From Escherichia phage vB_ESM-pEJ01: a stretch of DNA of 64,000 nucleotides. The stretch lies in sequence record OP114734.1; one strand, written 5' to 3'. Each line of letters opens with the position of its first letter. Positions within the stretch are counted from its first letter, which is position 1. Positions 1 to 64,000 of the stretch are shown piece by piece. A program made the translations under genes and the position numbers. Below the pieces are notes generated by a model. The model did not search any database. It was not told the origin of the DNA and saw only the letters and a program-made list of their open reading frames with translations.

Positions 1-1
1 C

Positions 2-982
2 AGTGCACAGGTTACTCCGGCGAAAGTAGGTCAGGAATCCGAAGATGAAGTTGTAACCAAACTGATCGAAGAAGGCAAACTGGCAGAAATCGCGCATGGC
101 ATGGCTACTTCCATTGCAGAAATTCAGGAAGGCTTTAACGGTTCCAGCAATAACCCGTGGTCTGAAATGTCAATGCGTATCGACAAACAGGTTGTTGAAG
201 CGAAATCTCGCCAACTGAAAGCTCGTTACTCTATCGAAGTTGCGCAGGATCTGCGTGCTGTACACGGTATGGACGCTGACGCTGAACTGAATGCTATTTT
301 GGCTAACGAAGTTCTGTTGGAAATCAACCGTGAAATCGTTGATGTAATCAACTTTACCGCTCAGGTTGGTAAAACTGGTATGACTCAGACCGTTGGTTCT
401 AAAGCTGGTGTATTTGACCTGCAAGACCCGATCGATACTCGCGGTGCTCGTTGGGCTGGTGAATCCTTCAAATCTCTGATCTACCAGATCGACAAAGAAG
501 CTGCTGAAATCGCTCGTCAGACTGGTCGCGGTGCTGGTAACTTTGTTATCGCTTCCCGTAACGTTGTAAACATTCTGGCTTCTGCTGATCAGGGTATCAG
601 TCTTGCTATGCAGGGTGCTGCAAAAGGTCTGAATACCGACACCACTAAAGCTGTTTTCGCTGGTGTTCTGGCTGGTAAGTACAAAGTGTTCATCGACCAG
701 TATGCTCGTCAAGACTACTTCACCGTAGGTTACAAAGGCGACAACGAAATGGATGCTGGTATCTACTATGCTCCGTATGTTGCTCTGACTCCGCTGCGTG
801 CAACTGACCCGCAGTCTTTCCACCCGGTTCTGGGCTTCAAGACTCGCTATGGCATCGGTATTAACCCGTTTGCAGACAGCAAATCCCAGGCACCGTCCGC
901 TCGCATCACCTCCGGTATGTTGAGCAAAGACAGCGTAGGTAAAAACGCATACTTCCGTCGTGTATGGGTTAAAGGTTGCTAA
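2..982 (+). CDS. 23: Major capsid protein gp23, C-terminal part (5' end lies upstream of window)
   Basis: Frame open from nt 2; translation matches T4 gp23 C-terminal region; terminator and late promoter follow. Confidence 0.9.
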   Translation, partial: SAQVTPAKVGQESEDEVVTKLIEEGKLAEIAHGMATSIAEIQEGFNGSSNNPWSEMSMRIDKQVVEAKSRQLKARYSIEVAQDLRAVHGMDADAELNAILANEVLLEINREIVDVINFTAQVGKTGMTQTVGSKAGVFDLQDPIDTRGARWAGESFKSLIYQIDKEAAEIARQTGRGAGNFVIASRNVVNILASADQGISLAMQGAAKGLNTDTTKAVFAGVLAGKYKVFIDQYARQDYFTVGYKGDNEMDAGIYYAPYVALTPLRATDPQSFHPVLGFKTRYGIGINPFADSKSQAPSARITSGMLSKDSVGKNAYFRRVWVKGC

Positions 983-1066
983 TATAAGCCATTCCTGAAA
1001 AACTCCGGTCGGGTGCAATACCCGACCTATCATAAACCTTATGACAGTGTAAAGTGTTAATTCCAA

Positions 1067-1097
1067 AGGGAAGACTCGAAAGGGTCTTCCCTTTTTG
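1067..1097 (+). terminator. Intrinsic terminator after gene 23
   Basis: 9 bp stem AGGGAAGAC/GTCTTCCCT followed by TTTTT. Confidence 0.6.
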
Positions 1098-1112
1098 CGT
1101 ATTATATCCCGT

Positions 1113-1120
1113 TATAAATA
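1113..1120 (+). promoter_or_regulatory. T4-type late promoter box TATAAATA
   Basis: Exact TATAAATA just after the gene 23 terminator. Confidence 0.5.
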
Positions 1121-1481
1121 AGGTTGCAAGCCTATATTCTATTGGGAGCGAAAATAGATACACACAACAAAGACAGGAAGATGCAGAACATCGGTGGGTT
1201 GCTAGCCTAAATCCGGTGGCTATGATATGTGATTTCTTTTGATGCTGGATTTATTAAAACACAACAAACAATTCCACCAATTTTCGTAGTAACTGCATGG
1301 CAAAGGGACCAATGAATGAAATGAGCGTTCATGTTGATATTGGGTCGGATAGATTTGGTAGATATACAGATCTGGTGTATGCCGACCTTGTTATGACATT
1401 CCAGTGTGACGCTAGCGGTAATTTTTGGTTTTGGTACGCTGTTCCCCGAATTAACCCAAAATTCTCCATAAGGAGGAATGC

Positions 1482-1634
1482 ATGAGTAAGAAAGAAAACA
1501 GCTATGTTATGACTCGTAAGGAATACAACGAATTGATGTTAGCATTAGCTTATGCAATTATTCGTTCTGATCATGCAATTAATCTGGTAAACAAAGTTAA
1601 CCGTAGCGTTGATAATGTTTCTAGGAAGAAGTAA
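1482..1634 (+). CDS. Small hypothetical protein (50 aa)
   Basis: ATG 6 nt after AAGGAGG; ORF MSKKENSYVMTRKEYNEL...; below the 60 aa cutoff of the ORF track. Confidence 0.45.
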   Translation: MSKKENSYVMTRKEYNELMLALAYAIIRSDHAINLVNKVNRSVDNVSRKK

Positions 1635-1673
1635 GTTTATTTTTGGAATCCTTTGGATTCCTTTTTCTTTTTG

Positions 1674-1681
1674 TATAAATA
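1674..1681 (+). promoter_or_regulatory. T4-type late promoter box TATAAATA upstream of gene 24
   Basis: Exact TATAAATA about 38 nt upstream of the gene 24 ATG. Confidence 0.6.
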
Positions 1682-1718
1682 TGATATATCCATTAAGGCA
1701 AATACAGGATTCATAAAC

Positions 1719-2960
1719 ATGACTCATATTTTTACTGAACTGTTGCGGGAATCTACTTCCTCAGTAGCTAACCAGACAGCGCGACCGCAACTATTATCAT
1801 TAACTCGCGCGGTAAACAACCTGATTTTCTCTGATCTGGTAGCAATCCAGCCAACGGATCAACCAGTATCTGCATTGTACGGCCTACGTTATCTTAATCA
1901 TGATGGTCAGATGACTTTCCGAACTGCTGCGACCTACGGTGGCGCGGCTGGTGATCGCACAGAGATTGAAGAGTTTTCAAAAGAAAAATCTTATGAAGAA
2001 GGCGCACTATTCAAATCAGGCGATGTTGTATACGAAGTTGTGACCGCTGGTACAGTCGGTGAAGATGCCGCAACTCCAGAAGCTGCGATCTTTAAAGGCG
2101 TAATGACAAACAAAATTCGTTTCTATAGCGATTGTGCATCGGTAGAATACTTTGAAGATAAAAACACCGAAATTTCGTCTACCTCTATGCAGTTTGATAA
2201 ATGGCAGGTTAATGTAGGTTCTCGTAAACTGAAAACCTCATTCACGACCGAATTGATGCAGGATCTTGAGGCAAGCCAAATCAACTCTGAAAACTCTGTA
2301 ATTGATCTTCTGGCTACTGTTGCTTCCGAAGAGATCAACAAAGATATTATTCAGAAGTTGATCACTGTATCATCTCGCTATAAAATTAAAGGGATCACCC
2401 CTGATGGCGTACTTTCTCTCGTTAGCGTTCAGGATGCACCAACACAAGCGCGTGAACTTTACCGCTACGCGTGCGAAATGAGCAATCAAATGTTGCGTAC
2501 TTCCTCCTTTGCTGGTACATACGTTTTGGCTTCTTCTCGCGTGGTTGGCCTCCTGCAATCTACCGGGTGGATGGAAGAAACCGACAATGCTCTAAGCGAA
2601 GGTCGTCTACGTTGCGGTCTGGAAGTGTACGCAGACACGACAACACCTTTCGATTATATGCTCGTTGGTTGTAAGCACATGATCGGTGATATGGAGAGTG
2701 TAGGTTCTCTGTTCTACTCCCCATATACAGAAGCCGACGGCGCTGGCGCGTATAAGAGCGTAATTGACCCTAATAGCTTCCAGCATCATGTAGCTATTAT
2801 GAATCGTTATTCACTCTCTGTCAACCCATACACATCAAAAGTTGATCAGGAAGAACACCAGGTCATCAAGGGTGACGATTGGGGTAAAATGGCTGGACGT
2901 TCAGAAATGTCCTACATTTTAGGAATCGAACTGCCACCGCTTGAGATTGACAACGCTTAA
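1719..2960 (+). CDS. 24: Capsid vertex protein gp24
   Basis: Translation from internal Met MTHIFTELLRESTSS... aligns with T4 gp24 (ELLRESTxT, SDxVAxQ, MAGRS motifs); late promoter upstream. Confidence 0.9.
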   Translation: MTHIFTELLRESTSSVANQTARPQLLSLTRAVNNLIFSDLVAIQPTDQPVSALYGLRYLNHDGQMTFRTAATYGGAAGDRTEIEEFSKEKSYEEGALFKSGDVVYEVVTAGTVGEDAATPEAAIFKGVMTNKIRFYSDCASVEYFEDKNTEISSTSMQFDKWQVNVGSRKLKTSFTTELMQDLEASQINSENSVIDLLATVASEEINKDIIQKLITVSSRYKIKGITPDGVLSLVSVQDAPTQARELYRYACEMSNQMLRTSSFAGTYVLASSRVVGLLQSTGWMEETDNALSEGRLRCGLEVYADTTTPFDYMLVGCKHMIGDMESVGSLFYSPYTEADGAGAYKSVIDPNSFQHHVAIMNRYSLSVNPYTSKVDQEEHQVIKGDDWGKMAGRSEMSYILGIELPPLEIDNA

Positions 2961-3548
2961 CTAAATATCTAACCAAGACAAGTCAGATCCGCCCAAGATT
3001 TTTTCGACGGCGGATCTATTTTCTTGATGATATAAGTTAAAACATGGTATCCCATGTCTACGGGCAACATAAACAGCAATTCGAGTTCCTCCCGAAACGA
3101 TTCCATTAACTTCTTTCGCCCAGAATATCACACAATCTACAGGATCATCAAGTGTCTCACCTAAGACTTGAGCAACATTTCTAGAAAACAGATTTTGCAT
3201 GTATAACGGTATAGAACGAGGATTATCATAAACGTGTTCTAATTCATCCATCGCCAGATTCTTTTGTTCTAAGGTTTGCCATGCAATAACATCATGACCG
3301 TTATGCTTATGGTCATAAAACTTCCAAATTGGAATGAAAATTTTTCTATAATCTGGATCGTAATACTTCATGAAAGCATTGTCCATACCGTAAGCCCCTC
3401 CAGAATGCGCTACAACGCGATTTTCTGACAATACCCTCCCAATGGTACTAGCCATTATCAAAATGTCGTTAGGCGCTTTTCTAGAGCCTATCAAAGCACA
3501 TCTACGAAGTGGTTTTACTCCAAATAGATCTTGTAACTGGTCAAACAT
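2961..3548 (-). CDS. DprA/Smf-like Rossmann-fold (SLOG superfamily) protein
   Basis: Motifs HSGGAYGMDNAF, FSRNVAQVLG and SGGTRIAVYVA resemble the DprA/LOG Rossmann core; sits where T4 has rnlB. Confidence 0.4.
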   Translation of the reverse strand: MFDQLQDLFGVKPLRRCALIGSRKAPNDILIMASTIGRVLSENRVVAHSGGAYGMDNAFMKYYDPDYRKIFIPIWKFYDHKHNGHDVIAWQTLEQKNLAMDELEHVYDNPRSIPLYMQNLFSRNVAQVLGETLDDPVDCVIFWAKEVNGIVSGGTRIAVYVARRHGIPCFNLYHQENRSAVEKILGGSDLSWLDI

Positions 3549-3572
3549 AATATTTCCTCCATAGAAAGCAAT

Positions 3573-3601
3573 ATCATACTACAAGTTAATAACAAATGCA
3601 A
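3573..3601 (-). promoter_or_regulatory. Sigma70-type promoter (TTGCAT-N17-TATGAT on - strand)
   Basis: -35/-10 hexamers with 17 nt spacer about 25 nt upstream of the 2961..3548 start. Confidence 0.5.
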
Positions 3602-3668
3602 GTATCCGCGTAGCGGAAGCGAGCACAGCGAGCAATAAAAACACTTCCAGTAATTGATTAATAAATGT

Positions 3669-3727
3669 TCGAAACAAATTTTTATTATTCTATAAGATAA
3701 GTCTTCGTTTTGATCATAATTTAATCA
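3669..3727. repeat. ~60 bp repeat unit, copy 1 (CGAAACAAATTTTTATTATTCTATAAGATAAGTCTTCGTTTTGATCATAATTTAATCA)
   Basis: Near-identical to 3817..3876 and, inverted, to 55212..55270. Confidence 0.7.
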
Positions 3728-3816
3728 TACATGTAAAAACTACACAAAAGGATATCGCTTCGCGAACCCCTACGGAGTATAACATTTGTGTTACAATATG
3801 TAGTGATTAATAATTA

Positions 3817-3876
3817 ACCAAAGATACATTTTCTATGTTCTAAAGATCTTTCTTCGTTTTGATCATAATTTAATCA
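3817..3876. repeat. ~60 bp repeat unit, copy 2
   Basis: Direct repeat of copy 1; both share the 26-mer TCTTCGTTTTGATCATAATTTAATCA. Confidence 0.7.
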
Positions 3877-3934
3877 AACAGTATTAATATTGTGCACATG
3901 TAAACTAAAATTATGTTAATAACAGATACAAAAA

Positions 3935-3954
3935 AGCCGCCCAGAAGGACGGCT
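3935..3954 (-). terminator. Intrinsic terminator (- strand)
   Basis: Stem AGCCGTCC/GGGCGGCT with one G-U pair, then T-run on the - strand. Confidence 0.55.
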
Positions 3955-3962
3955 AATGTTAA

Positions 3963-4400
3963 TTATTTGTTGATAACGATCTGATTTCGGCGAATGGTAA
4001 CATTACTCTTAGAGATGATCAGATCATCCGGCACTACGTTAGTTTTGTATGGTTGGAATCGAACAAGCATCTGATTGCGTTTAGACCATTCCTTAATCTT
4101 GATTTCCATCTGGATATTGTTGCCTACGTGAGCAACCGCAATTTCACCTTTATTCTCATAGACCCACTTGCTGGTAACGTCTCCAGCAAAAGCCTTAATA
4201 ACTTGCAATGCTTCGTCGTATGCGGTAGAGCTGTGAACTTTCAGAAGGCCAGCCGTAGCAAGACGGGAGCAGGTGATCGCCGGAGATTGCCAAACATCAA
4301 CATTAATTTGCTCAATCAGAGTAACACCGCCCTGATCAACTGCTTTGAATGCTTCGAACATTGCCTTTTTCATTGCTACGTGGTTTTTACGGAATTTCAT
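3963..4400 (-). CDS. Hypothetical protein (145 aa)
   Basis: ORF with terminator immediately downstream; no recognisable motif. Confidence 0.6.
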   Translation of the reverse strand: MKFRKNHVAMKKAMFEAFKAVDQGGVTLIEQINVDVWQSPAITCSRLATAGLLKVHSSTAYDEALQVIKAFAGDVTSKWVYENKGEIAVAHVGNNIQMEIKIKEWSKRNQMLVRFQPYKTNVVPDDLIISKSNVTIRRNQIVINK

Positions 4401-4446
4401 AATTAGTCACCTCTATTGATTAGTTATTCAGAATATTAATTACAAA

Positions 4447-4722
4447 TCAGGACATTGCCCGTTTGAATGCGTCCATTATAACAGTGTTATTTGGCTTGTC
4501 AACACGTTTTTGAACTTTATTTTTAAATTTTTTGTTGATGTGGTGTTTACGATAAACAACCTTTTCACGATTGGCGTAAGACTCTCGTGCATCTTTTACC
4601 ATCAACCATGCCTTAGCCGCATCTTGTCCGCTGATCCCGCCAATCTTCTTAGCAATATCAACAAAATTAAGACCGTGGTCTTCGCGTAGCATGTAAACCA
4701 TTAACGCTGTTTTCTTGTCCAT
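4447..4722 (-). CDS. Small HTH-like DNA-binding protein (91 aa)
   Basis: Helix-turn-helix-like segment FVDIAKKIGGISGQDAAKAWL; basic C-terminus. Confidence 0.45.
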   Translation of the reverse strand: MDKKTALMVYMLREDHGLNFVDIAKKIGGISGQDAAKAWLMVKDARESYANREKVVYRKHHINKKFKNKVQKRVDKPNNTVIMDAFKRAMS

Positions 4723-4919
4723 TACTTCGCCTCATTGACGATTAACAGGATAGTGATCAGTACCGGAAACTGGATCATGACAGTACCAAAAAACCGGATA
4801 AACGCATTTTCTGACTTCCACACATGACATGCGACTAGCTGATAGACCATTGTTGCAACCAAAGCCAGAAAATACATCTCGATTGGTGCTTCTTTGATCA
4901 ATCGTACAATCTCATTCAT
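4722..4919 (-). CDS. Small membrane protein (65 aa, two hydrophobic helices)
   Basis: Hydrophobic segments YFLALVATMVYQLVA and FFGTVMIQFPVLITILLIV; overlaps downstream start. Confidence 0.5.
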   Translation of the reverse strand: MNEIVRLIKEAPIEMYFLALVATMVYQLVACHVWKSENAFIRFFGTVMIQFPVLITILLIVNEAK

Positions 4920-4927
4920 ACTTCACC

Positions 4928-4999
4928 TCATACATTCATAAACACAACAACGAATAATACAGTAACAGTTATCAACGCCATTTTCAACCCCATATTCAT
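4928..4999 (-). CDS. Possible 23 aa hydrophobic micro-ORF
   Basis: ATG after GAGGAGAAG; MNMGLKMALITVTVLFVVVFMNV; just downstream of a promoter. Confidence 0.25.
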   Translation of the reverse strand: MNMGLKMALITVTVLFVVVFMNV

Positions 5000-5046
5000 A
5001 ATATTTTCTTCTCCTCACTATGGACAGTAGCATGTCGATGCGTGCC

Positions 5047-5074
5047 ATTATAGGCATCTAAATCGCTCTGTCAA
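5047..5074 (-). promoter_or_regulatory. Sigma70-type early promoter (TTGACA-N16-TATAAT on - strand)
   Basis: Consensus hexamers immediately downstream of the hoc terminator. Confidence 0.55.
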
Positions 5075-5089
5075 GCACAAAAACAAAAA

Positions 5090-5109
5090 AGCCACCCCGA
5101 AGGATGGCT
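5090..5109 (-). terminator. Intrinsic terminator after hoc
   Basis: Stem AGCCATCC/GGGTGGCT followed by T-run on the - strand. Confidence 0.6.
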
Positions 5110-5120
5110 GATAGATTTCA

Positions 5121-6335
5121 TTAAGCAGGATGCGTTTCACGAATGCGTAGAACTCGCTCTAACGTATCTCGGTCCAGTTTATGTAACTCTTTGGAATGAT
5201 ACATGAAACCATTGCGAGATTCCATGCAAGTGCAGTCACTATATTTTTCTTCCGCTGCCGCGATTGTCTCCAGATCTTTGGCGTACTTGCTGGTTGAATA
5301 AACTTCTCTGTTACGCCACTCTAACCCAGCCTCATTGAATTTAACAATCTCGTCAAATACCCACCATCCAATGTAGATAAATGAAGTTTTGCGCCACGGG
5401 ATCGGGTGTACGTAACGAAACATTTTAACAACTTCCATTGAACATTTTCTACTTGTACTTGTTGCAACTTCTACTGTTTCATCTTCGATCTGTTGATATA
5501 GTTTAGCAACACACCAGAATTTGGCTGTGTCATCGTAAGTAGCACTCTCTTTGAACAGATGACCGTCTGGAGTGATAGAAAATCCTTCCAGTGCTTCGCC
5601 AACCTCACTACCGATCAGAGTCGGTGGTATTTGCCCTTCGCGCTGCAAATACCAGTTATATTTGATCGTCAAATTAGGCATACCGCTAGAATCGCCTACA
5701 ATGTTCTCTGACACAACATAATTAAGTAAGATCTCATTACCTAGTGCCACGGTCTTTGATTCCACCACATCCTGATCTACGTTCATTGTTGCCAGCATGA
5801 TTTTAGTCGATGCGCTAGCGGCTGAATCTTCCGACTCACCCCACACTTTTACAGTATACACGCCGTTTTTATCTGCTGTAAATTCTTGGATCGTAATATC
5901 CTTTTTTGTGTCTATAACGCCATCGCCCTTACTCCAACTATAATGTAGTTCATAGTTGTCTGATGGAGTCTTCCCACCCGAAAATTTTACTGTTGCATGT
6001 AATTCTACGTTTGTTTGTGATGATACGTAGAAATGCTGCGGTTCGGTGATATTTACGATTAATTCAGCTTCTTCAATGAGGAAAACTTCAGATTCTACTG
6101 ATGTCATCGTATCGGTATCCTGTACCGTTACTTTATAGCTACCCGCATTTTCACTTGTTGCGTCTGCTACAGTTAGCGTAGCTGTGCTATTTTCATGCGG
6201 TTGGTCGTCTTTTGTCCATGTATATGTCAAATTGCTGGGTAATGGTTCGTCACCCGCTACAGTCGCCGTTAAGGTGAAACCATCTCCAGCAAGAAAACAT
6301 CTTTTGTCAGATTTAATTGATACTGTGAAAGTCAT
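5121..6335 (-). CDS. hoc: Hoc, highly immunogenic outer capsid protein
   Basis: Repeated Ig-like modules (TYTWTKDD, YSWSKGD) plus C-terminal module; position next to inh as in T4. Confidence 0.8.
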   Translation of the reverse strand: MTFTVSIKSDKRCFLAGDGFTLTATVAGDEPLPSNLTYTWTKDDQPHENSTATLTVADATSENAGSYKVTVQDTDTMTSVESEVFLIEEAELIVNITEPQHFYVSSQTNVELHATVKFSGGKTPSDNYELHYSWSKGDGVIDTKKDITIQEFTADKNGVYTVKVWGESEDSAASASTKIMLATMNVDQDVVESKTVALGNEILLNYVVSENIVGDSSGMPNLTIKYNWYLQREGQIPPTLIGSEVGEALEGFSITPDGHLFKESATYDDTAKFWCVAKLYQQIEDETVEVATSTSRKCSMEVVKMFRYVHPIPWRKTSFIYIGWWVFDEIVKFNEAGLEWRNREVYSTSKYAKDLETIAAAEEKYSDCTCMESRNGFMYHSKELHKLDRDTLERVLRIRETHPA

Positions 6336-6504
6336 ATAAAGCCACTCCCATAGAAAATCCGAATTTAATTAATTGAAATAGTTGATTGCCATCAACCAGA
6401 TAACCATTGCGAGATTCCAATACATGAGTATTAGAATAGTGATGCCACGAGGCCGAAATAGTATCGATCTCGTCTGGGTATTTGTTCTGTTTGATGTAAT
6501 ACAT
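6313..6504 (-). CDS. Small ORF resembling the Hoc C-terminal module
   Basis: HYSNTHVLESRNGYLVDGNQLFQL vs Hoc KYSDCTCMESRNGFMYHSKELHKL; shared 18-mer AACCATTGCGAGATTCCA at about 5207 and 6403. Confidence 0.35.
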   Translation of the reverse strand: MYYIKQNKYPDEIDTISASWHHYSNTHVLESRNGYLVDGNQLFQLIKFGFSMGVALYDFHSIN

Positions 6505-6600
6505 TGATTTTGTTAGACATGTAGTATCCTCTTTTTAATTGCATAACGGAACTACAATTAAAATTATAACAAATATTTCACAACTTTTATCACCCAAAAA

Positions 6601-7326
6601 TTACTTGAGTGTGTGGAATTGGCTGTGTTTAGTCTCTCGCACCTTGACAGACCCATCGCGTTTGATATAATAGATCAGCGACTTGAGGGTGTCGTGTACA
6701 TACGCGTGCGGGAAACGTTCTGGATACTTCTTCCAATCTGGAGTATTAACGATCCAGTCGAAAATCCACCACGGGCAGGAGTAGTAACCACGACCGCCAC
6801 CGATCAAGCAAATGGTCGGACGGAAGCCAGTAAGATCGCAAAATGAATCAGTGTCATGTGCTGGGGAACGATGCTCTGCTTCGTTAGAGAAAATGTTGGC
6901 TACCGGAGATTCCACTTTAACTTCCGGTGCTTCTTCAACATATGACTTAACTTCTTCGACCACTGGTTCAACTGCCGGAGATTCTTCTTTTGTTTCTTCA
7001 ATGACGATCTCAGGTTCTTTCATTGCTTCAACCAGAGACGGATCAACTTCGTCGAATACCACTTTATCATCTGCGGTGTCTGCTGCCAGAATAAGATCGT
7101 TAATACTGGTTCCTTCCGCCGGAGTTTCTTCTTCCATTTCGGAAGCCAGTTTAGTTAATTCTGTTTCTACGAACTCGATCATGTTCTCTAGCGAGAGCGT
7201 CTTTTTGACCTTTATATCAAATTGTTTTGCGTAGTCCGCTAATTCTGTTTTAGCGACTTTCTGTGATTCTTTGTCGTCGGACGCCGCAATAGCGCGGAGT
7301 TCTTCGAAATATTCTTTATCAAACAT
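6601..7326 (-). CDS. inh: Inh-like protein (inhibitor of prohead protease), putative
   Basis: Position upstream of hoc as in T4; acidic central region; identity not verified. Confidence 0.45.
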   Translation of the reverse strand: MFDKEYFEELRAIAASDDKESQKVAKTELADYAKQFDIKVKKTLSLENMIEFVETELTKLASEMEEETPAEGTSINDLILAADTADDKVVFDEVDPSLVEAMKEPEIVIEETKEESPAVEPVVEEVKSYVEEAPEVKVESPVANIFSNEAEHRSPAHDTDSFCDLTGFRPTICLIGGGRGYYSCPWWIFDWIVNTPDWKKYPERFPHAYVHDTLKSLIYYIKRDGSVKVRETKHSQFHTLK

Positions 7327-7352
7327 GTTATTCTCCTGATTGGGGGTGTTTG

Positions 7353-7360
7353 TATAAATA
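7353..7360 (+). promoter_or_regulatory. T4-type late promoter box TATAAATA upstream of uvsW
   Basis: Exact TATAAATA about 37 nt upstream of the uvsW ATG. Confidence 0.6.
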
Positions 7361-7396
7361 TTTGTATACTGTATTTATTGAGTGAGGCTATTCGCT

Positions 7397-8899
7397 ATGC
7401 AAGATATTAAAATTCACTTTCTGAACTACTCCCATGTTCAAATTGAATGTAGCGATTCAATTTTATTAGAAATGCGAGATTATTTTAGTTTTGAAGTCGA
7501 GGGAGCGCGGTTTCAAAAAAGATTTAAGTATGGTGGATGGGATGGGCGTATTCGTCTTTTAGATTACAACGGAAAGCTGCCAATCGGCCTAACTAAAACC
7601 GTGGGAATCTTCGCTAAAAATATGGGCTATAGCGTATGGGTAGATCCTCGCTTATTCGAAAAAGAACAAGTTACAGAAGAAGAAATTACAAAATGGTGTA
7701 ATGACTTAGAATTATATTCCGGTGCTAACAGGATCACCCCGCATTGGTATCAATCAAAGGCCGTCTTTGAAGGTATTCATCATAAACGCCGTATGTTAGT
7801 TTTGCCTACGTCCGCTGGTAAATCTGCGATTGCTTGTATGTTGTCTCGTTGGTACTTAGAGAACTACGAAGGGAAAGTGTTGATCATCGTTCCTACCACG
7901 TCGCTAGTGCTGCAAATGCGTGATGACTTTGTTGATTATCGCCAGTTTCCTTATGAAGCAATTCATACTATCATGAGCGGTACTAGTAAACACGTAGGTG
8001 ATCGCCTGATCGTTGTTAGTACGTGGCAATCTGCATGTAAACAACCTCGTGAGTGGTTCCAACAATTCGGGATGGTTATTGTTGACGAATGTCATAAAGC
8101 CACTGCTAAAAACCTGCTAAACATCGTTACTGATATGGATCATTGCCAGTTCAAAATCGGTATGACTGGTTCCCCGAAAGAATCAAAGTGCCATTTAATG
8201 CAGTATGTCGGGCTTTTCGGTGATATTTCTAAGATCGTGAGTATTGACCGCCTGATGGAAGAAGGCCAGGTGACAAAACTGAAAATTAACTGTCTTTTCC
8301 TTCGTTATACCGATGAGGAATGTAGCGCGGTTAAGGGGCGAGAATATGCGGAAGAGATCAAGTATATTACGTCTAACCCACGACGAAATAAGTTTGCTTG
8401 TAATTTGGCGCTAAAACTCGCTAAGAAGGGCGAAAACGTATTCCTGATGTTCCGCAATACTAAGCACGGAAAACTTATGTATGACGCGTTACAGAAGGTA
8501 CACGACAAGGTTTATTATATTGACGGTGGAGTTAAGACAGAAGAACGTGATGAATTTAAGAAAATGGCGGAGGGTGACACCGGGATCATTTGTGTTGCGT
8601 CTTATGGTGTGTTCTCTACTGGTGTTTCAATTAAGAATTTGCACCATGTTATTTTCGGTCATCCAGTGAAGGAATCAACTATCGTTCGTCAGAGTATCGG
8701 TCGTGCATTGCGCAAACATGGTTCTAAGGATATTGCAACGGTCTGGGATCTTATAGATCATCTGGCGGTGAAGACAAAGAGCAAGAATGCTAAGAAACAG
8801 TTTAGTCACCTTAATTATGCTCTTAAACATGCCCTTGAAAGAATAAAAATTTACAACACCGACCGATTTGAATATGTCACGAAAACCATCGAGATTTAA
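7397..8899 (+). CDS. uvsW: UvsW DNA helicase
   Basis: Aligns with T4 UvsW from MQDIKIHF; Walker A LPTSAGKS, DECH box, helicase C motifs. Confidence 0.93.
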   Translation: MQDIKIHFLNYSHVQIECSDSILLEMRDYFSFEVEGARFQKRFKYGGWDGRIRLLDYNGKLPIGLTKTVGIFAKNMGYSVWVDPRLFEKEQVTEEEITKWCNDLELYSGANRITPHWYQSKAVFEGIHHKRRMLVLPTSAGKSAIACMLSRWYLENYEGKVLIIVPTTSLVLQMRDDFVDYRQFPYEAIHTIMSGTSKHVGDRLIVVSTWQSACKQPREWFQQFGMVIVDECHKATAKNLLNIVTDMDHCQFKIGMTGSPKESKCHLMQYVGLFGDISKIVSIDRLMEEGQVTKLKINCLFLRYTDEECSAVKGREYAEEIKYITSNPRRNKFACNLALKLAKKGENVFLMFRNTKHGKLMYDALQKVHDKVYYIDGGVKTEERDEFKKMAEGDTGIICVASYGVFSTGVSIKNLHHVIFGHPVKESTIVRQSIGRALRKHGSKDIATVWDLIDHLAVKTKSKNAKKQFSHLNYALKHALERIKIYNTDRFEYVTKTIEI

Positions 8900-8905
8900 T
8901 AAATA

Positions 8906-8929
8906 GGGGCTTTAATGCCCCTTTATTCT
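8906..8929 (+). terminator. Weak intrinsic terminator after uvsW
   Basis: Stem GGGGC/GCCCC followed by TTTATT. Confidence 0.4.
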
Positions 8930-8942
8930 ACGGAGATTAAAA

Positions 8943-9179
8943 ATGATTAGCTTTAAACGTTTTTTGGTTGAGGCCGCTATTGACGGTTTCATGCGTAAGA
9001 TTTATTCTTGTAATACTATCGAGGGATTAAATGAACTTGAGGCATATTATGAGAAGCGCAAGAAAGAAACAGAATTGAAACCTGCTGATGATATTTCGAT
9101 CCGTGATGCCATCGCTGGACGCCGTAAGCAACTGGAAGCGGACAACGAGCCGGAAGAGGAGCCGGAAGAGGATTTTTAA
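8943..9179 (+). CDS. uvsW.1: UvsW.1 small helicase-associated protein
   Basis: 78 aa; LKPADDISIRDAIAGRRK and acidic C-terminus as in T4 UvsW.1. Confidence 0.8.
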   Translation: MISFKRFLVEAAIDGFMRKIYSCNTIEGLNELEAYYEKRKKETELKPADDISIRDAIAGRRKQLEADNEPEEEPEEDF

Positions 9180-9190
9180 GATATAAAAAA

Positions 9191-9209
9191 GCCCCATCAA
9201 TGATGGGGC
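9191..9209 (-). terminator. Intrinsic terminator (- strand oriented)
   Basis: Stem GCCCCATC/GATGGGGC; T-run on the - strand side. Confidence 0.5.
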
Positions 9210-9242
9210 AAAATAAACCAATTAAAATCGGTTATCAACAAA

Positions 9243-9419
9243 TTACATTAACAGCATTGTTTGCTCTACGAGTTGTTCTTGTTCTTCGCCGTTCGCATCT
9301 TCACTAATCGAACGTTCTGTTACTAGCTGTAAGCAGTAGCCAGTGTGAACAACGCCGTTTTCTGTCTGGACGGATAACGCATCCTCGACAGGTTGTTTAC
9401 AACAAATACAGATTTTCAT
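9243..9419 (-). CDS. Small Cys-rich protein (58 aa) in the uvsY.-1/-2 position
   Basis: ATG after GGAGG; MKICICCKQPVEDALSVQTENGVVHTGYC...; below the ORF-track cutoff. Confidence 0.45.
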   Translation of the reverse strand: MKICICCKQPVEDALSVQTENGVVHTGYCLQLVTERSISEDANGEEQEQLVEQTMLLM

Positions 9420-9440
9420 AAAAATTCCTCCTGCATGTAT

Positions 9441-9848
9441 TTAGCGACCAGATTCCAGCATACGCAATTCTATAGCATTCTTGATCGCAAAGCCACGAGA
9501 TTTAACGATATCAAGTGCGCGACCAGCAAAATCCATTACCATCTGGTAATATGCAATTTTCGTATCAAGCGGTAAGATCTCGTCGTCTGCTGCCATGACA
9601 ACTTTCAATTCTGATTTCTCATATTCAGCACGACACCAGTCATCACTACGGTTAGTGTAAAAATCAAGACGATTTTTCATAGCCTTTTTCTTTTTAGCCT
9701 CAAGAGCAATCGTCTCTCTTTTCGCCTCGCTGTAAATCCTTAACCACTTTGAGTATACTACCGGATTATTCAGCGCCTCCCATTGCAACTTAGTCGCATC
9801 GATCTTCATGTCAGCTTCTAATTGTTCTTTCAAATCGTTTAGGTCCAT
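9441..9848 (-). CDS. uvsY: UvsY recombination mediator
   Basis: 135 aa; KLQWEALNN...SRGFAIK aligns with T4 UvsY. Confidence 0.9.
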   Translation of the reverse strand: MDLNDLKEQLEADMKIDATKLQWEALNNPVVYSKWLRIYSEAKRETIALEAKKKKAMKNRLDFYTNRSDDWCRAEYEKSELKVVMAADDEILPLDTKIAYYQMVMDFAGRALDIVKSRGFAIKNAIELRMLESGR

Positions 9849-9895
9849 AATATCCCCTTATTCACACTAAGACCTATATCATATCACACACAAAA

Positions 9896-10282
9896 TCACT
9901 TTGCAAGTCTTATGCGTAGTTGTTCAAGATCATCTGGGTTATCTATTACTGAAAAGTAGATTGATACTATGATCGAGTTGTCATCATACTGCGGAGTTAC
10001 TTCTACTGTCAGGTTTCGGACCCGTGGTTCATAGTTTCGGATCGCCTCATTGATGTTTTTTGATAAGGTATCCACTGTCAGTGGGTTCATGTTCTCAAAC
10101 AGTGATTTATTGAGATCGCATCCAAACAGTGGATCAAATGGACGAGATCCTTTGCGAGTAGTTACGATCAGTAGAATAGAATCCTTAACCGCTTTAATCC
10201 CTATGTTCTTTTTAACGTCGTTATTCCACGATCTGGATATATTGAGATCCAAATCAGTATACATCTGATTAATAGTTGCCAT
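9896..10282 (-). CDS. 25: Baseplate wedge protein gp25
   Basis: TTRKGSRPFDPLFGCDL and FSVIDNPDD match T4 gp25; ATG chosen at MATINQ after GAGG. Confidence 0.9.
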   Translation of the reverse strand: MATINQMYTDLDLNISRSWNNDVKKNIGIKAVKDSILLIVTTRKGSRPFDPLFGCDLNKSLFENMNPLTVDTLSKNINEAIRNYEPRVRNLTVEVTPQYDDNSIIVSIYFSVIDNPDDLEQLRIRLAK

Positions 10283-10290
10283 GTTATACC

Positions 10291-10920
10291 TCAAAGAATT
10301 TTAAGGAAACTGGATAGACCTGATAATGAATATACACCAGATTCCCCGCATTCGCACTTGATCGGTACTGCCAGCGTGATTTGATTTCTTGTTAGCTCGT
10401 CGATCACTTCTTCCACTTTATCCGTGGTAAGCATATCCAGCACGCGGTCAAAGTCCTGTGCGTTCAGGTCGTCTATATTGAATTGCTGATCGCCGATCAC
10501 GATATATTCGATACATGCAATTACCATCTGCATAATATCAACATCTTCTGTAAACTTAGGTTGACGAAACTTGATTTTTACTTGTCCTAAGTCTAGAATA
10601 TATGGTTCAACTTCTGGTATCTGTGTGCGTGAAACATCAAGAGAGTATACTTTCTCTTTATTGCATACACCACACACCCAAGTAGCATCAATTTTCATCT
10701 TATTGAGGCTGTGACACCATAAGAGAAGAAAAATATATTCTGCTTCGCATTTCTCTAGCTCTAATGCATTGATCCCCGTACATTCATGTATGATCTCTAT
10801 AACAACCTCTGACAGCTTGCCAGTCTCTTTTGCTGCTACCAGTTTTTGAAATTCGCCGAAGGTGAAAGCACGGGCGTGTATCAACTTTTCGCCTAATTGG
10901 ATCTTGAAAAAGTATTGCAT
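10291..10920 (-). CDS. 26: Baseplate hub subunit gp26
   Basis: Size (209 aa) and position between 25 and 51 as in T4. Confidence 0.75.
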   Translation of the reverse strand: MQYFFKIQLGEKLIHARAFTFGEFQKLVAAKETGKLSEVVIEIIHECTGINALELEKCEAEYIFLLLWCHSLNKMKIDATWVCGVCNKEKVYSLDVSRTQIPEVEPYILDLGQVKIKFRQPKFTEDVDIMQMVIACIEYIVIGDQQFNIDDLNAQDFDRVLDMLTTDKVEEVIDELTRNQITLAVPIKCECGESGVYSLSGLSSFLKIL

Positions 10921-10962
10921 AATAAAACACCCTTTATAAACACATAGAATTATTTAGTATTT

Positions 10963-10970
10963 TATAAATA
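10963..10970 (+). promoter_or_regulatory. T4-type late promoter box TATAAATA upstream of gene 51
   Basis: Exact TATAAATA about 20 nt upstream of the gene 51 ATG. Confidence 0.55.
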
Positions 10971-10990
10971 CCCGAAAGGGGGATTATACC

Positions 10991-11761
10991 ATGAATATTA
11001 TCCGAATAAAACTACCGGAAGGTGTGCAGAGATTTAAACCATTCACGGTAAAAGATTATAGAGATTTCCTTCTGGTGTCAACTGAAATTAAGATGAATCC
11101 AGAAGAAGAACAAACGATTCTTGATGAGCTATTAGAAGAAATATATCCAGACGTAGATCCGGCATTTCGTGAATATATTTTCCTGAATGTCTTTACTAGT
11201 TCAATTGGTAAAACTAAGATACCGCTTTGTTTTACTTGCCCGACTTGCAACAAAGAAAGAAGAATGTTGCTTAACTTACAGGTTGAAGCACTAAAACCAA
11301 TCGTTCTAGAGGCCGCAGGGCTTAAAATAACTTTCCGGTATGTTAAACCATCAACCGACTATGCAAAAACGTTTCTGGATGCGATAGAGCGTGTATCTGA
11401 TGGTATTAATGACTATCTATGGACTGAATTGCCGGAAGAAGTTAGAGAACAGGTTATCGATTCAATCTCATTTTCTGAATTTGAAGAAGTTGTTAAGCAG
11501 ATGCACACAATCAAGATCGAACAAAAGATATCTTGTTGTGAGAGTCATGACCTGAAATACATAGGTCTTCTTCCATTATTCAAATTGTTGTTGAATCCAG
11601 ATGAGTTATTCATCTTTTATCGAATAAACCATCTATTGGCAAAATCAAATTATTCTATCAGTGATCTTATGGACATGTTACCCGTCGAGAGAAACATTGC
11701 ACTGACACTGGTCGAGAAAGACGTAAAAGAGGCAAACAATGCAAAGAACGGGGTTTCCTAA
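10991..11761 (+). CDS. 51: Baseplate hub assembly catalyst gp51
   Basis: Size and synteny (26-51-27); Cys pairs CPTC and CCESHD. Confidence 0.75.
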   Translation: MNIIRIKLPEGVQRFKPFTVKDYRDFLLVSTEIKMNPEEEQTILDELLEEIYPDVDPAFREYIFLNVFTSSIGKTKIPLCFTCPTCNKERRMLLNLQVEALKPIVLEAAGLKITFRYVKPSTDYAKTFLDAIERVSDGINDYLWTELPEEVREQVIDSISFSEFEEVVKQMHTIKIEQKISCCESHDLKYIGLLPLFKLLLNPDELFIFYRINHLLAKSNYSISDLMDMLPVERNIALTLVEKDVKEANNAKNGVS

Positions 11762-12848
11762 TGTCTCAATAAAACTTTATCAGGATTATGAGGCATTTCT
11801 AAATCATCGCTTTATAGAATTGGGTGCTACCTTTGTTACAATGACTCTGCGTGATTCGATTCGTGGGGTGAACGAAGGATTGTTGCAATTCTATGATAAT
11901 AAGGCGATGCATACAAAATTAAATGGACGAGAGATCATTCAGATTTCGCTATCCACTGCTAATACAGATGAAGTGTTTAACCGAATCTATGGGATCTCTC
12001 ATAGTAATGTAACGATTGACCAAAAATCTGACAACATTTTAACATTCCAGTTAAAGAGCTATCACGAAACACTAAACCTTAAATTTTCTCGCTCATTAAC
12101 AAATAACGCTGTTAATAACGTAACTAGCATGATCGATGCCATCTATAAGGAAGTTCCTTTATGGAAACCTACTATAAAGGGTGATAACGTTGTTATTCCT
12201 CGTTGTCCGTGGGTTAGTACCATAAATGACTATATGGATTTTGTTAGGGTATACGGGCAAAGCGTAGAAACCGAGTCTTTCGTGTATTGCTGGGAAGATT
12301 TTGATGGTATAACGATCGCTGGACACGATACAATATTAAAAAATGAGCCAATACCAGCTATAATCTGTGAGCCTAGACTCATGGGGCAATTTATTGATAT
12401 GTCGCCTAATCTGATGGTTTTTAATTTCGAGTGGCAGACTAAGAGCAATGCTAAAGTTAAAAATTCATTTAGCAATGTGACATACACAACTATTGATTTT
12501 GTTACTAAGCAGTATAATAAAATTGTTGTTGGTAATGGGGATAATATTGCACACTTTGCTCATGGTGGCGCTTATGGTAATTTAACTTATAAGAATGCGT
12601 TTTTGGAAGGTTCTAAACTTGCCACAATAGAACAATATGATTCATATGCTACCGCCGTGTGTCACGGTAATTTTTCGTTGCGCCCTGGTATGGTTATTCG
12701 ATTCTTTGATGAGAAGCAACAAGCACGCAATGATTTTATTGTTGACGAAGTGGTGCATGAAATTAGCCGAGAGCAATCATTAACTCACCTGTATATGATC
12801 GGTAACAGCGAAGAATTACAGGAAGTCAAATTTGAAGGTAAGATATAA
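11739..12848 (+). CDS. 27: Baseplate hub subunit gp27
   Basis: Aligns with T4 gp27 (YQDYEAF, MTLRDS, EGLLQFYDNK, IIQIS, SLTHLYM). Confidence 0.9.
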   Translation: MQRTGFPNVSIKLYQDYEAFLNHRFIELGATFVTMTLRDSIRGVNEGLLQFYDNKAMHTKLNGREIIQISLSTANTDEVFNRIYGISHSNVTIDQKSDNILTFQLKSYHETLNLKFSRSLTNNAVNNVTSMIDAIYKEVPLWKPTIKGDNVVIPRCPWVSTINDYMDFVRVYGQSVETESFVYCWEDFDGITIAGHDTILKNEPIPAIICEPRLMGQFIDMSPNLMVFNFEWQTKSNAKVKNSFSNVTYTTIDFVTKQYNKIVVGNGDNIAHFAHGGAYGNLTYKNAFLEGSKLATIEQYDSYATAVCHGNFSLRPGMVIRFFDEKQQARNDFIVDEVVHEISREQSLTHLYMIGNSEELQEVKFEGKI

Positions 12849-13366
12849 TGACAGAAACTAAACCTATGTTAAAATTTGTTGTTCCTGTAAAAAAATTAGA
12901 GATAAACGGGAAACATATCAAGATCCCAAAAATGGGGATTAAGCAACATCGATTATTAAAAGATGTTCGTAGCTGTGATGAAACATTAAAGATTCTTCTT
13001 GATTCAATCTGTCCTGGGTTAAACGCTGCCGAGTCTGAATTGGTTATGCTTAACCTTTGTGCGTTTAATGGTAAGTGTCTGGAAGAAAAAGATGGTCTTA
13101 AGCTGTCTGATGTGTATATTTGTACAGAGACTGAATTTACTTTAAATGGTAAAGTCTTTAAATTTAAAAATCCAATGTATACTTCTGACCCCATTATCGA
13201 TGACGCTGATTTCTTGAGTCATCATTATCACGATCCTAGCGTAGACTTCCATGATTTCCCAGCTTTTATTATGGATTGGGCTACAGGATTAAGAAAAACT
13301 ATTGCACTGGATACACCGGAAGGTACTATCTATGGTGGAATTAACATATTGGATCGCCTATCATGA
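12848..13366 (+). CDS. 28: Baseplate hub distal subunit gp28
   Basis: Size and synteny; start overlaps gp27 stop. Confidence 0.75.
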   Translation: MTETKPMLKFVVPVKKLEINGKHIKIPKMGIKQHRLLKDVRSCDETLKILLDSICPGLNAAESELVMLNLCAFNGKCLEEKDGLKLSDVYICTETEFTLNGKVFKFKNPMYTSDPIIDDADFLSHHYHDPSVDFHDFPAFIMDWATGLRKTIALDTPEGTIYGGINILDRLS

Positions 13367-15096
13367 ATGACGCATTAACATCATTTCGCGGGATGCGCAA
13401 GGAAGCGGAAGAAAACCCGATTGATAAACTTAACAAATTAGATAAACTTGATTCTATTGATAATTTGCAAGCCGCTACCGAATTGGTGGCGGAGACAGTA
13501 GAACAAAAATCTAATGAAGTTGTTGGTGCGGTAGAGGATAACACCGCAGCCAATGAATTGACGGCAGAGAATACCCAATCTACCGCTGGTAATACCCAAA
13601 AAACTTATGAAGAATTGCAAAAACTCAATAATTTCTCTTCTCAGATGAATGAGAAATTACGTGGTTTTGGTGTTATGATGGAACGTAGATTTGGTGTTGT
13701 CAGTAAAATGGCTAGCGGTATTGGTGCGATTGAAGAAGCACTGAAAAAACCGGAACAGCCGCAAACAATGCCATCACCTCAGCCAGTTTTGCCTACTGTA
13801 CCGGAACAGCCTAATAATGACAACTATCAAGGTCTTCCAAAGAAAAAACCAGATGTTGAGGAACGGAAGAAAAAGAACGCCACAGATAAGCGTAATGCCG
13901 ATTCTATGGAAAATCTTCTTAAAGTTGTTCGTGGAGGATTTAAAGAAACCATAGGTATCTCTAATAAGGTCTTAGGGATGTTATTTAAGATCACCTTGAC
14001 CGCTATGGCAGAAGCCGCAAAATGGGGCGCTATTTTGATGGGTATTGTTTTTGCCATCGACACCCTTATGATTCATTTCAGATATTGGAGTGATTTATTC
14101 GAAACAAAATTTGATGAATTTATGGATAAGGCCGGAGAATGGGCTGGACCAATTAGCGATATCTTAACCACGATTCGTCAAGTTCGAGATTATTGGTCTA
14201 AAGGCGAATATGGAGAATTAATTAAATCTCTTGTTATGGGTATTGGTGATGCATTCTATAAAACCTTTATCCAACTTGATCGAATTATCACTACTGGTAT
14301 TGCTAAAATTCTTCGCATGATCCCCGGTATGGGTGATTATGCCGATAAGTTAGAATACGGTGCTTTAAAGTCTGCTGTTGCTAAAGGCTATAAGCCAAAT
14401 GAAAGAGAACTTGAATTAATGGATAAGGTCGAGTCTGAACACGAAGAAGACAAATATGGAGAGCGCACAGGATGGACAGGAAAAGCCCGTGATATTGGCG
14501 AAGCTATTGGGGATTCTATTAAGGATAAAGTTAACGAAGGTCTTGTTAGTCTGGGCTGGAGAGATCAAAAGGATGTTGACGCAGAGAAACGACAAGAAGA
14601 ATTAAAACGCGGGGAATACAAGTCTGTTTCTGCTGAACAACGATCTGCTAGTCGTAAACTTAAAATTAAAAGTGAGGGAGCGATCAATAATATTAATGAA
14701 GTTATGGAGAATTTGAGCGGTGACTATGACAAAGAAAGAATGGGAGAGTTGAAAAAGGATATTGATGTTTACCGTGAGCAAGTTCAAGATCCTACATTAG
14801 TTGAAAGTGATCGTTCTCAGTTAGAGCGTCTTATTGAAAAATTTGATGAGATGTATGCTGATAAAACTAAGGGTGTGGTTCCAACTAATCCTGTTCCTGC
14901 AACTGAAACGGAAACAGCAAAACAAGCGGAACGTACTGAACAAATGCAGAAACAAGCTGCAATCCAGCAACAAACGACAAATCAGACCTCAAACGTAAAT
15001 AATACACAAATTGTAACAAACAATAGAACTATTAAACAGGGTGCACCAACAACTAGAATTGATGCTCCCGGTACAATTAATATGGGGAACTTTTAA
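13363..15096 (+). CDS. 29: Baseplate hub / tail length determinator gp29
   Basis: 577 aa, synteny, coiled-coil and Gln-rich C-terminus. Confidence 0.8.
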   Translation: MNDALTSFRGMRKEAEENPIDKLNKLDKLDSIDNLQAATELVAETVEQKSNEVVGAVEDNTAANELTAENTQSTAGNTQKTYEELQKLNNFSSQMNEKLRGFGVMMERRFGVVSKMASGIGAIEEALKKPEQPQTMPSPQPVLPTVPEQPNNDNYQGLPKKKPDVEERKKKNATDKRNADSMENLLKVVRGGFKETIGISNKVLGMLFKITLTAMAEAAKWGAILMGIVFAIDTLMIHFRYWSDLFETKFDEFMDKAGEWAGPISDILTTIRQVRDYWSKGEYGELIKSLVMGIGDAFYKTFIQLDRIITTGIAKILRMIPGMGDYADKLEYGALKSAVAKGYKPNERELELMDKVESEHEEDKYGERTGWTGKARDIGEAIGDSIKDKVNEGLVSLGWRDQKDVDAEKRQEELKRGEYKSVSAEQRSASRKLKIKSEGAINNINEVMENLSGDYDKERMGELKKDIDVYREQVQDPTLVESDRSQLERLIEKFDEMYADKTKGVVPTNPVPATETETAKQAERTEQMQKQAAIQQQTTNQTSNVNNTQIVTNNRTIKQGAPTTRIDAPGTINMGNF

Positions 15097-16154
15097 TGAA
15101 AATTAGTGTTATCAATGATGCCGTTGATAGCTTTAAAGCGGGGGTTAAAACCTCCGCTGGTTTTACCTCAAAAAATAAAGGGAAAACATTAACCGCTCAA
15201 TTCCCCGCTGAACGTGCTAGCGGTAATGATGCTAGCGGTTATTATATCAACGACTTATATAATAATGGTCTGTTATTCACTGCATACGATTATACATCTC
15301 GTACTACTGGTTCGTTGCGTGATTTCAGGAAAAAGAAAAATGTTGCTAGCGGTTTTGGTGGTAGCGTTAATATCGCTGGTTTTGATTTAAATTTGGGTGG
15401 GAGAAATGCTGCATTTGACCGAGAGGCAATTGCTAATATTCTTCTTCCTCGTAGTCAATCTGACGTTGACGCTGCTAGCCATAAGTTTAATGATGTTGGT
15501 GAATCTGTTATTTCTCGCGGTGGTGGTACTTTAGGCGGTGCTCTTTCTAATATGGCATCTACTGCCGTTTTTGGTGGTATCGAAAGTATTACTGGTGGAT
15601 ACCTTGCCGATCACGGTGAACAGATTTATAATACTGCGCGAAGCATGTATGCTGGTGCTGACGCACGAACTAAAAACTACGTATGGCATCTAACCCCACG
15701 TAGTATTGAAGACCTTCGCAATATTCTGATCATATACGAAACGTTTTTAGAGTTGTCTTATGGGTCTAGTGGTATTTCCAGCACCGCAAAAGAATTAAAA
15801 GCGGAAGTTGATGCGTGGTATAAAAATACACTATTGAGAAAATCCACCCCAGAGGAAGCGAAGAGAAATGATACTCTGTTTGAAGGGATCACCGATTTTC
15901 TATCAAACGCAATTACTGTATCTAACCCGACAATATGGATGATCTCTAACTTCGGCAAGCGTACATCGTTTGAAGGGCGTAGCGATGCATTTGGTCCCGC
16001 TCAGATCTCAAGTGTACGTCTGGACAAGTCGCCTGATGGTAAGTTTAATGGCCTTGCTATTTCTCCTAACTTGCCCAGTACATTTGTTCTGGAAGTATCA
16101 TTTAGAGAGATCTTGACACTTTCCCGTGGTACTATATTTGGGAGTGTGGTATAA
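15096..16154 (+). CDS. 48: Baseplate tail tube cap gp48
   Basis: Size and synteny (29-48-54), coupled starts. Confidence 0.8.
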   Translation: MKISVINDAVDSFKAGVKTSAGFTSKNKGKTLTAQFPAERASGNDASGYYINDLYNNGLLFTAYDYTSRTTGSLRDFRKKKNVASGFGGSVNIAGFDLNLGGRNAAFDREAIANILLPRSQSDVDAASHKFNDVGESVISRGGGTLGGALSNMASTAVFGGIESITGGYLADHGEQIYNTARSMYAGADARTKNYVWHLTPRSIEDLRNILIIYETFLELSYGSSGISSTAKELKAEVDAWYKNTLLRKSTPEEAKRNDTLFEGITDFLSNAITVSNPTIWMISNFGKRTSFEGRSDAFGPAQISSVRLDKSPDGKFNGLAISPNLPSTFVLEVSFREILTLSRGTIFGSVV

Positions 16155-17086
16155 TGTTTGATTTAAATGATTTTAACGAACAAGCCGCTAACCTTGACTT
16201 TCAGCGATCTAACTTATTCAGCGTGGCATTTGCCACCACTCCAAGTAATAAGACACAAGCGATCCTAGAAAGTATGGGCGGTGCGGTATATGATATTATA
16301 CCAAATGCATTAAATGACTATTTCGGGATTACTCGTGGTGATTATACTGACGCATTAACAAATCTTGCTGTACAGGGTGTTAGGCGTGCTGTTGATTCAT
16401 CCGGTGTCAAAAAGTATCTTTTAGGTGCAATGTCATCCCGCGTAGTTCAATCTCTTCTGGGGCAATTTGATGTTGGTACATATGCGCTTGACTGGTTCAA
16501 TATGGCATATAAGACAAGCGGTCTTCTGGTGTATGCTGTTAAGGTTCCAGAAAACAGATTGAATTATGAAATGGACCGTAACCACAATGCGCCAAACATT
16601 CGAATTACCGGACGTGATTTTGATCCGCTTGTATTGAGCTTTAGAATGGACTCCAGCGCATCAAACTATAGAGCAATGCAGGATTGGGTTAACTCAGTAG
16701 AAGACCCCGTTACAGGGCTTCGTGCGCTTCCTGTTGACGTTGAAGCAGATATTCAGGTTAACTTACATAACCGAATGGGAGTTCCTCACACGATCATGAT
16801 GTTTAATGGTTGTGTTCCTGTTGGTGTGAGTGCACCGGAATTAACCTATGAAAATAACAACGAAATTACAACATTCGATGTTACTTTTGCGTATAGGACT
16901 ATGCAAACTGGTGCTGTAGGAGAGCAAGCCGCTCGAGAATGGATTGAGGATAAGGCAATAAACGCAATAACAAACACTTTCGGCAATAATTTACTTGATA
17001 GTGGGTTATCTGCTGCTGGTAATGCTTTATCGCGTCTAAATGGCGTTGGTGGACGTGTGGTGAATACTGTCACTAACTGGTTCTGA
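16154..17086 (+). CDS. 54: Baseplate tail tube initiator gp54
   Basis: Size and synteny. Confidence 0.8.
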   Translation: MFDLNDFNEQAANLDFQRSNLFSVAFATTPSNKTQAILESMGGAVYDIIPNALNDYFGITRGDYTDALTNLAVQGVRRAVDSSGVKKYLLGAMSSRVVQSLLGQFDVGTYALDWFNMAYKTSGLLVYAVKVPENRLNYEMDRNHNAPNIRITGRDFDPLVLSFRMDSSASNYRAMQDWVNSVEDPVTGLRALPVDVEADIQVNLHNRMGVPHTIMMFNGCVPVGVSAPELTYENNNEITTFDVTFAYRTMQTGAVGEQAAREWIEDKAINAITNTFGNNLLDSGLSAAGNALSRLNGVGGRVVNTVTNWF

Positions 17087-17094
17087 TAAACGAA

Positions 17095-17120
17095 AGGCGG
17101 GGATAATCCCCGCCTTTTTA
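17095..17120. terminator. Bidirectional intrinsic terminator between gene 54 and the convergent lipoprotein gene
   Basis: Stem AGGCGGGGA-TAA-TCCCCGCCT followed by TTTTTATTTT. Confidence 0.65.
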
Positions 17121-17603
17121 TTTTGCTAAATCATTGCAATATTTTAGTGCCTTAGTTTGAAATTCTGAGCTGTTAAGTTCTTCATAACGGTCATAATCAC
17201 CGTTTAATGCTGCCTTTCTTGCTTCTTGCTCTATCTGCATGTCAGACATGATAATACAGCGATCCCGCGCTTTCATCTTCTCAAGTTGTATAGACTCTTC
17301 TTTCTGCTTGCGCAATTCTTCTTGACGCTTCTTTTCTTCTTGTGCTTTCTCTTCCCGCGCTTCTTTGATTGCCTCCTTGAACATCTGCGTTTGTGGTGCT
17401 AAACCAACTTTAACTCGATCTACGTCTCGACGTTCCATTTTAGAAATAAAGCATGATTCGATCTGATCATCACTTGCATATGCTGCTTTACATTCACGAA
17501 GCAAGAAAACCGGATCTGATTTAGCATTCATCATAGCTTCCATGTTGGCACAACCAGTAAGCATGAATGCAGCCGCAAGACCAATCAGTTTAATCATTTT
17601 CAT
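17118..17603 (-). CDS. Predicted lipoprotein (161 aa)
   Basis: Signal peptide with lipobox LTGC; charged coiled-coil-like middle. Confidence 0.6.
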   Translation of the reverse strand: MKMIKLIGLAAAFMLTGCANMEAMMNAKSDPVFLLRECKAAYASDDQIESCFISKMERRDVDRVKVGLAPQTQMFKEAIKEAREEKAQEEKKRQEELRKQKEESIQLEKMKARDRCIIMSDMQIEQEARKAALNGDYDRYEELNSSEFQTKALKYCNDLAK

Positions 17604-18424
17604 TTAGTCACCTCACCGAAAATTGTAAATTGTCTACGATTCTCATCGCCGAAAGATTCTACTACGTCGTTTACCTTGACGCAAGTCCCTCGCGGTAAAA
17701 TTACTTCACATTCGCAAGGGTTCCATGCAATTGACCCAACAACAAAACCTTTATGATCTTTTACGTCAATTACCCATGATACATTACAAGAATGTTGCAT
17801 CTTTCCGGTCATTGATTCATATCGATTCTCACAATAAAGGCTAGTGCTGTTTGATAGCCATCCTCCAAAGATGATCGGTGTCATGCTGGTAGATACAAAG
17901 TTTTTAAAGGTAAACTCCTTATCTTCAATGATACGCTCTATTGTCTGAATGTCAAGATGTTGACCTCGATAAAGAGTACCGTTTAACTTTTCGGTTTTAT
18001 CCATGACACAATCCATCAAATCAACAATCTCTGATATCTCATCGGTCATGTCTTCTTCCCCTAAGAGAGCACCATTTACCCATTCGTATTGTTCAGACAC
18101 ATAATCACAGATTGCATTATATTCTGCTGGGGTTATGTTGTTATGTTTGTAATGTTTGAATACATTATCTCCAAAGTCTTCGGAGTGTACTTCATACATC
18201 ACATTAATGATTTTCTTGACAAATCCATAATCTTGTGTCTCGCGCTCAAGGAAGCGGATAACCTTCACATAATCATCAAAGTTAATCTGATCGCTGATCA
18301 TCTCAGTGATCATGTAACCATTAATCCCCTCAATGTCATATGTTTCGATGTAATTATCCATACGTTCCATCATTGATTCGCGTGATTCTTCTGAAAGACG
18401 AAAATCCTGTAATTTCTTGAACAT
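17600..18424 (-). CDS. ADP-ribosyltransferase, Alt/Mod-like (274 aa)
   Basis: R-S-ExE triad: LYRGQ, STS, ECEVILPRG; paralogous to the Alt catalytic domain. Confidence 0.7.
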   Translation of the reverse strand: MFKKLQDFRLSEESRESMMERMDNYIETYDIEGINGYMITEMISDQINFDDYVKVIRFLERETQDYGFVKKIINVMYEVHSEDFGDNVFKHYKHNNITPAEYNAICDYVSEQYEWVNGALLGEEDMTDEISEIVDLMDCVMDKTEKLNGTLYRGQHLDIQTIERIIEDKEFTFKNFVSTSMTPIIFGGWLSNSTSLYCENRYESMTGKMQHSCNVSWVIDVKDHKGFVVGSIAWNPCECEVILPRGTCVKVNDVVESFGDENRRQFTIFGEVTK

Positions 18425-18502
18425 TTTAAACCTCCCATATAACAGAAAACGGGGCTAGTATAAAACTAGTCCCCGTTTGAGTCAACCATTATTTCTTAAA
18501 AA

Positions 18503-20554
18503 TTACATTTTAAATTTATCTGGCATTGCGTCTACAGATACCAGATCAGCGATAAGCTGACGTAGAGTTGCCTTATCTGCTTTCTTACGTTCGGTTTTAG
18601 CTTCGCTAATGAAGCTGGAGAAAGACAGGTCAGAAGCAGGTTTAATAACACCTTCACGGATGAATGCATCACCGTCCGCGATCATCTCGCCAGATTCTTG
18701 TAATGCTGCCAGTTCATTTTTGTTCATAATATGTGCCTCAATGTAATAAGTTTCTTGTGAATCAGTCGATGCCGTGGCACTAGTTACCGTATCAAAGGAT
18801 AACACAACACCGCGAGGAAGTAAAATCTCGCATTCTTTGTAAGCAAATGCTTTGTTACCTACTGGCAATACAGGGATGTTTTCCGCGCCAGCAATGGAGA
18901 AAGCAACATTAGCGCCACCTTCACCGCGAGAGCCAGCCATAGAATCAACACCAGCAACGGCACTAGCCACGTTTGCATTCCAGCCGCCAAAAATGTTAGG
19001 TGCAAGGGAAGTGCTCACATAGTTTTTAAAGTAAAACGCTTTTTGCTTACGTGCAGTTTCCCACATTTGCGACCGGAAGTCCATACCACGATACAGAATA
19101 GTACCCGGATCAAGTTTAACGCCATAGTTGGAGAAGGCATTATCCAGTGCATCGCACATCTTGACCAATTCTTCTGGATCTGCGATGCCTTCAAACTCTT
19201 CCAGCTTACGGTCGGTTAGGAAGTTGTTCATATTGATGTATGCTGCATCGGCATATTCGCTCAACACAAAACCTTCCGCGCCTGGCAGATCAAGATCAAT
19301 ATCTGCCATCATTTCACCCATGTTGCTAGCAATTGCTTCAAACATACCGGACGCAACATTACGTAGGGCATCGGTTTTAATCTGGGTGATATGACTACGC
19401 AGCATTTCAGCTTTTACATCTGCTGGCATAGACTGGTCTACTCGATCCATTGCCAGGGCGGTGATCTTGTTTTCGAATACTTCCTCGCTCATGATTTCTT
19501 TTAAGCGTTTGACCGAGGCTGCGATAACTTCCGCAGACAACGGATCATATTGATCCTGAACTTTTACCAGTTCGCTTACTGCGTATTTTGCATCGGCTTC
19601 GCTTTCAAAAATAGTACGCATGAAACCATAGCGAGTGATAATATCACTTGTCCAGTCATTCAGAGAACGGGCGGTTGAACGTTCTAAGGCTTGACGGTCA
19701 ATCAGAGTATTAAACTGTTTCTTAGGTTCGGCTTCGGTGATATCTTCTTCCGGTTTAAGATTAATTTTTTCTGGATGATTCACATAGTCGCTGTTATAGG
19801 TCGCTTGAGTTTTCAGCATTTCTTCTTTAGTCAAACGAGATTTAGCCGCTACGCGTTGTTCCGCTTCCGCGTTTCGTTCTTCTTCTGACACAAGACTAGC
19901 CGCATACGCTTCATCTTTAGTCAGAGATTCACCGGTAGCCTTAGATACCCAGCGATCACCTAAATCACTTTCTACTTTAGTGAACAGGGAATCATCAAGT
20001 TTAATCCCTTTAATCTTATCAATCGCCATACCGCGACGCTTGACAACAACTAAAGCGATCTTTTTGCTGGTCATTACTTCCTGCTGGAATACTTCAAACT
20101 TCGGTGTACGACGCACCAAACGCTCTATAACGCGCTTAACCAGTTCGGTCTTACCTTTCATGCGGGATACGTTAAAACGGAACATAACAGCGTCTAATTG
20201 CGCTTTACGGGCTGTTTCCATAACCACATCAAAAGCACTTGCCATAACTGCAATCGGGTTATCACCTAGACCATTTTTAAGCTGTACAATACGACCGCTT
20301 TTGTTCATTTCGCACAGTACAACATGTGCGGTCTTGTCACCCATACGAATGATTTTAGGTGTTTTGTTGGTGAAGTTACAAAGACGGACAATCACATCTT
20401 TATCGCGTGTCTGTACTGCAAAAAGCTGTTTAGGATTCTGCTTAGGCTTTAAGCACTGTACCGGGGCAATACTACCAAAGTTTTCTTCCTCTTCCGTCAA
20501 CAGCCATTTCTCGAAAGATTCAATCATTAGATCGTCGATTTCTAAGTTAAACAT
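18503..20554 (-). CDS. alt: Alt ADP-ribosyltransferase (virion-packaged RNAP modifier)
   Basis: 683 aa (T4 Alt 682 aa); C-terminal ART motifs LYRGMD, STSLAP, ECEILLPRG. Confidence 0.85.
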   Translation of the reverse strand: MFNLEIDDLMIESFEKWLLTEEEENFGSIAPVQCLKPKQNPKQLFAVQTRDKDVIVRLCNFTNKTPKIIRMGDKTAHVVLCEMNKSGRIVQLKNGLGDNPIAVMASAFDVVMETARKAQLDAVMFRFNVSRMKGKTELVKRVIERLVRRTPKFEVFQQEVMTSKKIALVVVKRRGMAIDKIKGIKLDDSLFTKVESDLGDRWVSKATGESLTKDEAYAASLVSEEERNAEAEQRVAAKSRLTKEEMLKTQATYNSDYVNHPEKINLKPEEDITEAEPKKQFNTLIDRQALERSTARSLNDWTSDIITRYGFMRTIFESEADAKYAVSELVKVQDQYDPLSAEVIAASVKRLKEIMSEEVFENKITALAMDRVDQSMPADVKAEMLRSHITQIKTDALRNVASGMFEAIASNMGEMMADIDLDLPGAEGFVLSEYADAAYINMNNFLTDRKLEEFEGIADPEELVKMCDALDNAFSNYGVKLDPGTILYRGMDFRSQMWETARKQKAFYFKNYVSTSLAPNIFGGWNANVASAVAGVDSMAGSRGEGGANVAFSIAGAENIPVLPVGNKAFAYKECEILLPRGVVLSFDTVTSATASTDSQETYYIEAHIMNKNELAALQESGEMIADGDAFIREGVIKPASDLSFSSFISEAKTERKKADKATLRQLIADLVSVDAMPDKFKM

Positions 20555-20596
20555 TTTATATCCTCTAGTTGATAACCTATAAACCTATATTTATGA

Positions 20597-20620
20597 AAAG
20601 GGGGCTTAACGCCCCCCTTT
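20597..20620. terminator. GC hairpin with flanking A/T runs (bidirectional terminator-like)
   Basis: AAAGGGGGC-TTAA-CGCCCCCCTTT. Confidence 0.5.
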
Positions 20621-20621
20621 A

Positions 20622-20834
20622 TTATAATGCACCATCGAGCAATTGCTCTAATGTGTATCCTGAATAGTCTTTTTCAATCAGGATATATTTTCCTACTCGT
20701 TTAATACAACCGCGCATTTCAACGTATTCTGCGTAGTTGATGGTGCGAGTTGTTCCATCTTCTAGCAAAGCAGTACCGATTTCGTTAATGCGGTCATAAG
20801 TTACGTCGGTAATGATGATTTCGATGTTAGCCAT
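20622..20834 (-). CDS. Hypothetical small early protein (70 aa)
   Basis: ATG at MANIEIIITD preceded by AGGAG; promoter 40 nt upstream. Confidence 0.55.
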   Translation of the reverse strand: MANIEIIITDVTYDRINEIGTALLEDGTTRTINYAEYVEMRGCIKRVGKYILIEKDYSGYTLEQLLDGAL

Positions 20835-20870
20835 TTGATACTCCTTAGTAGTTCGTTTCGGTATGTGTGC

Positions 20871-20900
20871 ATTATAGGGGATCACCGATCCCCCTGTCAA
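20871..20900 (-). promoter_or_regulatory. Early promoter (TTGACA-N18-TATAAT on - strand) with GGGGATC/GATCCCC palindrome in the spacer
   Basis: Plus strand reads ATTATAGGGGATCACCGATCCCCCTGTCAA. Confidence 0.6.
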
Positions 20901-20907
20901 CAACTTT

Positions 20908-21426
20908 TTAGTTATTTTTTAATTGTTCATCTTGCAATAATGCAATCACATGCTGGCGATGCTCTTCTGATTGAGGCACACCAAAAAAGTTTGTTTTGTA
21001 GAAATACTCTAATCGGTCTTCTCGTGTGCTCTCTTCCATCATGATCGCGGGTAGTCCGAGATTTCGGAAACGTCGCTTTTCTGCTGGCGTAAAATCACTG
21101 TAATACAACATAGAATCATCATTACCAGCAATGCTAAACTCATCCTTCATGAAAGAGAATATTGCGTTTAAACGCTGTTTACCGTCCACGATTTCGATCT
21201 CATAGCGAGAGCCATCATCAATCTTAGCCATTGCGATAGAGCCTACCGGAAAATCATTAATCATGTTTTCGATAAACATACGTTTGTTTTCGGTGTCCCA
21301 TACCAAAGGACGCTGATAATCTGGGTTCATGTTGATATAGCCATCTTCTAACCATGCCTCATAAACAGAGATGACAAAGTTTTTAGTATTGGTATAGTAA
21401 CGGCGTTTAGGCGTTAAACGGTTCAT
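20908..21426 (-). CDS. DUF262 / ParB-like nuclease-domain protein
   Basis: NPDYQRPLVWD and IVDGKQRLNAI (DGQQR-type motif); ATG at MNRL after AGGAG. Confidence 0.6.
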   Translation of the reverse strand: MNRLTPKRRYYTNTKNFVISVYEAWLEDGYINMNPDYQRPLVWDTENKRMFIENMINDFPVGSIAMAKIDDGSRYEIEIVDGKQRLNAIFSFMKDEFSIAGNDDSMLYYSDFTPAEKRRFRNLGLPAIMMEESTREDRLEYFYKTNFFGVPQSEEHRQHVIALLQDEQLKNN

Positions 21427-21427
21427 G

Positions 21428-21760
21428 TTATAGTCTCCTGAATGGATCATCACGTAAATCAATATCTTTTAAGAACTCATCCCATGAATGGCGGATATTA
21501 TTCTTAATTCTCCAGATAAGCGAAGGGATTGAACGCTCTCCCATCTGGAAGTATGGATCATATGATCCGTATGCCCAATATGCTACTACAATTCCGCAAT
21601 CAGTGCAATAGTATTCTATCTCGCTTGCTGGCGACCAAAGTCCATCAATATGATCACGGATCTTGCTTTCAATGTTATGACTATGGCAATCAGGGCAACG
21701 GATGCAATGACCTTGTTTGTCATAATTTGACGTTAGCGAATACTTAAACAATCTCATCAT
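21428..21760 (-). CDS. Zinc-ribbon protein (110 aa)
   Basis: CIRCPDC...CTDC (two CxxC pairs); start overlaps upstream stop. Confidence 0.5.
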   Translation of the reverse strand: MMRLFKYSLTSNYDKQGHCIRCPDCHSHNIESKIRDHIDGLWSPASEIEYYCTDCGIVVAYWAYGSYDPYFQMGERSIPSLIWRIKNNIRHSWDEFLKDIDLRDDPFRRL

Positions 21761-22473
21761 AGATCCTTATTGGCTTCAAATACTGCCTTTGCGAATCCTC
21801 GCGGGGTAAGTGACCTGATAGTCTTTGTTCTGGTTCCTTTCCCGCCTAGCTTAGAATGCTGTTTACTGTACCCTTTATTAATCGGCAACGGTTTCTTTTC
21901 TGGCATTATAAAGCCTTGTCCGGTCCATAAGCAAGTCTTTTTCGGGTACATATCACGGGCGGCAATATACTCAGGAAACGTAGGATGTATATCATCTTCC
22001 GGCAAATAACCGCCATATTCCCACGGGTGGAACATGTAATCAGGCTTACGCCACATGCTAGAGATAACGCTTACAGGATTCTCTATCATGTAGGGAACTC
22101 CTAGCCATTCACCCAAATAAGCGGTTATTTTAGCTGCCCGTACATCATGAACTTGAATCAACGGTCCTTGTTCTAGTTTCTTTCGTTCAAAGTGCGCAGC
22201 GCCACTAACAGCTAAATTGGTGCACGGTGGGAATGCAAAGATAATATCCGGTTTCCCCCATTCAAGGTCCATTGCTCTTTCCAGCCAGTTCAAATCAATC
22301 CAGGTGTTTACATAGGTAATGTTTTGATGTTCAAATCGGGTATTATATTTTTTGTATGTACCGTGGTCGCCATCGTCAGCATTAAAGCAGATCACCTTAT
22401 GACCTGCTTTAGCCCATTCTAACCCCATTATCCCCGATCCGTCAAAGTTGCAGAATATTAATTTTTGTTTCAC
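21757..22473 (-). CDS. C5-cytosine methyltransferase-like protein, truncated (238 aa)
   Basis: Motif I-like FCNFDGSG, motif IV-like FPPCTNLAVSGA (Pro-Cys), motif VI-like MIENP; no obvious target-recognition domain. Confidence 0.4.
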   Translation of the reverse strand: MKQKLIFCNFDGSGIMGLEWAKAGHKVICFNADDGDHGTYKKYNTRFEHQNITYVNTWIDLNWLERAMDLEWGKPDIIFAFPPCTNLAVSGAAHFERKKLEQGPLIQVHDVRAAKITAYLGEWLGVPYMIENPVSVISSMWRKPDYMFHPWEYGGYLPEDDIHPTFPEYIAARDMYPKKTCLWTGQGFIMPEKKPLPINKGYSKQHSKLGGKGTRTKTIRSLTPRGFAKAVFEANKDL

Positions 22474-22721
22474 GCTGCCCCCATTGGTTTGATAGTAACA
22501 GAATCTAAAAGACCTTTGTTAGCCAGTTCGCGGCAAGTTTTCAGATCCGCAACTTCCCAGCCAGCCGCAATCAGGTTATCGATTAGGCTGTTAGCAACTT
22601 CTTCGCTCATGAAAGAGCACTGTTTGCCGATGGTGTAGCGTACACGCTGTAATTTCAGTTTACGGAAGCCTTTAACGTTCAGGTCTTTAGCGATTTTCTT
22701 TGCGGTTTCGATGTTAGCCAT
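22470..22721 (-). CDS. Hypothetical small early protein (83 aa)
   Basis: First gene after promoter 22762..22790; coupled to downstream gene. Confidence 0.55.
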   Translation of the reverse strand: MANIETAKKIAKDLNVKGFRKLKLQRVRYTIGKQCSFMSEEVANSLIDNLIAAGWEVADLKTCRELANKGLLDSVTIKPMGAA

Positions 22722-22761
22722 TGTTTGATTCTCCTAAGTGGTATCTCGTCTTGATGGTTGT

Positions 22762-22790
22762 ATTGTAGGGGAGTTATCCTCCCCTGTCAA
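22762..22790 (-). promoter_or_regulatory. Early promoter (TTGACA-N17-TACAAT) with GGGGAG/CTCCCC palindrome
   Basis: Plus strand reads ATTGTAGGGGAGTTATCCTCCCCTGTCAA. Confidence 0.55.
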
Positions 22791-22804
22791 CACTTTTTAT
22801 AAAA

Positions 22805-22972
22805 TTATTTGTTAATTTCTGGTGCGTTGCTAGGATAGTAACCTTCTTTAACTCCGAGATATTTCGCAACCATCCCTACAATCTTCTGTGCTACTACAAT
22901 GTCAAATTTCAGATAATCTTCGCCGTGGGTTTCAATGATATATGCTTCACATGCTGCTTTAGTCTCGAACAT
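22805..22972 (-). CDS. Small early protein (55 aa), paralogue of 26083..26250
   Basis: MFETKAACEAYIIETHGEDYLKFDIVVAQK...; about 85% nt identity to the second copy. Confidence 0.6.
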   Translation of the reverse strand: MFETKAACEAYIIETHGEDYLKFDIVVAQKIVGMVAKYLGVKEGYYPSNAPEINK

Positions 22973-23005
22973 TTTGATTCTCCTATTTCGTTTCGTTATG
23001 TGTGT

Positions 23006-23034
23006 ATTATAGGGGATCTCCAGATCCCCGTCAA
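23006..23034 (-). promoter_or_regulatory. Early promoter (TTGACG-N17-TATAAT) with GGGGATC/GATCCCC palindrome
   Basis: Plus strand reads ATTATAGGGGATCTCCAGATCCCCGTCAA. Confidence 0.6.
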
Positions 23035-23048
23035 CAACTTTTTTAAAA

Positions 23049-23330
23049 TTATTCGTGATTAGTTTCGATGTTGTGCATTTTGCACCAGTTCAGCCAATCA
23101 CCCAGATCCTGATAGTTAATGCTTTTATCTGCTGCCATCGTTTTTGTCTTGATACCCATATGTGCGTTATGAGTAAGCATTTTTACAGTGAACTCAATTT
23201 TATCACCTTTAGCTTTAACATCAACCAGTTTGGTCCACTGGCTACCAGCGCCGCGAATGTTCATACCAACGATGTTTCCGATGTATGCTTCTTTGTTTTT
23301 CAGGATTTCGGTTGCTTTGATGAATTTCAT
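23049..23330 (-). CDS. Hypothetical small early protein (93 aa)
   Basis: ORF with own promoter and AGGAG ribosome-binding site. Confidence 0.55.
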   Translation of the reverse strand: MKFIKATEILKNKEAYIGNIVGMNIRGAGSQWTKLVDVKAKGDKIEFTVKMLTHNAHMGIKTKTMAADKSINYQDLGDWLNWCKMHNIETNHE

Positions 23331-23363
23331 TTTTGATTCTCCAGTTCGTTTCGGTATGTGTGT

Positions 23364-23392
23364 ATTATGCTATGTTCTTACTTTGGTGTCAA
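23364..23392 (-). promoter_or_regulatory. Early promoter (TTGACA-N17-CATAAT)
   Basis: Same upstream AAAAAGTTGTTGACA context as neighbours. Confidence 0.5.
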
Positions 23393-23400
23393 CAACTTTT

Positions 23401-23670
23401 TTAGATATTTTCAGAAATAAATTTTAAAACTTGACGTAAATGTTTCTCATCTTTGATAGTCGCCGGAAGTTCTTCTTTTACTTCCTGTGCAAGATAGATA
23501 TTTCCGTTCCAAGTGAAAGATCCGTCTTCGTTTACGCGATAGCTGAACATCCACTCGCAATCATTTTCGATTTCATATACACACAGAAGGGTGTAATCGT
23601 TAAAGCTATTGATTTCAAGGTCGAAGCCGTGACGTTTTGCAAAGTTGGTAGTGGTTTTAGTCAGCGCCAT
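23401..23670 (-). CDS. Hypothetical small early protein (89 aa)
   Basis: ORF with own promoter and AGGAG ribosome-binding site. Confidence 0.55.
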   Translation of the reverse strand: MALTKTTTNFAKRHGFDLEINSFNDYTLLCVYEIENDCEWMFSYRVNEDGSFTWNGNIYLAQEVKEELPATIKDEKHLRQVLKFISENI

Positions 23671-23710
23671 TGTTTGATTCTCCTAAGTGGTATCTCGTTT
23701 CGATGGGTGT

Positions 23711-23739
23711 ATTATGCTATAGGCGTGATCTGGTGTCAA
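23711..23739 (-). promoter_or_regulatory. Early promoter (TTGACA-N17-CATAAT)
   Basis: Plus strand reads ATTATGCTATAGGCGTGATCTGGTGTCAA. Confidence 0.5.
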
Positions 23740-23768
23740 CAACTTTTTTAAAATTTTATGCAATAAAA

Positions 23769-23788
23769 AGCCGACACTAAGGTCGGCT
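23769..23788 (-). terminator. Intrinsic terminator (- strand)
   Basis: Stem AGCCGAC/GTCGGCT with T-run on the - strand. Confidence 0.55.
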
Positions 23789-23795
23789 AATAAAA

Positions 23796-24104
23796 TCATT
23801 TAGACAAATAATCATTCAGTGCAATCCGGTCGGCATGTTCCGGCGTTACGTCAATCGCAATCAGTTTAACGCGTGCTTTCTTGCGACCTGGGTTTTCTCG
23901 TAACCAGTGCTCATGACCGTGAACATTTTTATACTGCGATGCTTCTTCGAAGGTACGGATCGGACCTGGGTAATCAGCGTAAAGGATCTCTAGGTCATCG
24001 GTGATGTAAAAATATACGTTGTAATTGCTGTTCTCTAGTTTAAGCAGAGACATTCGGAACATTGGGAGATTTTCGCGGGTAAATTCAAAGATATTATCTT
24101 TCAT
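23796..24104 (-). CDS. HxHW-family small protein, member 1 (102 aa)
   Basis: ATG at MKDNIFEF after GAGGA; motif HGHEHW...VKLIAIDV. Confidence 0.55.
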   Translation of the reverse strand: MKDNIFEFTRENLPMFRMSLLKLENSNYNVYFYITDDLEILYADYPGPIRTFEEASQYKNVHGHEHWLRENPGRKKARVKLIAIDVTPEHADRIALNDYLSK

Positions 24105-24153
24105 AGTATTATCCTCAATAGTTGGATGAAACGGGGGCTTAACGCCCCGTATA

Positions 24154-24441
24154 TTAAAACAGCCCTTCCTGTACACCGTAGTAGAGTTCATCGCTGATAA
24201 TTTCATTAATGCGACGGTGTGCATATTCCTGATTTGCGAAGTTGTCAGCAAGTTCTACTTTAGTTTCGCCGTCATGAGTCCATTTAGTGATAACTTTACC
24301 ATCTGCAAATTTGAAGTTGAACTCTTTAGCTACCGCATCGCGTACCAGACGTGCAAACTTGTTGTTGCGGATTGCATTGTCGGTTTCGTGTGCAGCGTGA
24401 GCGAATTTGTTAACTTTCAGAGTGATAGTAATGTATGCCAT
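24154..24441 (-). CDS. Hypothetical small early protein (95 aa), paralogue of 27727..28038
   Basis: Shared segment VRDAVAKEFNFK vs VRKALAKEFNTK. Confidence 0.5.
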   Translation of the reverse strand: MAYITITLKVNKFAHAAHETDNAIRNNKFARLVRDAVAKEFNFKFADGKVITKWTHDGETKVELADNFANQEYAHRRINEIISDELYYGVQEGLF

Positions 24442-24487
24442 AATTTGATTCTCCTAGTTAGAAAGTGTATCTCGTTTCGATGGGTGT

Positions 24488-24516
24488 ATTATGCTATACA
24501 CCCGATCTTATGTCAA
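24488..24516 (-). promoter_or_regulatory. Early promoter (TTGACA-N17-CATAAT) with GGGTGTA/TACACCC palindrome around the -10
   Basis: Plus strand reads ATTATGCTATACACCCGATCTTATGTCAA. Confidence 0.5.
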
Positions 24517-24522
24517 CACTTT

Positions 24523-24801
24523 TTATAAAATAATTTTTTGATATTTTTCTATGATGTTCGTGTAAGTCACATCAACCGCTATCACCGTTGCTTCGAATCC
24601 ACCGTTTAGCCAATGGCTATGGTCATGATCGTGAAAGAAACCAAGACCAGTACGAAGACCTTCTTTATATTCGGCGCGTACATTTAGATCATCATCGATA
24701 AACAGATAAAACCATGAATTTTTACTAGGATTGATGATACAACCTTTCAGATTAGGGAGAATATCACGACTAAGAATAAACTTATCACCTACTTTGAACA
24801 T
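24523..24801 (-). CDS. HxHW-family small protein, member 2 (92 aa)
   Basis: ATG at MFKVGDK after GAGGA; motif HDHDHSHW...VIAVDV. Confidence 0.55.
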   Translation of the reverse strand: MFKVGDKFILSRDILPNLKGCIINPSKNSWFYLFIDDDLNVRAEYKEGLRTGLGFFHDHDHSHWLNGGFEATVIAVDVTYTNIIEKYQKIIL

Positions 24802-24815
24802 AATATTTTCCTCAC

Positions 24816-25124
24816 TTATAAAGTTTGACCGTTGTTTTTCGCGTAATGCTGAATGCGTGCTTGATCTGCTTCCGCTGGTGATAGATTCCATGCAACCACT
24901 ACAACTTCTGACGCATCGTCATCCGTTTCTGATACCCAATGATTGTGATTCATACAGTTATTTGCTATCGAGTGAGCAAATGATTTCATCACTGGAGACG
25001 TATAATCATAGTAACGGATTTTCAGATTTTCATCAACATACAAGTAGATCGTATAAGGTTTATATTCAGTAACCAGTAACAGACAGTTACGCAATTCTGG
25101 GAAAATCTTTTTAGTTAATTTCAT
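24816..25124 (-). CDS. HxHW-family small protein, member 3 (102 aa)
   Basis: ATG at MKLTKK after GAGGA; motif NHNHW...VVVVAW. Confidence 0.5.
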   Translation of the reverse strand: MKLTKKIFPELRNCLLLVTEYKPYTIYLYVDENLKIRYYDYTSPVMKSFAHSIANNCMNHNHWVSETDDDASEVVVVAWNLSPAEADQARIQHYAKNNGQTL

Positions 25125-25125
25125 T

Positions 25126-25344
25126 TTATAATCCTCGGTCTCGGCTATAGTACACGGTACGCCATACAATTTCATGTTTCGTGTCGCTCCAGCACACGAT
25201 CTCATTTACTCTTAAATCTTTGTTATCAACAAAAGATGAACATTGTGACGCTTCTTTCATCATTTTATCTGCTGTTTTCTCATCAAATACAGCACAGATT
25301 TCTTTATACACTCGATAATCTTTGAATTGACTCTGAATACCCAT
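25126..25344 (-). CDS. Small Cys-containing protein (72 aa), paralogue of 25304..25567
   Basis: SQFKDYRVYKEICAVFDEKTADKMMKEASQCSSF vs SKFKEYKAYQQILRVYAPEFAEKMMEDASKCPSF. Confidence 0.45.
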   Translation of the reverse strand: MGIQSQFKDYRVYKEICAVFDEKTADKMMKEASQCSSFVDNKDLRVNEIVCWSDTKHEIVWRTVYYSRDRGL

Positions 25345-25567
25345 AATTAACACCATTCCAACCAATTGTTTTTGAGAAAACGTCTATCCACTGTTGAGTG
25401 TAGCATGTTTCTTTCCATGATACAATACGAGTGGAATAATGGTTTTTGTTTCCAGAAAAGGACGGGCATTTTGATGCATCTTCCATCATCTTTTCGGCGA
25501 ACTCTGGTGCGTATACTCGCAGGATCTGTTGATATGCTTTGTATTCTTTAAATTTGCTCATAATCAT
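25304..25567 (-). CDS. Small Cys-containing protein (87 aa), paralogue of 25126..25344
   Basis: See paralogue; overlaps neighbours by a few codons. Confidence 0.45.
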   Translation of the reverse strand: MIMSKFKEYKAYQQILRVYAPEFAEKMMEDASKCPSFSGNKNHYSTRIVSWKETCYTQQWIDVFSKTIGWNGVNYGYSESIQRLSSV

Positions 25568-25826
25568 TCACTACCTTATCAGCTTCTTTTGTTGTTTTTA
25601 CATCAACTGCGATAACTCGTAAAGGTTCGTCATGGTTCCACCAGTGGTCATGAATATCAGCTTGTGATTTATCACCAAAGGAATCACGAATATCATTTTT
25701 ACATTTATAGCTAATGTGACCTTCATAGTCAACATAAAGGTAATTATCGAAAATCGGCGTTTTTAAGATCATACCGAAAAATCTTTCTTTGTGTGTCTTA
25801 TCCAGCGTTACAGTAATTCGCATCAT
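25548..25826 (-). CDS. HxHW-family small protein, member 4 (92 aa)
   Basis: Motif HDHWWNHDEPLRVIAVDV; AGAGGA ribosome-binding site. Confidence 0.55.
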   Translation of the reverse strand: MMRITVTLDKTHKERFFGMILKTPIFDNYLYVDYEGHISYKCKNDIRDSFGDKSQADIHDHWWNHDEPLRVIAVDVKTTKEADKVVNDYEQI

Positions 25827-25838
25827 AATATATTCCTC

Positions 25839-26018
25839 TTAGAAAGGGATGGTCATTTCTTGAGCTTGTACATTCTCGTTAGGATTAAACTTCATCCAAC
25901 CGATATTGTCTACCAGCATATGTACATTTTTATCATATCCTACGTGAGTAGTCAACACTAAATGTGCTTTACCTTCAACGATGATTTCCATGTACTTCTG
26001 AACTTCGATAGCTTTCAT
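25839..26018 (-). CDS. Hypothetical small early protein (59 aa)
   Basis: ATG after GGAGAATCAAA leader; MKAIEVQKYMEIIVEGKAHLV... Confidence 0.45.
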   Translation of the reverse strand: MKAIEVQKYMEIIVEGKAHLVLTTHVGYDKNVHMLVDNIGWMKFNPNENVQAQEMTIPF

Positions 26019-26050
26019 TTTGATTCTCCGTTTGTTGTCTTGATGGGAGT

Positions 26051-26079
26051 ATCTTACTACTCCCTTTAATCATTGTCAA
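26051..26079 (-). promoter_or_regulatory. Early promoter (TTGACA-N17-TAAGAT) inside GGGAGTA/TACTCCC palindrome
   Basis: Plus strand reads GGGAGTATCTTACTACTCCCTTTAATCATTGTCAA. Confidence 0.5.
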
Positions 26080-26082
26080 CTA

Positions 26083-26250
26083 TTATTTGTTAATTTCCGG
26101 TGCGTTGCTCGGATAGTAACCTTCTTTAACACCTAGATATTTTGCAACCATTCCGGTGATCTTCTGTGCTACTACGATATCGAATTTCAGGTAGTCTTCA
26201 CCGTGGTTTGCTACAATGTATGCTTCGCATTCTGCTTTAGTCTGGAACAT
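26083..26250 (-). CDS. Small early protein (55 aa), paralogue of 22805..22972
   Basis: MFQTKAECEAYIVANHGEDYLKFDIVVAQK... Confidence 0.6.
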   Translation of the reverse strand: MFQTKAECEAYIVANHGEDYLKFDIVVAQKITGMVAKYLGVKEGYYPSNAPEINK

Positions 26251-26284
26251 TTTTGATTCTCCTATATCTCGTTGGTATGTGTGC

Positions 26285-26313
26285 ATTATAGGGGATCGGT
26301 GATCCCCTGTCAA
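26285..26313 (-). promoter_or_regulatory. Early promoter (TTGACA-N17-TATAAT) with GGGGATC/GATCCCC palindrome
   Basis: Plus strand reads ATTATAGGGGATCGGTGATCCCCTGTCAA. Confidence 0.6.
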
Positions 26314-26320
26314 CAACTTT

Positions 26321-26623
26321 TTATTCTTCATCTTTATCTTGATATGCGTACTTCATAAATTTGTCTGCTACTTTGTCCGCGTTTTCAGGTTCTACGTCTG
26401 ACGCTAGGACAACAGCTAGTTCGGTTTTGTCGTTTCCATCATACCAATGATTATGAGTGTCGTTTTCTTCGATATAAAACGAATCGTTTGGAGTTGTGCG
26501 ACAATATACGTCTAAATTCCCATCGATATAAAAGATCCAATCCGAATACAAAATGATTGTTTTAGCAAGATTTTTATTGTCTCTTACAAAAGGTTCCGCG
26601 ACAAATAGCTTAGTTTGTTCCAT
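26321..26623 (-). CDS. HxHW-family small protein, member 5 (100 aa)
   Basis: ATG at MEQTKLF after GAGGA; motif THNHWYDG...LAVVLASDV. Confidence 0.55.
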   Translation of the reverse strand: MEQTKLFVAEPFVRDNKNLAKTIILYSDWIFYIDGNLDVYCRTTPNDSFYIEENDTHNHWYDGNDKTELAVVLASDVEPENADKVADKFMKYAYQDKDEE

Positions 26624-26639
26624 AATATTTTCCTCAAAA

Positions 26640-26828
26640 TTATACAGCTTCGTAAACTTCCCAATGTTCAGCACCAACACGCTTAACGAAAAGGTTTTCT
26701 TTGATGTTATTCATAAACGTCTGGATGGATTTAATGCGGTTGGAAGGTTTCCAGTCTTCGTTGGCATTGCGGTGATACATAATATTACCAGTTCGCTTAT
26801 ATTCAGCAACCATTTTAAGACCACACAT
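26640..26828 (-). CDS. Hypothetical small early protein (62 aa)
   Basis: ATG after GAGGA ribosome-binding site. Confidence 0.45.
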   Translation of the reverse strand: MCGLKMVAEYKRTGNIMYHRNANEDWKPSNRIKSIQTFMNNIKENLFVKRVGAEHWEVYEAV

Positions 26829-26884
26829 AATATTATCCTCAATTTGTGGGAGAGTATTACCCTCCCGATTATTGTTATACTACA

Positions 26885-27187
26885 TTACGCAAAATGGCGT
26901 GTCAATGCTTCTTTTGCTGTTCCGCTAAGATTCTCGATCTCTCCTGGCATAACATCAACCGCCAGAACTTCTACAACATCCTCTGATCCTAACCAGTGAG
27001 TATGACCTTTGTAGAACTTGATATCCCATTTATCGCTATCGCTAGCCCACCACACATCACCGTCTATAAAGTTGATGTAAAGCACACTACGACACATTGA
27101 ATTAGTTACTTTCAATACTGCGCCTTTCATCTCTTCCACGGTATGGTCTTCCATTTTGAAGACCTCGCCTACCTTAACTTTTGCCAT
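26885..27187 (-). CDS. HxHW-family small protein, member 6 (100 aa)
   Basis: ATG at MAKVKVG; motif GHTHW...VLAVDV. Confidence 0.55.
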   Translation of the reverse strand: MAKVKVGEVFKMEDHTVEEMKGAVLKVTNSMCRSVLYINFIDGDVWWASDSDKWDIKFYKGHTHWLGSEDVVEVLAVDVMPGEIENLSGTAKEALTRHFA

Positions 27188-27188
27188 G

Positions 27189-27455
27189 TTACATGCTCCG
27201 AATATGTTTAGATGCATCTTCCAGTTCGTCGATAGTGACACTGTGAGCCAGTAAGTGTACTGGTTGTGGTTCTTCACCTTCCATAGTATTGATCAGATGA
27301 CCGTTTCCTGGGTGGAATGTATCGTTGCCGTTCCAAATAGCATACACATCATCTTCTGTTACGTAGATAATAAGTCCAATCGGTGATTCTGGTAATTGAA
27401 AAATTTTACCCACTGCATCTTTGCGATTGTTTACGATATCTTTTACTGTCTTCAT
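27189..27455 (-). CDS. Small early protein (88 aa), possible divergent HxHW-family member
   Basis: FHPGNGHLIN...VHLLAHSV in the equivalent position; GAGAGG ribosome-binding site. Confidence 0.45.
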   Translation of the reverse strand: MKTVKDIVNNRKDAVGKIFQLPESPIGLIIYVTEDDVYAIWNGNDTFHPGNGHLINTMEGEEPQPVHLLAHSVTIDELEDASKHIRSM

Positions 27456-27474
27456 TTAGTTACCTCTCGTTAAA

Positions 27475-27654
27475 TTACATCACAATCACGCCAGCCGTTG
27501 AAAGTTGATGTTTCAACTGAGCATTTTCTGCTACTGTCAAATCAATGATTTCTTGTGACGCTGCAATCATATAGCCATTGGTGATATTGTTTTGCATCAG
27601 TTCAATGGTCTCTTCGTTGTAGCGGATTTTAGCGATGATTTCGTTGAAGTTCAT
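27475..27654 (-). CDS. Hypothetical small early protein (59 aa)
   Basis: ATG after AGGAGAATCAATT leader; MNFNEIIAKIRYNEETIELMQ... Confidence 0.45.
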   Translation of the reverse strand: MNFNEIIAKIRYNEETIELMQNNITNGYMIAASQEIIDLTVAENAQLKHQLSTAGVIVM

Positions 27655-27688
27655 AATTGATTCTCCTAGTTCTTTTCGGTATGTGTGT

Positions 27689-27718
27689 AGTATAGGGGAG
27701 TTTAACCTCCCCTGTCAA
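27689..27718 (-). promoter_or_regulatory. Early promoter (TTGACA-N18-TATACT) with GGGGAG/CTCCCC palindrome
   Basis: Plus strand reads AGTATAGGGGAGTTTAACCTCCCCTGTCAA. Confidence 0.55.
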
Positions 27719-27726
27719 CAACTTTT

Positions 27727-28038
27727 TTAAAGTTTTTCCATGATAACGGTCATAATTACATCTTCTGCGCGAGCGGTCAGATTATCGGCGTCAGCATGTG
27801 GGCGGTTGGTTGTTACAGAGATAACACCGTTGCGCACTGGTTTAATATTGATATCAAGATGGTCCGCGAAACGTTCGCCAGTTACAGAATGAATTTTGGT
27901 GTTAAATTCTTTTGCCAGTGCCTTGCGAACTTCACGAATCAGGGTAGCGTTTTTCAGTTGGTTCTCCGCGCTCATGGTCTTCTGGGTGTTCATGGTTCCG
28001 TCGAAGTCAATCATTGGCAGCGTTACGATGTATTTCAT
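27727..28038 (-). CDS. Hypothetical small early protein (103 aa), paralogue of 24154..24441
   Basis: Shared AKEFN segment. Confidence 0.5.
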   Translation of the reverse strand: MKYIVTLPMIDFDGTMNTQKTMSAENQLKNATLIREVRKALAKEFNTKIHSVTGERFADHLDINIKPVRNGVISVTTNRPHADADNLTARAEDVIMTVIMEKL

Positions 28039-28083
28039 TTTTGATTCTCCGTTTAAGAAAGTATGTTTCGTTTTGATGTGTGT

Positions 28084-28112
28084 AGTATAGGGGATATGTG
28101 ATCCCCTGTCAA
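28084..28112 (-). promoter_or_regulatory. Early promoter (TTGACA-N17-TATACT) with GGGGAT/ATCCCC palindrome
   Basis: Plus strand reads AGTATAGGGGATATGTGATCCCCTGTCAA. Confidence 0.55.
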
Positions 28113-28125
28113 CAACTTTTTTGAA

Positions 28126-28602
28126 TTATTTTTCTTGATGCTCGCGCTCGTACTTTTCGAAATAAAATTCTACTGGCTGGTCATGAATTGACAGCAAGCC
28201 AAAGCGTTTAGCCGCTCGCAATCCCATATTGCGCTGAATGTACTTCTGGAAGTTCTCGCGTATACACTTACGCCAGTATTCTAAGCCCATACAGCTTTTA
28301 TAAAGATTGCATTGCACACACGCCGGATTCATGTTATCAAGTATATCATGTTCCGGTTTATGCATTCCTACAACCTTATACTTCCACGATCCATCATCAT
28401 TACGGGCAATTCGTCCATTTTCATCATAGACTACCTTTGAGCGTCGCAATACTGGTTTGATGTGGTCTGCGTGCCAGCGATCCCCTAGTTCCTCGCCACA
28501 ATAGGCACAACGTCCACCGTATTTCATTTTCAGGATCTGGCGTTGCTCTTTCTTTGACAATTTTTTAGGTTTAGGGGCTTTCGCCCCTTCATTATCACAC
28601 AT
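28126..28602 (-). CDS. HNH endonuclease (158 aa)
   Basis: CAYCGEELGDRWHADHIKPV...CVQCN zinc-HNH motif. Confidence 0.7.
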   Translation of the reverse strand: MCDNEGAKAPKPKKLSKKEQRQILKMKYGGRCAYCGEELGDRWHADHIKPVLRRSKVVYDENGRIARNDDGSWKYKVVGMHKPEHDILDNMNPACVQCNLYKSCMGLEYWRKCIRENFQKYIQRNMGLRAAKRFGLLSIHDQPVEFYFEKYEREHQEK

Positions 28603-30097
28603 CGAATACCTCTTTTACTGTATTTGCAGTGGTCTTGTCGTAGCGAATACGTTTGATGATTGGGAGAAATAAAGAGAACTCCGGTTCATCTTCTTTACGT
28701 GATTTGCTGCGGATATACCCGTTGCATGTCATCTCAATGACTTTTCCGATCAGGTTATGCCGATCAGCCCATAACATTTCTCGGTCAAGTTCATTTCGAC
28801 GATCGAACGGAATTACACGTTCAATACCATCATCACATTTTTCGGTTGTAGTGTCGGTTAATCCCGATCCGGTGTTAGTCATCATTCGTCCGCACGCACT
28901 ACGGACAGTAAAACCGCCTACCTTATTAGGATCTTTACTATGCGGATATACATCAACAATTTCAGCGTCGAAGTCAATCACTTCTTTAAATTTAACCTGG
29001 TCTTTACTACGGCGATCTTCAAATACACCATGTAAATTTTTAAGGATAATACCTTCTAAGCCCATGTTTACATAGCGATGATATACTTCGCGAGCTTCAT
29101 CGATATTGTTAACTACAGTGTTTTCGATTATCTGAACACGAGGATCGTTAAGTTCTTCAACAATCTGTTTTAGTTCTTCGAATCGATCTTTATATTGCTT
29201 AGTTGCTTTCTCGTTTCCGTAATACACATCACGGTCGATAACATCCCAGACAGTATAAACAATACATTGGGCTTCTTCTTTTGGAATAGTTCCTTTAAGT
29301 GATTTGTTGAGGATACCATTTCCGGTCTGACGATCTGCAACAACGGATTCTTTCACTGCTTCCGCTACTGGCGTTAATGGCATTTCCTCTTCTTCAAATA
29401 TCCATGACAGAGTACCATCATAAACGCTTTCAACGAAGTTCTGCGCTGGTGTTTGCGAAAGGGTAGGCATATATACCAATTCGCCATCTAGAACAATTCC
29501 ACGGCCTCGTAGACGCTCTAAAACCGCAAACAAATCATCAAGTCCCTGATAGGTATTACCTGAACGGGTATAGATTGCTAATGTTTCCCCGTCAATATCA
29601 GCCATACCACGAGCGCCATCGCTTTTAAGTTGTGCATACGCCGGATACTTGATATTAGCAATAGTCTTATCAGAACATGACGATGCAAGGTGGCACGGCT
29701 GCTGGGGGATCAGTTTCTTCCATACCTTGTTTGCAGTGGTAGCGGAACAACCGCATTCCAGATCACGATTCAGGACCATCATTGCAACTTTAGCATCATC
29801 TTCTGACAAGCAAGTCAGAGTATCGGTAACTAGCTGTAATGCTGCGTTACCAGTTACTTGACGCGTGGCAAGTTTATTTTTAAAGACCTGTAATGCACCG
29901 GATAAAGACAATACAGACGAATAACGCGATGGTTTATCGTATTTCTTTACGCCAAACGTAACCTGTTTGCAATATGCCAGATAAAAGCATTCTTTCAGAG
30001 TTTCATTGCTTGCGGATTCTTTCAGGATCTTTTCTTTCAGCGATGTTTTGTCGGTCGCTGCAAGCTGGTTAATGATATTAAGAATTGACATTTTCAC
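28595..30097 (-). CDS. 30: ATP-dependent DNA ligase gp30
   Basis: KxDG adenylation motif (AQLKSDGARG); aligns with T4 ligase over its length. Confidence 0.92.
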   Translation of the reverse strand: MKMSILNIINQLAATDKTSLKEKILKESASNETLKECFYLAYCKQVTFGVKKYDKPSRYSSVLSLSGALQVFKNKLATRQVTGNAALQLVTDTLTCLSEDDAKVAMMVLNRDLECGCSATTANKVWKKLIPQQPCHLASSCSDKTIANIKYPAYAQLKSDGARGMADIDGETLAIYTRSGNTYQGLDDLFAVLERLRGRGIVLDGELVYMPTLSQTPAQNFVESVYDGTLSWIFEEEEMPLTPVAEAVKESVVADRQTGNGILNKSLKGTIPKEEAQCIVYTVWDVIDRDVYYGNEKATKQYKDRFEELKQIVEELNDPRVQIIENTVVNNIDEAREVYHRYVNMGLEGIILKNLHGVFEDRRSKDQVKFKEVIDFDAEIVDVYPHSKDPNKVGGFTVRSACGRMMTNTGSGLTDTTTEKCDDGIERVIPFDRRNELDREMLWADRHNLIGKVIEMTCNGYIRSKSRKEDEPEFSLFLPIIKRIRYDKTTANTVKEVFDV

Positions 30098-30557
30098 CTC
30101 GTTTTGTTAAACGTTCACGAATATCATTGAGGATACTACAAAATTCCGATTCAGTCAATATAGTCTTTAACGGATCAGTTCCACCTATGCTATGACGTAA
30201 TTTCTTATTTCCGGTAGCGAGTAATGCTTTACAAAATTCTGGGTTATTCCGTGCCATCGTAACAAATGCCAGATGTACCAGTCTGTAATAATGCTCACTC
30301 ATTCGATGAATCTGGCGACCCTGAAAATATAACAGGTGATTCTCAATCTTTTCAGTTCTTCCGGTTCTTTTTGCTTTGCCACCGTGCATCAAAAAGATTT
30401 CTCTTTGTCTCTGGGGGTTCTTAAATCTTAGCCCCTGTAAAAATCCTTCTGTGCTGTTAATATCGCAACCAAATAAACGGAATGGTCTTTTATTGAAATT
30501 ACTCAATTCACCCGATGGATAAGGTCCACCCGCATAGATATCAATTTCAGAAGTCAT
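30078..30557 (-). CDS. NADAR (YbiA/DUF1768)-like protein
   Basis: N-terminal GPYPSGELSNFNKRPFRLFGCDINSTEGFLQGLRF resembles the NADAR signature. Confidence 0.5.
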   Translation of the reverse strand: MTSEIDIYAGGPYPSGELSNFNKRPFRLFGCDINSTEGFLQGLRFKNPQRQREIFLMHGGKAKRTGRTEKIENHLLYFQGRQIHRMSEHYYRLVHLAFVTMARNNPEFCKALLATGNKKLRHSIGGTDPLKTILTESEFCSILNDIRERLTKRGENVNS

Positions 30558-30711
30558 TGAAACTAATCTCGCTAATTAGAGAGAACGGATCATAATCGTC
30601 ATTAGGAATATCGATAGTAATCGAATGAGGATTTACCCATACACCAAACTGGCCTTCTTCGGTGAATACTTCGGTATGGATTTCGTGGATGTTTACATTC
30701 ATAGTTTTCAT
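30547..30711 (-). CDS. Hypothetical small protein (54 aa)
   Basis: ATG start; stop overlaps the NADAR-like gene start; below the ORF-track cutoff. Confidence 0.35.
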   Translation of the reverse strand: MKTMNVNIHEIHTEVFTEEGQFGVWVNPHSITIDIPNDDYDPFSLISEISFNDF

Positions 30712-30794
30712 AATAAAATTTCCTTAATAATCAATAACTTACAAAATCATATAGCCAAAATATAGGCGGGATTATTTCCCGCCGTTTAAAATCA

Positions 30795-31118
30795 TTAACC
30801 GTAAACTACCACAATATTCTGTTTGTGTGTTACAGTCCATTTCAGGTCGATCTCTTCTTCCTTCTTAACGCCGTTAATAACGTCTGGATGAGGAACTTTA
30901 TTAAGTTTCCCATGAGGAAGCAATACAGTCTTGCCCAGCAATTCTTTATCAACGTTATCACCGATATCAATAATTTTACCGACTAAAGGAATCTCTCCCA
31001 TAGTTCTTTTTTGCTCGATGATAATACCAAAATCGCTCTTTACTTCTGTCCCTGCGCTTTCCGCTTTAGCTTCAATGATCACATAGTCACCAAGTGCTTT
31101 AGGAGTTTTAACGGTCAT
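30795..31118 (-). CDS. 31: Co-chaperonin gp31 (GroES-like)
   Basis: 107 aa; GroES-like pattern (GDYVIIEA, mobile-loop Gly, NVPHPDV); synteny with 30 and cd. Confidence 0.8.
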   Translation of the reverse strand: MTVKTPKALGDYVIIEAKAESAGTEVKSDFGIIIEQKRTMGEIPLVGKIIDIGDNVDKELLGKTVLLPHGKLNKVPHPDVINGVKKEEEIDLKWTVTHKQNIVVVYG

Positions 31119-31154
31119 AATTTTCTTACCTCTTCAATTCATCTCAATAGTAAA

Positions 31155-31772
31155 TTATTTATATTTCGCGACCTTTGGATTTCGCCGCAGACCGGAATGT
31201 ATTTGCGCTATACAACAATAAGAAACATTAAACATATCAGCTATAATTTGCTTCTTAACTTTTCCTTTAAGCCGCATTATTTCTTCGACTTGCGCATTTG
31301 TCAGTTTTGCCCGTGAGTGGTTTTCACCGACATTGTTATTGAGTCCAGTTCTAAATGAATGTCTCATATTTTCTAGTAAGGTTACTATTTCTAGATTCCA
31401 CACATAATTGCAGGTTTTTACACCATTGATGTGATTAACCTCAAGTCCGGTAACGTCTCCTAGAAATGCATTTGCTACAAGTCGATGTATCTTTTCGGCT
31501 TTAACTGAGATTTTACCATTGTCGTTTTGTTTTGACAATGTTGAATAATAATATCCATATCGGTCTAAAATTGGTTTTATTATTTTACCAGCACGTTTTT
31601 GTTTTACGAGCTTAATATTACCGGGAGAAACTTCTCTATAAAATTCGATACTTCGGTCAATAGATCTCAACCTACCATAATTAGAGATTTCATACCACGG
31701 ATAACCTACAGCTTGTCTCCATTCTTCCGGTGCTGGTAATATGATATTATCATCTTTTGTTTCCATTGTCAA
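31155..31772 (-). mobile_element. Homing endonuclease gene (NUMOD4 plus HNH, 205 aa)
   Basis: WYEISNYGRLRS (NUMOD4) and HINGVKTCNYVWNLE (HNH); inserted between 31 and cd-side genes. Confidence 0.7.
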
Positions 31773-32101
31773 CTGCCACCGTGAATTTCGACGATCTGCG
31801 CTGGAGTCAGCCCGTCCACATTAATCAGACTATCAAGCCCAAAACTACGGAAACCTTCAACTGCAATTTCATATACTGGCAAAGATGTTTCTGATTCTTT
31901 ACGCGGTTTTTCAACATTCGGAACTAACCACTTTTCGTATGTTTCGAAAGGCATCAGTGCCGGATCTCGCGTGGCGATCATATCTCGGACAGTACCATCT
32001 TTCTTAGTAAACTGCAAAGAGTGAGTACCGACCGAAAACATTTTCTTTAGTGCTTCACGAGGTGCGATATTATCAATTTGTTCAGTCATTATCAATACCA
32101 T
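31769..32101 (-). CDS. Hypothetical protein (110 aa); start uncertain
   Basis: ORF overlapping cd stop; two candidate ATGs (32101, 32089). Confidence 0.5.
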   Translation of the reverse strand: MVLIMTEQIDNIAPREALKKMFSVGTHSLQFTKKDGTVRDMIATRDPALMPFETYEKWLVPNVEKPRKESETSLPVYEIAVEGFRSFGLDSLINVDGLTPAQIVEIHGGS

Positions 32102-32588
32102 TCAAATCTGTCAATAATGCTTTTGGAATACGCGTGATCGTAATATCTGCATTATTCAGAATATCAGCCCAATCACGCCCACCATTTCGATCATATGTGT
32201 CGCAATAGTATAGATGTTTAATTCCACTGTTTGCAATTGCTTTAGCGCAATCTGGACACGGTGAAGCAGTACACCACATACTAGCGCCTTCAATCGATAC
32301 ACCGCTACGGGCAGCAAACAAAATAGCATTTAATTCAGCATGGATTTCGTTTTTCTGTGACCATGCACTATGCTCTGGTCGTTTTTCTGGGATCATTTTG
32401 CCGTCATCATCCAGCCAACCGCTTTTATGTGCATGACAGCTACAATTTACTTGCCCTGCTGGAGTTCCGTTAAATCCAGTAGAAATGATTCGCCCGTCTT
32501 TTTCGATCAGTGCTCCTACCTTCCACGAAACACATTTAGAGTTCTTTGCGATCAGATAGGCGATCTGCATGTAAGTTTGTGACAACAT
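32082..32588 (-). CDS. cd: dCMP deaminase
   Basis: HAELNAI and SPCPDCAKAI zinc-binding motifs; aligns with T4 Cd. Confidence 0.92.
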   Translation of the reverse strand: MLSQTYMQIAYLIAKNSKCVSWKVGALIEKDGRIISTGFNGTPAGQVNCSCHAHKSGWLDDDGKMIPEKRPEHSAWSQKNEIHAELNAILFAARSGVSIEGASMWCTASPCPDCAKAIANSGIKHLYYCDTYDRNGGRDWADILNNADITITRIPKALLTDLNGIDND

Positions 32589-32609
32589 AATATAATCCTC
32601 ACATATTAA

Positions 32610-32813
32610 TTAACCGTATACGCGAAAGTATTCTACTGATCCGTCGCTATACTGTTTTACATTGAATGTATTCACACCATGATTATTTCTCATGATGACA
32701 TATACACTGCGACGTTCATCGCTAAACGGCATAACTGGCGCTGGTTCAATATCAACACTAAAACCACGTTTAGCAAGTGCTTCGCCTAATTGCTTGATTT
32801 TATCGGTAAACAT
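32610..32813 (-). CDS. Hypothetical small protein (67 aa)
   Basis: ORF between pseT and cd. Confidence 0.5.
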   Translation of the reverse strand: MFTDKIKQLGEALAKRGFSVDIEPAPVMPFSDERRSVYVIMRNNHGVNTFNVKQYSDGSVEYFRVYG

Positions 32814-33691
32814 TAAAAGTCTCCGTAGTTAACCTGAAAACATTCTACACCAATTGAGCGGTACATGTCAACCACTTGATCACGGTCATCTACCGCCAAA
32901 ACAACATGATAACGCGGTGCAATTTCAGAGAAGAAAATCTCTTTCTTCACTTCATGATCAGGACGACGATCATTAGTTTCACGTTGAAAGTGATCACTCG
33001 GTTCAATACCCTGTTCACGCAACCATTGCAGAGTATCTTCTTCGCAAACATCCTCACGCCCTGAGCATGTAATGATACGATAACCATTATCACGATACAG
33101 TTTAAGCATTTCGATCACTTGCGGACGCGGTTTATCTTCTTTGACCTTTGTCCAGTCAAACGGATGACGACCGCCCTTATCCGCTAATGTTCCATCAATA
33201 TCAAAGATCACTGCCTTCGGCAGCATGGTATTCGGTTTGTATACTTCTTGACCCATATATTCCTGGGTCAGATAAAATTGGTTACGCAAATGAGAAAGTG
33301 GAATTGCTTTCTCGCCTCGATAGAAATTACGTTTCTTTAGTGTCTCAAATGATTCATTGAACACTTGTTCAGTATACACCGCGTTAAATTCTTTTGCAAG
33401 TTCTTTGTAGAATACACGATGTTTTTCTTTCAGGTTAGTATCAGAGATAATGATACTTAATCCGCGTGATAGAGTCTCACGAGCAATCATTCTCTGAATA
33501 GACTCTACCAGTTTTTCTTTTTCCTTAGTATACTTGTATTTCAAATGTGAGTCAACACCAAACAACATAAGACGAAGATCATCGCGATTCACATTACGAT
33601 AATTACTAAACCGTTTACACGTTTCCATAGCCCATGTAGTTTTACCGGACCCAGAACAACCAACGGTTAAAATCACTTCACATTTCGGCAT
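32813..33691 (-). CDS. pseT: Polynucleotide 5'-kinase / 3'-phosphatase
   Basis: Walker A GCSGSGKT (kinase) and DIDGTL (HAD phosphatase); ATG chosen at MPKCEVIL. Confidence 0.9.
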   Translation of the reverse strand: MPKCEVILTVGCSGSGKTTWAMETCKRFSNYRNVNRDDLRLMLFGVDSHLKYKYTKEKEKLVESIQRMIARETLSRGLSIIISDTNLKEKHRVFYKELAKEFNAVYTEQVFNESFETLKKRNFYRGEKAIPLSHLRNQFYLTQEYMGQEVYKPNTMLPKAVIFDIDGTLADKGGRHPFDWTKVKEDKPRPQVIEMLKLYRDNGYRIITCSGREDVCEEDTLQWLREQGIEPSDHFQRETNDRRPDHEVKKEIFFSEIAPRYHVVLAVDDRDQVVDMYRSIGVECFQVNYGDF

Positions 33692-34143
33692 TATTTCTCC
33701 TTCGGTTTGCACCGTTCCTCATTAAGTTCTTTTCGATAATAACACATGATCAACTTACTTTCAAGTGTATATCTCTTAATATCCGCAAGCCAGACTCTAA
33801 ATTTTTGGGAGTCCTCCCACGACATAGAAACTCTAGGTTTACCGTCTATTGTATCCACTTTCAGGTCAATGTCAACTTTTTCTATTGGTGCTGGTAGTGA
33901 AGGATGTAATTTCGGTTCCTGTGAATAATGGTCCAGTGTACACGAAGAAAGCGCAAATACAATAGGCACAGCGAATACATGGATTATGGCGGTCTGAAAA
34001 TTCTTATGTGCTTTCTTAAACATCCAGTGTATCGCAAAAATTGAAAACACCATCAGGATAATAATGCTTGCACCTATCCCCAGATAATCAACCAGATTAA
34101 AATTGCTTATCTGCTCTTGCGTAGGCAATATTTCTATGCTCAT
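33691..34143 (-). CDS. Membrane protein; candidate o-spanin lipoprotein if translated from internal Met (about 34023)
   Basis: Hydrophobic N-terminus, then MFKKAHKNFQTAIIHVFAVPIVFALSSC (lipobox L-S-S-C); adjacent to pseT where T4 has pseT.2/pseT.3. Confidence 0.4.
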   Translation of the reverse strand: MSIEILPTQEQISNFNLVDYLGIGASIIILMVFSIFAIHWMFKKAHKNFQTAIIHVFAVPIVFALSSCTLDHYSQEPKLHPSLPAPIEKVDIDLKVDTIDGKPRVSMSWEDSQKFRVWLADIKRYTLESKLIMCYYRKELNEERCKPKEK

Positions 34144-34463
34144 TTAGTAGCCTCCTTTAATTCTTCGGTAAACTCCTTAAATGAGTCATTAAGCTGTTTC
34201 TCTACCAACTTGGGTTTTTGTGCTACTACATAGCCTCGTGTAGCGTCTTTCATTGCTTTGTTTTGTTCTTCTGCAAACTTAGTTCTTATTCCGTACATCT
34301 CCTTTTGTAGTGAGTCTACGACCTTCATCTTCTCATCTGTCTTTTTCTTATACTCTGTAAATTCCTGATTCAGTCGATCTACCTCCTTTTTATTTTCCCA
34401 CCACATATTTCCACCTACCCCCAGCAACACAGAGATGATAACAATGTATACCAGCTTTGACAT
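34140..34463 (-). CDS. Candidate i-spanin (N-terminal TM helix plus coiled coil, 107 aa)
   Basis: ATG at MSKLVYIVIISVLLGVGG; charged helical periplasmic part; precedes lipoprotein ORF. Confidence 0.4.
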   Translation of the reverse strand: MSKLVYIVIISVLLGVGGNMWWENKKEVDRLNQEFTEYKKKTDEKMKVVDSLQKEMYGIRTKFAEEQNKAMKDATRGYVVAQKPKLVEKQLNDSFKEFTEELKEATK

Positions 34464-34483
34464 ATTACCCCCAACGACAAAAG

Positions 34484-34501
34484 GCGGGGAACTAGCCCCG
34501 C
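34484..34501 (-). terminator. GC hairpin after rnlA (terminator-like)
   Basis: Stem GCGGGG/CCCCGC flanked by A/T runs. Confidence 0.45.
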
Positions 34502-34507
34502 TTATTA

Positions 34508-35677
34508 TTACCAATCAATCTTATCAGCCGGAATCAGTTTCTTATAATTCCGTAGATAGTAAGTTTTCATTGAATCCAGAATACGGTCATAATCAAGACC
34601 ATCAAATGCAATCATCAGACACATGAAAATATATGCTTGTGCATCACCATGTTTACGTGATTCGATAGTCGCATTTGATGCATATGTCTTTCTGTCTTCT
34701 CCCGCGTGTGCGTTATAAAATTCTGTTGCTGTCGTGAAGGCATTGCGAAGAATAGACCTGAATGCTTCCTCGAATAACTCGATTCGTTCCAGTGCTTCTG
34801 GTTCGCCTTCATATGCAGCACGCAAATCATCGGTTTCGCTTTCTACGACATAGTAGATCAGGTTATTAGGAAACATCGATGTGTTTTTAATGTTATGCAC
34901 ACCAATATACCATTCACTCTTCACCTTGAACAGTTGACCGTCTTTAGTGCGTGCAACAATTCCTTCGATACCTTCTGCGGTCCGAACTTCATCAAGAATA
35001 TTGCTAAAACGCGCTGAATCAACCTGTAGCGCATTTACCAGATGAGGACGTAGGATTGCGTCAGCAAATAGCATTTGATGCGGTACGTACTCTCCTGTGA
35101 CGTTATGGCGTACATTCAGAAGTGTTAGCGACGGTTCAGAATATTCTACAACAATTCGGTTGCTGGGTGCTGTATATTCAAAGTTGAAAGTATAATCAGA
35201 CCCAATATCAGCAATCTTAGCGCGTAGATCCGCATACTTCTCTGAATACAGAAGACCGTTTGCTCTCTCTGCCTGGCTTGAGTACAAGGCCGCTTTAGAC
35301 TTCAACTGAACATAGCCGGTATCAATGTATGTGCTTACTAGACTACCGTCCATTTTGTCCATGACCATTTCCACATCTTCCGGCTTAAAGCGAGCGCGAT
35401 CATTCTCACCCAAATTAAAAAACTTCTCCATAGGACGAGATGCAATGCGGACCGGACGACCTTTATCGTCAATTTCAAACATGATCCCGCGACACTCTAA
35501 CGCATCTGGTTTATTCCACATTTCAGGTTTGCTCAAGTACAGATAGCTAAAAATGCGCATACGGGTTTGCATCGCCGTAATTTCATCTTTGTAGTAGAAC
35601 GTATCAGATCCGTCACATAGTGCCATCAGATTTTTGAACAATACTAAAACTTTTTTGTTGTTTTCTTTTGTTGACAT
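34508..35677 (-). CDS. rnlA: RNA ligase 1
   Basis: KMDGSL (KxDG) and ALECRGIMFE...RIASRPMEKFFNL align with T4 Rnl1. Confidence 0.9.
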   Translation of the reverse strand: MSTKENNKKVLVLFKNLMALCDGSDTFYYKDEITAMQTRMRIFSYLYLSKPEMWNKPDALECRGIMFEIDDKGRPVRIASRPMEKFFNLGENDRARFKPEDVEMVMDKMDGSLVSTYIDTGYVQLKSKAALYSSQAERANGLLYSEKYADLRAKIADIGSDYTFNFEYTAPSNRIVVEYSEPSLTLLNVRHNVTGEYVPHQMLFADAILRPHLVNALQVDSARFSNILDEVRTAEGIEGIVARTKDGQLFKVKSEWYIGVHNIKNTSMFPNNLIYYVVESETDDLRAAYEGEPEALERIELFEEAFRSILRNAFTTATEFYNAHAGEDRKTYASNATIESRKHGDAQAYIFMCLMIAFDGLDYDRILDSMKTYYLRNYKKLIPADKIDW

Positions 35678-36074
35678 AATTTGTGTTCCATTCTGGTTTA
35701 AATTTGGTGATCAAAACAGGTTCTTCGATATCGGCAGTGCTTATAATATCCTTACCCGTTGGATTCTCAATATATAACTCAAAGCACTGACGGTAATAGA
35801 ATGTTACTGTCTTACCTTCCTCTAGCGCCTTATGAATATTCTTACTCTTGCGAGTATCCGCCGTTGGTGTTTGTCTGTTAATGCTAGTCCGGTAATAATT
35901 GATCCGCTTTCTGAGATTGACAGTCTGTCCAATATATACCAGTTCATCATCAACCACAATAGCATAAAGAACATTTAAACGGTTCTTCTGAGGCGGTAGA
36001 ATCACATCACCATCTTTACACTCTAAACATGAATATTTAACGAATCCATAGTTTTCTATTAGCTCATTAATCAT
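35613..36074 (-). CDS. denA: Endonuclease II (GIY-YIG)
   Basis: VLYAIVVDDELVYIGQTVNLRKRINYYRTSINR closely matches T4 DenA. Confidence 0.88.
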   Translation of the reverse strand: MINELIENYGFVKYSCLECKDGDVILPPQKNRLNVLYAIVVDDELVYIGQTVNLRKRINYYRTSINRQTPTADTRKSKNIHKALEEGKTVTFYYRQCFELYIENPTGKDIISTADIEEPVLITKFKPEWNTNYVNKRKQQKSFSIVQKSDGTM

Positions 36075-36124
36075 TATCCTTTCCTCACGTCACAACAAAG
36101 GCGGGATTTCTCCCGCCCACCTTA

Positions 36125-36523
36125 TTAACTTTCCAGAATATCGCGAGCTTCGTTACGCTCCTTGATGATTTTCAGGACAAATTCCAGTTTTTCTTTGTTC
36201 AGCGTTCCATTTTCCATTGCTTCTTTGACGGTAAACACTCCGCCACCTTGCCCGTATACAGTGACAGTGATTTCACCTAACATCGTGGTATGAAAACCTC
36301 CAATTTTCGGTGATTCGAAAGAAACAATTACCTCGCGGACAGTATTACCGTCGTTGATTTCTGAGAGGGTAATGTCGTTTTTGTAGGCGGTTGCTTTAAC
36401 CATACGGATCAGCATAGTCTGATCTGGGGAGATGGTCATTTTGTCCATTGCATGTTGCAATGCAGCGTAACCGAAAACTTTAACGAAGTCCAGAACGTCT
36501 TTGCGAGTTTGAAATTTAATCAT
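36125..36523 (-). CDS. Hypothetical protein (132 aa)
   Basis: ORF with own promoter; no recognisable motif. Confidence 0.55.
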   Translation of the reverse strand: MIKFQTRKDVLDFVKVFGYAALQHAMDKMTISPDQTMLIRMVKATAYKNDITLSEINDGNTVREVIVSFESPKIGGFHTTMLGEITVTVYGQGGGVFTVKEAMENGTLNKEKLEFVLKIIKERNEARDILES

Positions 36524-36556
36524 CTTGATACTCCTTAGTTGTTTTGGTATGGGAGT

Positions 36557-36585
36557 ATCTTACTACTCCCGTGATATGCTGTCAA
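36557..36585 (-). promoter_or_regulatory. Early promoter (TTGACA-N17-TAAGAT) inside GGGAGTA/TACTCCC palindrome
   Basis: Plus strand reads GGGAGTATCTTACTACTCCCGTGATATGCTGTCAA. Confidence 0.5.
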
Positions 36586-36593
36586 CTGCTTTT

Positions 36594-36743
36594 TTATGCA
36601 ACCGCAAACATCAACATTTGAACATTCTTGGCTGTCTGGCTTTCAAAGTTCTGACATTCTTTGATAATGTCCTCTACTTTCTCGCCGGAGATCTCCGCGT
36701 AAGTTTCGATTGCCATTTTCAGTACCGAGTCAAAGTTGTTCAT
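36594..36743 (-). CDS. Hypothetical small protein (49 aa)
   Basis: ATG after AGGAGAATCAAA leader; MNNFDSVLKMAIETYAEISGEK... Confidence 0.4.
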   Translation of the reverse strand: MNNFDSVLKMAIETYAEISGEKVEDIIKECQNFESQTAKNVQMLMFAVA

Positions 36744-36783
36744 TTGATTCTCCTTAAAGTGTATTTCGTTTCGATGGGGGGGT

Positions 36784-36812
36784 ATATTACTACCCCCGTT
36801 TCATGCTGTCAA
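36784..36812 (-). promoter_or_regulatory. Early promoter (TTGACA-N17-TAATAT) with GGGGGTA/TACCCCC palindrome
   Basis: Plus strand reads GGGGGGGTATATTACTACCCCCGTTTCATGCTGTCAA. Confidence 0.5.
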
Positions 36813-37031
36813 CTACTTTTTAATGACAAGTTCGAATTTTGCTACCTTGCGTCCTCGTTTATTGAAAGCAACCCACGGACGGTTTTCAATGTAGAACAAT
36901 TCTTCGCCAATAATGAATACTGGCTGATTGTAAAGGCGACCCATCAGGTCACGCTGGCGAATGGTAGTAGATTCGTATACTTCGCCTACTACAAAGTGCT
37001 TGCTGATAGAGTCGGTGCAAGTAAATTTCAT
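36813..37031 (-). CDS. Hypothetical small protein (72 aa)
   Basis: ORF with own promoter and ribosome-binding site. Confidence 0.5.
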   Translation of the reverse strand: MKFTCTDSISKHFVVGEVYESTTIRQRDLMGRLYNQPVFIIGEELFYIENRPWVAFNKRGRKVAKFELVIKK

Positions 37032-37064
37032 TTTGATTCTCCTTTGTTTCGTTTCGATGTGGGT

Positions 37065-37093
37065 ATATTACTACCACCGTTATTCAGTGTCAA
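37065..37093 (-). promoter_or_regulatory. Early promoter (TTGACA-N17-TAATAT)
   Basis: Plus strand reads ATATTACTACCACCGTTATTCAGTGTCAA. Confidence 0.5.
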
Positions 37094-37100
37094 CTACTTT

Positions 37101-37319
37101 TTACTTGTTGTATTCATTCCACCATTGGGTTAGCTTATCAATTATTTTTGTGTTTCTATCCAACTTCTCCCACCGTTTTCTAGGGTTTATCAACCGGAAT
37201 AGGTAAGGTGTACTTGTTAAGTGAACTCGGTCAATGTAGTGATTGATGTACTGCTTTTCGATTCTAAGTTTCATCTTTTTACGATGAAAATATGCAATGA
37301 CTTGTTCTTCTGTTTCCAT
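37101..37319 (-). CDS. Hypothetical small basic protein (72 aa)
   Basis: ORF with own promoter and ribosome-binding site. Confidence 0.5.
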   Translation of the reverse strand: METEEQVIAYFHRKKMKLRIEKQYINHYIDRVHLTSTPYLFRLINPRKRWEKLDRNTKIIDKLTQWWNEYNK

Positions 37320-37343
37320 ATGTTCCTCCGTTTCGATGTGCGT

Positions 37344-37372
37344 ATTATGCTATGGCAAGATCAGATTGTCAA
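37344..37372 (-). promoter_or_regulatory. Early promoter (TTGACA-N17-CATAAT)
   Basis: Plus strand reads ATTATGCTATGGCAAGATCAGATTGTCAA. Confidence 0.5.
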
Positions 37373-37390
37373 CACCCAATAACAAAAAAA

Positions 37391-37409
37391 GTCGCCACTA
37401 TGGGCGACT
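37391..37409 (-). terminator. Intrinsic terminator (- strand)
   Basis: Stem GTCGCC/GGCGAC with T-run on the - strand. Confidence 0.55.
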
Positions 37410-37420
37410 TTGAACAAACA

Positions 37421-37897
37421 TTAATCATGACCGTGATTTGCAATATCCGCTCGCGTCTTATCTTTGTGATTTCCTACGTCAAAGACACGATAACCATTTT
37501 CACGCAAAACTTTAATCACTTCTGGGTTATCCTCAAAGACTCCGACAACTTCATCTTTATCAAAGGATTTAATTACCTCTAATTTGATGTGATAGTCTTT
37601 ACGGGAATCGGTACGGCCTCTCATAAAGATTTTATCAAAACACACCCCGTTAGAAATTAACCAATCAATTGTTTCCATGTAAGCATGTGAACTTCGTCCG
37701 GTGAGGATGTAAATCAAATGCCCGTTGTCGGAAAGAGCATTAATAACACGAATTACATCGTAAATGGGGGAATCTCCCCCACATGCCTTGTTATATTCGA
37801 TCCATGACTCGACTTTATCAAGATTTTCGGTTGGCATCTTTGCTAGTCGATGTGTTGGATCTGTGATCGTAAAATCTAAATCGACAAAATATATCAT
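37421..37897 (-). CDS. HAD-superfamily phosphatase (possible nucleotidase)
   Basis: HAD motifs VDLDFTITD (DxDxT), ILTGRS, FEDN. Confidence 0.6.
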   Translation of the reverse strand: MIYFVDLDFTITDPTHRLAKMPTENLDKVESWIEYNKACGGDSPIYDVIRVINALSDNGHLIYILTGRSSHAYMETIDWLISNGVCFDKIFMRGRTDSRKDYHIKLEVIKSFDKDEVVGVFEDNPEVIKVLRENGYRVFDVGNHKDKTRADIANHGHD

Positions 37898-39081
37898 AGA
37901 TATTTCCCGAATCGGTTGTAGTCATCGTCTGTTAAATCGGTATTAACCTGAGATACCAGATACATAATCTCTACTTCCTGCGCTGCATTCTGTACTTCGT
38001 CAGAGTTCAACCATTTACGCATCCACGGTAACGGATGACGACGAACACTAAACTGGCTTTTCAGTCCGGCAGCACGCATACGGGAATCTGCCAGGTATTC
38101 TACATAGGTTTTCAGAATTTCCGGCGACAGGTTAGGAATTGCCCCCATTGCGAATAAGTGATCTACCCATTCTTTTTCTTGCTCGACAACATCCAGAAAG
38201 ATTTTCGTTGCTTCGCCTTCAAGTTCTTCCGCAATCTGTTTCCACTCATCACCATCAGCCCCCGTTTGCCATTGACGAATAATGTATTGTGTGCCTTTTA
38301 AGTGAAGTTGTTCATCACGCGCAATAAATTTCATGATCTTCGCGTTACCTTCCAGTAAACCACGTTCGGCAAAGCTGAAAGTACATGCAAAGGACACATA
38401 AAAACGTATTGCTTCCAGTGCATTTACGCAGTGTGCACACAGATAAATCGAAGCCATCAGATCTCGTTTTGTATCTTCAAAAAATCTTCTTGCATCATCT
38501 AATTCTGTCTGATCGTCTCGTTCTTCCCAATAGTGGTGGAGAACTTCTTCTTCCCAATAGCGGAGATCTTCTTTTGCATTCTCATACTTACGAATCCAAT
38601 AGAGAACATCATCATAATATTTCCCGATAGATTCCGCTCGCTTCATGATAGCAGGGTTATCGATGATCTGGTCGAACTCACTAGCCGGATCAATGAAACA
38701 GTTACGCATAATGTGTGTATAGCTTCGGCTATGAATCGTTTCGCTGAATGTCCATGTTTGCAACCATGTATCGAGAGTTGGATCAGATACAATTGGACCA
38801 AATGCTGCGGACGGTGCGCGACCTTGAATAGAATCAAGTAATGTCTGATACTTCAAGTTTTCGGTAAAGAAACGCTTTTCAACGTCACCCATATTAAGAT
38901 ATTGAATGCGGTCGGTTGCAAGTGAAATCTCTTCTGGACGCCAGAAAAATGACAATTGCTTTTCGATCAGTTCTTCAAATACTTGATGACGCTGAATATC
39001 ATAGCGAGCGATACCCAACCCACTACCCAGAAACATTGGTTCGTTCATAATATCAACATGTTCGCGGTTAAATACGCTCAT
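37894..39081 (-). CDS. nrdB: Ribonucleotide reductase small subunit
   Basis: 395 aa ferritin-like R2 with conserved Glu/His pattern; synteny with nrdA; uninterrupted ORF. Confidence 0.9.
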   Translation of the reverse strand: MSVFNREHVDIMNEPMFLGSGLGIARYDIQRHQVFEELIEKQLSFFWRPEEISLATDRIQYLNMGDVEKRFFTENLKYQTLLDSIQGRAPSAAFGPIVSDPTLDTWLQTWTFSETIHSRSYTHIMRNCFIDPASEFDQIIDNPAIMKRAESIGKYYDDVLYWIRKYENAKEDLRYWEEEVLHHYWEERDDQTELDDARRFFEDTKRDLMASIYLCAHCVNALEAIRFYVSFACTFSFAERGLLEGNAKIMKFIARDEQLHLKGTQYIIRQWQTGADGDEWKQIAEELEGEATKIFLDVVEQEKEWVDHLFAMGAIPNLSPEILKTYVEYLADSRMRAAGLKSQFSVRRHPLPWMRKWLNSDEVQNAAQEVEIMYLVSQVNTDLTDDDYNRFGKYL

Positions 39082-39096
39082 TAATTCACCTCACTA

Positions 39097-39264
39097 TCAC
39101 TTTTTAACACAAAAGAACTTAGTATTTCTGTTTATTTCGCTATCCTGCTGCAATTCCTGCACAGCTTCAAAACAATTTTGATATGATGAAAACTCTACGC
39201 TGGTAACAGTTCCTTTATTATATACGCCTACGCTAACGGAAAGCAATAACCATAATGTAGCCAT
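39097..39264 (-). CDS. Small hydrophobic-N-terminus protein (55 aa), paralogue of next ORF
   Basis: MATLWLLLSVSVGVYNKGTVTSVEF...C...C. Confidence 0.45.
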   Translation of the reverse strand: MATLWLLLSVSVGVYNKGTVTSVEFSSYQNCFEAVQELQQDSEINRNTKFFCVKK

Positions 39265-39437
39265 TAGTTCACCTTTTGTTTTTCAACACAGTACAGATTC
39301 ATAAAGCGTTTATTGTCTTCACGGATAATCTCGCGAGCTTTAACGCAATCCTGCTTTGTTGCAAACTCAATGCTTGACATATTTCCGTAATTATACATTG
39401 AATTGCTTATTGCAATCAATAACCATACAGTAGCCAT
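39264..39437 (-). CDS. Small hydrophobic-N-terminus protein (57 aa), paralogue of previous ORF
   Basis: MATVWLLIAISNSMYNYGNMSSIEF...C...C; TAATG coupling. Confidence 0.45.
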   Translation of the reverse strand: MATVWLLIAISNSMYNYGNMSSIEFATKQDCVKAREIIREDNKRFMNLYCVEKQKVN

Positions 39438-39634
39438 TATCCGACAACCTCAAAACATTTATCATCAGGAAGAATCGCCCATTCTACACCGTATTCATCC
39501 TCGACGTAGTAGCAAGTCCCATCATGTCGAGCATCATATTCATCACCAACAACAAAGCTATCAGCTAGTTCAAAATCTACAGCAACACATTTAATTTGGT
39601 CATAATAAAATCCTCACTTGTTTTTGATGGTTGT

Positions 39635-39663
39635 ATTATAGCGGGGATTTCTCCCCGCGTCAA
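39635..39663 (-). promoter_or_regulatory. Promoter (TTGACG-N17-TATAAT) with GCGGGGA/TCCCCGC palindrome
   Basis: Plus strand reads ATTATAGCGGGGATTTCTCCCCGCGTCAA. Confidence 0.5.
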
Positions 39664-39671
39664 CACTTATT

Positions 39672-41915
39672 TTACAGCTTGCAAGATGAGCACTCGCTAG
39701 CGTCTTCCGTACCATCAGCACCATCACGCACGTTAGCGTAATACAGGGTTTTCAGACCGTAATATTGAGCAAACAACATATCATCTAACACATCAGCAAT
39801 ATCGACTTTACCAGTCTTATAAGTGCTTGGATCGTATGATGTATTGGAACTAATCGCCTGATCCACAAACTTCTGCATGATCGCTGCCAGTGTGAGATAA
39901 GGCTTGTTACCTTTCTTGATCAGTGTCCAAAGCAGGTCAATAACATCAGCATTATTCTCTACGTTCGGAATAACCTGATTAAATTGCCCTTCTTTCGATC
40001 CTTTAACCGATACAATCCCGCGAGGCGGTTCAATACCGTTTGTGCTGTTAGATACCTGAGAAGACGACTCACAAGGCATCAGCGCCGACAGTGTACTGTT
40101 ACGAATGCCATATTTTTTCAGGTCTTCGCGCAGTTCTTCCCAATCCATCTCATACACCGGATCAACCAGTTCATCTACTGTCTTTTTGTACCAGTCGATA
40201 GGAAGTTCACCGCGACCATAGCGTGTTTCGTGCATCAGTTCGCAAGCACCCTTCTCTTTAGCCAGTCGCACACTAGCCTTAATCAGAGCATATTGCAAGC
40301 GTTCAAACGTTTTATGCGTAAACTCGTTAGCGTCTTCATATGTGAAGAAATTATCTGCTAGATATGATGCAAAGTTAGTAACACCAATACCCAGAGAGCG
40401 ACGTTTTTTGGCTGTCAGAGCTTGTTCTACAGGATAATCCTGATAATCTAACAGGTTGTCAAGTGCACGCACCATAACCATAGCAATGCGTTCTACTTCT
40501 TCCATATTTTCGATATCGAAATTACCTAAAACATATGCTGCCAAAGTACATAGGCTGATCTCTGAATCATCACGCCCCATCGGTTTTGTTGGCAGCGCAA
40601 TTTCACAACACAGGTTAGATTGTTTAATCGGTGCTACATTACGAATAAACGCCCCGTGATTGTTCATGTTGTCTGTGAACGTTGGGTAGATTCGACCTGT
40701 GTTAAAACGTTCAATTGCCACCGCTAAAAACAGGTCTTCGGCTTTAACACGAGTTTTACGAACACTCGGATCTTTTTCCAGTTTTTCGTAAAGCTGGCGG
40801 AAACCTTCCTCATCTCGGAAGTATAGATCCCACAATAAGCCACCCGCAACATCTGGACTAAACAGAGTAATGTAATCCCGTTTAAGGAATCGCTCTACCA
40901 TCAGGTTATTAATCTGTACGCCGTAATCAAGATGACGAATGCGGTTATCTTCCACCCCCTTATTGTTCTTTAACACAATCAGACTTTCAAACTCTAAATG
41001 CCACATTGGGTAATAGAGAGTAGCTGCCCCGCCACGAATACCGCCTTGTGAGCATGACTTAACGGCAGTCTGAAAATGTTTCCAGAATGGGATAACGCCA
41101 GTATGACGAACTTCACCATGCCCGATCTTAGATCCTTCCGCGCGAATCATACCAGCATTGATACCGATACCAGCACGCTTGCTAATATACTTGATGATTG
41201 CATTTGCTGTTTCGTTGATGCCCTGCAATGAGTCATCACTTTCAATCACCACACACGAACTAAATTGGCGTGTTTGGGTACGCACACCTGCCATAATCGG
41301 AGTAGGCAGAGAGATTTGCTTATTCGCAACAGCATTATAAAAATCAATCACATGTTCAAGTCGATTTTCTGTCTCTTCTTGATGCAAGCACATACCGATC
41401 AGCATATACGCAAATTGCGGTGTTTCGATGATTTTCTTAGTGCTGCGATCCTGAACAAGATATTTCTCTTTTAACTGCATCGCACCAGCATAGGTCATTT
41501 TAAAATCAAGTTTATGGTCGATGAATTTCTCCAGATATTCCACTTCTTCACGGGAATATTTTTGCAGAATTTCGCGATCATATTTTCCGGTTGCAATATT
41601 ACGCTCAATATGGCTATAAAAATCAATAGGTTGGAATTGACCGTATACTGATTTACGAAGCGCGAACATTGCAAGGTTACTTGCTACATATTGATAATCA
41701 GGTGTTTCTACAGTAATGTTATCTGCGGCGACCTTAATCAATACTTTCTGGATATCATTGGTAGACATACCTTCTGTCAGAAGTGGTTCAACCATATCAA
41801 ACAATTCATATGGATCAACGTTATGACCTTCGGCTGCCGCTTCCAGAATTTTCATTACTTTTTCTTTTTCAAACGGAACAGTCAGACCGGAAGACTTAAC
41901 AACATTTTTAATCAT
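39672..41915 (-). CDS. nrdA: Ribonucleotide reductase large subunit
   Basis: 747 aa; N-terminal ATP-cone, catalytic Cys regions, C-terminal CxxC tail. Confidence 0.93.
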   Translation of the reverse strand: MIKNVVKSSGLTVPFEKEKVMKILEAAAEGHNVDPYELFDMVEPLLTEGMSTNDIQKVLIKVAADNITVETPDYQYVASNLAMFALRKSVYGQFQPIDFYSHIERNIATGKYDREILQKYSREEVEYLEKFIDHKLDFKMTYAGAMQLKEKYLVQDRSTKKIIETPQFAYMLIGMCLHQEETENRLEHVIDFYNAVANKQISLPTPIMAGVRTQTRQFSSCVVIESDDSLQGINETANAIIKYISKRAGIGINAGMIRAEGSKIGHGEVRHTGVIPFWKHFQTAVKSCSQGGIRGGAATLYYPMWHLEFESLIVLKNNKGVEDNRIRHLDYGVQINNLMVERFLKRDYITLFSPDVAGGLLWDLYFRDEEGFRQLYEKLEKDPSVRKTRVKAEDLFLAVAIERFNTGRIYPTFTDNMNNHGAFIRNVAPIKQSNLCCEIALPTKPMGRDDSEISLCTLAAYVLGNFDIENMEEVERIAMVMVRALDNLLDYQDYPVEQALTAKKRRSLGIGVTNFASYLADNFFTYEDANEFTHKTFERLQYALIKASVRLAKEKGACELMHETRYGRGELPIDWYKKTVDELVDPVYEMDWEELREDLKKYGIRNSTLSALMPCESSSQVSNSTNGIEPPRGIVSVKGSKEGQFNQVIPNVENNADVIDLLWTLIKKGNKPYLTLAAIMQKFVDQAISSNTSYDPSTYKTGKVDIADVLDDMLFAQYYGLKTLYYANVRDGADGTEDASECSSCKL

Positions 41916-41963
41916 ATTACCTCACTTCATATTTTAGTAGGAACAAGTTTTATCCTCCATATT

Positions 41964-41980
41964 GGGGGCTTTCGCCCCCC
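41964..41980. other. GC hairpin with tetraloop between td and nrdA
   Basis: GGGGGC-TTTC-GCCCCCC; T-run only on the + side. Confidence 0.4.
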
Positions 41981-41985
41981 TTTGT

Positions 41986-43206
41986 TTATACTGCCATTTG
42001 AGCGGTGATCGCTGGATGGCTTTGATAGTTGTGAATTTTAAAATCTTTCGGAGTCTTTGTCAATACCTCATCTAAAGATTTAAATTCCGGCAACTCAATT
42101 GTTGGTTTATCAAACGGAACACGGCTTAACTGTTCCATAACTTGATCAAAATGGTTTTTGTAAATGTGAGTATCTCCACCAGAGAAAATCAGTTCTCCTA
42201 CCTCAAGATCACACATTTTCGCTATGATGTGAGTTAACAGCGCATAGCTGGCGACGTTAAAGGGCAAGCCCAAAAAGCTGTCTACGCTTCGCTGAAACCA
42301 CATACAAGACAGTTTACCTTCATTGACGTAGAATTGTACGAACGGATGACATACACCCAATACAGCATTATGTGTTCCTTGTACGTTCCATGAGTCAATG
42401 ATGATACGTCGATCCGTTGGATTGTTTTTAATTTGTTCAATCACGTTTTGTAACTGGTCTTCCCAAATCTTCGGGCGATAGACATATTCTTCATCGTCTT
42501 TAGTGCTTGATGTGTCTACGTCCATACTAACAAACATCGTGGTATCCGGTGCTATAATATCCCCACCCAGATAATCACTATCAAGCAGATAACCGAAATA
42601 ACCATCATCTACCCATTCCTGGAATCCCCACAAGCAATATGCATCATTAACAAAATTAGATTGAGTCTTCCAGTGGTCTGCTACCAGAATATAATCAAAC
42701 TCTTCATAACGCATACCACGCCAGATAGCACATAAACGGTCTTCTGTGTCATTGGTTGGCGTAAAGTCTTCTACCCACGGGTGCTTAAATGTATGTGTAT
42801 ATTTGCTCTTAACGCGCTTAATTTTGATTTCACCATGTGGATGAATCGGTTTGCGTCTCCACGCCATACCATACATATTGCCGACATTATAACCATTGAA
42901 TCGCAAGGGATTCTTTTCTTTCATATCAAGACAGTTGCCGCGCCAAATATCAAAGGCTTCCTCGTCAAACTTGCCGCGTGTAATTTCCTGTAAGCGACGG
43001 CGGTCAAGTGATCCCTCCATAAACCATAGCAATTCGCCAATTACAGAGGCTGTAGCCATCTTTTTAGTGGTCAGTAATGGGAAACCCTTGCTTAAATCAA
43101 TTCGCATCTCTGCGCCGAATTTAGAGAGCGTACCTACCCCCGTGCGGTCTTCACGAGGACAGCCATTATCAAGAACATCACGCAATAGTTTCAAATATTC
43201 TTTCAT
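41986..43206 (-). CDS. td: Thymidylate synthase with a large in-frame insertion (406 aa)
   Basis: DRTGVGTLS and catalytic CHPFVQFYV core; about 120 extra residues between YGMAWRR and DQLQNVIEQIKNNPTDRRIII. Confidence 0.85.
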   Translation of the reverse strand: MKEYLKLLRDVLDNGCPREDRTGVGTLSKFGAEMRIDLSKGFPLLTTKKMATASVIGELLWFMEGSLDRRRLQEITRGKFDEEAFDIWRGNCLDMKEKNPLRFNGYNVGNMYGMAWRRKPIHPHGEIKIKRVKSKYTHTFKHPWVEDFTPTNDTEDRLCAIWRGMRYEEFDYILVADHWKTQSNFVNDAYCLWGFQEWVDDGYFGYLLDSDYLGGDIIAPDTTMFVSMDVDTSSTKDDEEYVYRPKIWEDQLQNVIEQIKNNPTDRRIIIDSWNVQGTHNAVLGVCHPFVQFYVNEGKLSCMWFQRSVDSFLGLPFNVASYALLTHIIAKMCDLEVGELIFSGGDTHIYKNHFDQVMEQLSRVPFDKPTIELPEFKSLDEVLTKTPKDFKIHNYQSHPAITAQMAV

Positions 43207-43447
43207 CCCACATCACCTTTTTCTTATTGATTGCTTTCTTACGCAGTTTTGCTACTGTCTCGTCAATGTCTATAAAGATAACACCACGGTCGAATATAGT
43301 AGCAGGTCTTGATATATCGCTATTTTCTTGCACAGGAAGCCATGATGCGCTCGCTTCATCATAGAGATATTGTAAACCGTAATAATCTACGGCTACTGCG
43401 TAGTTTTCACTGGTAGCTGACCATAATTGAATAATACCGACTTTCAT
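43178..43447 (-). CDS. Hypothetical protein (89 aa)
   Basis: ATG at MKVGIIQLW; overlaps td start. Confidence 0.45.
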   Translation of the reverse strand: MKVGIIQLWSATSENYAVAVDYYGLQYLYDEASASWLPVQENSDISRPATIFDRGVIFIDIDETVAKLRKKAINKKKVMWDERIFETIA

Positions 43448-43539
43448 TATTGTTCCCGTCCGCAATGTAAACACCGACTACCAGCAAACATCAAAGATTC
43501 ACCACAATGTTTGCACTCATAATCTGTCAGAATTTTCAT
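43447..43539 (-). CDS. Possible 30 aa zinc-ribbon peptide
   Basis: MKILTDYECKHCGESLMFAGSRCLHCGREQ (two CxxC); TAATG overlap. Confidence 0.3.
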   Translation of the reverse strand: MKILTDYECKHCGESLMFAGSRCLHCGREQ

Positions 43540-43540
43540 G

Positions 43541-44122
43541 TTACGCCTTCTTACGTTCTAAAATTTGTTCGCTGATCAGGTAATCATCAAGGAAGTAATT
43601 ATGTTCTTCTTTTGTTGCAAAGTCAAAATATAATTCCTGAATCATTTCCTTAGAGATGCCAACATCATATTCAAACAGATCATTAATTCCTGATCGTTGA
43701 ACATACGTTAACACAATACGGTCCGCAAAGTCAACTGCTTTTTCAATCAGGGAAGGTCCGCCAATAACGCTTACCAAACCTTGCAATTTCTCTATGACTT
43801 CTAATAATTCCTTCAATCCACCATCATTAGTAATCTCGGTATACACATCTGGTTGGTCGCCGTTTTTTGCTTTCGGTGCTGGCTTACTGGTATCGGTGCT
43901 AACAACCACATTCACACGACCTTCCAGTGCTTTAGGGAGACTTTCAAAGGTATTACGTCCCATTACAACCGCCGCAAGATCAACATCTCCCATAGTGCGC
44001 ATTTTAAAGTTTTCCATGTCCTTTTTGATTGGACGTCCCCACGGTAAACCGCCTTTAAAACCAAAAGCCCAATTTTCATCTGACATTTTAGTATCACCAA
44101 TCGCAAATACACATTGAATCAT
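43541..44122 (-). CDS. frd: Dihydrofolate reductase
   Basis: 193 aa, same length as T4 Frd; GGLPW and MGRNTFESLP motifs. Confidence 0.9.
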   Translation of the reverse strand: MIQCVFAIGDTKMSDENWAFGFKGGLPWGRPIKKDMENFKMRTMGDVDLAAVVMGRNTFESLPKALEGRVNVVVSTDTSKPAPKAKNGDQPDVYTEITNDGGLKELLEVIEKLQGLVSVIGGPSLIEKAVDFADRIVLTYVQRSGINDLFEYDVGISKEMIQELYFDFATKEEHNYFLDDYLISEQILERKKA

Positions 44123-44137
44123 AATATAAATCTCCCA

Positions 44138-44467
44138 TCAAATCAGTTTGAAATAGTTTTCGTTTACATTTTCTTCTGTGATTGCTGTCTTAAATTCTTG
44201 ACCGTTATCCGGTGTGATGAAATAACGGTCTGAATAATCACGAAAACGTTTTAAGTGAGATACCCCAACATTAACACCATGTTCCCAAAAACGAAAGGTA
44301 ATCATTTTTGGTTCATATCGATAGTCGCTGGTTAACACAGTACCATCACCGCGACGGGCTTCATAAACCGTAATACATTCACGATTAGCGGCTTTAAGGC
44401 ATTCTTCAATAGTGCCGCACGAGATAATACTTACTTTTTCATCTACGATTTGTTCTACAGTCCACAT
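44138..44467 (-). CDS. Hypothetical protein (109 aa)
   Basis: ATG at MWTVEQIV after GAGGA; promoter upstream. Confidence 0.5.
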   Translation of the reverse strand: MWTVEQIVDEKVSIISCGTIEECLKAANRECITVYEARRGDGTVLTSDYRYEPKMITFRFWEHGVNVGVSHLKRFRDYSDRYFITPDNGQEFKTAITEENVNENYFKLI

Positions 44468-44498
44468 AATATAATCCTCTCTTTGTTTCGATATGTGC

Positions 44499-44527
44499 AT
44501 TATACTTTGATTCTTACAAACTTGCAA
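44499..44527 (-). promoter_or_regulatory. Promoter (TTGCAA-N17-TATAAT) embedded in the 3' end of the upstream gene
   Basis: Hexamers with 17 nt spacer about 30 nt upstream of the 44467 start. Confidence 0.45.
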
Positions 44528-44937
44528 CCTAATTCTTTTTCAATTTGTTTCTGGCGCTCTATGTCCTGAGTAATTTTGTATTTGTGTTCCGGTTCGTCGA
44601 TTTCATAAGCAACGTTATTAACCGGATCATAACCATCAATTCTATACCCCAATATAGGGTATTGTCGTTTTAATTTTATATTCAAAAGCTGTTCTATTGT
44701 GTCTAGTGCAATCTTTTCGGCAGCTGATAATCCAAAACGTATTCCAAAATATTGTTTCCTCACCGCTTCCGCAAGTTCTTCTGTTAAAATTATTTGCTTC
44801 TGTTTTCTACCATACACATCAAAATATTCACTATAATCATAACACAGACCTGTGTTTCTTGCAACCTTTTTTATGTCTCTAGTTACATGGGCATGACGTT
44901 TATTAAATTCTTTCGCAATATCCAGTGAGCTAATCAT
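44500..44937 (-). CDS. Rha-like N-terminal domain protein (145 aa)
   Basis: N-terminus LDIAKEFNKRHAHVTRDIKK resembles phage Rha family; C-terminal GYRIDGYD...EIDEPEHKYK. Confidence 0.4.
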   Translation of the reverse strand: MISSLDIAKEFNKRHAHVTRDIKKVARNTGLCYDYSEYFDVYGRKQKQIILTEELAEAVRKQYFGIRFGLSAAEKIALDTIEQLLNIKLKRQYPILGYRIDGYDPVNNVAYEIDEPEHKYKITQDIERQKQIEKELGCKFVRIKV

Positions 44938-44964
44938 TTTATCCTCCGTTGCTTAGATGAGTGT

Positions 44965-44992
44965 ATTATACATTACCACATCATCATGTCAA
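44965..44992 (-). promoter_or_regulatory. Early promoter (TTGACA-N16-TATAAT)
   Basis: Plus strand reads ATTATACATTACCACATCATCATGTCAA. Confidence 0.5.
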
Positions 44993-45023
44993 CACCTTTT
45001 CATAAAATTTTAGGCAATAAAAA

Positions 45024-45043
45024 AGCCTCCCCTAAGGAAGGCT
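45024..45043 (-). terminator. Intrinsic terminator after gene 32
   Basis: Stem AGCCTTCC/GGGGAGGCT with T-run on the - strand. Confidence 0.55.
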
Positions 45044-45053
45044 TTAAAATTCA

Positions 45054-46028
45054 TTACATCCCTAACAGAGCGTCAAGATCATCCAGATCAGAAGCGGAGG
45101 AAGTACCGCCACCCAGGTCCAGAGATGCCATCAGGTCATCAGCGGAAGAACTCGACGCTGCGATAGCTGCGGTAGAAACAGACGCGGCGATAGCTGAGGT
45201 AGTGCCAGCATCGAATGCATTCATCTGTGCGTCAAAATCGTCAAGCTGGCTGTTAATCGCTGCCGCAGCACTGGAAGCCGCCGCACCAGCTACCATAGAA
45301 ACGCCCATAGTTTTCTTAAATTTGGTTTCCAGTTCATCGAACGGTTTAAACTGGCTAGGCGCTACAATCTCACCCAGATCAACCATGTTTTCCATCAGAT
45401 ATTTCTGATATGCTTCGTCTTCAATCTTCGGAAGCTGTGATTGCTGCATGAAACGAGAATCATCATAGTTCTGGTGTTTATCAACCTTCTTAGCTTTCAG
45501 GAGGAAGTTAGCACCGGAGAACACACAAGTTACATCTACAGGAACTTCGCCCATATCGGTATTCACGTTCACCATTGCAACGATCTTATCATAAATTTTC
45601 TGACCGAAGCGGAATTTGAATACATTACCTTCATTTTCTGGTGCTTGAGGATCTTTCAGTACCAGAATATTTGCGTAGTAAGAGGCTTTACGCTTAATCA
45701 GTTGCCATTCGGTTTTATCGGTATTGTACAGGTCTTTTTCGTTAATATATTTGCACACAGGGCAAGAATCAAAATCACCGTGGGTGCTTGAGCAGTTTTC
45801 CCAATACCATTTACCATTAACTTTGAAGGAATGGTTTACCAGTTTCACAATCGGCAGACCGTCTTCTGTCTTAGACGGCAGGAAGCGAATCAGGGCTTCA
45901 CCGTTACCTGCTGCATCAGTCTTAATCTTCCACTCTTTCGGATCTTCTTTGGAGAAACCGTTGCCACCTTTCAGTGCGGCCAGTTGAGCTTGCAGTTTGG
46001 AAGAATCTTGACGACGAAACATGTTCAT
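45054..46028 (-). CDS. 32: Single-stranded DNA-binding protein gp32
   Basis: Aligns with T4 gp32 (FLPSK, zinc site CSSTHGDFDSCPVC, LYNTD); acidic C-terminal tail. Confidence 0.93.
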   Translation of the reverse strand: MNMFRRQDSSKLQAQLAALKGGNGFSKEDPKEWKIKTDAAGNGEALIRFLPSKTEDGLPIVKLVNHSFKVNGKWYWENCSSTHGDFDSCPVCKYINEKDLYNTDKTEWQLIKRKASYYANILVLKDPQAPENEGNVFKFRFGQKIYDKIVAMVNVNTDMGEVPVDVTCVFSGANFLLKAKKVDKHQNYDDSRFMQQSQLPKIEDEAYQKYLMENMVDLGEIVAPSQFKPFDELETKFKKTMGVSMVAGAAASSAAAAINSQLDDFDAQMNAFDAGTTSAIAASVSTAAIAASSSSADDLMASLDLGGGTSSASDLDDLDALLGM

Positions 46029-46088
46029 AATTATACCTCTTTATACATTAACTATTGATTAATTTACGTTTTATACTATATCAGATAC

Positions 46089-46685
46089 TTAATTGCTTGT
46101 CAATACTTTATCAATTATATCTAACAGTTTTGGCTTTCTATTTTCAAATTCTAACATCTCTTCGGGAGAAATGTCAACTACTTCTGTTTTGTTGAAAAAG
46201 TTTGGGTCTATAGCATCAGCAACAAAGTTTCTCGCAAGTGCTGCCGCTTTCTCATGAACATATATTCCCAAATATATCAACTTCTTTCTTTCGACCTGAA
46301 TATTGGCAACATATTTACCATCTCGTTTATAAAGACTAACACCGATATATTCAGACGATCGACCTTTCTGTTTACCCATATTTCTTGAGTTTTGTTGCTC
46401 GTTCGCATCTCTCAAGTTTTCAATCCGATTATCTGTTATAATTCGGTTAACATGGTCAACGTATTTTGGCATGTATCCATGATGCATAAAGAAAATTATT
46501 CTATGCTCTTTATGATGTTTACCATCGATACACACCAATCTGTATCCATGACTAGGATTAACTCCACCCGCTCTAGATCCGACTTTATGCTTTCGGTTTG
46601 TCGATATCTTGCGAATCAGCTTACCGTTATCATATTTAAAGAGTTCATGACAACGAGCATACAATTCAGGATCATATGTTTTCAC
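46089..46685 (-). mobile_element. HNH-AP2 homing endonuclease gene (198 aa)
   Basis: HNH motif VDHVNRIITDNRIENLR...QQN and AP2-like SEYIGVS...KYVANI; inserted between 32 and 59. Confidence 0.65.
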
Positions 46686-47349
46686 CTTTTAACCTCGATA
46701 TTTCTTTACACTCTTTAACTACTTTAACAAATAATGCTCTTGCTTTTGCGGCGTCAATAACAAGTAGTTTCTTGTACGCCTTCATTTTAACACTATAAGT
46801 TTGCCAAATCAAGTCTTTGGCTACCTTGTCGTGTGCGTCGATTATATTTAGAAAGCTATCTAACAACATAAACGACTCAAACGATATAATCCGATTTTGC
46901 AGTAGTTTAAAGATACCGCTAGTTTCGGTTGCGGGATTGTATGTAATTAGCTCTTTAAGAGTAACCCCGCGTTTCTCTGAGAAGTATACCAGACTTTTAA
47001 TGTCATCGTCAAATCGTGTTGCTGCATCGGTTATCTTTCCTATGTATTCCATATAAAAGCCGTATGCGTCAACATCAGTGATTTCACCTACCCATGCATC
47101 GGTATTAGCTACCAGATTGCTTAGGAATAGGAAGTATAATTCTCTTAGATTGTACTTTTCCGCTAATTTTGCGAAATAATACTTATCTCTGCGTTTATTG
47201 AATGCGGCATCAGACAACCGCATCCTCCAATTGTATTTTACGCAATCATAACGCCCGTTCATGTGAGCTTTCATCATGCAATATAACATATACACAGATT
47301 TAGCATTAATTCGCATATCTGGATCTGGAGGAAGACGGTTTCTGATCAT
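46672..47349 (-). CDS. 59: Helicase loader gp59
   Basis: Aligns with T4 gp59 (KSVYMLYCMMKAHMNGRYD, ISFESFMLLDSFLNIID). Confidence 0.9.
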   Translation of the reverse strand: MIRNRLPPDPDMRINAKSVYMLYCMMKAHMNGRYDCVKYNWRMRLSDAAFNKRRDKYYFAKLAEKYNLRELYFLFLSNLVANTDAWVGEITDVDAYGFYMEYIGKITDAATRFDDDIKSLVYFSEKRGVTLKELITYNPATETSGIFKLLQNRIISFESFMLLDSFLNIIDAHDKVAKDLIWQTYSVKMKAYKKLLVIDAAKARALFVKVVKECKEISRLKGENI

Positions 47350-47358
47350 ACATACCCC

Positions 47359-47613
47359 TTAAATATCGAGAGTGTTTGTCGGTTCGTCGATCACTCCCTT
47401 CCTGAGCGTTCTATTTACTATACATTCTTGTGTGATCTTGTCAATAATGGACACCGGAATATATTTCTGATAGTGACCATATTCGATAGAGTTTTCCTCT
47501 ACAAACTGCGTTGTCGCTTCAAGATAAGTCAATCCATCTTCAACAACCAGTTTTTCGATTGCAAGACCGTTTGCTGTTTTGTTCGCGGCTTTTACCGCAT
47601 GTTCATTAAGCAT
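47359..47613 (-). CDS. 33: Late transcription co-activator gp33
   Basis: YLEATTQFVEENSI matches T4 gp33; ATG chosen at MLNEHAV. Confidence 0.8.
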   Translation of the reverse strand: MLNEHAVKAANKTANGLAIEKLVVEDGLTYLEATTQFVEENSIEYGHYQKYIPVSIIDKITQECIVNRTLRKGVIDEPTNTLDI

Positions 47614-47881
47614 TGAACACCCGATCATAGAGTTCTACCGCTTCATCGCGTTCTGCTTCGAAGGTTTCGCGCTGTTGCTGGTGATACAGTTTAAACAGAA
47701 TACCCCACATTTTACCGTCTACGCCCAATTCTTCTTTAGCACGCTGTTTGATCTCTTTGATCTTATCGCCGTATGCTTCTTGAATGGTTTTCTGATCGCT
47801 GGCTTCTTTAATCAGTTGTGCCAGGGTATTTCCGTGCACTGCTTCGTCAAATACTACTTTTTCTTTTTTCTGTTCAGTCAT
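47606..47881 (-). CDS. dsbA: DsbA double-stranded DNA-binding late transcription protein
   Basis: 91 aa; position between 33 and rnh as in T4. Confidence 0.7.
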   Translation of the reverse strand: MTEQKKEKVVFDEAVHGNTLAQLIKEASDQKTIQEAYGDKIKEIKQRAKEELGVDGKMWGILFKLYHQQQRETFEAERDEAVELYDRVFNA

Positions 47882-47885
47882 AATA

Positions 47886-48482
47886 TTAACCCTCTTTCGT
47901 CATTAATTGAAAACCACGTTCAGCTTTTGAAATTTCGCTAGGACTTAAATCGTCACCCACATATTCTAGCATCATTTCTCGGATAATGTCAAGTGCTTTT
48001 TCATCACCTGATTTTAACTCGAACTTAAGTTCATAGTGAGCATCTCCCATGACTTCGCCGACTTTGCAATAATAGAAAGTGTCTTTGCACATTTCCACTA
48101 TAGCACCCTCAAGGTCAAGTGTCAATGACTTGCGGTATGTCATTACTTGCAATAAAGGAACGATAAGGTCGGAGTTTACGCCTAGACTATCAACATAGTG
48201 ATAGAAATCATCCATTGTTGAAAAAGTAATTTCTTCTCGGTTGAATAGTCCAGATTCACCATCACCTATTTTGACCATGATCAATGATCTATTAACGTCA
48301 AGTCGAGCATAAATTCCTTTTCGACGCAGTGCATGATCTTCGGTATCATAATAAAATTCGTGTTTTAGTGTGTTAGCATGATCTACGATATTGTACCCGT
48401 CATACATTGCTACCCACAAATCACAGATTGTTTCGACGCCAATTTGTGAGTGTGCATAGTATTTTAATTCAAGTTCTTTCAT
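47886..48482 (-). CDS. CYTH-like (triphosphate tunnel) domain protein, putative
   Basis: N-terminal ELELKY (ExExK) and C-terminal HYELKFELK pattern; inserted between dsbA and rnh. Confidence 0.35.
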   Translation of the reverse strand: MKELELKYYAHSQIGVETICDLWVAMYDGYNIVDHANTLKHEFYYDTEDHALRRKGIYARLDVNRSLIMVKIGDGESGLFNREEITFSTMDDFYHYVDSLGVNSDLIVPLLQVMTYRKSLTLDLEGAIVEMCKDTFYYCKVGEVMGDAHYELKFELKSGDEKALDIIREMMLEYVGDDLSPSEISKAERGFQLMTKEG

Positions 48483-48492
48483 ATGTCAACCC

Positions 48493-49440
48493 TTAGAACT
48501 CACCAATTTTCTGCAACATTTTAACTAACGCATTTGTTACAAAATAGTTATAAATTTTACCGCGTGGTGCTGGTTTAGATTTTTCCCATGACTCCAGAAT
48601 CTGATTCTGAATATCATCTGGGATGTAATCGAAATCAATAAGTTCGCGGTTTTCGTCAAAGCGTCGTGCTTCTTCCTCTGTCATCAAAGACTTTGGATCT
48701 TCGGCATCGAAAATTTGCTCTAACCATTTGGTCGCAATTGGTTTAGCTCGTTCCCCTTCCAGTCGTGAGATAATGAAATCACTACGGCACTTGACAGAAG
48801 CTACACCGTCTTTTGCGTCACCCTTAACACATTTTACCATAAGGTCTTTGTAAGGGCTACCATATTTGCATTTCTTCCATGCTTTCTGTACTGGCGCCCA
48901 CTGTTTCACGTTTTTGTATTTGTGCAACTGTGTGTAGTCACCATCGCCGGAGTTGATCAGCACCTGACGACCTTCTACAGAAAACTTTTTAGTTAACACA
49001 GCGATTATATCATCTGCCTCAACTTTGTCAACCTTAATAACGTGATAAGGCATGTTCTCTTTAAACTCTTCGGTGATCTTATTGATCGCGGCAAAGATCA
49101 TCTCCCAATCACGCGGATCTGCGTCTCGTTTTTCCTTACGGTTGCGTTTATAGTAAGGGGCGATATCACGTCGCCAGTAACCTTTACTTGAATCAAAAGC
49201 AAGTACCGTAATTGGGTATTGTTCTTTGAATTTTGTCATATTATAACGCATGGTGTCAAGGATAAGATGACGGATCATGCCTTCATTAATAGGATCTTCC
49301 GGTTTAAAGGTATGCGAGATAGTAGCAATCATAAGCTGCGACATATCAATCAAATGCACACCTTCCGGTAGTTTATCTTCTGGATCATCGAAGAAATCAT
49401 TAAGTGTAGCGGTAGTTTTTGTAAACGGGTTATACGTCAT
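48493..49440 (-). CDS. rnh: RNase H (5'-3' exonuclease / FEN family)
   Basis: 315 aa; acidic active-site clusters (VLAFDSS, EADDIIA, NSGDGDYTQL); synteny before gene 34. Confidence 0.88.
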   Translation of the reverse strand: MTYNPFTKTTATLNDFFDDPEDKLPEGVHLIDMSQLMIATISHTFKPEDPINEGMIRHLILDTMRYNMTKFKEQYPITVLAFDSSKGYWRRDIAPYYKRNRKEKRDADPRDWEMIFAAINKITEEFKENMPYHVIKVDKVEADDIIAVLTKKFSVEGRQVLINSGDGDYTQLHKYKNVKQWAPVQKAWKKCKYGSPYKDLMVKCVKGDAKDGVASVKCRSDFIISRLEGERAKPIATKWLEQIFDAEDPKSLMTEEEARRFDENRELIDFDYIPDDIQNQILESWEKSKPAPRGKIYNYFVTNALVKMLQKIGEF

Positions 49441-49442
49441 AA

Positions 49443-49628
49443 TTAAGTTCTCTCCACTCTCACAACAACATATTCGCCAAACGAGTTAGATACTTCACGA
49501 TCATACCCGTACTTCTCCATAACTCGCAGAATTGCATTGTTTAGTTCTGCGCGAAAATAATTATAATCCTTATCAGGGATTCTGTCAACTACCCATTTTG
49601 CACCATCAGACAAATCAAATTTAACCAT
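49443..49628 (-). CDS. Hypothetical small protein (61 aa)
   Basis: ORF coupled to rnh start. Confidence 0.45.
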   Translation of the reverse strand: MVKFDLSDGAKWVVDRIPDKDYNYFRAELNNAILRVMEKYGYDREVSNSFGEYVVVRVERT

Positions 49629-49634
49629 AATATA

Positions 49635-50216
49635 TCATCCTCTTTTTGGAAAATTTAAATAAGCATACTCGCCAACTATTTCATGTGCTGCACGGTCATA
49701 AGCCTTAGCCGCCTCAACTTCTGTCTCAAAGTATCCTAGATGTATATTCTTTCGATTGATAACAATATACGCCTTCCACGGCTTTTTCTTGCTTGGTGAT
49801 AATGATACACCTTTATATTTGCTATGGCAAGCCTTTTTCTTTGAGACGTTAAACTGATTTTGCTGTTCGGTTGCTTCTCTCATGTTTGACGGTCTATTGT
49901 TAGTTTTGTCTTGGTCTATGTGATCTATTCGTTCAACCTGAGTACCATACTCTAAAAACCAGACAACTCTATGTACAAACAGATTAAGTTTATGACCATT
50001 GTTGTAAAATGTAAAGTATAAATATCCTTCTTTATGGAGACATACCCTTACCACATCACCTTTTTTGTATATGGACCCTTCTTTTCGGAATCCAGCAGCT
50101 ACAGAATCCTTTAAATGGTATAATATTCCATCGACATGATAGAATCTACCTTTTATCGCTTTCTGTGTCTCGATATCCCAAAATTTTGTTTTTGCCACAA
50201 CAAACACCTCACACAA
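49635..50216 (-). mobile_element. HNH-AP2 homing endonuclease gene (193 aa)
   Basis: HIDQDKTNNRPSNMR...QQN (HNH) and YKGVS...WKAYI...GYFETEVEAAKAYD (AP2); inserted between rnh and 34. Confidence 0.65.
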
Positions 50217-50250
50217 TAAATAATTTCATATTATAACAGGAGACCCAATA

Positions 50251-53200
50251 ATGGCAGATTTTTCTCAACATTTCAAGGCCACCTTTGGCTTTGACGCTGG
50301 TAATGAAAAGGTCGTCAATGTAGCATACGCAGATAAAAACACATCAACGGATGCGGTCAACGTTGAATTTTTCAATTACCATAATGGTATTACTCAGTAT
50401 GACACAACTCGCGGTTATGATCAATACGGAACTACAATCTATCAAAACCGTCCGTATTATGCAAAAGAAGATATCACAAAGCCAGCAGGTGATTTTGACC
50501 CGACTAAATGGCAAGCACTGCGCACGGACCCACGTTGGGATTATGTTGCAGCAACTTCCGGCGATACTCCTTTAAAGTCTGGTGATTATATCGCAGCGGA
50601 CTGTCAGTTTGCAAACTTGACATTCTCAATGCCTACTAATCCGGCAGAGGGAGACACTATAACAGTAAAAGATATCGGTGGCAAGTGTGGTGTTAACGAA
50701 TTATCGTTCTTGAGTACAGGACATGAGTTTTACCATAACGGTAATGTGTACAACCGAAAATGGTATTGCACTACCCCGTATGCAATGAACTATTTCATCT
50801 TTGTTCGTAATCGTTGGCATGTTTATCAGACAGGAACAGAGCCACGCGGTGTGTACGCACAGCCAGCGATTGATGCTATTCAAATGCAGAATGGTGATCA
50901 GGTATTTCGTCGTAGTTCGTTGGGTAATATTACCTTAGTGCTTCCTAAGTTTGCCAACAATGGCGACATGATCCAGACTACAGACCTTGACGGATTAACC
51001 GCAACCAACCACGTTACGGTTAAAGTTCATGAGCACGCAGAAGAACAATCAATTGGCACGTCCGGTCTAAAAGAGATTATCGGTAAGCGTAGCGGTCATG
51101 GTGTATTCATCTTTGACAAGACGGAAAACTTATGGCGTTTGTGGGATGGTGATCAGTCTGTTCGTCTTAAACCGATCATCGATGACACTCGCTTGCAACC
51201 TAATAGCTATGTTGCTGTATTTGGTGATCGTGATGTTACTCTGACGCTGCCGACCAATGTCGAGCCGGGTGATCGTATTCAAGTTTCTATGCAGTATATG
51301 AACGGAAACCAGAATTGCCGTATTATCACCGCCACAGAGGATACAAAAATCCTTATGCAGAAAAACATGGTTCAGTTTCCTAAGCGTAGCGAGTACCCAT
51401 TCAATGGGACCGATACATGGACGGGAGTATCTGAATTGTCTTTCAACGCTGCAAATGATTATGTACCTTATGTGGAGTTCTCTTATTCAGAAGGTGATGA
51501 TGGTAAGAAATACTGGTTGGTGGCACATGCTCACCCGATTGTAGAACGAGTAGATCCGACTCGTAAAGATCGTGTTGGTGTAATTGCACTGGCTACCCAA
51601 ACTGAAACGAATAAAAACCATGAAGAGAATCCTAGCGACGAAGTTGCAGTAACACCAAAAATGCTGGCTAATAAAACCGCCAACGAAACTCGACGCGGTA
51701 TTGCTCGCATTGCGACTCAAGCGGAAACGCATCAAGATACTGGTTCCAACTTCCTGGATGATGTTATCGTTACGCCTAAAAAGTTAAATGACTGTGTTGC
51801 TACCGAAGCCCGTCGTGGTGTGATGGAAATTGCAACCCAGCACGAAACCAATGAAGGTTTAGACGATACCCGCGCTATTACTCCTAAGAAATTAGAAGAA
51901 CGTCGCGCTTCCGAAGATCTCGCTGGTATTGCTGAAATTGTTCAGGCTGGCGGCAGTGCTGCCGCTCGACGTGGCGAAGCTGGTACAGGGATCTATAACA
52001 TCAATGACCATGCTAAAATTGTTACGCCAAAAAACATCAACGAAGTCAAGGCGACCGAAACTTCCCGTGGTGTTGGCTATCTGGCAACTGACGCGGAAGT
52101 GCAAGGGGCTACAGAATCAACCCCGCAAGATGCTTTACTCATCACGACTCGCACGCTAACGAAACGTACTGCTACCGAATCGCGCACTGGTATCGCTGAA
52201 ATTGCAACTCAGGAAGAAACAAACTTAGGTCAAAGTGATAACCATATCATCACGCCTAAAAAGCTGCATACTCGCCGAGCAACGGAAACTTTACACGGTT
52301 TAGCAGAAATTGCAACTCAACCGGAGTTTGACGCAGGTCGTGACGATTCTCGCATTTCTACCCCATTGAAGATTAAAACCTTCTTTGAGAATGCACAGCG
52401 TTTGAAAGTAGATCCGACTCAGGGGCTTAACCTTACTGGTGATTTGTGGCAAGGTATCATGATCAGCGGTCTGGATGCAACCGAAGACACAAAAGGTGTC
52501 GCTAAAGTTGCGACTACTCAGCTTACTGACGCTGGTCAAGATGATACTACAATCATCACGCCTAAAAAGCTGCAAGGCAAGAAGGCCACCGAAGGTAAAG
52601 AAGGCATTATCCGAGTTGGTACTCAAGCCGAAACCGTGGCTGGTATTATGGACAATGTAGCAATTTCTCCGAAGAACTTCAAATATGTTGTTCAGACAGA
52701 GGATACATGGAAAGCAACCGAAGCGCGTCGTGGCTTCTTGAAAGTTGCTACTCAGGAAAACTGTTTTGTTGGTGATAATCTGCAAGGTTCTACTCAAGAA
52801 CTAGGAAACTACCAGCATGACGGAATTGCTGTTACCCCTAAAGGATTAAACTACGCACTTGCTAATTTCTTACCTAAGATGGCAACCGCTCAGAATAGTT
52901 TGAAATTAGGTAACGTAGAGGCCGCTAAATGGGCGCGTAGAGACATTGACCAGACCATAGAGAGCAATTACACGTTTAATAAAAACGTTAACGTGAAGGG
53001 CGATTTAGAGTGCTTAAAATCAGGTTCCTTTGAAACTCTGTCTGTGACTAAGAACTCGACCGATGTTCCGAGTAATGGTCATCTGGTGTTGGGTGAGCGT
53101 GGAGTTGACGGTCACACCGGAATTACTCTGCATGGCACAACCGCATCGGAAGGCATGAAAAACTCTTGGTCTATTATCGTTGGTGGTACTGGAACAGCGC

Positions 53201-53991
53201 AAGTTGTTGATAGTGATGCTATCGCTTTCGGTAAAATCAATGATGGTGGAGTCGTTCAGCATTACGCCTTTGCTATGAAACACAATGGCGATGTGACAGC
53301 ATATAGAGACTTTATTGCAGGTCGTAACCTGTATGCGAAACAAGGCGGGTTATACATTGTTGACCAGTCTAATCCGGCAATGACTCGTTCCCCAGATGGT
53401 ATGCTGAATATCGGTCACGGTGGAAGTGTTAACATCAAGGCAGGTCATCAAACGTTAACTACAGAGATCGCCGGACAGAAATATCAGATCGTACACGCAG
53501 GAAACGCTGACGAAGTTCTTAACCGTCAGTTTGTTAAGAATGCTGGCGATACAATGGTCGGTAAGCTGACTATGGATAATGCGCCTATTGTTTCCGTTAA
53601 GCATGAAGCTAGCGCGGCAACCGCTCCGGCAATCGGTAACATCGGTTTCTGGAATATGCGAGTTACTACCCAGAACATCAAAGAAACTTATCCAGAGAAG
53701 AAAAACGGTACTCTGATGCAATGGGGTACTGACGCGGACGGGCTTACCCAGCTTTGGTCCCCTGATGGTACTCATAAACATTATATCCGTTCCGGTACTG
53801 GTGGTCAATGGACAGCATGGGGTGAAATTTACACCAAACAGAATAAGCCTACCGCTCAGGAAATCGGGGCAGTAGTTGCAGAAGGTGGTTTAATGAACTC
53901 TATGACGGTTCGTGATTGGATCAAAGTTGGTAATGTTAAAATCATCGCCAATAATCTGACTCGTACCGTAGACTTTATCTGGGAAGACTAA
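50251..53991 (+). CDS. 34: Long tail fibre proximal subunit gp34
   Basis: 1246 aa; N-terminus matches T4 gp34 pattern; repeated TPKKL units. Confidence 0.9.
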   Translation: MADFSQHFKATFGFDAGNEKVVNVAYADKNTSTDAVNVEFFNYHNGITQYDTTRGYDQYGTTIYQNRPYYAKEDITKPAGDFDPTKWQALRTDPRWDYVAATSGDTPLKSGDYIAADCQFANLTFSMPTNPAEGDTITVKDIGGKCGVNELSFLSTGHEFYHNGNVYNRKWYCTTPYAMNYFIFVRNRWHVYQTGTEPRGVYAQPAIDAIQMQNGDQVFRRSSLGNITLVLPKFANNGDMIQTTDLDGLTATNHVTVKVHEHAEEQSIGTSGLKEIIGKRSGHGVFIFDKTENLWRLWDGDQSVRLKPIIDDTRLQPNSYVAVFGDRDVTLTLPTNVEPGDRIQVSMQYMNGNQNCRIITATEDTKILMQKNMVQFPKRSEYPFNGTDTWTGVSELSFNAANDYVPYVEFSYSEGDDGKKYWLVAHAHPIVERVDPTRKDRVGVIALATQTETNKNHEENPSDEVAVTPKMLANKTANETRRGIARIATQAETHQDTGSNFLDDVIVTPKKLNDCVATEARRGVMEIATQHETNEGLDDTRAITPKKLEERRASEDLAGIAEIVQAGGSAAARRGEAGTGIYNINDHAKIVTPKNINEVKATETSRGVGYLATDAEVQGATESTPQDALLITTRTLTKRTATESRTGIAEIATQEETNLGQSDNHIITPKKLHTRRATETLHGLAEIATQPEFDAGRDDSRISTPLKIKTFFENAQRLKVDPTQGLNLTGDLWQGIMISGLDATEDTKGVAKVATTQLTDAGQDDTTIITPKKLQGKKATEGKEGIIRVGTQAETVAGIMDNVAISPKNFKYVVQTEDTWKATEARRGFLKVATQENCFVGDNLQGSTQELGNYQHDGIAVTPKGLNYALANFLPKMATAQNSLKLGNVEAAKWARRDIDQTIESNYTFNKNVNVKGDLECLKSGSFETLSVTKNSTDVPSNGHLVLGERGVDGHTGITLHGTTASEGMKNSWSIIVGGTGTAQVVDSDAIAFGKINDGGVVQHYAFAMKHNGDVTAYRDFIAGRNLYAKQGGLYIVDQSNPAMTRSPDGMLNIGHGGSVNIKAGHQTLTTEIAGQKYQIVHAGNADEVLNRQFVKNAGDTMVGKLTMDNAPIVSVKHEASAATAPAIGNIGFWNMRVTTQNIKETYPEKKNGTLMQWGTDADGLTQLWSPDGTHKHYIRSGTGGQWTAWGEIYTKQNKPTAQEIGAVVAEGGLMNSMTVRDWIKVGNVKIIANNLTRTVDFIWED

Positions 53992-53996
53992 TTAAA

Positions 53997-54012
53997 GGGG
54001 GCGAAAGCCCCC
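53997..54012 (+). other. GNRA-tetraloop hairpin between genes 34 and 35
   Basis: GGGGGC-GAAA-GCCCCC directly after the gene 34 stop; no T-run. Confidence 0.45.
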
Positions 54013-54024
54013 TATGGGGTTATT

Positions 54025-55164
54025 ATGACACAAGATATAGAATTACGCAACACTGGAATTAGGTTTGCGCATTTCGACGAAGACTCTGCGACATTTACCA
54101 GCATTTCAGAAAATAACTCTGTGATGTATAAGCTGGAAGTGCGCGGATCTAATGCGGATTCTACCAAACCAGCAAGGATTAGATTTAATGGAGTGGAGAT
54201 CGTTGGCACTGGCTATGAAAATGGCCTAAATTTTAAAGTTCTTACTCCAACTGGACAACTACACGAAGAAAAGGTATTCTATGGTCGCGGTGCTGTTTTG
54301 GCAATGCGTGATTATCTTTCTTTGCTGAAAGGTGACTATATCATTGCGATGGCAACGCATGGAGAATTGTTTGCAGATCCGATCAGTGATGGTGTATTCT
54401 CTAAGCTGGGATCTGTATCATTCCCGAATCACATTTTGCTACAGCAAATGCCTCGTGTATCATATGCAGCAATTTATTCTACTAAAATGGGTAAAATTGT
54501 GTGCGAAGGGATGCAAGCAACTCACGGGGAAGGACAAGATTCATCTATACAAATTGAGAAAGTCTATGATACTATAGATGATCTTGCTATAACAGGAACA
54601 CCACAACGATTTTTAGATTATCCGGTTGAGTATGTTAGCGAAGATGCCGAACATTTCGAGCTAATACAATGGCCTCATGATGAGACCAGCGCCCCACTTG
54701 AGGATTTTAACATAAAGGCAGGTGACAAACTATCAATATCCTTTGAATTGTTCCGTGATAGTGCCGCAGCCGCAGCCAACGTAACAGCGCGTTTCTATCA
54801 CAACTACTTCACCGATGGACAATATCAAACTGGTGTTCGATACAATGCCAGCAAAAAAGACCAATGGGAAAAGTTTGAAGCCGTCTATACCGTACCGGAA
54901 GGAGTTGATAGTGTAGTAACTGGTTGTATCAGATATCCAACCAACTCCAATGAAGGTATTGTTAAAATTAGAAACATACTAATAACGCCGATCAGTGGAG
55001 TCGTCAAAACTACTGGTCCTACTTCATTTGGTGTTAATGGTGTTAGAACAACTCATATTCAGGATAACGGTGATTTTACTAACCCTGTAATGAGTCTTCT
55101 TAAACTACCCAGAGATAATAAACACATCACATCCAACAACTTTAAAGAGTTCGATGTTGATTAA
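54025..55164 (+). CDS. 35: Long tail fibre hinge protein gp35
   Basis: 379 aa (T4 gp35 372 aa); synteny. Confidence 0.8.
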   Translation: MTQDIELRNTGIRFAHFDEDSATFTSISENNSVMYKLEVRGSNADSTKPARIRFNGVEIVGTGYENGLNFKVLTPTGQLHEEKVFYGRGAVLAMRDYLSLLKGDYIIAMATHGELFADPISDGVFSKLGSVSFPNHILLQQMPRVSYAAIYSTKMGKIVCEGMQATHGEGQDSSIQIEKVYDTIDDLAITGTPQRFLDYPVEYVSEDAEHFELIQWPHDETSAPLEDFNIKAGDKLSISFELFRDSAAAAANVTARFYHNYFTDGQYQTGVRYNASKKDQWEKFEAVYTVPEGVDSVVTGCIRYPTNSNEGIVKIRNILITPISGVVKTTGPTSFGVNGVRTTHIQDNGDFTNPVMSLLKLPRDNKHITSNNFKEFDVD

Positions 55165-55175
55165 CATTTTTAACA

Positions 55176-55205
55176 AGCCGATCCATGTGGTCGGCTTTAT
55201 TTTTA
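55176..55205 (+). terminator. Intrinsic terminator after gene 35
   Basis: Stem AGCCGATCC/GGTCGGCT followed by TTATTTTTAT. Confidence 0.55.
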
Positions 55206-55211
55206 TACAGT

Positions 55212-55313
55212 TGGTTAAATTGTAACCAAAACGAAGAAAGATCTTTAGAATAATAGAAAATTTGTTTCGGTTAAAAAATAGCCAGTGCCTACGGCACGTC
55301 GCGAAGCGATATT
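55212..55313. repeat. Inverted copy of the 3669..3876 repeat unit plus shared CGCGAAGCGATAT segment
   Basis: Reverse complement of 55212..55270 matches 3817..3876 over about 55 nt; 55289..55313 matches 3750..3773 in inverse. Confidence 0.65.
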
Positions 55314-55325
55314 TTGTTAACATTC

Positions 55326-55333
55326 TATAAATA
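55326..55333 (+). promoter_or_regulatory. T4-type late promoter box TATAAATA upstream of gene 36
   Basis: Exact TATAAATA about 34 nt upstream of the gene 36 ATG. Confidence 0.6.
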
Positions 55334-55366
55334 CTCGGAACTATAACTAATTTTTGAGGTTACTTT

Positions 55367-56857
55367 ATGGCAGATTTGAAATATGGATCTACTGTAGGTG
55401 GATCTCCCATTTGGACGCAAGGAAACTTGACGATCCAGCCAGCAGGGGATCAGCTTTTCTACAAAGGTCATAAAATCTATACCGCTTTTGATAGACCTTC
55501 GGCTACCGATTTTGATGCTGTTAGTGCATCCGAAGGTGGCACATTTCAAAAGCAAGTTCATTTCGAGGAAGGTTTAAGCGTAGGTAGCGCATCGGCAGGT
55601 GAAACCAAAAAGAATGGTATCTTTAAAGGTCAGAGCGACGCTGCTAATTTTGACGGCGTAAGCTGGGGTTTGCATTCATGGAAGTCAATCGGCTTTGTTA
55701 ATGCCCGTGATGGCGTTATTATGGCGTATATTGACACCACAACGGGCGAATTTAAGTCTAAAGGGACTATCGAAGGGACAACCATTAAAGACACAGGTCA
55801 ACGCGTCTATAGCCCTGTTAATAAACCAACGAATAATGATTTGGATTTAGTTTCCCGTCGCGGTGATACTCTCTCAGGAACGTATAATTTAAACACTGTC
55901 ACTGTTAAACTATCGGTTGATTCGAAATTAATTGCAAGGGAACGTGATTTAATTAATTTTGATGCGACTAAGATCTATTATGGTAACGTTCTTGATACGT
56001 TGGTCTTCCGAAGTAAAGATGAGCCTACCATTTTTGTTAATGGCAAAGAAGGTCGTTTTTATCACACCAACAATAAACCAACTAAAGCCGATGTTGGGCT
56101 AGGCAATGTCACCAATGATGCACAGGTTAAACGTGCTGGTGATATTATGGAAGGTAACTTGCAAGCGCCTAGAATGTTGGCGACAAACGATCCTGCTGGT
56201 CCTAATGAATTGGTTCGTTTGAGCTACTTTGAGAGAAAATCAATGGTAGCAAATCCAACCATCATTGGAAACGTTGATTGGAACACTCTTATTAATCGCG
56301 GTATCTATCGTGTGGAAAATGCTGGGTCGGGTACTAATAAACCGTCTGATAGCTATTATAATGGCGTTTTGATGGTATATCGCCCAGAAGATGCGGTCGG
56401 TACTCGTCGAATTGTTCAGGTGTATTATCCTGAATCTATTGACCATCCGATGTGCTGGCGTTCGTGTTCTAATGAATCATGGACTGCATGGAACTATGTA
56501 GATCACCGTAAATTAGCCGATATTCGCTATGTTAACGTAACTGGCGATACCATGACAGGACCGTTAACTGTTCCGGCTGTAAACGGTGTTAGAACAGCTA
56601 AAACTAACTATAACGGGGATAACTGTTATGCGGCGTTAAGCGGTGCTGATGGTACTGCTATGATTCACCGCATTAGTGATATTAAAGGGACCGAAAAGCT
56701 GGGGATCACCCACGACTCAAAGGTCGTGTTTTTCCGTTCTCGAAACAATACTCAAACCGTGGACCGCTATCAGCTTTATCATGAAGGTAATAAACCTACT
56801 CCGGCTGATGTTGGAGCGGTTCCACTTAATGCGGTGATTGATTTTGGTACTTTCTAA
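55367..56857 (+). CDS. 36: Long tail fibre distal connector gp36 (enlarged, 496 aa)
   Basis: N-terminus MADLKYGSTVGGSPIWTQGN matches T4 gp36; longer than T4's 221 aa. Confidence 0.8.
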   Translation: MADLKYGSTVGGSPIWTQGNLTIQPAGDQLFYKGHKIYTAFDRPSATDFDAVSASEGGTFQKQVHFEEGLSVGSASAGETKKNGIFKGQSDAANFDGVSWGLHSWKSIGFVNARDGVIMAYIDTTTGEFKSKGTIEGTTIKDTGQRVYSPVNKPTNNDLDLVSRRGDTLSGTYNLNTVTVKLSVDSKLIARERDLINFDATKIYYGNVLDTLVFRSKDEPTIFVNGKEGRFYHTNNKPTKADVGLGNVTNDAQVKRAGDIMEGNLQAPRMLATNDPAGPNELVRLSYFERKSMVANPTIIGNVDWNTLINRGIYRVENAGSGTNKPSDSYYNGVLMVYRPEDAVGTRRIVQVYYPESIDHPMCWRSCSNESWTAWNYVDHRKLADIRYVNVTGDTMTGPLTVPAVNGVRTAKTNYNGDNCYAALSGADGTAMIHRISDIKGTEKLGITHDSKVVFFRSRNNTQTVDRYQLYHEGNKPTPADVGAVPLNAVIDFGTF

Positions 56858-56861
56858 TTTT

Positions 56862-56888
56862 AGCGGGGATTATCTCCCCGCTTTTCTA
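56862..56888 (+). terminator. Terminator-like hairpin between genes 36 and 37
   Basis: AGCGGGGA-TTATC-TCCCCGCT followed by TTTTCT. Confidence 0.45.
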
Positions 56889-56927
56889 AATAATATTATT
56901 CTAATAACCGTTTAAGGATTTTATAAA

Positions 56928-59834
56928 ATGGCAGATTTAAGCAGAATCCAATTTAAACGCACTAGCACTAAAGGTCGTAAACCGGATGCTAGTACGATGA
57001 ATCCGGGGGAATTGGCAATCAACCTTGCGGATCAATATCTTCTTACTAAAAATGATTCCGGTACTATTATCAATTTAAGTTGTCCTCCGGTTTATGACCG
57101 CGATGTTACAATGGCGGGTAAGGTTAAAGGTAATAATTATATCTTAAGTAAAACCGCTAACTATCTGGAAGATCAGACAGCGAGAGATCTTAACTACTTT
57201 GGCGCTTTCCGTACCAATGGTCTTGATGGTCTTCTCGAACTCACGCTAAACGTTCCTCACTCTTCCGGTGTCCAGCATGGTCGAGGATTTACTTTCCAGT
57301 ATGGACATACTGGATCACGAGTAGAAACCTATGGATACAATAAAGAAGGTCAAAAAGCATTTAGCTATAAAATGTATCACGAAGGTGATAAACCTACTCC
57401 CTCAGAATTGAACGTTTATAGCAAACAAGAAATTGACAGAATGTTTATTAAAAACGTTAAAATGTCTGTTCCTTCCGGTGACGCAACTCGTGGTTACTTT
57501 AAGATCGCGACCGCAATGATTCCGCAGAATGGTCGAATGGCATTTTTACGGATTTACGGCGGAAACGGATATAATGTTAACTCCTACGATCAGGTGGATT
57601 TCCTTGAAATTGTGATTCGTGGTGGTAATAATAACCCTAAAGGTGTTAGTATTGCTGCATATCGTCGTAATTCTTTGAACGTCCATGAAGTATTTGCAAT
57701 TAATACTTCCGGTGATAACTATGACATTTATGTTAACTATGGTCGTTACACCGATAACGTTATTGTAGAGTTTGGAAAAACTGTTGATGTTGCATTGACT
57801 GTTCACGATGTTCCTGAATTTTCGGCGACTAAACCCGCAACCGGAACTAAATTTGATGCTCGTGTTATTACGATGTTCAACACCGAAAACAAAGCCGGAA
57901 CGTTGATGTTTGATAATAACGGTCAAGGAACATATGATATTATCAGCTTGAATAACTCGACTGATAGCAATAAAAAATATCTTCGTAAGTTTCGTAGCAA
58001 ATCCGCAGAAACAATATGGCATGAGGTTGTCGAGGGTAGCGTATATCGTTTAGCTACTGGTTTTACTGATACAGCGGATCAATTAAAAATTGATTTTAAT
58101 GGTGTTACTGTAAACCGCCTTTTTGTTAAGGGTAATAACGCTATTAGAATGGAACGCCGCGACGGGCAAAGTAACTATATCGAATTCTTTGATTATCGTT
58201 CTGGTGCTAATCGTCGTCAGGGTTATCTAGGTTATGGTGATGGTACTACTAACACTGTACAGTTAGTAAATGAATTAACGGAAGGTAATAACTCTGTAAG
58301 ACTGGATGAGAACGGTCAAGTTTCATTATCCACAGGTAAAACAAAAATTGTATACACAAACGGCGAATATGTTGCTGCATACGCTAACGCATTCCGTATG
58401 ATCTACGGAAACTATGGTGCATTCTGGCGTAATGATGGTGGTAAAATTTATCTTCTGTCTACTGCCGAAAATGATAAATTTGGTAGCTGGAACGGCAACC
58501 GACCATTCATTTATTATTTGACTACCGGTAAAGTTACTTTAGGTGGTGATGGTAACGAAGGTGCATTAGTTCTCGAAAGAGATAGCCGTGCGGCTAGATT
58601 TGCAGGTGACATTTACGTCGGTAAAGGAATGCTAACCTTTGATGCTGGTCGATTAAATTCCCGCGATTACTTCCGGTTTAACCATTGGGGCGATAGCAAT
58701 AACGGTCGCGATAACATCCTACAGATTGAAGACAGTCAGGGCGCACATTTTATCACTGAACGTGCTATGGGTACTGGTAACATAACAGCACGTTTTAAAG
58801 GCTTTGTACGTGTAGAATCTGGTGAAATTGCATTTGATGCTAATCGGGGGTCGCAGTCTCAATTTACCTTACATACATGGGGTAACGAGCAACGCAAACA
58901 GGTTTTTGAATGTAAGGATGCTACAAGTTATCACTGGTATACTGAACGTACTCAGGGTGGCACTGGACCTATTCTGTTCTCTATGGCGGGTAGTCTAAAC
59001 GTTGGTAGCAATATCACAACAACTGGTGCTGATATTACGTTTAAACGCGCTGGCAATAAGCACATCTGGTTTAGAGATCCAGACGGTTTAGAGTTAGGCT
59101 TGATGTACTGCGATGATGCTGGTGTTATTCGCTTCCGTGGTCAGAAACAAGCCCAGGCGTGGAAACTTGCGGATAAGATGATTCATCTTGAATCTGGTAG
59201 CGTCGGCGGGTCTGATAAAGGTTTGATTCGTGGTAGTGTTGCTGGTGGTAGTTGGGCTGGCTGGCGTGACCGTGCTTCCGGTTTACAAGTTGATTGTCCT
59301 CAATCAACCAATTCCGCTCATAACATCTGGAAAGCTACTCATTGGGGTCAATATCATATTGCGGCAATGGGTGTACACGTTCCTGATGGTACTATCGGAA
59401 ATGCTATGGTGCGTATGCACGTACACGATGCAACTTTTGACTTTAGCGCAACTGGTGATTTCCAAGCAGGTCGTAACGGTAATTTTAACGATGTTTACAT
59501 TCGCTCTGATGCTCGCCTGAAAATCAATAAGGAAGAGTATAAGGAGAATGCCACCGATAAAGTTAATCGCTTGACGGTATACACCTATGACAAGGTTAAA
59601 TCTTTAACCGACCGTACTGTCATTGCCCATGAAGTTGGCATTATCGCACAGGATCTTGAGAAAGAATTGCCGGAAGCAGTAACAACTTCTAAGGTTGGCG
59701 ATCCAGATAAACCAGAAGAGATCTTAACAATTTCTAACTCTGCTGTCAACGCTCTTTTAATTAAGGCGTTTCAGGAAATGAGCGAAGAATTGAAAGCCGT
59801 TAAAGCTGAACTAGCGGAACTTAAAAAGAATTAA
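56928..59834 (+). CDS. 37: Long tail fibre distal subunit gp37 with C-terminal intramolecular-chaperone-like domain
   Basis: N-terminus LSRIQFKRTSTKGRKPDAS...GELAINL like T4 gp37; C-terminus has SDARLKINK and coiled coil. Confidence 0.8.
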   Translation: MADLSRIQFKRTSTKGRKPDASTMNPGELAINLADQYLLTKNDSGTIINLSCPPVYDRDVTMAGKVKGNNYILSKTANYLEDQTARDLNYFGAFRTNGLDGLLELTLNVPHSSGVQHGRGFTFQYGHTGSRVETYGYNKEGQKAFSYKMYHEGDKPTPSELNVYSKQEIDRMFIKNVKMSVPSGDATRGYFKIATAMIPQNGRMAFLRIYGGNGYNVNSYDQVDFLEIVIRGGNNNPKGVSIAAYRRNSLNVHEVFAINTSGDNYDIYVNYGRYTDNVIVEFGKTVDVALTVHDVPEFSATKPATGTKFDARVITMFNTENKAGTLMFDNNGQGTYDIISLNNSTDSNKKYLRKFRSKSAETIWHEVVEGSVYRLATGFTDTADQLKIDFNGVTVNRLFVKGNNAIRMERRDGQSNYIEFFDYRSGANRRQGYLGYGDGTTNTVQLVNELTEGNNSVRLDENGQVSLSTGKTKIVYTNGEYVAAYANAFRMIYGNYGAFWRNDGGKIYLLSTAENDKFGSWNGNRPFIYYLTTGKVTLGGDGNEGALVLERDSRAARFAGDIYVGKGMLTFDAGRLNSRDYFRFNHWGDSNNGRDNILQIEDSQGAHFITERAMGTGNITARFKGFVRVESGEIAFDANRGSQSQFTLHTWGNEQRKQVFECKDATSYHWYTERTQGGTGPILFSMAGSLNVGSNITTTGADITFKRAGNKHIWFRDPDGLELGLMYCDDAGVIRFRGQKQAQAWKLADKMIHLESGSVGGSDKGLIRGSVAGGSWAGWRDRASGLQVDCPQSTNSAHNIWKATHWGQYHIAAMGVHVPDGTIGNAMVRMHVHDATFDFSATGDFQAGRNGNFNDVYIRSDARLKINKEEYKENATDKVNRLTVYTYDKVKSLTDRTVIAHEVGIIAQDLEKELPEAVTTSKVGDPDKPEEILTISNSAVNALLIKAFQEMSEELKAVKAELAELKKN

Positions 59835-59875
59835 GGAAAATTCCCAGGGAAGGGAACTACTAAGGAGAAACGGCT

Positions 59876-60115
59876 ATGGTCTATAATATCGTCATTGGTG
59901 CTTTGTCTAATTTCGGAATGAAATTATTGTCAAAGTTAATTAGTGAAAAGATGCTCACTAAAATTTTCTTCTATTGCGCTCGTCGTCTTGCGGCTTATAC
60001 CAATACGCCAATTGATGATCGTTTTGTGGAAGAACTTTATAAGGAGTTTAATAAAGATCAGTCAGAAGATAGTAACGAGCAAGATAAACCTAGTGATAGT
60101 CAACTACCTAAATAA
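59876..60115 (+). CDS. Hypothetical small protein (79 aa) in the gp38 position
   Basis: AGGAG ribosome-binding site; hydrophobic N-terminus, acidic C-terminus; too small for gp38. Confidence 0.45.
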   Translation: MVYNIVIGALSNFGMKLLSKLISEKMLTKIFFYCARRLAAYTNTPIDDRFVEELYKEFNKDQSEDSNEQDKPSDSQLPK

Positions 60116-60148
60116 GAGTACACTGTCATAGTTATCTTAGGGCATTAT

Positions 60149-60805
60149 ATGCAAGTTTCTGAAAAAGGGAAAGACTTTGCTATCTCAAATGTCCTGCGCG
60201 CTATTTTCACAACTAAAAGCACGGAGTTGCTCGTACTTCGTGTTTTTGCTGCCGTCGTGTTGTCCATATTAGCATTTGTCGTTTATAGTAAAAACGAGTT
60301 ATTTGCGCTTTATAAAGAGACTCGTTATGAGACTTATGCTCACATTCTCCAGGTAGAGAAAGACCGCAATTTTGATAATGCAGCACAGGAGCAGTTACAG
60401 ATAGTTCATGTGTCGGCTGATGCCGATTTTTCTGCTGTTTTTAGCTTTCGTCCGAAAAACCTAAACTATTTTGTTGATTTGGTGGCATATGAAGGAAAGC
60501 TACCGCATACGATCGATGAAAAGAATTTAGGCGGGTTCCCTATCAATAAAACGAGTGAAGAATATCGTAGGCATCTTTTAGGTAAATCATATTTTACCGA
60601 TAAAGATTTCCAGTATATTCCATCGAGGGAGAAAAAATTAGAGAATATCGATATAGGGTTTATGTATTCTTGTCCTATATTCAATCTCGATAATGTCTAT
60701 TCTGGTAGTATCGCCATTGCATGGAAGAATAAACCGGATATTGACATTGAGAATTTGGATACTCTTTGCAATCAATCTGCCAGAATCCTCGGAAGGATTA
60801 GATAA
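60149..60805 (+). CDS. t: Holin T
   Basis: 218 aa, same length as T4 T; LEQLQIVH.S.EADFSAV.SFRPKNLNYFVD and YSCPYFNLDN-like motifs. Confidence 0.92.
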   Translation: MQVSEKGKDFAISNVLRAIFTTKSTELLVLRVFAAVVLSILAFVVYSKNELFALYKETRYETYAHILQVEKDRNFDNAAQEQLQIVHVSADADFSAVFSFRPKNLNYFVDLVAYEGKLPHTIDEKNLGGFPINKTSEEYRRHLLGKSYFTDKDFQYIPSREKKLENIDIGFMYSCPIFNLDNVYSGSIAIAWKNKPDIDIENLDTLCNQSARILGRIR

Positions 60806-60810
60806 CTTAA

Positions 60811-60842
60811 AGGGGAAGCCTTTCGGCCTCCCCTTCTTTTTT
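60811..60842. terminator. Bidirectional intrinsic terminator after t
   Basis: Stem AGGGGAAGCC-TTTC-GGCCTCCCCT followed by TTCTTTTTT. Confidence 0.6.
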
Positions 60843-61089
60843 ATTGGCGCATAGAAGCCCCTGAATCACATTTTGACGCTGTATGATGAAAACAGGTAGC
60901 GTACCAGTCATCGGCTTGTTTGTCTTCGTCAGAAAACGCGTAATTGCGTTGTATGCCGTTTTCTACTTTGACCAGTGCAATAGCTGTTTCTGGAAGATCA
61001 ATCAATCGGACAAAATCGCCATCTTCCCATTCTACACGAGCAATATCATAACCCATCTCAAAATAAACAATCGCTTGTTCTAATTTCAT
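60841..61089 (-). CDS. DUF2829 (Tad2-like) candidate small protein (82 aa)
   Basis: N-terminal pattern EQAIVYFEMGYDIARVEWEDGDFVRL and later ADDWY resemble the DUF2829 signature as remembered. Confidence 0.35.
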   Translation of the reverse strand: MKLEQAIVYFEMGYDIARVEWEDGDFVRLIDLPETAIALVKVENGIQRNYAFSDEDKQADDWYATCFHHTASKCDSGASMRQ

Positions 61090-61418
61090 TCTGGAAACTT
61101 CCCGTAAATGTTCTCTGCCAACATACGCGCATCGCTAATGATATCTTTCATGCTATGACCGTAGTGTTCAGCCATTGAGTTGACACAATCAACAAAGAAA
61201 TTATAACGGCGACGGTTTAAGATTTCTTCTCTGCTATAGTTTTCATATTTGACGGTCGAGTGTGCTTTCTCGATTGCCTTGATTGCTATATTGACTTCAT
61301 TGATAATGGTTTTAGCATTGTATGCGCCACGACGGATCAGGATATTTGTCAATTCTCTTGCAATATCTTGCAATTCTTCATATTCATGTTCAAACATAAT
61401 CAACCTCTCAAAATACAA
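61086..61418 (-). CDS. Hypothetical protein (110 aa)
   Basis: ORF in coupled - strand early cluster. Confidence 0.5.
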   Translation of the reverse strand: MYFERLIMFEHEYEELQDIARELTNILIRRGAYNAKTIINEVNIAIKAIEKAHSTVKYENYSREEILNRRRYNFFVDCVNSMAEHYGHSMKDIISDARMLAENIYGKFPE

Positions 61419-61421
61419 TCC

Positions 61422-61754
61422 TTACAGATGAAAACCTGTTACGATCACCGCATCGATCTTACCGCTAGGAATAAACGGTTCGCCCTCTTTTATTTCAACT
61501 TTGAATTGATGCCATTTCGCTAATACTTCTTCCGGTACACCCAGCGATTCGGCGTCTGCTTTAGTTTCATCCATAATCCAACTAGGCTGCATGAGAGCAT
61601 AGTTTACATAGTCCATTTCTGGGGTCATGTCATCAATGTTAATATATTTGCAGTTGACGCGTTTCAGAATTTCAAATTCTTTATTGTCAACCTGTACCAT
61701 GTATAATTCAGTAGTTTCTGGAATCAGTTCCCACACAATCAGTACATTTTTCAT
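61422..61754 (-). CDS. Hypothetical protein (110 aa)
   Basis: ORF in coupled - strand early cluster. Confidence 0.5.
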   Translation of the reverse strand: MKNVLIVWELIPETTELYMVQVDNKEFEILKRVNCKYINIDDMTPEMDYVNYALMQPSWIMDETKADAESLGVPEEVLAKWHQFKVEIKEGEPFIPSGKIDAVIVTGFHL

Positions 61755-61762
61755 AGTTCACC

Positions 61763-62131
61763 TCACTTAACAAAGATTTTCTTTAATGCTTTCAGGATCG
61801 TTGCTTCCGGCGCTTCTTCCGGTGGAGGAAGCAATTCTACCACTTCCTCTTCCAACTCGATATAGTCTACCAGATATTCTACATAGAATGCAAGTGCTTC
61901 CATGAAATTAGATGCTACATCCGATTCACCACAAGCGCCTACATGCATTGTATAAACATCACTGCGATCAAGTTTGTGGATGCTTCCCAGATAGTTTCGG
62001 TTATACCAGACTTCCCACACTTTCAGCTTTCCGGTTTTGGTTGCTGTTTTATAATCGGTTTCGTAATGATGCAATTGACGTTGCAAATCATTGATAATAA
62101 CACATTTTTCGTAATTGTTTTGAATTTCCAT
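61763..62131 (-). CDS. Hypothetical protein (122 aa)
   Basis: ORF in coupled - strand early cluster. Confidence 0.5.
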   Translation of the reverse strand: MEIQNNYEKCVIINDLQRQLHHYETDYKTATKTGKLKVWEVWYNRNYLGSIHKLDRSDVYTMHVGACGESDVASNFMEALAFYVEYLVDYIELEEEVVELLPPPEEAPEATILKALKKIFVK

Positions 62132-62141
62132 GATGTAATCC

Positions 62142-62333
62142 TCACTTATCGTTAAGAAGTTCTAAAACTTTCTGTCGTACTTTGTCAATATTAGTTGATT
62201 CAAAAACTGTACGGTATCCCCAGCTTTGACCGTATGATCGGTTGCAATCTCCATATCCCCATTGTTCAACCTGATAGTATTCAAGGAATGGATGCTGCCG
62301 AACTATGATACCATCTCTATTAAAAATTACCAT
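62142..62333 (-). CDS. Hypothetical small protein (63 aa)
   Basis: ORF with GAGGA ribosome-binding site. Confidence 0.45.
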   Translation of the reverse strand: MVIFNRDGIIVRQHPFLEYYQVEQWGYGDCNRSYGQSWGYRTVFESTNIDKVRQKVLELLNDK

Positions 62334-62355
62334 AATATAATCCTCACGTCAAAAC

Positions 62356-62643
62356 TTATTTTCGGTTGTGGTCACGATATGTTTTAAAATATCCCTCGTA
62401 CCACGGTAAAACATCTGGATTTTTACCACTATACAGACCTTTAACCATCATGTCAATAAGGCCATCTGGTGTTTGATAGTTTCCAGCTTTTATAAGCTCT
62501 CTGATTAAAATCTCTCTGTATATGTCTTTCGGATCTTCGTAATCAACTTGTATTGTGGTTGTGGTCTCATTCAATTTGGTTTCTGGATTATCTCGCATTG
62601 CATCCCACCAATCTTTTGTGACCTTCATGTTATTGAATTGCAT
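62356..62643 (-). CDS. Hypothetical protein (95 aa)
   Basis: ORF in coupled - strand early cluster. Confidence 0.5.
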   Translation of the reverse strand: MQFNNMKVTKDWWDAMRDNPETKLNETTTTIQVDYEDPKDIYREILIRELIKAGNYQTPDGLIDMMVKGLYSGKNPDVLPWYEGYFKTYRDHNRK

Positions 62644-62654
62644 AATTTAACCTC

Positions 62655-63413
62655 TTACTTGCAAACGTATTGATCTACATCAATTGCTCCACCGAATGTA
62701 GGATGACGTTTTTCAAATCGAATAGTTCCGTCGTTTGGTTCGAAAACGGAGTATTCATATAGATCTTTCTTGCCAACATTCTTATAAAACCCGCCTTTAG
62801 TCATAACGGTTTCTTGTACGTTTGCTTTGTGTACGTTGTATTCGTCAATGTATACAAAATCAACCATCTTCCCATTTTTAATGGTTACTTTAAGATCTCC
62901 TGGTTGATTTCCATATTTGGCATACAGTGGCGCTTCTTTAATTTTTGTGGAAATTCCATCTTTCATACTCCACTCATAACGAACGGTGCATTGATAGGTA
63001 AAAGTTTCGACCTTCGGTTCTTCCACCACTTTTTCTTCCTGTTTCGGTTGTTCTTCTTCAACCTTCGCAGAAGTCTCTGAATCGCTTTCTGACGCGGTTT
63101 CTTCTTTAGGTAATACATTCATCAAGTTTTGGATTTGAGCGTTGTATACAGCCTCCAGTGGCTGAATCTGCCCGATATTGATCATTGTATCACGAACAGT
63201 TTTATTCCAGTTGCGTTGCTCTTGTTTAAGAGACGGATCAATCTTAACAGCCTTAACATACACCTCATGAAGTTTCGAATCCAGTGCTGAGATTGACTCA
63301 TTAGCACAAATAAACTTCTCTGATTTGGTAGTGGCTTTAGCGCAATCAAAGGACGCAGCATTAGCACCGAAAGCAGTAGCGGAAATAACGATAGCAGCGA
63401 TAATGTTTTTCAT
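62655..63413 (-). CDS. Secreted protein with DUF1311/LprI-like N-terminal domain (252 aa)
   Basis: Signal peptide MKNIIAAIVISATAFGANA; SFDCAKATTKSEKFICANE pattern; acidic linker. Confidence 0.5.
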   Translation of the reverse strand: MKNIIAAIVISATAFGANAASFDCAKATTKSEKFICANESISALDSKLHEVYVKAVKIDPSLKQEQRNWNKTVRDTMINIGQIQPLEAVYNAQIQNLMNVLPKEETASESDSETSAKVEEEQPKQEEKVVEEPKVETFTYQCTVRYEWSMKDGISTKIKEAPLYAKYGNQPGDLKVTIKNGKMVDFVYIDEYNVHKANVQETVMTKGGFYKNVGKKDLYEYSVFEPNDGTIRFEKRHPTFGGAIDVDQYVCK

Positions 63414-63447
63414 AATATATTCCTCAATGTTTTGTCTTGATGGGAGT

Positions 63448-63476
63448 ATCTTACTACTCCCTTAATCCGGTGTCAA
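63448..63476 (-). promoter_or_regulatory. Early promoter (TTGACA-N17-TAAGAT) inside GGGAGTA/TACTCCC palindrome
   Basis: Plus strand reads GGGAGTATCTTACTACTCCCTTAATCCGGTGTCAA. Confidence 0.5.
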
Positions 63477-63483
63477 CTACTTT

Positions 63484-63696
63484 TTAATTTTTACCCGCTC
63501 GTGCATTAATACGCATTTTCTGCATAGCCATAATCTGGTTTACTGCTTCTTCTTTGCGTTTTTGCGTGATAACGTGACCAGATTCCGCAAACTCTCCCGC
63601 AACTTCTTCTACGATCTCGCGAACTTGAGAACGTCCAAAGATGCGGTTTCCTTCGTAGCTCATAAATTCAGTCACTACTTGCTCAATAGATTTCAT
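63484..63696 (-). CDS. Hypothetical small protein (70 aa)
   Basis: ORF with own promoter and ribosome-binding site. Confidence 0.5.
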   Translation of the reverse strand: MKSIEQVVTEFMSYEGNRIFGRSQVREIVEEVAGEFAESGHVITQKRKEEAVNQIMAMQKMRINARAGKN

Positions 63697-63729
63697 GTGA
63701 TTCTCCTTCTTTCGTTTCGGTGTGGGAGT

Positions 63730-63758
63730 ATGTTAATACTCCCATTTCTTTACGTCAA
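63730..63758 (-). promoter_or_regulatory. Early promoter (TTGACG-N17-TAACAT) inside GGGAGTA/TACTCCC palindrome
   Basis: Plus strand reads GGGAGTATGTTAATACTCCCATTTCTTTACGTCAA. Confidence 0.45.
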
Positions 63759-63761
63759 CAA

Positions 63762-63992
63762 CTATTTTAAATTATTTTCGACCTTCATCCATTCCGCGTA
63801 TTCTTGCGCGGCTACTTTCGGATTTAGTCCGTCTTCGTACATTGCTTCAAGTAATTCTTCGTCGGTGGGCTTATACCCTAGATAAGCCTCCACCTGATTT
63901 TTCCAAATTTTATACCAGTTCATATTATCACCAGTCAAGAGCGCGTGTCTCTGCGTCTTCCCATGCTTGATCCATAACAGCCTTGAAAACAT
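63762..63992 (-). CDS. Hypothetical small protein (76 aa); start may lie at an internal Met
   Basis: ORF at window edge. Confidence 0.4.
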   Translation of the reverse strand: MFSRLLWIKHGKTQRHALLTGDNMNWYKIWKNQVEAYLGYKPTDEELLEAMYEDGLNPKVAAQEYAEWMKVENNLK

Positions 63993-64000
63993 ATTCTAAA

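Follow-up and report, generated by a model that had tools for sequence, protein, structure and literature searches.

Repeated early promoter/hairpin units of a Krischvirus genome are a rediscovery of PeSL elements

What are the short repeated promoters, many with a GC-rich palindrome built in, that precede small genes in Escherichia phage vB_ESM-pEJ01? The window analysed here is a stretch of 64,000 nucleotides (64 kb) from record OP114734.1, with a focus on positions 20871-28112. Sequence comparison identified the window as Krischvirus DNA, i.e. that of an RB49/phi1-type T4-like coliphage, and the span 20871-28112 shares 94-97% identity with published Krischvirus genomes. It is an ORFan-rich stretch with alt on one side and DNA ligase gp30 on the other, corresponding to ORF185-ORF212 of phi1/RB49. 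The differences from these two phages are at strain level only: ORF186, ORF189.1, ORF192, ORF195/196 and ORF211 are missing, an additional ORF is found at 27189-27455 and some hairpin modules have been exchanged. The repeated units are already known PeSLs. With a probability of about 0.9, we regard the cassettes of the window as PeSL (promoter-early stem-loop) elements, composite modules that are promoter, attenuator and recombination substrate in one. The novelty implied by an initial annotation of this DNA was not upheld, PeSLs having been published in 2010 for RB49 and phi1 (Arbiol, Comeau, Kutateladze, Adamia and Krisch, Genome Biol Evol 2:140, PMC2839356), followed in 2014 by their analogues in T4/PST and KVP40/nt-1 (Comeau, Arbiol and Krisch, PMC4122927).

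Approximately 20 cassettes were found on the minus strand of the window, 11 of them inside 20871-28112 (Table 1). Each occupies some 75-90 nt between genes. Their parts follow a fixed order, namely an A-tract, GTTG-TTGACA, a spacer of 16-18 nt (17 in most cassettes), a -10 resembling TATAAT, a leader that is conserved, and GGAGAATCAAA-ATG. The promoter motif AAAGTTGTTGACA, with up to two mismatches, gave 20 matches in the window (18 on the minus strand) compared to 3.4 expected and at most 9 in shuffled controls. Leader GGAGAATCAAA, with up to one mismatch, occurred 13 times against 1.7 expected, which bears out the leader conservation originally proposed. An unbiased repeat search returned dispersed repeat families 51-80 nt in length, families D1-D4 together holding 17 distinct copies, and cassette sequence was confined to 58 Krischvirus records. 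Motif and palindrome searches located promoters with built-in palindromes where the initial annotation had placed them, including the recurrences at 36.5-37.4 kb, 39.6 kb and 63.4-63.7 kb. Its count of about twenty is correct for the whole window but not for 20871-28112. Likewise, its view that each small early gene has its own promoter fits the 11 cassettes there but not the approximately 24 ORFs, as a single cassette serves runs of 4-5.

Table 1. Promoter cassettes, embedded hairpins and associated terminators in the 64-kb window. Stems are given as 5' arm/loop/3' arm.
Feature	Position	Strand	Promoter and context	Hairpin position	Hairpin
Cassette 18485, upstream of alt-paralogue ORF	18422..18497	-		18447-18478	over -10, then TTTT; -20 kcal/mol, z -6.3
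Cassette 20900, PeSL before ORF185 homologue	20832..20912	-	-35 20900-20895, -10 20876-20871, ATG 20834	20877-20893	GGGGATC/ggt/GATCCCC in 18-nt spacer
PeSL before ORF190 homologue	22719..22802	-	-35 at 22790, -10 TACAAT	22767-22785	AGGGGAG/gataa/CTCCCCT, between -35 and -10
PeSL before ORF191 homologue	22970..23046	-	-35 TTGACG at 23034	23012-23029	GGGGATC/tgga/GATCCCC
Cassette 23392, before ORF193 homologue	23328..23404	-	promoter, leader, SD		none (MFE 0)
Cassette 23739, before ORF194 homologue	23668..23788	-			5' arm gone, 3' arm ATACACCC kept
Stand-alone T-tract terminator	23769-23788		immediately upstream of ORF194 cassette promoter		AGCCGAC/cttagt/GTCGGC-TTTTT
PeSL before ORF198 homologue	24439..24528	-	-10 CATAAT	24482-24503	GGGTGTAT/agcata/ATACACCC, overlapping -10
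PeSL before ORF204 homologue	26016..26091	-	-10 TAAGAT	26045-26064	GGGAGTA/gtaaga/TACTCCC, over -10
Cassette 26313, before ORF205 homologue, PeSL206/205 orthologue	26248..26325	-		26290-26308	
Cassette 26905 (weaker), before ORF207 homologue	26826..26917	-		26848-26866	GGGAGGGT/aat/ACTCTCCC, one G·U pair; downstream of -10
PeSL before ORF209 homologue	27652..27730	-	18-nt spacer	27694-27713	AGGGGAG/gttaaa/CTCCCCT
Cassette 28112, before ORF210 homologue, RB49 PeSL211/210 orthologue	28036..28124	-		28089-28107	AGGGGAT/cacat/ATCCCCT
PeSL	36521..36597	-		36551-36570	GGGAGTA/gtaaga/TACTCCC
PeSL	36741..36824	-		36778-36797	GGGGGTA/gtaata/TACCCCC
Cassette with decayed hairpin	37029..37105	-			GGTGGTA/TACCCAC, -5.3 kcal/mol
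Cassette without embedded hairpin	37317..37411	-	stand-alone T-tract terminator 37388-37411 immediately upstream		
PeSL, between nrdA and small ORFs preceding nrdB	39601..39675	-	-35 TTGACG	39641-39658	GCGGGGA/gaaa/TCCCCGC
Consensus promoter without embedded hairpin	44935..45045	-	T-tract terminator 45022-45045 immediately upstream		
PeSL	63411..63488	-		63442-63461	GGGAGTA/gtaaga/TACTCCC
PeSL	63694..63770	-		63723-63744	TGGGAGTAT/taac/ATACTCCCA

In 14 of the 20 curated cassettes the promoter contains a G-run/loop/C-run hairpin with a folding energy of -10 to -20 kcal/mol, where a hairpin was defined as a fold of -10 kcal/mol or lower within 46 nt of the -35. The same threshold was reached by 10.5% of background 46-nt windows (binomial P ~4e-10 for the excess), and z-scores against dinucleotide shuffles were -1.8 to -6.3. 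A palindrome is thus present in most copies, as had been claimed, with cassettes 23392 and 23739 among the exceptions. Since a good hairpin is missing in 6/20 cassettes, it is dispensable for promoter function; none was found in orthologues of the ORF193 cassette in the relatives compared. Most hairpins do span the spacer or -10 as described, that of cassette 26905 being the exception. The perfect palindromes originally listed are all present, except that the 3' arm at 28090 is ATCCCC, not GATCCCC, and that GGGGGTA...TACCCCC starts at 36778, not 36775. The ORF198-cassette hairpin was absent from that list.

As defined in RB49 and phi1, a PeSL consists of an AT-rich region, TTGACA-N17-TATAAT, a G/C stem-loop (of which there are five subclasses by position) and, last, SD and ATG; a genome has ~52 copies (PMC2839356). 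The window cassettes share the A-rich upstream region, which contains the stop codon of the preceding gene, the TTGACA-N17-TATAAT promoter, a stem-loop between -35 and -10, over -10, upstream or downstream, and the conserved SD and ATG of an ORFan. They also share the setting, the alt-gp30 hyperplastic region with indels bounded by cassettes, into which the published ORF192 and ORF210 examples fall (RB49 HPR3, PMC2839356). Moreover, two of the named elements, PeSL206/205 and PeSL211/210, have their orthologues in cassettes 26313 and 28112, a single loop base separating the second from its RB49 counterpart. The elements of T4/PST and KVP40/nt-1 are the same promoter and stem-loop composite with the same link to variable ORFs. 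However, their promoter consensus (TTTACW...TAYWAT in T4/PST, TTGYVH...TAWWAT in nt-1/KVP40) and their stems (AGNA/TCNT and A3-4G3/C3T3-4) are unlike those of the window (PMC4122927), with no sequence homology to its cassettes. Through the A-tract and near-consensus sigma-70 -35/-10, host RNA polymerase would transcribe the small ORF downstream early in infection. Strong promoter activity has been reported for a cloned wild-type PeSL206/205 (~13,000 Miller units, PMC2839356), and the 5' ends of RB49 early transcripts have been mapped (cited in PMC1524935); from these data we infer promoter function in the window by orthology. The conserved Shine-Dalgarno region GGAGAAUCAAA would probably also be a RegB/S1 cleavage site for early mRNA shut-off.

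The initial annotation had offered two roles for the palindromes, of which one was a duplex-DNA operator at which a dimeric phage or host regulator would switch early promoters off or on. Location in the spacer or -10 would let a repressor occlude RNA polymerase, the GGGG...CCCC core is recurrent, early promoters need to be turned off as infection proceeds, and RB49 is without a recognised MotA/middle-promoter system (PMC1524935). However, the arm sequences are of 12 kinds, their centre-to-centre distance ranges from 10 to 17 nt, they are found in four or more registers with respect to -35/-10 (one downstream of -10), and the palindrome is missing from 6/20 otherwise identical promoters. The 12 distinct stems pair 100% with their own partner arm compared to 63-70% with other arms, and loops vary freely among orthologous cassettes. 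Where the ORF198 cassette has GGGTGTAT/ATACACCC, its orthologue in GEC-3S, Phi1, RB49, G2248 and SFHK24 has GGGGATAT/ATATCCCC, two pairs being altered on both sides, and G·U variants (GGGGGTC/GATCCCC) are seen on the transcribed strand of orthologues; such changes keep pairing, not sequence. Hairpin modules are also freely swapped upstream of one and the same gene. Nine of 10 relatives keep the ORF190-cassette core unchanged or nearly so, with one additional C in the 3' arm in Phi1, while UPWr_E1 carries GGGGGATC/ggga/GATCCCC in place of the usual hairpin. Relatives have other modules in the ORF209 cassette (GGGGATC/ggga, /acc, /gcc), resulting in a mosaic pattern. An operator is thus very improbable. 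Because the 12 stems are self-complementary, change in a compensatory or G·U manner and vary in arm spacing and register, conservation is of structure rather than sequence, which favours an RNA hairpin.

Except in cassette 26905, the hairpin lies upstream of its cassette's predicted start site and would therefore be present as RNA only in read-through from the preceding gene. In such RNA it would attenuate or terminate transcription, or make a protective 3' end, insulating neighbouring cassettes. This was the other suggestion of the initial annotation, and it fits both the published promoter/terminator cassettes (PMC2839356) and the conservation of structure. In that paper, terminator activity is given for one stem-loop only, from a reporter assay in the supplementary data: that of PeSL211/210 was reported to lower lacZ expression to an extent similar to rrnB T1. 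For the other stem-loops we infer attenuation. The hairpins resemble intrinsic (Rho-independent) terminators in having a GC-rich 6-9 bp stem and a short loop ~20-25 nt past a stop codon. Unlike in those terminators, the stem is followed by the -10 hexamer (UAUAAU) or, in hairpins overlapping -10, by AUCAAGAC or AUCGAAAC, with 0-3 U (T in the DNA) in 8 nt. A terminator scan over the embedded hairpins detected none apart from cassette 18485, the only one with a terminator-like tail. Attenuation must therefore be non-canonical, as no U-tract follows the stems, and the hairpins lacking one are at best non-canonical attenuators. Separate upstream T-tract terminators accompany 0/14 hairpin cassettes compared to 3/6 without a hairpin (Fisher P = 0.018), a complementary distribution which suggests that the two are interchangeable; the stand-alone terminators of the window share the GGGG...CCCC stem style. 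Alternatively, the hairpins may act mainly after transcription, as 3'-end stabilisers or endonuclease-processing markers of polycistronic early RNA, with RNase E cutting in the AU-rich UAUAAU beside the stem and RegB at GGAG. The missing U-tract and the restriction to read-through RNA are consistent with this, as is leader GGAGAAUCAAA, which agrees with the RegB/S1 consensus GGAGRAYARAA at 10/11 positions. Given the rrnB T1-like drop in the reporter and the apparent interchangeability with T-tract terminators, a mainly post-transcriptional role is rather unlikely, although it is compatible with attenuation and not exclusive of it.

As recombination substrates, the cassettes can be followed through comparison with relatives. 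Of the 19 breakpoints in alignments to 10 relatives, 11 lie within cassette footprints (16% of the region, P ~4e-5), a statistic inflated by BLAST alignments running into any repeat adjoining an indel; 7 or 8 lie away from cassettes. Indels of ORF210, ORF191, ORF192 and ORF195/196 are bounded by cassettes. In SFHK24 and UPWr_E1, ORF210 is deleted between cassette 28112 and 27718, and in RB49 and G2494 the inserted ORF192 adjoins the upstream edge of the ORF191 cassette (23049-23053). With ORF186 absent, cassette 20900 cleanly combines two cassettes in one chimera: its left portion matches GEC-3S PeSL187/186 except for one additional G in the stem G-run, its right portion is identical to PeSL186/185, and the crossover lies within CATACCGAAACGA. 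Such indels would also be expected if the stem-loops were DNA-level signals, folded hairpins or cruciforms at which a phage protein with specificity for structure or sequence cuts out and inserts ORF cassettes, much as at integron attC sites, any effect on transcription being secondary. The authors of PMC2839356 speculated along similar lines, one RB49 mini-circle crossover lies inside the loop, and genes for an HNH endonuclease and a GmrSD_N/DUF262 protein lie in the vicinity. However, crossovers are scattered over the cassette, as general homologous recombination would give: between -10 and SD where ORF186 was lost, at the AT-rich border in the case of ORF192 and ORF211, and for ORF191 within the leader or ATG. 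Hairpin-less cassettes bound indels too (23692/23787), 7-bp arms are short for cruciform extrusion and these phages have no known integrase-like gene, all of which makes a dedicated signal improbable.

As with 'morons' and integron cassettes, a small accessory ORF moves with its own expression signals, and circular intermediates have been reported. Unlike in both, the repeated regulatory cassette is itself the homology for exchange, and no integrase or attC-type site-specific system, as in integrons, has been identified. Comparison with relatives demonstrates cassette-mediated ORF exchange at the sequence level, and recombination between PeSLs at ORF192 and ORF210 has been published as inverse-PCR mini-circles (PMC2839356). 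Some 80-100 nt repeated often in the same orientation would provide portable homology for the phage recombination machinery; ORFs between two cassettes are lost, gained or exchanged, and one chimeric cassette stays behind.

Small ORFs lie in series on the minus strand between positions 20700 and 28300 of the window, and a recurrent order of elements is found between them: TAA-AAAAAGTTG-TTGACA, a 17-18 nt spacer, a TATAAT-like hexamer, ACACACAT-ACCGAAACGA and AGGAGAATCAAA-ATG. In most of these cassettes the 14 nt upstream of the -35 box are of the TAA...AAAAAGTTG type, and the AT-rich region 5′ of the -35 holds the stop codon of the upstream gene. The cassettes end at their 3′ side with the Shine-Dalgarno (SD) sequence and start codon of a small ORF. 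All 11 cassettes between 20871 and 28112 match TTGACA-N17-TATAAT at 10-12 of the 12 positions, with spacers of 17-18 nt. Allowing up to 2 mismatches, the 64-kb window has 20 occurrences of the 13-mer AAAGTTGTTGACA, compared with 3.4 expected and a maximum of 9 after shuffling, with 18 of the 20 matches on the minus strand. The leader GGAGAATCAAA (up to 1 mismatch) is found 13 times, against 1.7 expected, and an unbiased repeat search recovered the same elements as dispersed repeat families of 51-80 nt. The initial annotation had placed about twenty early promoters between 20871 and 28112, one before each small gene. A stricter promoter scan combined with inspection returned 20 cassettes for the window as a whole, so the figure is correct at that scale; only 11 fall within the region, for ~24 ORFs, and not every small gene is preceded by one. 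The ORFs downstream of these 11 cassettes encode 55-103 aa, mostly without a Pfam match.

The palindromes listed in the initial annotation were all recovered as perfect inverted repeats, together with one that it had not listed. Hairpins of -10 to -20 kcal/mol are located within 46 nt of the -35 in 14 of the 20 cassettes, whereas only 10.5% of background 46-nt windows fold as strongly (P about 4e-10); z-scores against dinucleotide shuffles range from -1.8 to -6.3. The observation as a whole is accurate and lies far outside what chance would give. The G-run/loop/C-run stem-loops stand in or beside the promoter. Three cassettes carry the stem-loop upstream in the AT-rich region, and in cassette 26905 (cassettes are named by the position of the -35) it is placed downstream of the -10. 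Cassettes 23392 and 23739 are without a hairpin. A scan of the whole window against Rfam gave no family at the gathering threshold.

The region shares 94-97% identity with genomes of Krischvirus, the T4-like coliphages grouped around RB49, phi1, JSE and GEC-3S, and corresponds to ORF185-ORF212 of phi1/RB49, with alt on one side and DNA ligase gene 30 on the other. Arbiol et al. (2010) named the elements found there PeSLs (promoter-early stem-loops), with stem-loops in five positional subclasses, between the -35 and -10, over either box, in the upstream AT-rich region or downstream of the -10. Their counts were 52 for phi1 and 51 for RB49, the majority standing ahead of ORFans in hyperplastic regions (PMC2839356). 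The cassettes share with PeSLs the AT-rich region containing a stop codon, the near-consensus promoter, the stem-loop, the SD and start codon and conservation over ~100 bp, and they are orthologous to PeSL loci described in the hyperplastic region of an RB49-like genome. Promoters are already annotated at these sites in the GEC-3S record, and the cassette sequence is restricted to the genus Krischvirus (58 records, ~7 detectable copies each). Comeau et al. (2014) extended the concept to T4/PST and KVP40/nt-1, whose elements differ from the RB49/phi1 PeSLs in promoter and stem consensus (PMC4122927). The PeSLs assayed by Arbiol et al. come from the same locus, and the promoter, terminator and mini-circle activities are reported for orthologous cassettes (PMC2839356). 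PeSL206/205, the orthologue of cassette 26313, is reported to have reached about 13,000 Miller units in a reporter, and the stem-loop of PeSL211/210, the orthologue of cassette 28112, to have lowered lacZ expression to an extent similar to rrnB T1 (PMC2839356). The terminator evidence published there covers one stem-loop (PMC2839356, supplementary figure S1). Cassette 28112 differs from RB49 PeSL211/210 by one loop base. Circular PeSL x PeSL recombination products around ORF192 and ORF210 were detected by inverse PCR (PMC2839356). For RB49-type phages, a literature search for transcriptomic data returned nothing beyond the 5′-end mapping cited in PMC1524935. In all its parts the element is already known and named, and it has been partly characterised in precisely this group of phages. 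Since its architecture, distribution and basic activities appeared in papers of 2010 and 2014, the finding adds nothing new as a discovery.

Positions of cassettes, ORFs, terminators and junctions in the window
Feature	Position	Strand	Remark
Cassettes outside 20871-28112	18.5, 36.5-37.4, 39.7, 45.0, 63.4-63.8 kb		
Additional perfect palindrome	24482-24503		
ORFan of note	20908-21426	minus	
ORFan of note	21428-21760	minus	
ORFan of note	21757-22473	minus	
ORFan of note	28126-28602	minus	
Stand-alone terminator	20597-20620		example
Stand-alone terminator	23769-23788		example
Stand-alone terminator	37388-37411		example
ORF191 homologue, paralogous segment	22804-22975		paired with ORF205
ORF205 homologue, paralogous segment	26082-26253		paired with ORF191
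ORF198 homologue, conserved stretch	24316-24352		shared with ORF210
ORF210 homologue, conserved stretch	27901-27937		shared with ORF198
Extra 88-aa ORF	27189-27455	minus	indel not bounded by cassettes
ORF189.1 junction	22457-22472		indel not bounded by cassettes
FL04 insertion	21423-21426		indel not bounded by cassettes
ORF233 homologue	39577-39603	minus	frameshifted

As with PeSLs, the cassettes are linked to insertions, deletions and replacements among close relatives and to chimeric cassettes. BLAST of window positions 17500-31000 against ten relatives gave 19 distinct breakpoints, 11 of which lie in the 16% of the sequence that cassette footprints take up (P about 4e-5, a value somewhat inflated by alignment extension into repeats). 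ORF186 is missing from the window and from phage Cognac, and positions 20834-20911 (78 nt) can be aligned with both cassettes that flank ORF186 in relatives; a three-way alignment revealed cassette 20900 to be a chimera whose crossover falls within CATACCGAAACGA, between the -10 and the SD. ORF192 of RB49 and G2494 adjoins cassette 23034, the deletion of ORF210 in SFHK24 and UPWr_E1 ends at cassettes 27718 and 28112, and UPWr_E1 has ORF191 deleted. In FL04 and Cognac all sequence between the paralogous ORF191 and ORF205 modules has gone. Moreover, the same gene (ORF209; ORF185) can be found behind different hairpin modules in different phages. The crossover points are dispersed along the cassette, which speaks for general homologous recombination rather than for a site-specific mechanism. 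Over 172 nt, the homologues of ORF191 and ORF205 share 85% identity, and this pair and its cassettes appear to have mediated the large FL04/Cognac deletion. The ORF198 and ORF210 homologues have a conserved 37-nt stretch in common. Other indels lie at overlapping stop/start junctions, meaning that cassette-independent exchange also happens: the extra 88-aa ORF is present in the window, JSE, G2248, G2494 and UPWr_E1 and absent from phi1, RB49 and GEC-3S, ORF189.1 is missing at a 16-nt repeated junction, and FL04 carries an inserted small ORF.

Two roles had been suggested for the palindromes, operators of a dimeric regulator or hairpins in read-through RNA, and these were weighed by comparing cassettes between the window and the ten relatives (loci L001-L010). 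A MAFFT alignment of the spacer-type cassettes was unusable for counting pairs because loops of 3-6 nt shift the 5′ arms between columns, and it was replaced by per-hairpin pair tables and a test of each arm against its own partner and those of others. The stems are of 12 different sequences, and every arm pairs completely with its own partner but only to 63-70% with the arms of other cassettes; the arms are 10-17 nt apart from centre to centre, and the hairpins occupy several registers relative to a fixed -35 and -10. The loops are freely variable (ggt, acc, atc, gcc, aca, tgga, ggga, gataa, gttaaa, cacat, cacgt), and cassettes lacking a hairpin are otherwise identical to those bearing one. 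The ORF198 cassette has the stem GGGTGTAT/ATACACCC in the window, JSE, UPWr_E1 and G2494, and GGGGATAT/ATATCCCC in GEC-3S, phi1, RB49, G2248 and SFHK24, such that two pairs differ between orthologues with both sides changed. In GGGGGTC/GATCCCC variants pairing is retained only as G·U on the transcribed strand. With half-site sequence, spacing and register all variable, and compensatory changes in orthologues, an operator was rejected. The comparison fits selection acting on a folded single strand, not a dimeric regulator binding duplex DNA, and it is the read-through hairpin or attenuation alternative that is supported. Regulation through Dam is disfavoured. The 20 promoter cores contain 10 GATC sites compared with 3.3 expected, but its genome-wide ratio is 1.05, the copies are paralogous, and GAT merely extends the stem where the hairpin overlaps the -10. 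Shared ancestry and stem extension probably explain the recurrence; methylation-sensitive promoter activity at these sites is conceivable. GATC is seen at roughly the same spacer position in cassettes 20900, 23034, 23739, 24516, 26313, 28112 and 37372, persisting even where the hairpin type differs or is lost.

Except in cassette 26905, each hairpin ends upstream of the inferred start site, which lies ~7 nt beyond the -10, so its RNA form would exist only in transcripts reading through from upstream. A canonical intrinsic terminator has a GC-rich hairpin and at least 5 T in 8 nt. The embedded hairpins have the former and not the latter, with 0-3 T in the 8 nt after the stem and none called by a terminator scan, and are therefore non-canonical; cassette 18485 is the exception, its hairpin being followed by TTTT. 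Stand-alone terminators of the phage share the GGGG...CCCC style of stem and have T-tracts in addition. The two are complementary in distribution, as a stand-alone terminator lies upstream of none of the 14 hairpin-bearing cassettes and of 3 of the 6 without a hairpin (Fisher P = 0.018). Possible actions of the embedded hairpin are attenuation, pausing or 3′-end stabilisation. RNase III sites need stems longer than 6-9 bp, and processing by this enzyme was rejected for stems of that length. It is very improbable that the stem-loops go beyond passive attenuation and that a dedicated phage factor recognises their folded form, as DNA or as RNA, either for integron-like site-specific exchange of cassettes or as factor-assisted, U-tract-independent terminators embedded in promoters; the scattered crossovers and the exchangeability with ordinary T-tract terminators speak against this. 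The RegB/S1 target of T4-type early mRNA inactivation is a single-stranded GGAG with an A-rich stretch after it. Within the leader, GGAGAAUCAAA agrees with the RegB/S1 consensus GGAGRAYARAA (PMC1702504) in 10 of 11 positions, position 8 being C instead of the favoured A; the SD regions of the cassettes are putative RegB sites.

Several other features were also observed. Of the ORFans, one has a GmrSD_N/DUF262 (ParB-like) domain (E = 3e-20), another matches a TFIIB-type zinc ribbon weakly, below the Pfam cut-off, a third is annotated as a DNA (cytosine-5) methyltransferase in relatives but has no Pfam match here, and a fourth, beside the ligase gene, is an HNH endonuclease. The homologue of RB49 ORF233, the first small ORF after the nrdA-proximal cassette 39663, has AAA where RB49 has AAAA, leaving an 8-codon ORF and an out-of-frame remainder; either a genuine mutation or an error in sequencing the homopolymer may be the cause. 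GGCC is strongly under-represented in the whole window (ratio 0.34, with 23 observed and 68 expected under a maximal-order Markov model), whereas ratios for the other 4-bp palindromes are 0.66-1.05 (GATC 1.05), and its scarcity may reflect avoidance of a GGCC-containing restriction site.

The re-analysis adds independent confirmation from 10 further genomes, including indels with cassettes at their borders, a cleanly chimeric cassette and stems with compensatory changes. It also adds the caveat that the embedded hairpins are without U-tracts and would at best attenuate transcription in a non-canonical way. In T4-like phages, PeSLs combine three jobs in one short sequence, as promoter, transcriptional insulator and portable homology for the shuffling of accessory genes, and are thereby relevant to phage genome plasticity and host-range adaptation.

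Follow-up and report, generated by a model that had tools for sequence, protein, structure and literature searches.

The hyperplastic regions of the coliphages RB49 and phi1, in which gene content varies among close relatives, contain PeSL (promoter-early stem-loop) cassettes, where an AT-rich tract precedes a consensus sigma-70 promoter that is combined with a polyG/polyC stem-loop, and small accessory genes (single ORFans) lie between such elements (Arbiol et al. 2010, PMC2839356). The function of PeSLs has been described, and both promoter and terminator activity were shown for RB49/phi1 elements other than those considered below (PMC2839356). A second point of comparison is the Dcm of Bas06 (gene bas06_0055 of Escherichia phage KarlJaspers; K42 Dcm), a trigger of retron Ec86/Eco1. 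Expressed alone, K42 Dcm raised 5mC in msDNA as measured by LC-MS, while its quadruple mutant (C82A, E128A, K175A, K176A) did not, and mutation of a CCTGG site abolished retron triggering; the CCWGG specificity of the enzyme was assumed from its name and is supported only indirectly, and the experiments used a dcm+ host (bioRxiv 10.1101/2023.08.16.553469). Finally, DUF262 is the N-terminal NTPase-type domain of GmrSD, BrxU and SspE, proteins of 560-820 aa that continue into a C-terminal DUF1524/HNH nuclease domain.

The window analysed here, i.e., the whole 64,000-nt stretch of OP114734.1, comes from a Krischvirus and is ~97% identical to RB49, KFS-EC and GEC-3S. Four ORFs follow each other on its minus strand (Table 1), and both the gene calls and the tight coupling given for them in the preliminary description were recovered. 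The reading we favour, at a probability of about 0.7, is that this locus would be one early transcription unit within an RB49-like hyperplastic region, bounded by two PeSL cassettes and encoding an intact Dcm-like methylase together with three small, independent accessory genes (for an 83-aa helical protein, a zinc ribbon and a DUF262 protein), which would share its promoter.

Table 1. Coordinates of the operon and its flanking elements in the window
Feature	Position	Strand	Remarks
Upstream PeSL	22762..22790	(-)	Predicted strong early sigma-70-type promoter TTGACA-17-TACAAT and GGGGAG...CTCCCC stem-loop
83-aa gene	22470-22721	(-)	From the ORF list
238-aa methylase gene	21757-22473	(-)	GTG start, GTGA overlap with the stop codon of the preceding gene
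110-aa zinc-ribbon gene	21428-21760	(-)	ATGA overlap with the methylase gene
172-aa DUF262 gene	20908-21426	(-)	ATG 1 nt past the preceding TAA
Downstream PeSL	20871..20900	(-)	Predicted promoter TTGACA-18-TATAAT directly past the last gene; stem-loop GGGGGATC...GATCCCC

Both flanks of the operon are intergenic sites that combine a consensus-type sigma-70 promoter with a G/C-rich stem-loop located between the -35 and -10 boxes, and they share the upstream AT-rich tract of the RB49/phi1 elements. The upstream promoter scored 11 of 12 matches in the promoter scan, its RNA folds at -19.4 kcal/mol (z = -4.8), and the equivalent site of GEC-3S carries a promoter annotation. The downstream promoter is a perfect consensus (12/12), with a fold energy of -14.6 kcal/mol. 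This composite motif occurs four times in the window and never in shuffled sequences, and two of the four occurrences are those flanking the operon. No convincing terminator was seen inside the four-gene unit, in agreement with the earlier proposal of one promoter ahead of the genes, and we infer from this layout that all four are carried on one transcript. By analogy with RB49/phi1, the downstream stem-loop probably ends this transcript, while the promoter around it is predicted to drive the next gene, coding for a 70-aa protein. Unlike in RB49/phi1, one pair of PeSLs encloses four or five genes here instead of a single ORFan.

The number five refers to an additional 81-aa gene, which lies between the 83-aa gene and the methylase gene in ~50 of the 56 Krischvirus records. 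Hence, the "four-gene cassette" holds for the window, but it is a minority variant, most Krischviruses having five genes. The indel behind this difference is found at a short direct repeat inside the cassette and not at a PeSL. Operon gene content thus differs among Krischvirus records, as it does in the hyperplastic regions of RB49 and phi1. The operon genes are adjacent in all 56 records. For the 172-aa gene, a longer ORF with a TTG start at 21462 is also possible; the ATG was preferred because a Shine-Dalgarno motif (AGGAG, 8 nt upstream) and the GEC-3S annotation agree on it. The operon neighbours a 683-aa ORF (18503-20554), the counterpart of the GEC-3S gene annotated as alt, as had been proposed. 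Overall, as accessory operons of RB49-like coliphages go, this early one is ordinary, and we found nothing pointing to an unusual mechanism.

Several lines of evidence bore out the assignment of the 238-aa protein to the C5 methyltransferases. Its motifs include FDGSG (I, residues 10-14), PPC (IV, 82-84), ENP (VI, 131-133), KK (177-178) and RSLTPRGFA (220-228). Across the methylase family FDGSG, FPPCTNLAVSGA and ENP are invariant or nearly so, with the exception of N86, a position occupied by D in >90% of the family, to which Bas06 Dcm also belongs. More precisely, F10, G12, S13 and G14 of the SAM-binding motif are shared by 90% or more of the 32 family members compared, P82-P83-C84 and E131-N132-P133 are invariant, and KK and RSLTPRG likewise count among the family-wide invariant motifs. 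PHROG 757 ("DNA methyltransferase") matches residues 1-237 at 1.3e-89, and a high-confidence structural model has the C5-methyltransferase fold, with DNMT3B/3A/HhaI as best matches. The Pfam profile DNA_methylase (PF00145) covers only the N-terminal 84 residues with 12.7 bits (E = 0.087), under the gathering cut-off of 22, although three close homologs have a precomputed PF00145 match. NCBIfam gave no match for either the methylase or the DUF262 protein, and single-sequence searches of the PDB with the 238-, 172- and 110-aa proteins returned nothing useful, nor did the methylase-family profile.

Compared with the classical C5 methyltransferases of PF00145 (M.HhaI, M.HaeIII, E. coli Dcm, DNMT3A/B), the 238-aa protein is shorter by ~90-240 aa, carries Lys-Lys instead of Arg-x-Arg in motif VIII and falls under the Pfam cut-off. 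Instead of a variable target-recognition domain of ~80-100 or more residues, it has only ~30-35 residues between KKTCLWTG (177-185) and IRSLTPRG (219-226), and this short region is almost invariant family-wide. The preliminary description saw here a truncated enzyme, a view we reject: the family counts 7,330 proteins, the 120 homologs listed are all 219-259 aa long, and a 55%-identical relative is active alone. From its motifs and modelled fold we take the protein for a complete Dcm-like cytosine-C5 DNA methyltransferase, compact and orphan, and this would be the fitting label for it in Krischvirus genomes, rather than truncated or hypothetical.

The active relative is Bas06 Dcm, which aligns with residues 1-235 of the 238-aa protein at 55% identity (E = 3e-92). 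The two share a compact size (236 vs 238 aa), membership in PHROG 757, a DNMT3-like predicted fold and catalytic residues: C84, E131, K177 and K178 align with C82, E128, K175 and K176 of Bas06/K42 Dcm, the last two of which were assigned to motif VIII by superposition on DNMT3A (bioRxiv 10.1101/2023.08.16.553469). They differ in their carriers and gene neighbourhoods, Bas06 being a siphovirus of Drexlerviridae with dcm adjoining replication genes, whereas Krischvirus is a myovirus of Straboviridae with the methylase gene in a PeSL cassette.

For Krischvirus, we infer the activity, specificity and biological role of the methylase from this ortholog. Made early in infection, the enzyme would draw on SAM and, through the Pro-Cys nucleophile C84, place 5-methylcytosine at a short, sparse DNA motif, probably CCWGG by analogy with K42 Dcm. 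Such a mark might then shield phage DNA from those restriction enzymes that it blocks, which makes it plausible that the methylase by itself counters restriction. Sparse modification fits the observations that HpaII and NheI both digest RB49 DNA (PMC4041780) and that virion DNA of Krischvirus TB34 contains no detectable modified nucleoside (PMC13390438). In the window, CCWGG is depleted ~2- to 3-fold. Avoidance of such sites thus seems to be the phage's main resort, and it is hard to see what a methylase would add. We dropped these counts as a clue to specificity, since dozens of other palindromes are depleted as well.

The putative cost of the enzyme would be its detection by the host: phage Dcm enzymes can be sensed by retron Ec86 and, as members of the family trigger this retron, RB49-like phages may be sensed as well. 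This possibility is in tension with the growth of RB49-like phages on E. coli B, a carrier of Ec86 (PMC4041780; bioRxiv 10.1101/2023.08.16.553469), which is unexpected if the Krischvirus methylase behaves exactly like K42 Dcm.

Turning to the last gene of the operon, DUF262/GmrSD_N (PF03235) matches its 172-aa product with 73.5 bits against a cut-off of 33.2, and both DUF262 profile and fold searches of the PDB were productive, assigning it a ParB/Srx-like fold. Three motifs stand out, namely YQRPLVW (37-43), VDGKQR (80-85) and NFFGVPQSEEH (146-156); in the short DUF262 family Y37-Q38-R39, W43, G82 and Q84 are invariant and D81, K83 and R85 are kept in at least 90% of members, so the DGKQR-type motif described before is genuinely conserved. 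Given this conservation, a nucleotide triphosphate, DNA or both are the most likely ligands of the protein. With GmrSD, BrxU and SspE it shares the DUF262 NTPase-type domain with its QR..W and DGxQR motifs and fold. Unlike them, it is phage-encoded, carries the family-specific NFxGVPQSEEH motif and ends right after the DUF262 domain; Pfam detected no nuclease domain (DUF1524/HNH) in the operon or the adjoining gene, the next 70-aa gene having no Pfam match at all. The comparison with GmrSD-type nucleases therefore does not extend to nuclease activity, and a GmrSD split over two genes, with its nuclease encoded apart, was rejected: the operon contains no nuclease, and the proteins encoded beside DUF262 genes in Slopekvirus KP27 (304 aa) and on contig L087 (357 aa) are unrelated to each other. 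On the grounds of profile and model, we regard the protein as a stand-alone, minimal, nuclease-less DUF262 (GmrSD_N, ParB/sulfiredoxin fold).

The 110-aa protein is, judging from its sequence, a four-cysteine zinc ribbon, as initially suggested. It carries C22, C25, C52 and C55 in two CxxC knuckles, along with a WAYGSYxP motif, and C22-P-D-C25 and C52-T-D-C55 are invariant among the proteins of the window and the distant homologs JenP1 gp54 and EC6 gp061. The protein matches phrog_2993 (2.8e-33), while Pfam Zn_Ribbon_TF stays below its cut-off (E = 3.4e-4, 20.6 vs 29 bits). A word-indexed homolog search recovered Krischvirus copies only.

The preliminary description regarded the pairing of methylase and DUF262 genes as a possible module and proposed to look for all four genes in related phages. 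Such co-occurrence was not found beyond Krischvirus: of 80 methylase loci, 78 have the other three genes nowhere within 4 kb, and the two exceptions are Krischvirus. Viewed from the other side, 121 non-redundant neighbour clusters of DUF262-only genes revealed no recurrent Pfam family and no recurrent methylase. Zinc-ribbon homologs and DUF262-only homologs occur in other gene contexts, those zinc ribbons of Nonagvirus and Felixounavirus (JenP1, EC6) without a methylase alongside, and a contig of a divergent relative (L088) encodes homologs of the 83-aa, 81-aa, zinc-ribbon and DUF262 proteins, again without a methylase. Taken together, neighbourhoods surveyed from both sides restrict the methylase-DUF262 pairing to Krischvirus and, with the divergent contig, rule out a conserved four-gene module. 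Absent co-occurrence may still be compatible with a functional interaction specific to this lineage.

It is tempting to suppose that such an interaction exists, with the DUF262/ParB-fold protein, maybe together with the zinc ribbon, loading onto DNA in an NTP-dependent manner and recruiting or directing the methylase. The pair would then be a split version of the phage ParB-methyltransferase fusions, offsetting the tiny target-recognition region. Translational coupling, adjacency in all 56 Krischvirus records and the mere ~30-35 residues between motifs VIII and IX speak in its favour, as does the frequent fusion of ParB-CTPase folds to phage DNA methyltransferases (PMC12704722); in addition, in one metagenomic case the gene that lies upstream of a DUF262-only gene, and overlaps it, matches N6_N4_Mtase below threshold (E = 1.2e-3). 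However, the known fusions join PF02195 domains to N6/N4 methylases and not DUF262 to C5 methylases, K42 Dcm on its own suffices for DNA methylation, and the neighbourhoods described above (78 of 80 methylase loci with neither zinc ribbon nor DUF262, no recurrent methylase beside DUF262-only genes, zinc ribbon and DUF262 without methylase in the divergent contig) argue against it, so that we consider this scenario quite unlikely. The DUF262 protein might also be imagined as an anti-restriction decoy copying the N-terminal NTPase/dimerisation domain of GmrSD/BrxU/SspE-type host enzymes, which would block modification-dependent restriction through dead heteromers or competition for modified DNA and possibly protect the 5mC marks set by the neighbouring methylase. 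This is unlikely: the protein matched no known anti-defence family, equivalent minimal proteins occur in many phages and prophage-like contigs among unrelated neighbours, and the strict conservation of the catalytic-type motifs YQR, DGKQR and N146 hints that the protein itself acts as an enzyme or binds a ligand, and is not a passive mimic. A counter-defence unit formed by the zinc ribbon and the nuclease-less DUF262 protein, with the 83-aa gene that is kept alongside them in the methylase-less relative, could serve to decoy, or block in an NTP-dependent manner, modification-dependent nucleases of the DUF262 type, or else permit methylase-carrying Krischviruses to grow on E. coli B despite its Dcm-sensing retron Ec86; we look upon this idea as a long shot.

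Doubts about the methylase itself carry the least weight. An inactive relic is unlikely, since no catalytic residue has been lost and the listed Krischvirus records, at 96-99% identity, all carry an unbroken gene. The transfer of another C5 group (e.g., hydroxymethyl or carboxymethyl) could feed the unexplained glucosyl-hydroxymethylcytosine reported in Krischvirus SAP. Yet the K42 ortholog makes 5mC, methylation-sensitive enzymes digest RB49 DNA (PMC4041780), and TB34, which has only canonical cytosine (PMC13390438), matches the window exactly as well as SAP does (in identity and length) across the 251-bp junction of the 83-aa and methylase genes. A hydroxymethylation link to SAP is thus very unlikely, and a protein that does not transfer methyl groups at all seems to us extremely improbable.

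Returning to the independent accessory genes of our preferred reading, the stand-alone DUF262 and zinc-ribbon proteins represent small phage families and are candidates for accessory-gene screens. The 83-aa protein matches phrog_14908 (5e-59) and was found in 56 phage records, all of them Krischvirus, with at least 99% amino-acid identity in 35. One stretch of it (residues 43-76) looks like a lone PPR-like helical hairpin, with weak matches to designer PPR repeats, and another weak match was to the C-terminal part of PADLOC RT_UG35 (E = 2.6e-5).

The four minus-strand genes of the preliminary description are all present exactly at the coordinates it claimed, and its proposal of translational coupling behind one promoter holds as far as the overlaps, the one-base spacing and the upstream sigma-70 promoter are concerned. 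A G/C-rich hairpin lies between the -35 and -10 boxes of both operon-flanking promoters; the window carries four copies of this composite motif, and shuffled sequences none. The flanking elements are PeSL (promoter-early stem-loop) cassettes as known from RB49 and phi1, in which they combine early promoters with terminators and mediate accessory-gene shuffling (PMC2839356). Since such cassettes stand at both ends, co-transcription of the four genes, which we infer from this layout, is likely. The promoter-like site and the hairpin inside the methylase gene are probably due to chance, given that totals for the region are close to shuffled-sequence numbers.

Features of the operon and its flanks (window coordinates)
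Feature	Position	Strand	Remarks
83-aa gene	22470-22721	-	ORF
238-aa gene (methylase)	21757-22473	-	ORF; GTG start within GTGA overlap
110-aa gene (zinc ribbon)	21428-21760	-	ORF; ATGA overlap
172-aa gene (DUF262)	20908-21426	-	ORF; ATG 1 base past upstream TAA, preceded by AGGAG
Near-consensus sigma-70 promoter, TTGACA-17-TACAAT	22790-22762	-	ahead of first gene
Perfect sigma-70 promoter	20900-20871	-	behind last gene
Weaker promoter-like site, TTGACG-18-TAGAAT, 10/12	22416-22445	-	just within methylase gene start; probably chance
Weak terminator-like hairpin	22014-22036	-	inside methylase coding sequence; probably chance

At 95-98% identity, the region matches 56 Krischvirus genomes, among them RB49, phi1, JSE, GEC-3S, KFS-EC and TB34. 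Elements of this known type already bear annotations in deposited genomes; in GEC-3S, the same promoters and the adjoining alt gene are annotated. The usual Krischvirus form has five genes, an additional 81-aa gene (phrog_7065; GEC-3S coordinates 5117-5362; no Pfam match for its product) separating the 83-aa gene from the methylase in about 50 of the 56 records. Only the window, G2248, UPWr_E1, E26, JK32 and JSE show the four-gene form. The deletion junction (window 22470-22476) falls in a short direct repeat, GTGAAA..AAAATTAAT, present at the start of both the 81-aa gene and the methylase gene, and the methylase therefore starts with GTG in the window and with ATG in GEC-3S.

The C5-methyltransferase character ascribed to the 238-aa protein is well founded, while the suggestion that it is truncated must be abandoned. 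Pfam DNA_methylase matches weakly (E = 0.087), and PHROG 757 ('DNA methyltransferase') covers the protein end to end (1.3e-89). A homolog search returned 7,330 proteins; the best 120, from diverse phage types and prophages, are every one 219-259 aa long, and three of them carry PF00145. tblastn places family members in 1,585 phage records, with Drexlerviridae, Dhillonvirus, Vequintavirinae, Webervirus and Phapecoctavirus among the groups represented. Invariant throughout the family are PPC (82-84), ENP (131-133) and K178, along with most of I-RSLT-R (219-225); F10, G12, S13 and G14 of FDGSG are kept in at least 90% of sequences. Between KKTCLWTG and IRSLTPRG, where a target-recognition domain would be expected, there are only about 30-35 residues, and these are conserved as well. 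AlphaFold2 modelled the protein with high confidence (pLDDT 90.9), and the best structural matches of the model are C5 DNA methyltransferases (Foldseek, DNMT3B/3A, E = 1e-8).

An experimental anchor comes from phage K42, which is 95.4% identical to the BASEL phage KarlJaspers Bas06. Mutations by which K42 escapes retron Ec86 were traced to a 711-bp dcm gene; K42 Dcm as the sole expressed protein raised 5mC in msDNA as measured by LC-MS, the C82A/E128A/K175A/K176A variant did not, and mutation of the msDNA CCTGG site abolished defence (bioRxiv 10.1101/2023.08.16.553469). The 236-aa 'Dcm-like C5 cytosine methyltransferase' of Bas06 shares 55% identity with the window protein along the full length (E = 3e-92), and its C82, E128, K175 and K176 align with C84, E131, K177 and K178. 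On this alignment and the activity of K42 Dcm, the window protein is a full representative of a family with active enzymes and not a truncated one. By analogy, CCWGG may be the target of the Krischvirus methylase, although for K42, too, this target was assumed rather than mapped.

RB49 DNA is cleaved by HpaII and NheI (PMC4041780), and no modified nucleoside was detected in virion DNA of the Krischvirus TB34 (PMC13390438). Taken together, these data exclude dense methylation and are still compatible with a sparse site. The window contains 24 CCWGG sites in its 64 kb against 53-74 expected (about one third), and their full methylation would convert, by our estimate, about 0.2% of cytosines. Over window positions 1-64000, many restriction-type palindromes are strongly avoided; several are missing altogether (observed/expected: TCCGGA 0/50, AAGCTT 0/28, GGATCC 0/25, AGCGCT 0/23) or depleted (GAATTC 2/35, GGCC 46/137), with GATC at expectation (708/677). 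This pattern fits a phage that leaves its cytosine essentially unmodified and depends on avoiding the sites. The Krischviruses SAP and TB34 are 99.96% identical, yet their DNA chemistry is wholly different: hydroxymethyl- and glucosylmethyl-cytosine with BrxU sensitivity in SAP, canonical cytosine in TB34, and no hmC synthase or glucosyltransferase genes of known kinds in either (PMC13390438). Both match the query equally in identity and length over the 251-bp junction of the 83-aa and methylase genes.

The 172-aa protein contains the DUF262 domain attributed to it (Pfam GmrSD_N, 3.2e-20, far over the cut-off), and the comparison with GmrSD-type nucleases fails, as neither the protein nor its surroundings include a nuclease domain. 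The PADLOC models NsnA and PD-T4-2_A match it through their N-terminal parts only. An exhaustive search yielded 6,019 relatives. Stand-alone proteins of 155-190 aa make up many of its top matches, and a large set of others, of about 255-290 aa (P0143, P0148, P0153, P0159 and similar), place the minimal domain C-terminally behind an extension of about 120 aa without a Pfam match. GmrSD_N was the sole domain in all relatives scanned. The 172-aa protein is thus a DUF262 domain protein, not a GmrSD-type enzyme, and probably binds NTP and/or DNA. The zinc ribbon of the 110-aa protein (phrog_2993, function unassigned) is borne out by two CxxC knuckles that, with a WAYGSYxP motif, show no variation in the homologs of Nonagvirus JenP1 and Felixounavirus EC6. 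The 83-aa protein, restricted to Krischvirus, is encoded by the best-conserved gene of the operon (35 of the 56 records reach at least 99% identity). Its residues 43-76 look like one PPR-type (pentatricopeptide) helical hairpin, the matches being designer PPR proteins with E-values inflated by repeats; it also weakly resembles C-terminal positions 722-785 of PADLOC RT_UG35, a DRT reverse transcriptase (E = 2.6e-5).

Whether the genes form a functional module, as had been proposed, was examined from the methylase side and from that of its partners. A partner gene (83-aa, zinc-ribbon or DUF262) lies within 4 kb of the methylase in 2 of 80 viral contigs, both Krischvirus, leaving 78 loci without partners; outside Krischvirus, the neighbours are helicase, primase or polymerase genes. 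Co-occurrence is confined to Krischvirus among these contigs. No methylase gene adjoins the zinc-ribbon homologs of JenP1 and EC6, and in Slopekvirus and Karamvirus, the gene after the DUF262-only homolog encodes an unrelated protein of 304 aa. Across 84 loci with DUF262-only genes (121 non-redundant neighbour clusters), no Pfam family recurs: generic methyltransferase domains and DUF4942 appear in one cluster each, HNH-type domains in one or two. The metagenomic ENA contig k141_110561 (1-1528), from a divergent relative, encodes, in the same order, homologs of the 83-aa (72% identity), 81-aa, zinc-ribbon (65%) and DUF262 (56%) proteins, as well as a 46-aa ORF, with no methylase gene between them. 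These tests argue that the methylase is a separable passenger, and K42 Dcm is active without partners (bioRxiv 10.1101/2023.08.16.553469).

Some observations point weakly towards association, and we treat them as leads. Phages often carry ParB-fold/methyltransferase fusions (PMC12704722). In Logan contig ERR11525653_9905 (2953-4507), a DUF262-only gene (45% identical) overlaps an upstream 357-aa gene with sub-threshold methyltransferase matches (N6_N4_Mtase, E = 1.2e-3; phrog_18146 and phrog_498, about 5e-4 to 8e-4). In one lineage of viral contigs (21 loci, L129-L169 group), a CxxC...CxxC protein of 90-150 aa lies just 3' of the DUF262-domain gene, and in another (four loci, L133 group) a different one lies just 5', in each case one or two genes away. 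On these raw counts, the zinc-ribbon/DUF262 pairing may recur with non-homologous zinc ribbons. There is a small chance that the zinc-ribbon/DUF262 pair of the operon is a new counter-defence unit.

Overall, the locus is most likely an early PeSL-bounded accessory operon; the observation in the preliminary description stands, and its interpretation does so in part. Soon after infection, the methylase would put sparse 5mC on DNA, which might protect it from restriction enzymes sensitive to that mark, at the cost of belonging to a family that retron Ec86 senses; the three remaining genes would be independent accessory genes. RB49-like phages, including RB49 and MIZ phages, are routinely propagated on E. 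coli B. BL21(DE3), a B strain, carries native retron Ec86 (bioRxiv 10.1101/2023.08.16.553469). Krischvirus growth on E. coli B therefore sits in tension with the triggering of Ec86 by the orthologous K42 Dcm.

Follow-up and report, generated by a model that had tools for sequence, protein, structure and literature searches.

Large parts of the genomes of T4-type phages consist of early ORFans of unknown function; in RB49, about half of the open reading frames (ORFs) have no T4 counterpart, and T4-like phages usually express their novel ORFs together with early genes, some of these ORFs being toxic when cloned (PMC1524935). Among the closest described systems are the ORFan cassettes in the hyperplastic regions of RB49 and phi1, which are flanked by PeSLs, elements that combine a sigma-70 promoter with a stem-loop and a Shine-Dalgarno sequence (Arbiol et al. 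2010, PMC2839356). The text of that report contains no paralog or gene-family terms, and the ORFs are not presented there as a paralogous family. In T4 itself, alt.1 stands alone between alt and gene 30, and the early host-takeover proteins (Alc, Ndd, Arn, AsiA, Srd, etc.) are small, nonessential, and expressed early from sigma-70 promoters. The small phage anti-defence proteins AcrIIA7 (8kbi_A) and ModTad2 (9eib_A) and the Tas1 toxin-immunity protein (6ox6_B) share a size class, a small alpha/beta fold, and an accessory context with the proteins described here. Tandem arrays of diverged paralogues are known for immunity genes as well.

Here we analyze a 3.7-kb array of small genes in the alt–gene 30 (DNA ligase) interval of a Krischvirus (RB49-like), a T4-type coliphage whose genus has found use in phage therapy. 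The window is the whole 64,000-nucleotide stretch of DNA that was analyzed. We show that the array encodes an old family specific to Krischvirus-like phages, comprising six fixed paralogues (m1 to m6) and one optional, putative distant relative (m7). Literature searches by RB49 protein accession and for Krischvirus early or anti-defence genes turned up no account of this family.

Genomic setting and promoters

Seven minus-strand ORFs were verified (Table 1), each with a Shine-Dalgarno-like sequence upstream of a start that is the same as in the CDS calls of related GenBank genomes. The array lies in a hyperplastic region, bounded at one end by ligase and HNH genes and at the other by a gene for a DNA methyltransferase (phrog_757), and gene order is similar in a 2.1-kb contig (L005) and a 169-kb metagenomic genome (L028).

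Table 1. Genes and regulatory elements of the HxHW array
Feature	Coordinates	Strand	Description
m1	23796..24104	-	102 aa; HGHEHW; RB49p197 orthologue; phrog_9345; leave-one-out HMM E 5.1e-14; dN/dS 0.23
m2	24523..24801	-	92 aa; HDHSHW; RB49p199 orthologue; phrog_17255, weak match to 9345; E 1.1e-9; dN/dS 0.07
m3	24816..25124	-	102 aa; NHNHW; RB49p200 orthologue; phrog_9345; E 5.6e-11; dN/dS 0.18
m4	25548..25826	-	92 aa; HDHWW; RB49p203 orthologue; phrog_15972; E 5.1e-8; dN/dS 0.18
m5	26321..26623	-	100 aa; HNHWY; RB49p206 orthologue; phrog_15965; E 3.5e-10; dN/dS 0.19
m6	26885..27187	-	100 aa; HTHWL; RB49p208 orthologue; phrog_16486; E 7.9e-7; dN/dS 0.16
m7	27189..27455	-	88 aa; GNGHL replaces HxHW; putative distant relative; variable accessory gene
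PeSL cassette	27657..27736	-	promoter 27718..27689; heads unit 59aa-m7-m6-62aa-m5; D1; TTGACA-18-TATACT, 11/12
PeSL cassette	26253..26332	-	promoter 26313..26285; overlaps m5 stop codon; D1; 12/12 consensus
PeSL cassette	26030..26094	-	promoter 26079..26051; heads unit 59aa-m4-87aa-79aa-m3-m2; D2; TTGACA-17-TAAGAT, 10/12
PeSL cassette	24467..24531	-	promoter 24516..24488; overlaps m2 stop codon; heads 95aa-m1; D2; TTGACA-17-CATAAT, 11/12
PeSL cassette	23690..23754	-	promoter 23739..23711; downstream of m1; starts next unit
Intrinsic-terminator-like hairpin + T-run	23769..23788	-	directly after m1 stop; 7 pairs, 5 G-C; tail TTTTATT

The family genes form three operon-like units, each headed by a strong PeSL promoter of the sigma-70 type, with AGGAGAATCAA upstream of the first ATG of the units. 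The cassettes contain all the elements of a PeSL, namely, an AT-rich tract, sigma-70 -35 and -10 hexamers, and a GC-rich stem-loop (a 9-bp hairpin at 24481-24504 in the cassette overlapping the m2 stop codon), followed by a Shine-Dalgarno sequence and start codon. Repeat families D1 and D2 have seven copies each within 20-30 kb of the window, and nine minus-strand promoters match the sigma-70 consensus at 10 to 12 of 12 positions. The cassette that overlaps the m5 stop codon corresponds to PeSL206/205 of RB49, which was tested experimentally and found to be a strong promoter of ~13,000 Miller units (PMC2839356). Because the units sit behind such promoters, we consider m1 to m7 to be early genes, as the placement of the array in an early region had anticipated. 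The likeness to the Arbiol cassettes extends to the genome type and region, the PeSL at the head of each unit, and the variable presence of m7, which fits the plasticity of hyperplastic regions (PMC2839356). Unlike those cassettes, the units have no PeSLs between members, and the set of six shows no shuffling but is fixed.

Two further candidates in the array were rejected. A gene for a 95-aa protein adjoins a family member both in the window and in L003, but in opposite orders, and there is therefore no fixed pairing. A 62-aa ORF (26640-26828) that ends in AEHW and has the same ribosome-binding context was considered as a possible decayed member and dismissed, because 557 of the 1,983 shuffles that were scored did at least as well.

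Homology and the HxHW signature

When each member in turn was left out of the HMM and all 763 six-frame ORFs of the window were scored, m1 to m6 emerged as true homologues (leave-one-out E = 5.1e-14 to 7.9e-7) over ~90 residues. The pattern H.HW occurs six times in these ORFs (57,780 aa), each time in one of m1 to m6, with 0.66 occurrences expected from composition. In an alignment of 34 sequences that includes divergent metagenomic relatives (m1 numbering), the second His and the Trp, H66 and W67, are invariant (34/34), and the first His, H64, is retained in 94%, as is Y33. P0082 and P0085 have Ser in place of the first His, P0088 lacks the residue, and the m7 branch has Asn there throughout. 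Two conserved strands, [LF]-Y-[IV]-D and V-[LIV]-A-x-[DN]-V, are in register with the motif in m1 to m6, and several members have His-rich surroundings (HGHEHW, HDHDHSHW, and HDHWWNH).

Much of what the earlier note had read from the array is thereby borne out, including a single small-protein family, a positionally conserved HxHW, and a V-x-A-V-D-V strand, the last corresponding to V-[LIV]-A-x-[DN]-V in the 34-sequence alignment. Its statement that all seven proteins share H-x-H-W holds for the six clear members but not for the divergent m7, in which G-N-G-H-L retains the second His as the sole motif residue. The acidic patch placed behind the motif does not hold for every member, as m1 carries RENPGRKKAR there.

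PHROGs 9345, 17255, 15972, 15965, and 16486, all of "unknown function," contain the same proteins as m1 to m6 in five separate groups, with no motif, structure, or function given. phrog_9345 takes m1 and m3, m2, m4, m5, and m6 have one PHROG each, and m2, m4, and m5 give weak cross-matches to phrog_9345. Searches of Pfam, NCBIfam, PADLOC, and PDB sequences with single proteins and profiles gave sub-threshold matches only (PROCT, TTL, Cupin_2, Imm19, and ATPase epsilon subunit), each from one member alone, which upholds the initial view that no named domain fits. No Pfam family recurred among the 34 members and none matched DUF2829, nor did PADLOC give any match at E <= 1, and the proteins were thus not placed in an anti-defence or defence family (DUF2829/Tad2, Acr).

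Predicted structure

The AlphaFold model of m1 (pLDDT 82.8, pTM 0.78) has a mixed alpha/beta architecture that includes two long helices, and its strands at residues 19-23, 29-34, and 40-45 agree with the beta-like N-terminal part proposed before. The HxHW segment has a lower pLDDT (64-77), which, together with the order of secondary-structure elements, suggests that the motif is surface exposed, beside variable loops. Structural matches are at noise level, with no solved structural analogue. The products of m1 to m7 (88-102 aa) are soluble alpha/beta proteins without transmembrane segments and are mildly to strongly acidic (pI 4.35-6.1), m5 being the most acidic (pI 4.35). In P0089, a natural tandem fusion of 203 aa, two family domains are joined, which suggests that they function as pairs.

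Distribution and selection

A profile search of 1.84 billion (1.84e9) representative proteins returned 23 clusters. Three of these (P0096, P0099, and P0101), apparent long members, are spurious, being NHL-repeat propellers with a repeated match to the YLYVD-x-N hairpin alone, and the remaining ~20 are all from Krischvirus-like phages. Only ~56-58 of 50,697 phage records carry the family, all Krischvirus, and family HMMs found no homologue among 1,255 T4 ORFs (147 of 169 kb; best E 0.19). The number of members is exactly six in all genomes examined, and in the tree every paralogue groups with its orthologues from divergent uncultured phages in a separate clade. We conclude from these clades that the expansion is old and stably maintained rather than recent or fast evolving and, since the paralogue lineages have been kept separately in divergent phages, that the paralogues are not redundant.

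All six are under purifying selection. Pooled dN/dS over nine Krischvirus genomes is 0.07-0.23, and the highest value in 12-codon windows is 0.88 (m1 codons 73-84). The earlier suggestion of diversifying selection, for which dN/dS among orthologues would have to exceed 1 over a whole gene or in windows, is unsupported by these values and by the fixed copy number and own-orthologue clades. Within subfamilies, variation is concentrated in loops flanking the invariant motif, as at positions 61-65 and 71-75 of m1 and before the motif in m5, which is variable, and m6, which has indels. A pS of 0.42 in m5, despite its dN/dS of 0.19, hints at exchange or at alleles of old standing. Alleles that are truncated or frameshifted (P0064, P0065, P0080, P0083, P0084, and P0097) suggest that individual members are accessory, and truncated ones are found in isolates that are viable, JSE and kvi among them.

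Possible functions

The genomic context makes an anti-defence or host-takeover role plausible. Our preferred reading, held tentatively and with low confidence, is that m1 to m6 are nonredundant, host-directed binder proteins with the HxHW loop as an anchor. The units would be transcribed by host RNA polymerase immediately upon infection, and each paralogue would bind a host component of its own, such as a defence or a housekeeping factor, in stoichiometric fashion. The invariant His-x-His-Trp loop and Tyr33 would form the common anchor, the adjacent loops, most variable and prone to indels, would determine specificity, and the His pair may bind metal or ligand, possibly across a dimer. A more specific proposal, which we regard as rather doubtful, is that the family represents a novel fold and six long-kept, nonredundant early effectors, each neutralizing a different host target, for example a defence system or an immune signalling molecule, by way of the common His-x-His-Trp anchor loop and the variable specificity loops next to it, with the m7 branch spreading the scaffold to temperate Salmonella and E. 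coli phages. If the paralogues do have distinct targets, they would show phages keeping stable, not fast-evolving, effector repertoires.

The earlier note proposed a small metal-binding domain. A form of this in which H-x-H would ligate Zn, Ni, or Fe and other ligands would come from a second protomer or a partner protein is, in our view, rather unlikely. Such a protein could be a metal-dependent enzyme subunit, a metallochaperone, or a metal-bridged dimer, and the near invariance of H-x-H, the extra His residues nearby, and the fusion P0089, which fits a dimeric unit, all favor it. Metal binding is nevertheless weakened because the 34-sequence alignment contains no third conserved ligand. The candidate carboxylates vary (D35 is D/N/T/H and D85 is D/N/G), no Cys is conserved, the first His is replaced or missing in the relatives listed above, and orthologues of m1 differ at its additional His62. 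A structural zinc-binding domain, with at least three or four invariant Cys/His/Asp/Glu ligands, is disfavored on the same grounds, H66 alone being invariant, although protomers might share a site. Cupins are recognized by a beta-barrel bearing two motifs with His and by their match to a Cupin family of Pfam, but the m1 model has no barrel, and Cupin_2 was matched by 1 of 34 members (E 0.18, 12 bits against a cutoff of 27.2). Metallo-beta-lactamases (e.g., 6xfr_B) combine HxHxDH and distal His/Asp ligands with a four-layer fold of ~200 aa or more, a combination that the family does not share.

Six conserved, fixed members evolving under purifying selection would suit some process internal to the phage just as well, which counts against the binder proposal. 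The proteins could then be, for instance, accessory subunits in DNA metabolism or in the Krischvirus cytosine-modification pathway, which is reported as unknown (PMC13390438), and the ligase/HNH and methyltransferase genes on either side of the array are in keeping with this. We nonetheless think a role in the phage's own physiology improbable, as proteins of ~95 aa without a catalytic signature are unlikely enzymes and truncated alleles occur in the viable JSE and kvi; TB34 (unmodified DNA) and SAP (modified) are 99.96% identical and offer no lead between them.

It is quite improbable that the proteins are sponges for small molecules, such as immune signalling nucleotides, with Trp/Tyr stacking on bases, His contacting phosphates, and each paralogue having its own ligand. 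The invariant residues are indeed aromatic or His (Y33, H66, and W67), and the proteins are small, early, and soluble, but the basic residues usual for phosphate binding are not conserved, DUF2829 is not matched, and structural matches stay at noise level. Chance or low-complexity likeness among unrelated ORFans, or ORFs that are not real genes, which pairwise identities of merely 17-28% might suggest, is already refuted for m1 to m6 by leave-one-out E values down to 5e-14, six motif occurrences against 0.66 expected, dN/dS of 0.07-0.23, orthologues in divergent phages, and a confident AlphaFold model.

Whatever their function, five unconnected PHROGs and one unclassified ORF are now one family with a clear signature, a confident predicted structure with no solved analogue, and six members fixed genus-wide. 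With 3.7 kb, three invariant residues, and a natural fusion, the array is a compact, testable target for host-takeover and counter-defence functions.

The divergent member m7

By HMM alone, the matches between m7 and the family are weak in both directions and not significant (E 0.17-0.5). It is the profile-profile comparison by hhalign (probability 93.8%, E 1.7e-7, 68 columns) that supports m7 as a probable distant relative of the HxHW proteins. Its AlphaFold model (pLDDT 63.9) is too poor for a fold search, and it belongs to no PHROG. Only 8 phage records carry m7, and its homologues, at 58-72% identity, include some that lie at the ends of Salmonella and E. coli prophages.

A paralogous family with an invariant His-Trp pair

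The seven ORFs, m1 to m7, exist at the coordinates claimed for them in the earlier note (see the table), with a Shine-Dalgarno-like sequence before every start codon and a start context, TGAGGAWAATAYT-ATG, nearly common to m1, m2, m4, and m5; their coordinates match the CDS calls of FL20, G2248, PHB13, and others. Pairwise identity among members is low, at 17 to 28%. That m1 to m6 constitute one paralogous family, as proposed, is upheld by leave-one-out HMMs: run on every one of the window's 763 six-frame ORFs, five-member models recovered the sixth (E = 5.1e-14, 1.1e-9, 5.6e-11, 5.1e-8, 3.5e-10, and 7.9e-7), and no further ORF in the 64 kb scored. Across six-frame ORFs totalling 57,780 aa, H.HW occurs six times, against 0.66 expected, and is confined to m1 to m6. 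Chance resemblance among the six is excluded.

The motif is also positionally conserved, as had been suggested: across 34 aligned sequences, among them the most divergent relatives found anywhere, H66 and W67 (numbered as in m1) never vary, and H64 and Y33 are each retained by 94%. As its signature, the family has [LF]-Y-[IV]-D ... H-[ND]-H-W ... V-[LIV]-A-x-[DN]-V-x-P-x-x-A-D. An acidic patch following the motif, also described earlier, does not extend to the whole family, m1 being basic there. The members themselves are acidic (pI 4.35 to 6.1), and none has a transmembrane segment.

Feature coordinates (window positions unless a database locus is named)
Feature	Coordinates	Strand	Details
m1	23796-24104	-	
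m2	24523-24801	-	
m3	24816-25124	-	
m4	25548-25826	-	
m5	26321-26623	-	
m6	26885-27187	-	
m7	27189-27455	-	88 aa
Unit 59aa-m7-m6-62aa-m5	promoter 27718	-	
Unit 59aa-m4-87aa-79aa-m3-m2	promoter 26079	-	
Unit 95aa-m1	promoter 24516	-	then terminator-like hairpin 23769-23788
DNA methyltransferase	21757-22473	-	238 aa; phrog_757, E 1e-89; no Pfam match
HNH endonuclease	28126-28602	-	
Ligase	28595-30097	-	
P0089	L005 823-1434		203-aa single ORF; two HxHW domains; ~20-residue linker
m7-like proteins	L012-L015 8001-8294; L006-L011 around 6000		58-65% identity; Salmonella and E. coli assemblies

Structure and distribution

The family belongs to no named domain, in agreement with the earlier reading: Pfam, NCBIfam, and PADLOC gave no above-threshold match for any member and no recurrent weak family among 34 members, and neither the family profile nor the m7-group profile found a match among PDB sequences. 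In PHROGs, the family proteins are split over five separate families of unknown function. An AlphaFold2 model of m1 from a 24-sequence alignment is confident (pLDDT 82.8, pTM 0.78), with the order beta(5-7), alpha(13-16), beta(19-23), beta(29-34), beta(40-45), alpha(52-58), the HxHW loop (62-67, pLDDT 64-77), beta(78-84), and alpha(88-100). Foldseek comparison of this model to the PDB gave nothing at E <= 0.001, and the four matches to BFVD at that threshold are all Krischvirus proteins, the others being weak.

When 5.8e9 clusters were searched by a word-indexed profile method, 85 proteins were recovered, all of ~85 to 128 aa, with the long contigs bearing them measuring about 164 to 176 kb. 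An exhaustive HMMER search of 1.84e9 representatives gave 23 clusters at E <= 1e-3. Three of these were rejected as NHL-repeat propellers matching one hairpin repeatedly; the others are single-domain proteins and one tandem two-domain fusion, P0089. With divergent members as tblastn queries, only ~56 records among 50,697 phage records were positive, all Krischvirus. For T4, the family HMMs gave no match among 1,255 ORFs from 147 of its 169 kb.

m7, a distant relative

The seventh ORF had been presented as a divergent member of the family. By HMM it falls below significance (E 0.5 and 0.17). When a profile built from its own relatives (58 to 72% identity) was compared to the family profile with hhalign, a distant relationship emerged (probability 93.8%, E 1.7e-7, 68 columns), in which the YLYID strand corresponds to m7 'IGLIIYVTEDDVYA', the invariant second His to His53, and the V-L-A-x-D-V-x-P-E-x-A-D segment to 'VHLLAHSVTIDELEDA'. 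The relationship therefore stands, and the shared motif does not: m7 has G-N-G-H-L in place of H-x-H-W, so that neither the Trp nor the first His characterizes the wider superfamily. The m7 group and m6 orthologues give reciprocal sub-threshold HMM matches (E 0.013 to 0.037), and Salmonella m7-like proteins match the family profile at E 0.0035, also sub-threshold. The m1 model matches C4MZ33, an 88-aa JSE protein in BFVD (probability 1.00, TM 0.58/0.66), which is probably the JSE orthologue of m7, as judged from length only, JSE encoding an 88-aa one. The m7 model is poor (pLDDT 63.9), with its elements in the same order as in the m1 model.

The m7 gene is optional: it occurs in 8 phage records, representing 7 distinct phages, and in L028, a 169-kb metagenomic Krischvirus-like genome, and 4 of the 9 Krischvirus loci that were compared have it. 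Salmonella and E. coli assemblies also encode its relatives, at the ends of lambda-like prophages; this divergent branch has therefore moved between virulent T4-type and temperate phages. These genes lie at the prophage edge by genes of host metabolism, or in the vicinity of HicB-like and IS3 genes.

Genome setting and early promoters

Positions 23500-27700 match 58 phage records by megablast, all of them Krischvirus phages (RB49-like myoviruses of the T4 type) of Escherichia or Shigella, the closest being FL20 (97% identity over the full length). In RB49, the counterpart region is flanked by alt, encoding the RNA polymerase ADP-ribosyltransferase, and by gene 30, encoding DNA ligase, with all ORFs annotated as hypothetical proteins. 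As alt.1 is the sole gene separating alt from gene 30 in T4, this region is one of those hyperplastic regions that have been described in RB49 and phi1. In the same region of L028, a 172-aa protein (12003-12521) with a precomputed Pfam GmrSD_N match looks like the RB49p187 counterpart, judged by size and position. By eye, FDGSG and FPPC motifs in the window's methyltransferase resemble those of C5-cytosine methyltransferases; glucosylated cytosine modifications arising via an unknown pathway are reported in some Krischvirus phages (2026 paper, PMC13390438).

A cassette of about 65 to 80 nt is repeated across the region, with the coding-strand order A-rich tract, TTGACA, GC-rich hairpin, TATAAT, AGGAGAATCAA, and ATG. 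It is the promoter-early stem-loop (PeSL) of Arbiol et al. (PMC2839356), who showed that RB49 PeSLs, PeSL206/205 among them, have promoter as well as terminator activity. Since RB49 ORF206 is the m5 orthologue, the tested PeSL206/205 has its window counterpart at 26253-26332, overlapping the stop codon of m5. A consensus scan located nine minus-strand promoters (10 to 12 of 12 matches) within 22.4-28.7 kb. Three units containing family members are delimited by these promoters (see the table), and genes are closely packed within them (1 to 14 nt at m7/m6 and m3/m2). Two further elements lie on the same strand. The hairpin GGGGC-GTTAA-GCCCC at 24134-24148, within the 49 nt that separate the 95-aa ORF from m1, may be an attenuator or RNA-stability element within its unit. 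A promoter-like site at 26877-26905 (TTGACA-17-TAGTAT, 10/12 matches) falls where the m6 coding sequence ends and could give the 62-aa ORF and m5 a promoter of their own.

Age, copy number, and selection

A neighbor-joining tree resolves separate clades for m1, m3, m4, m5, and m6, each including orthologues from divergent uncultured T4-like phages, with m2 apart from them. The 20-kb contig L003 has the ligase-to-alt setting of the window and two m5-type genes. On the 2.1-kb metagenomic contig L005, an m6-type gene is followed by the two-domain fusion and then by genes of the m4 and m3 types, giving five HxHW domains over four adjacent genes, with the window's two 59-aa "leader" genes interleaved. 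L028 has the window's complete gene order. Exactly six members are found there and in all nine Krischvirus loci compared.

The diversifying selection inferred in the earlier note is not borne out. Pooled NG86 dN/dS among nine Krischvirus genomes is 0.23, 0.07, 0.18, 0.18, 0.19, and 0.16 for m1 to m6, similar to that of neighboring ORFans, and no 12-codon window reaches 1. The highest windows (0.88 at m1 codons 73-84, 0.57 at m3 67-78, and 0.54 at m5 37-48) sit in loops beside H-x-H-W, and protein variability inside subfamilies peaks immediately before and after the fixed motif. The clades with divergent orthologues, the fixed six, and the low dN/dS thus argue that the paralogues are ancient, non-redundant, and constrained, a pattern that differs from gene-wide diversifying selection. 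Synonymous diversity (pS) is 0.42 in m5 and 0.23 in m1, versus ~0.07 in neighbors, and m5 orthologues fall in two identity classes, roughly 70% and 95%; the high pS of m1 and m5 suggests old alleles exchanged by recombination. Truncated alleles in some isolates (m1 in JSE and kvi) and a frameshifted m3 suggest that individual members are dispensable.

Possible function and novelty

The six are diverged, small, soluble proteins that are conserved, driven by early promoters, and under purifying selection, with an invariant His/Trp loop next to the most variable loops. Our leading reading, of low confidence, is that they are host-directed binders with differing targets, for which the HxHW loop would be a common contact or ligand site. 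A genuine metal site, to which the His cluster had pointed, is conceivable but less likely: no third ligand is conserved, and not every sequence has the first His. An internal role in the phage and service as a ligand sponge are both improbable, to a similar degree.

Database records of the genes, as hypothetical proteins, existed before, and ORFan cassettes flanked by PeSLs are a recognized kind of feature. What appears to be new is the uniting of these ORFs into one family, its H-x-H-W motif, the fixed repertoire of six with ancient subfamilies, the tie to m7 and its prophage relatives, and the lack of a solved structural analogue. No description of the family was found in literature on RB49 proteins or on Krischvirus early and anti-defence genes.

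Other duplicated genes in the region

A direct repeat of 172 nt (85% identity; 22804-22975 and 26082-26253) contains a 55-aa ORF (phrog_8009) and, with PeSL cassettes flanking both copies, looks like a recent gene duplication bounded by PeSLs. ORF 26083-26331 has dN/dS of ~0.95 in its upstream extension, so its true start is probably 26250. A match to phrog_7474 (E about 1e-43) is shared by the ORFs at 24154-24441 (95 aa) and 27727-28038 (103 aa), which are therefore another paralogue pair, each first after a PeSL; the former is directly upstream of m1 and the latter directly upstream of the PeSL heading 59aa-m7-m6-62aa-m5. A homologue (70% identity) adjoins a family member in L003, in reversed order. 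Between m4 and m3, 25126-25365 (79 aa) and 25304-25567 (87 aa) are overlapping tandem paralogues (40% identity) with one homologue in L003 (9403-9657).
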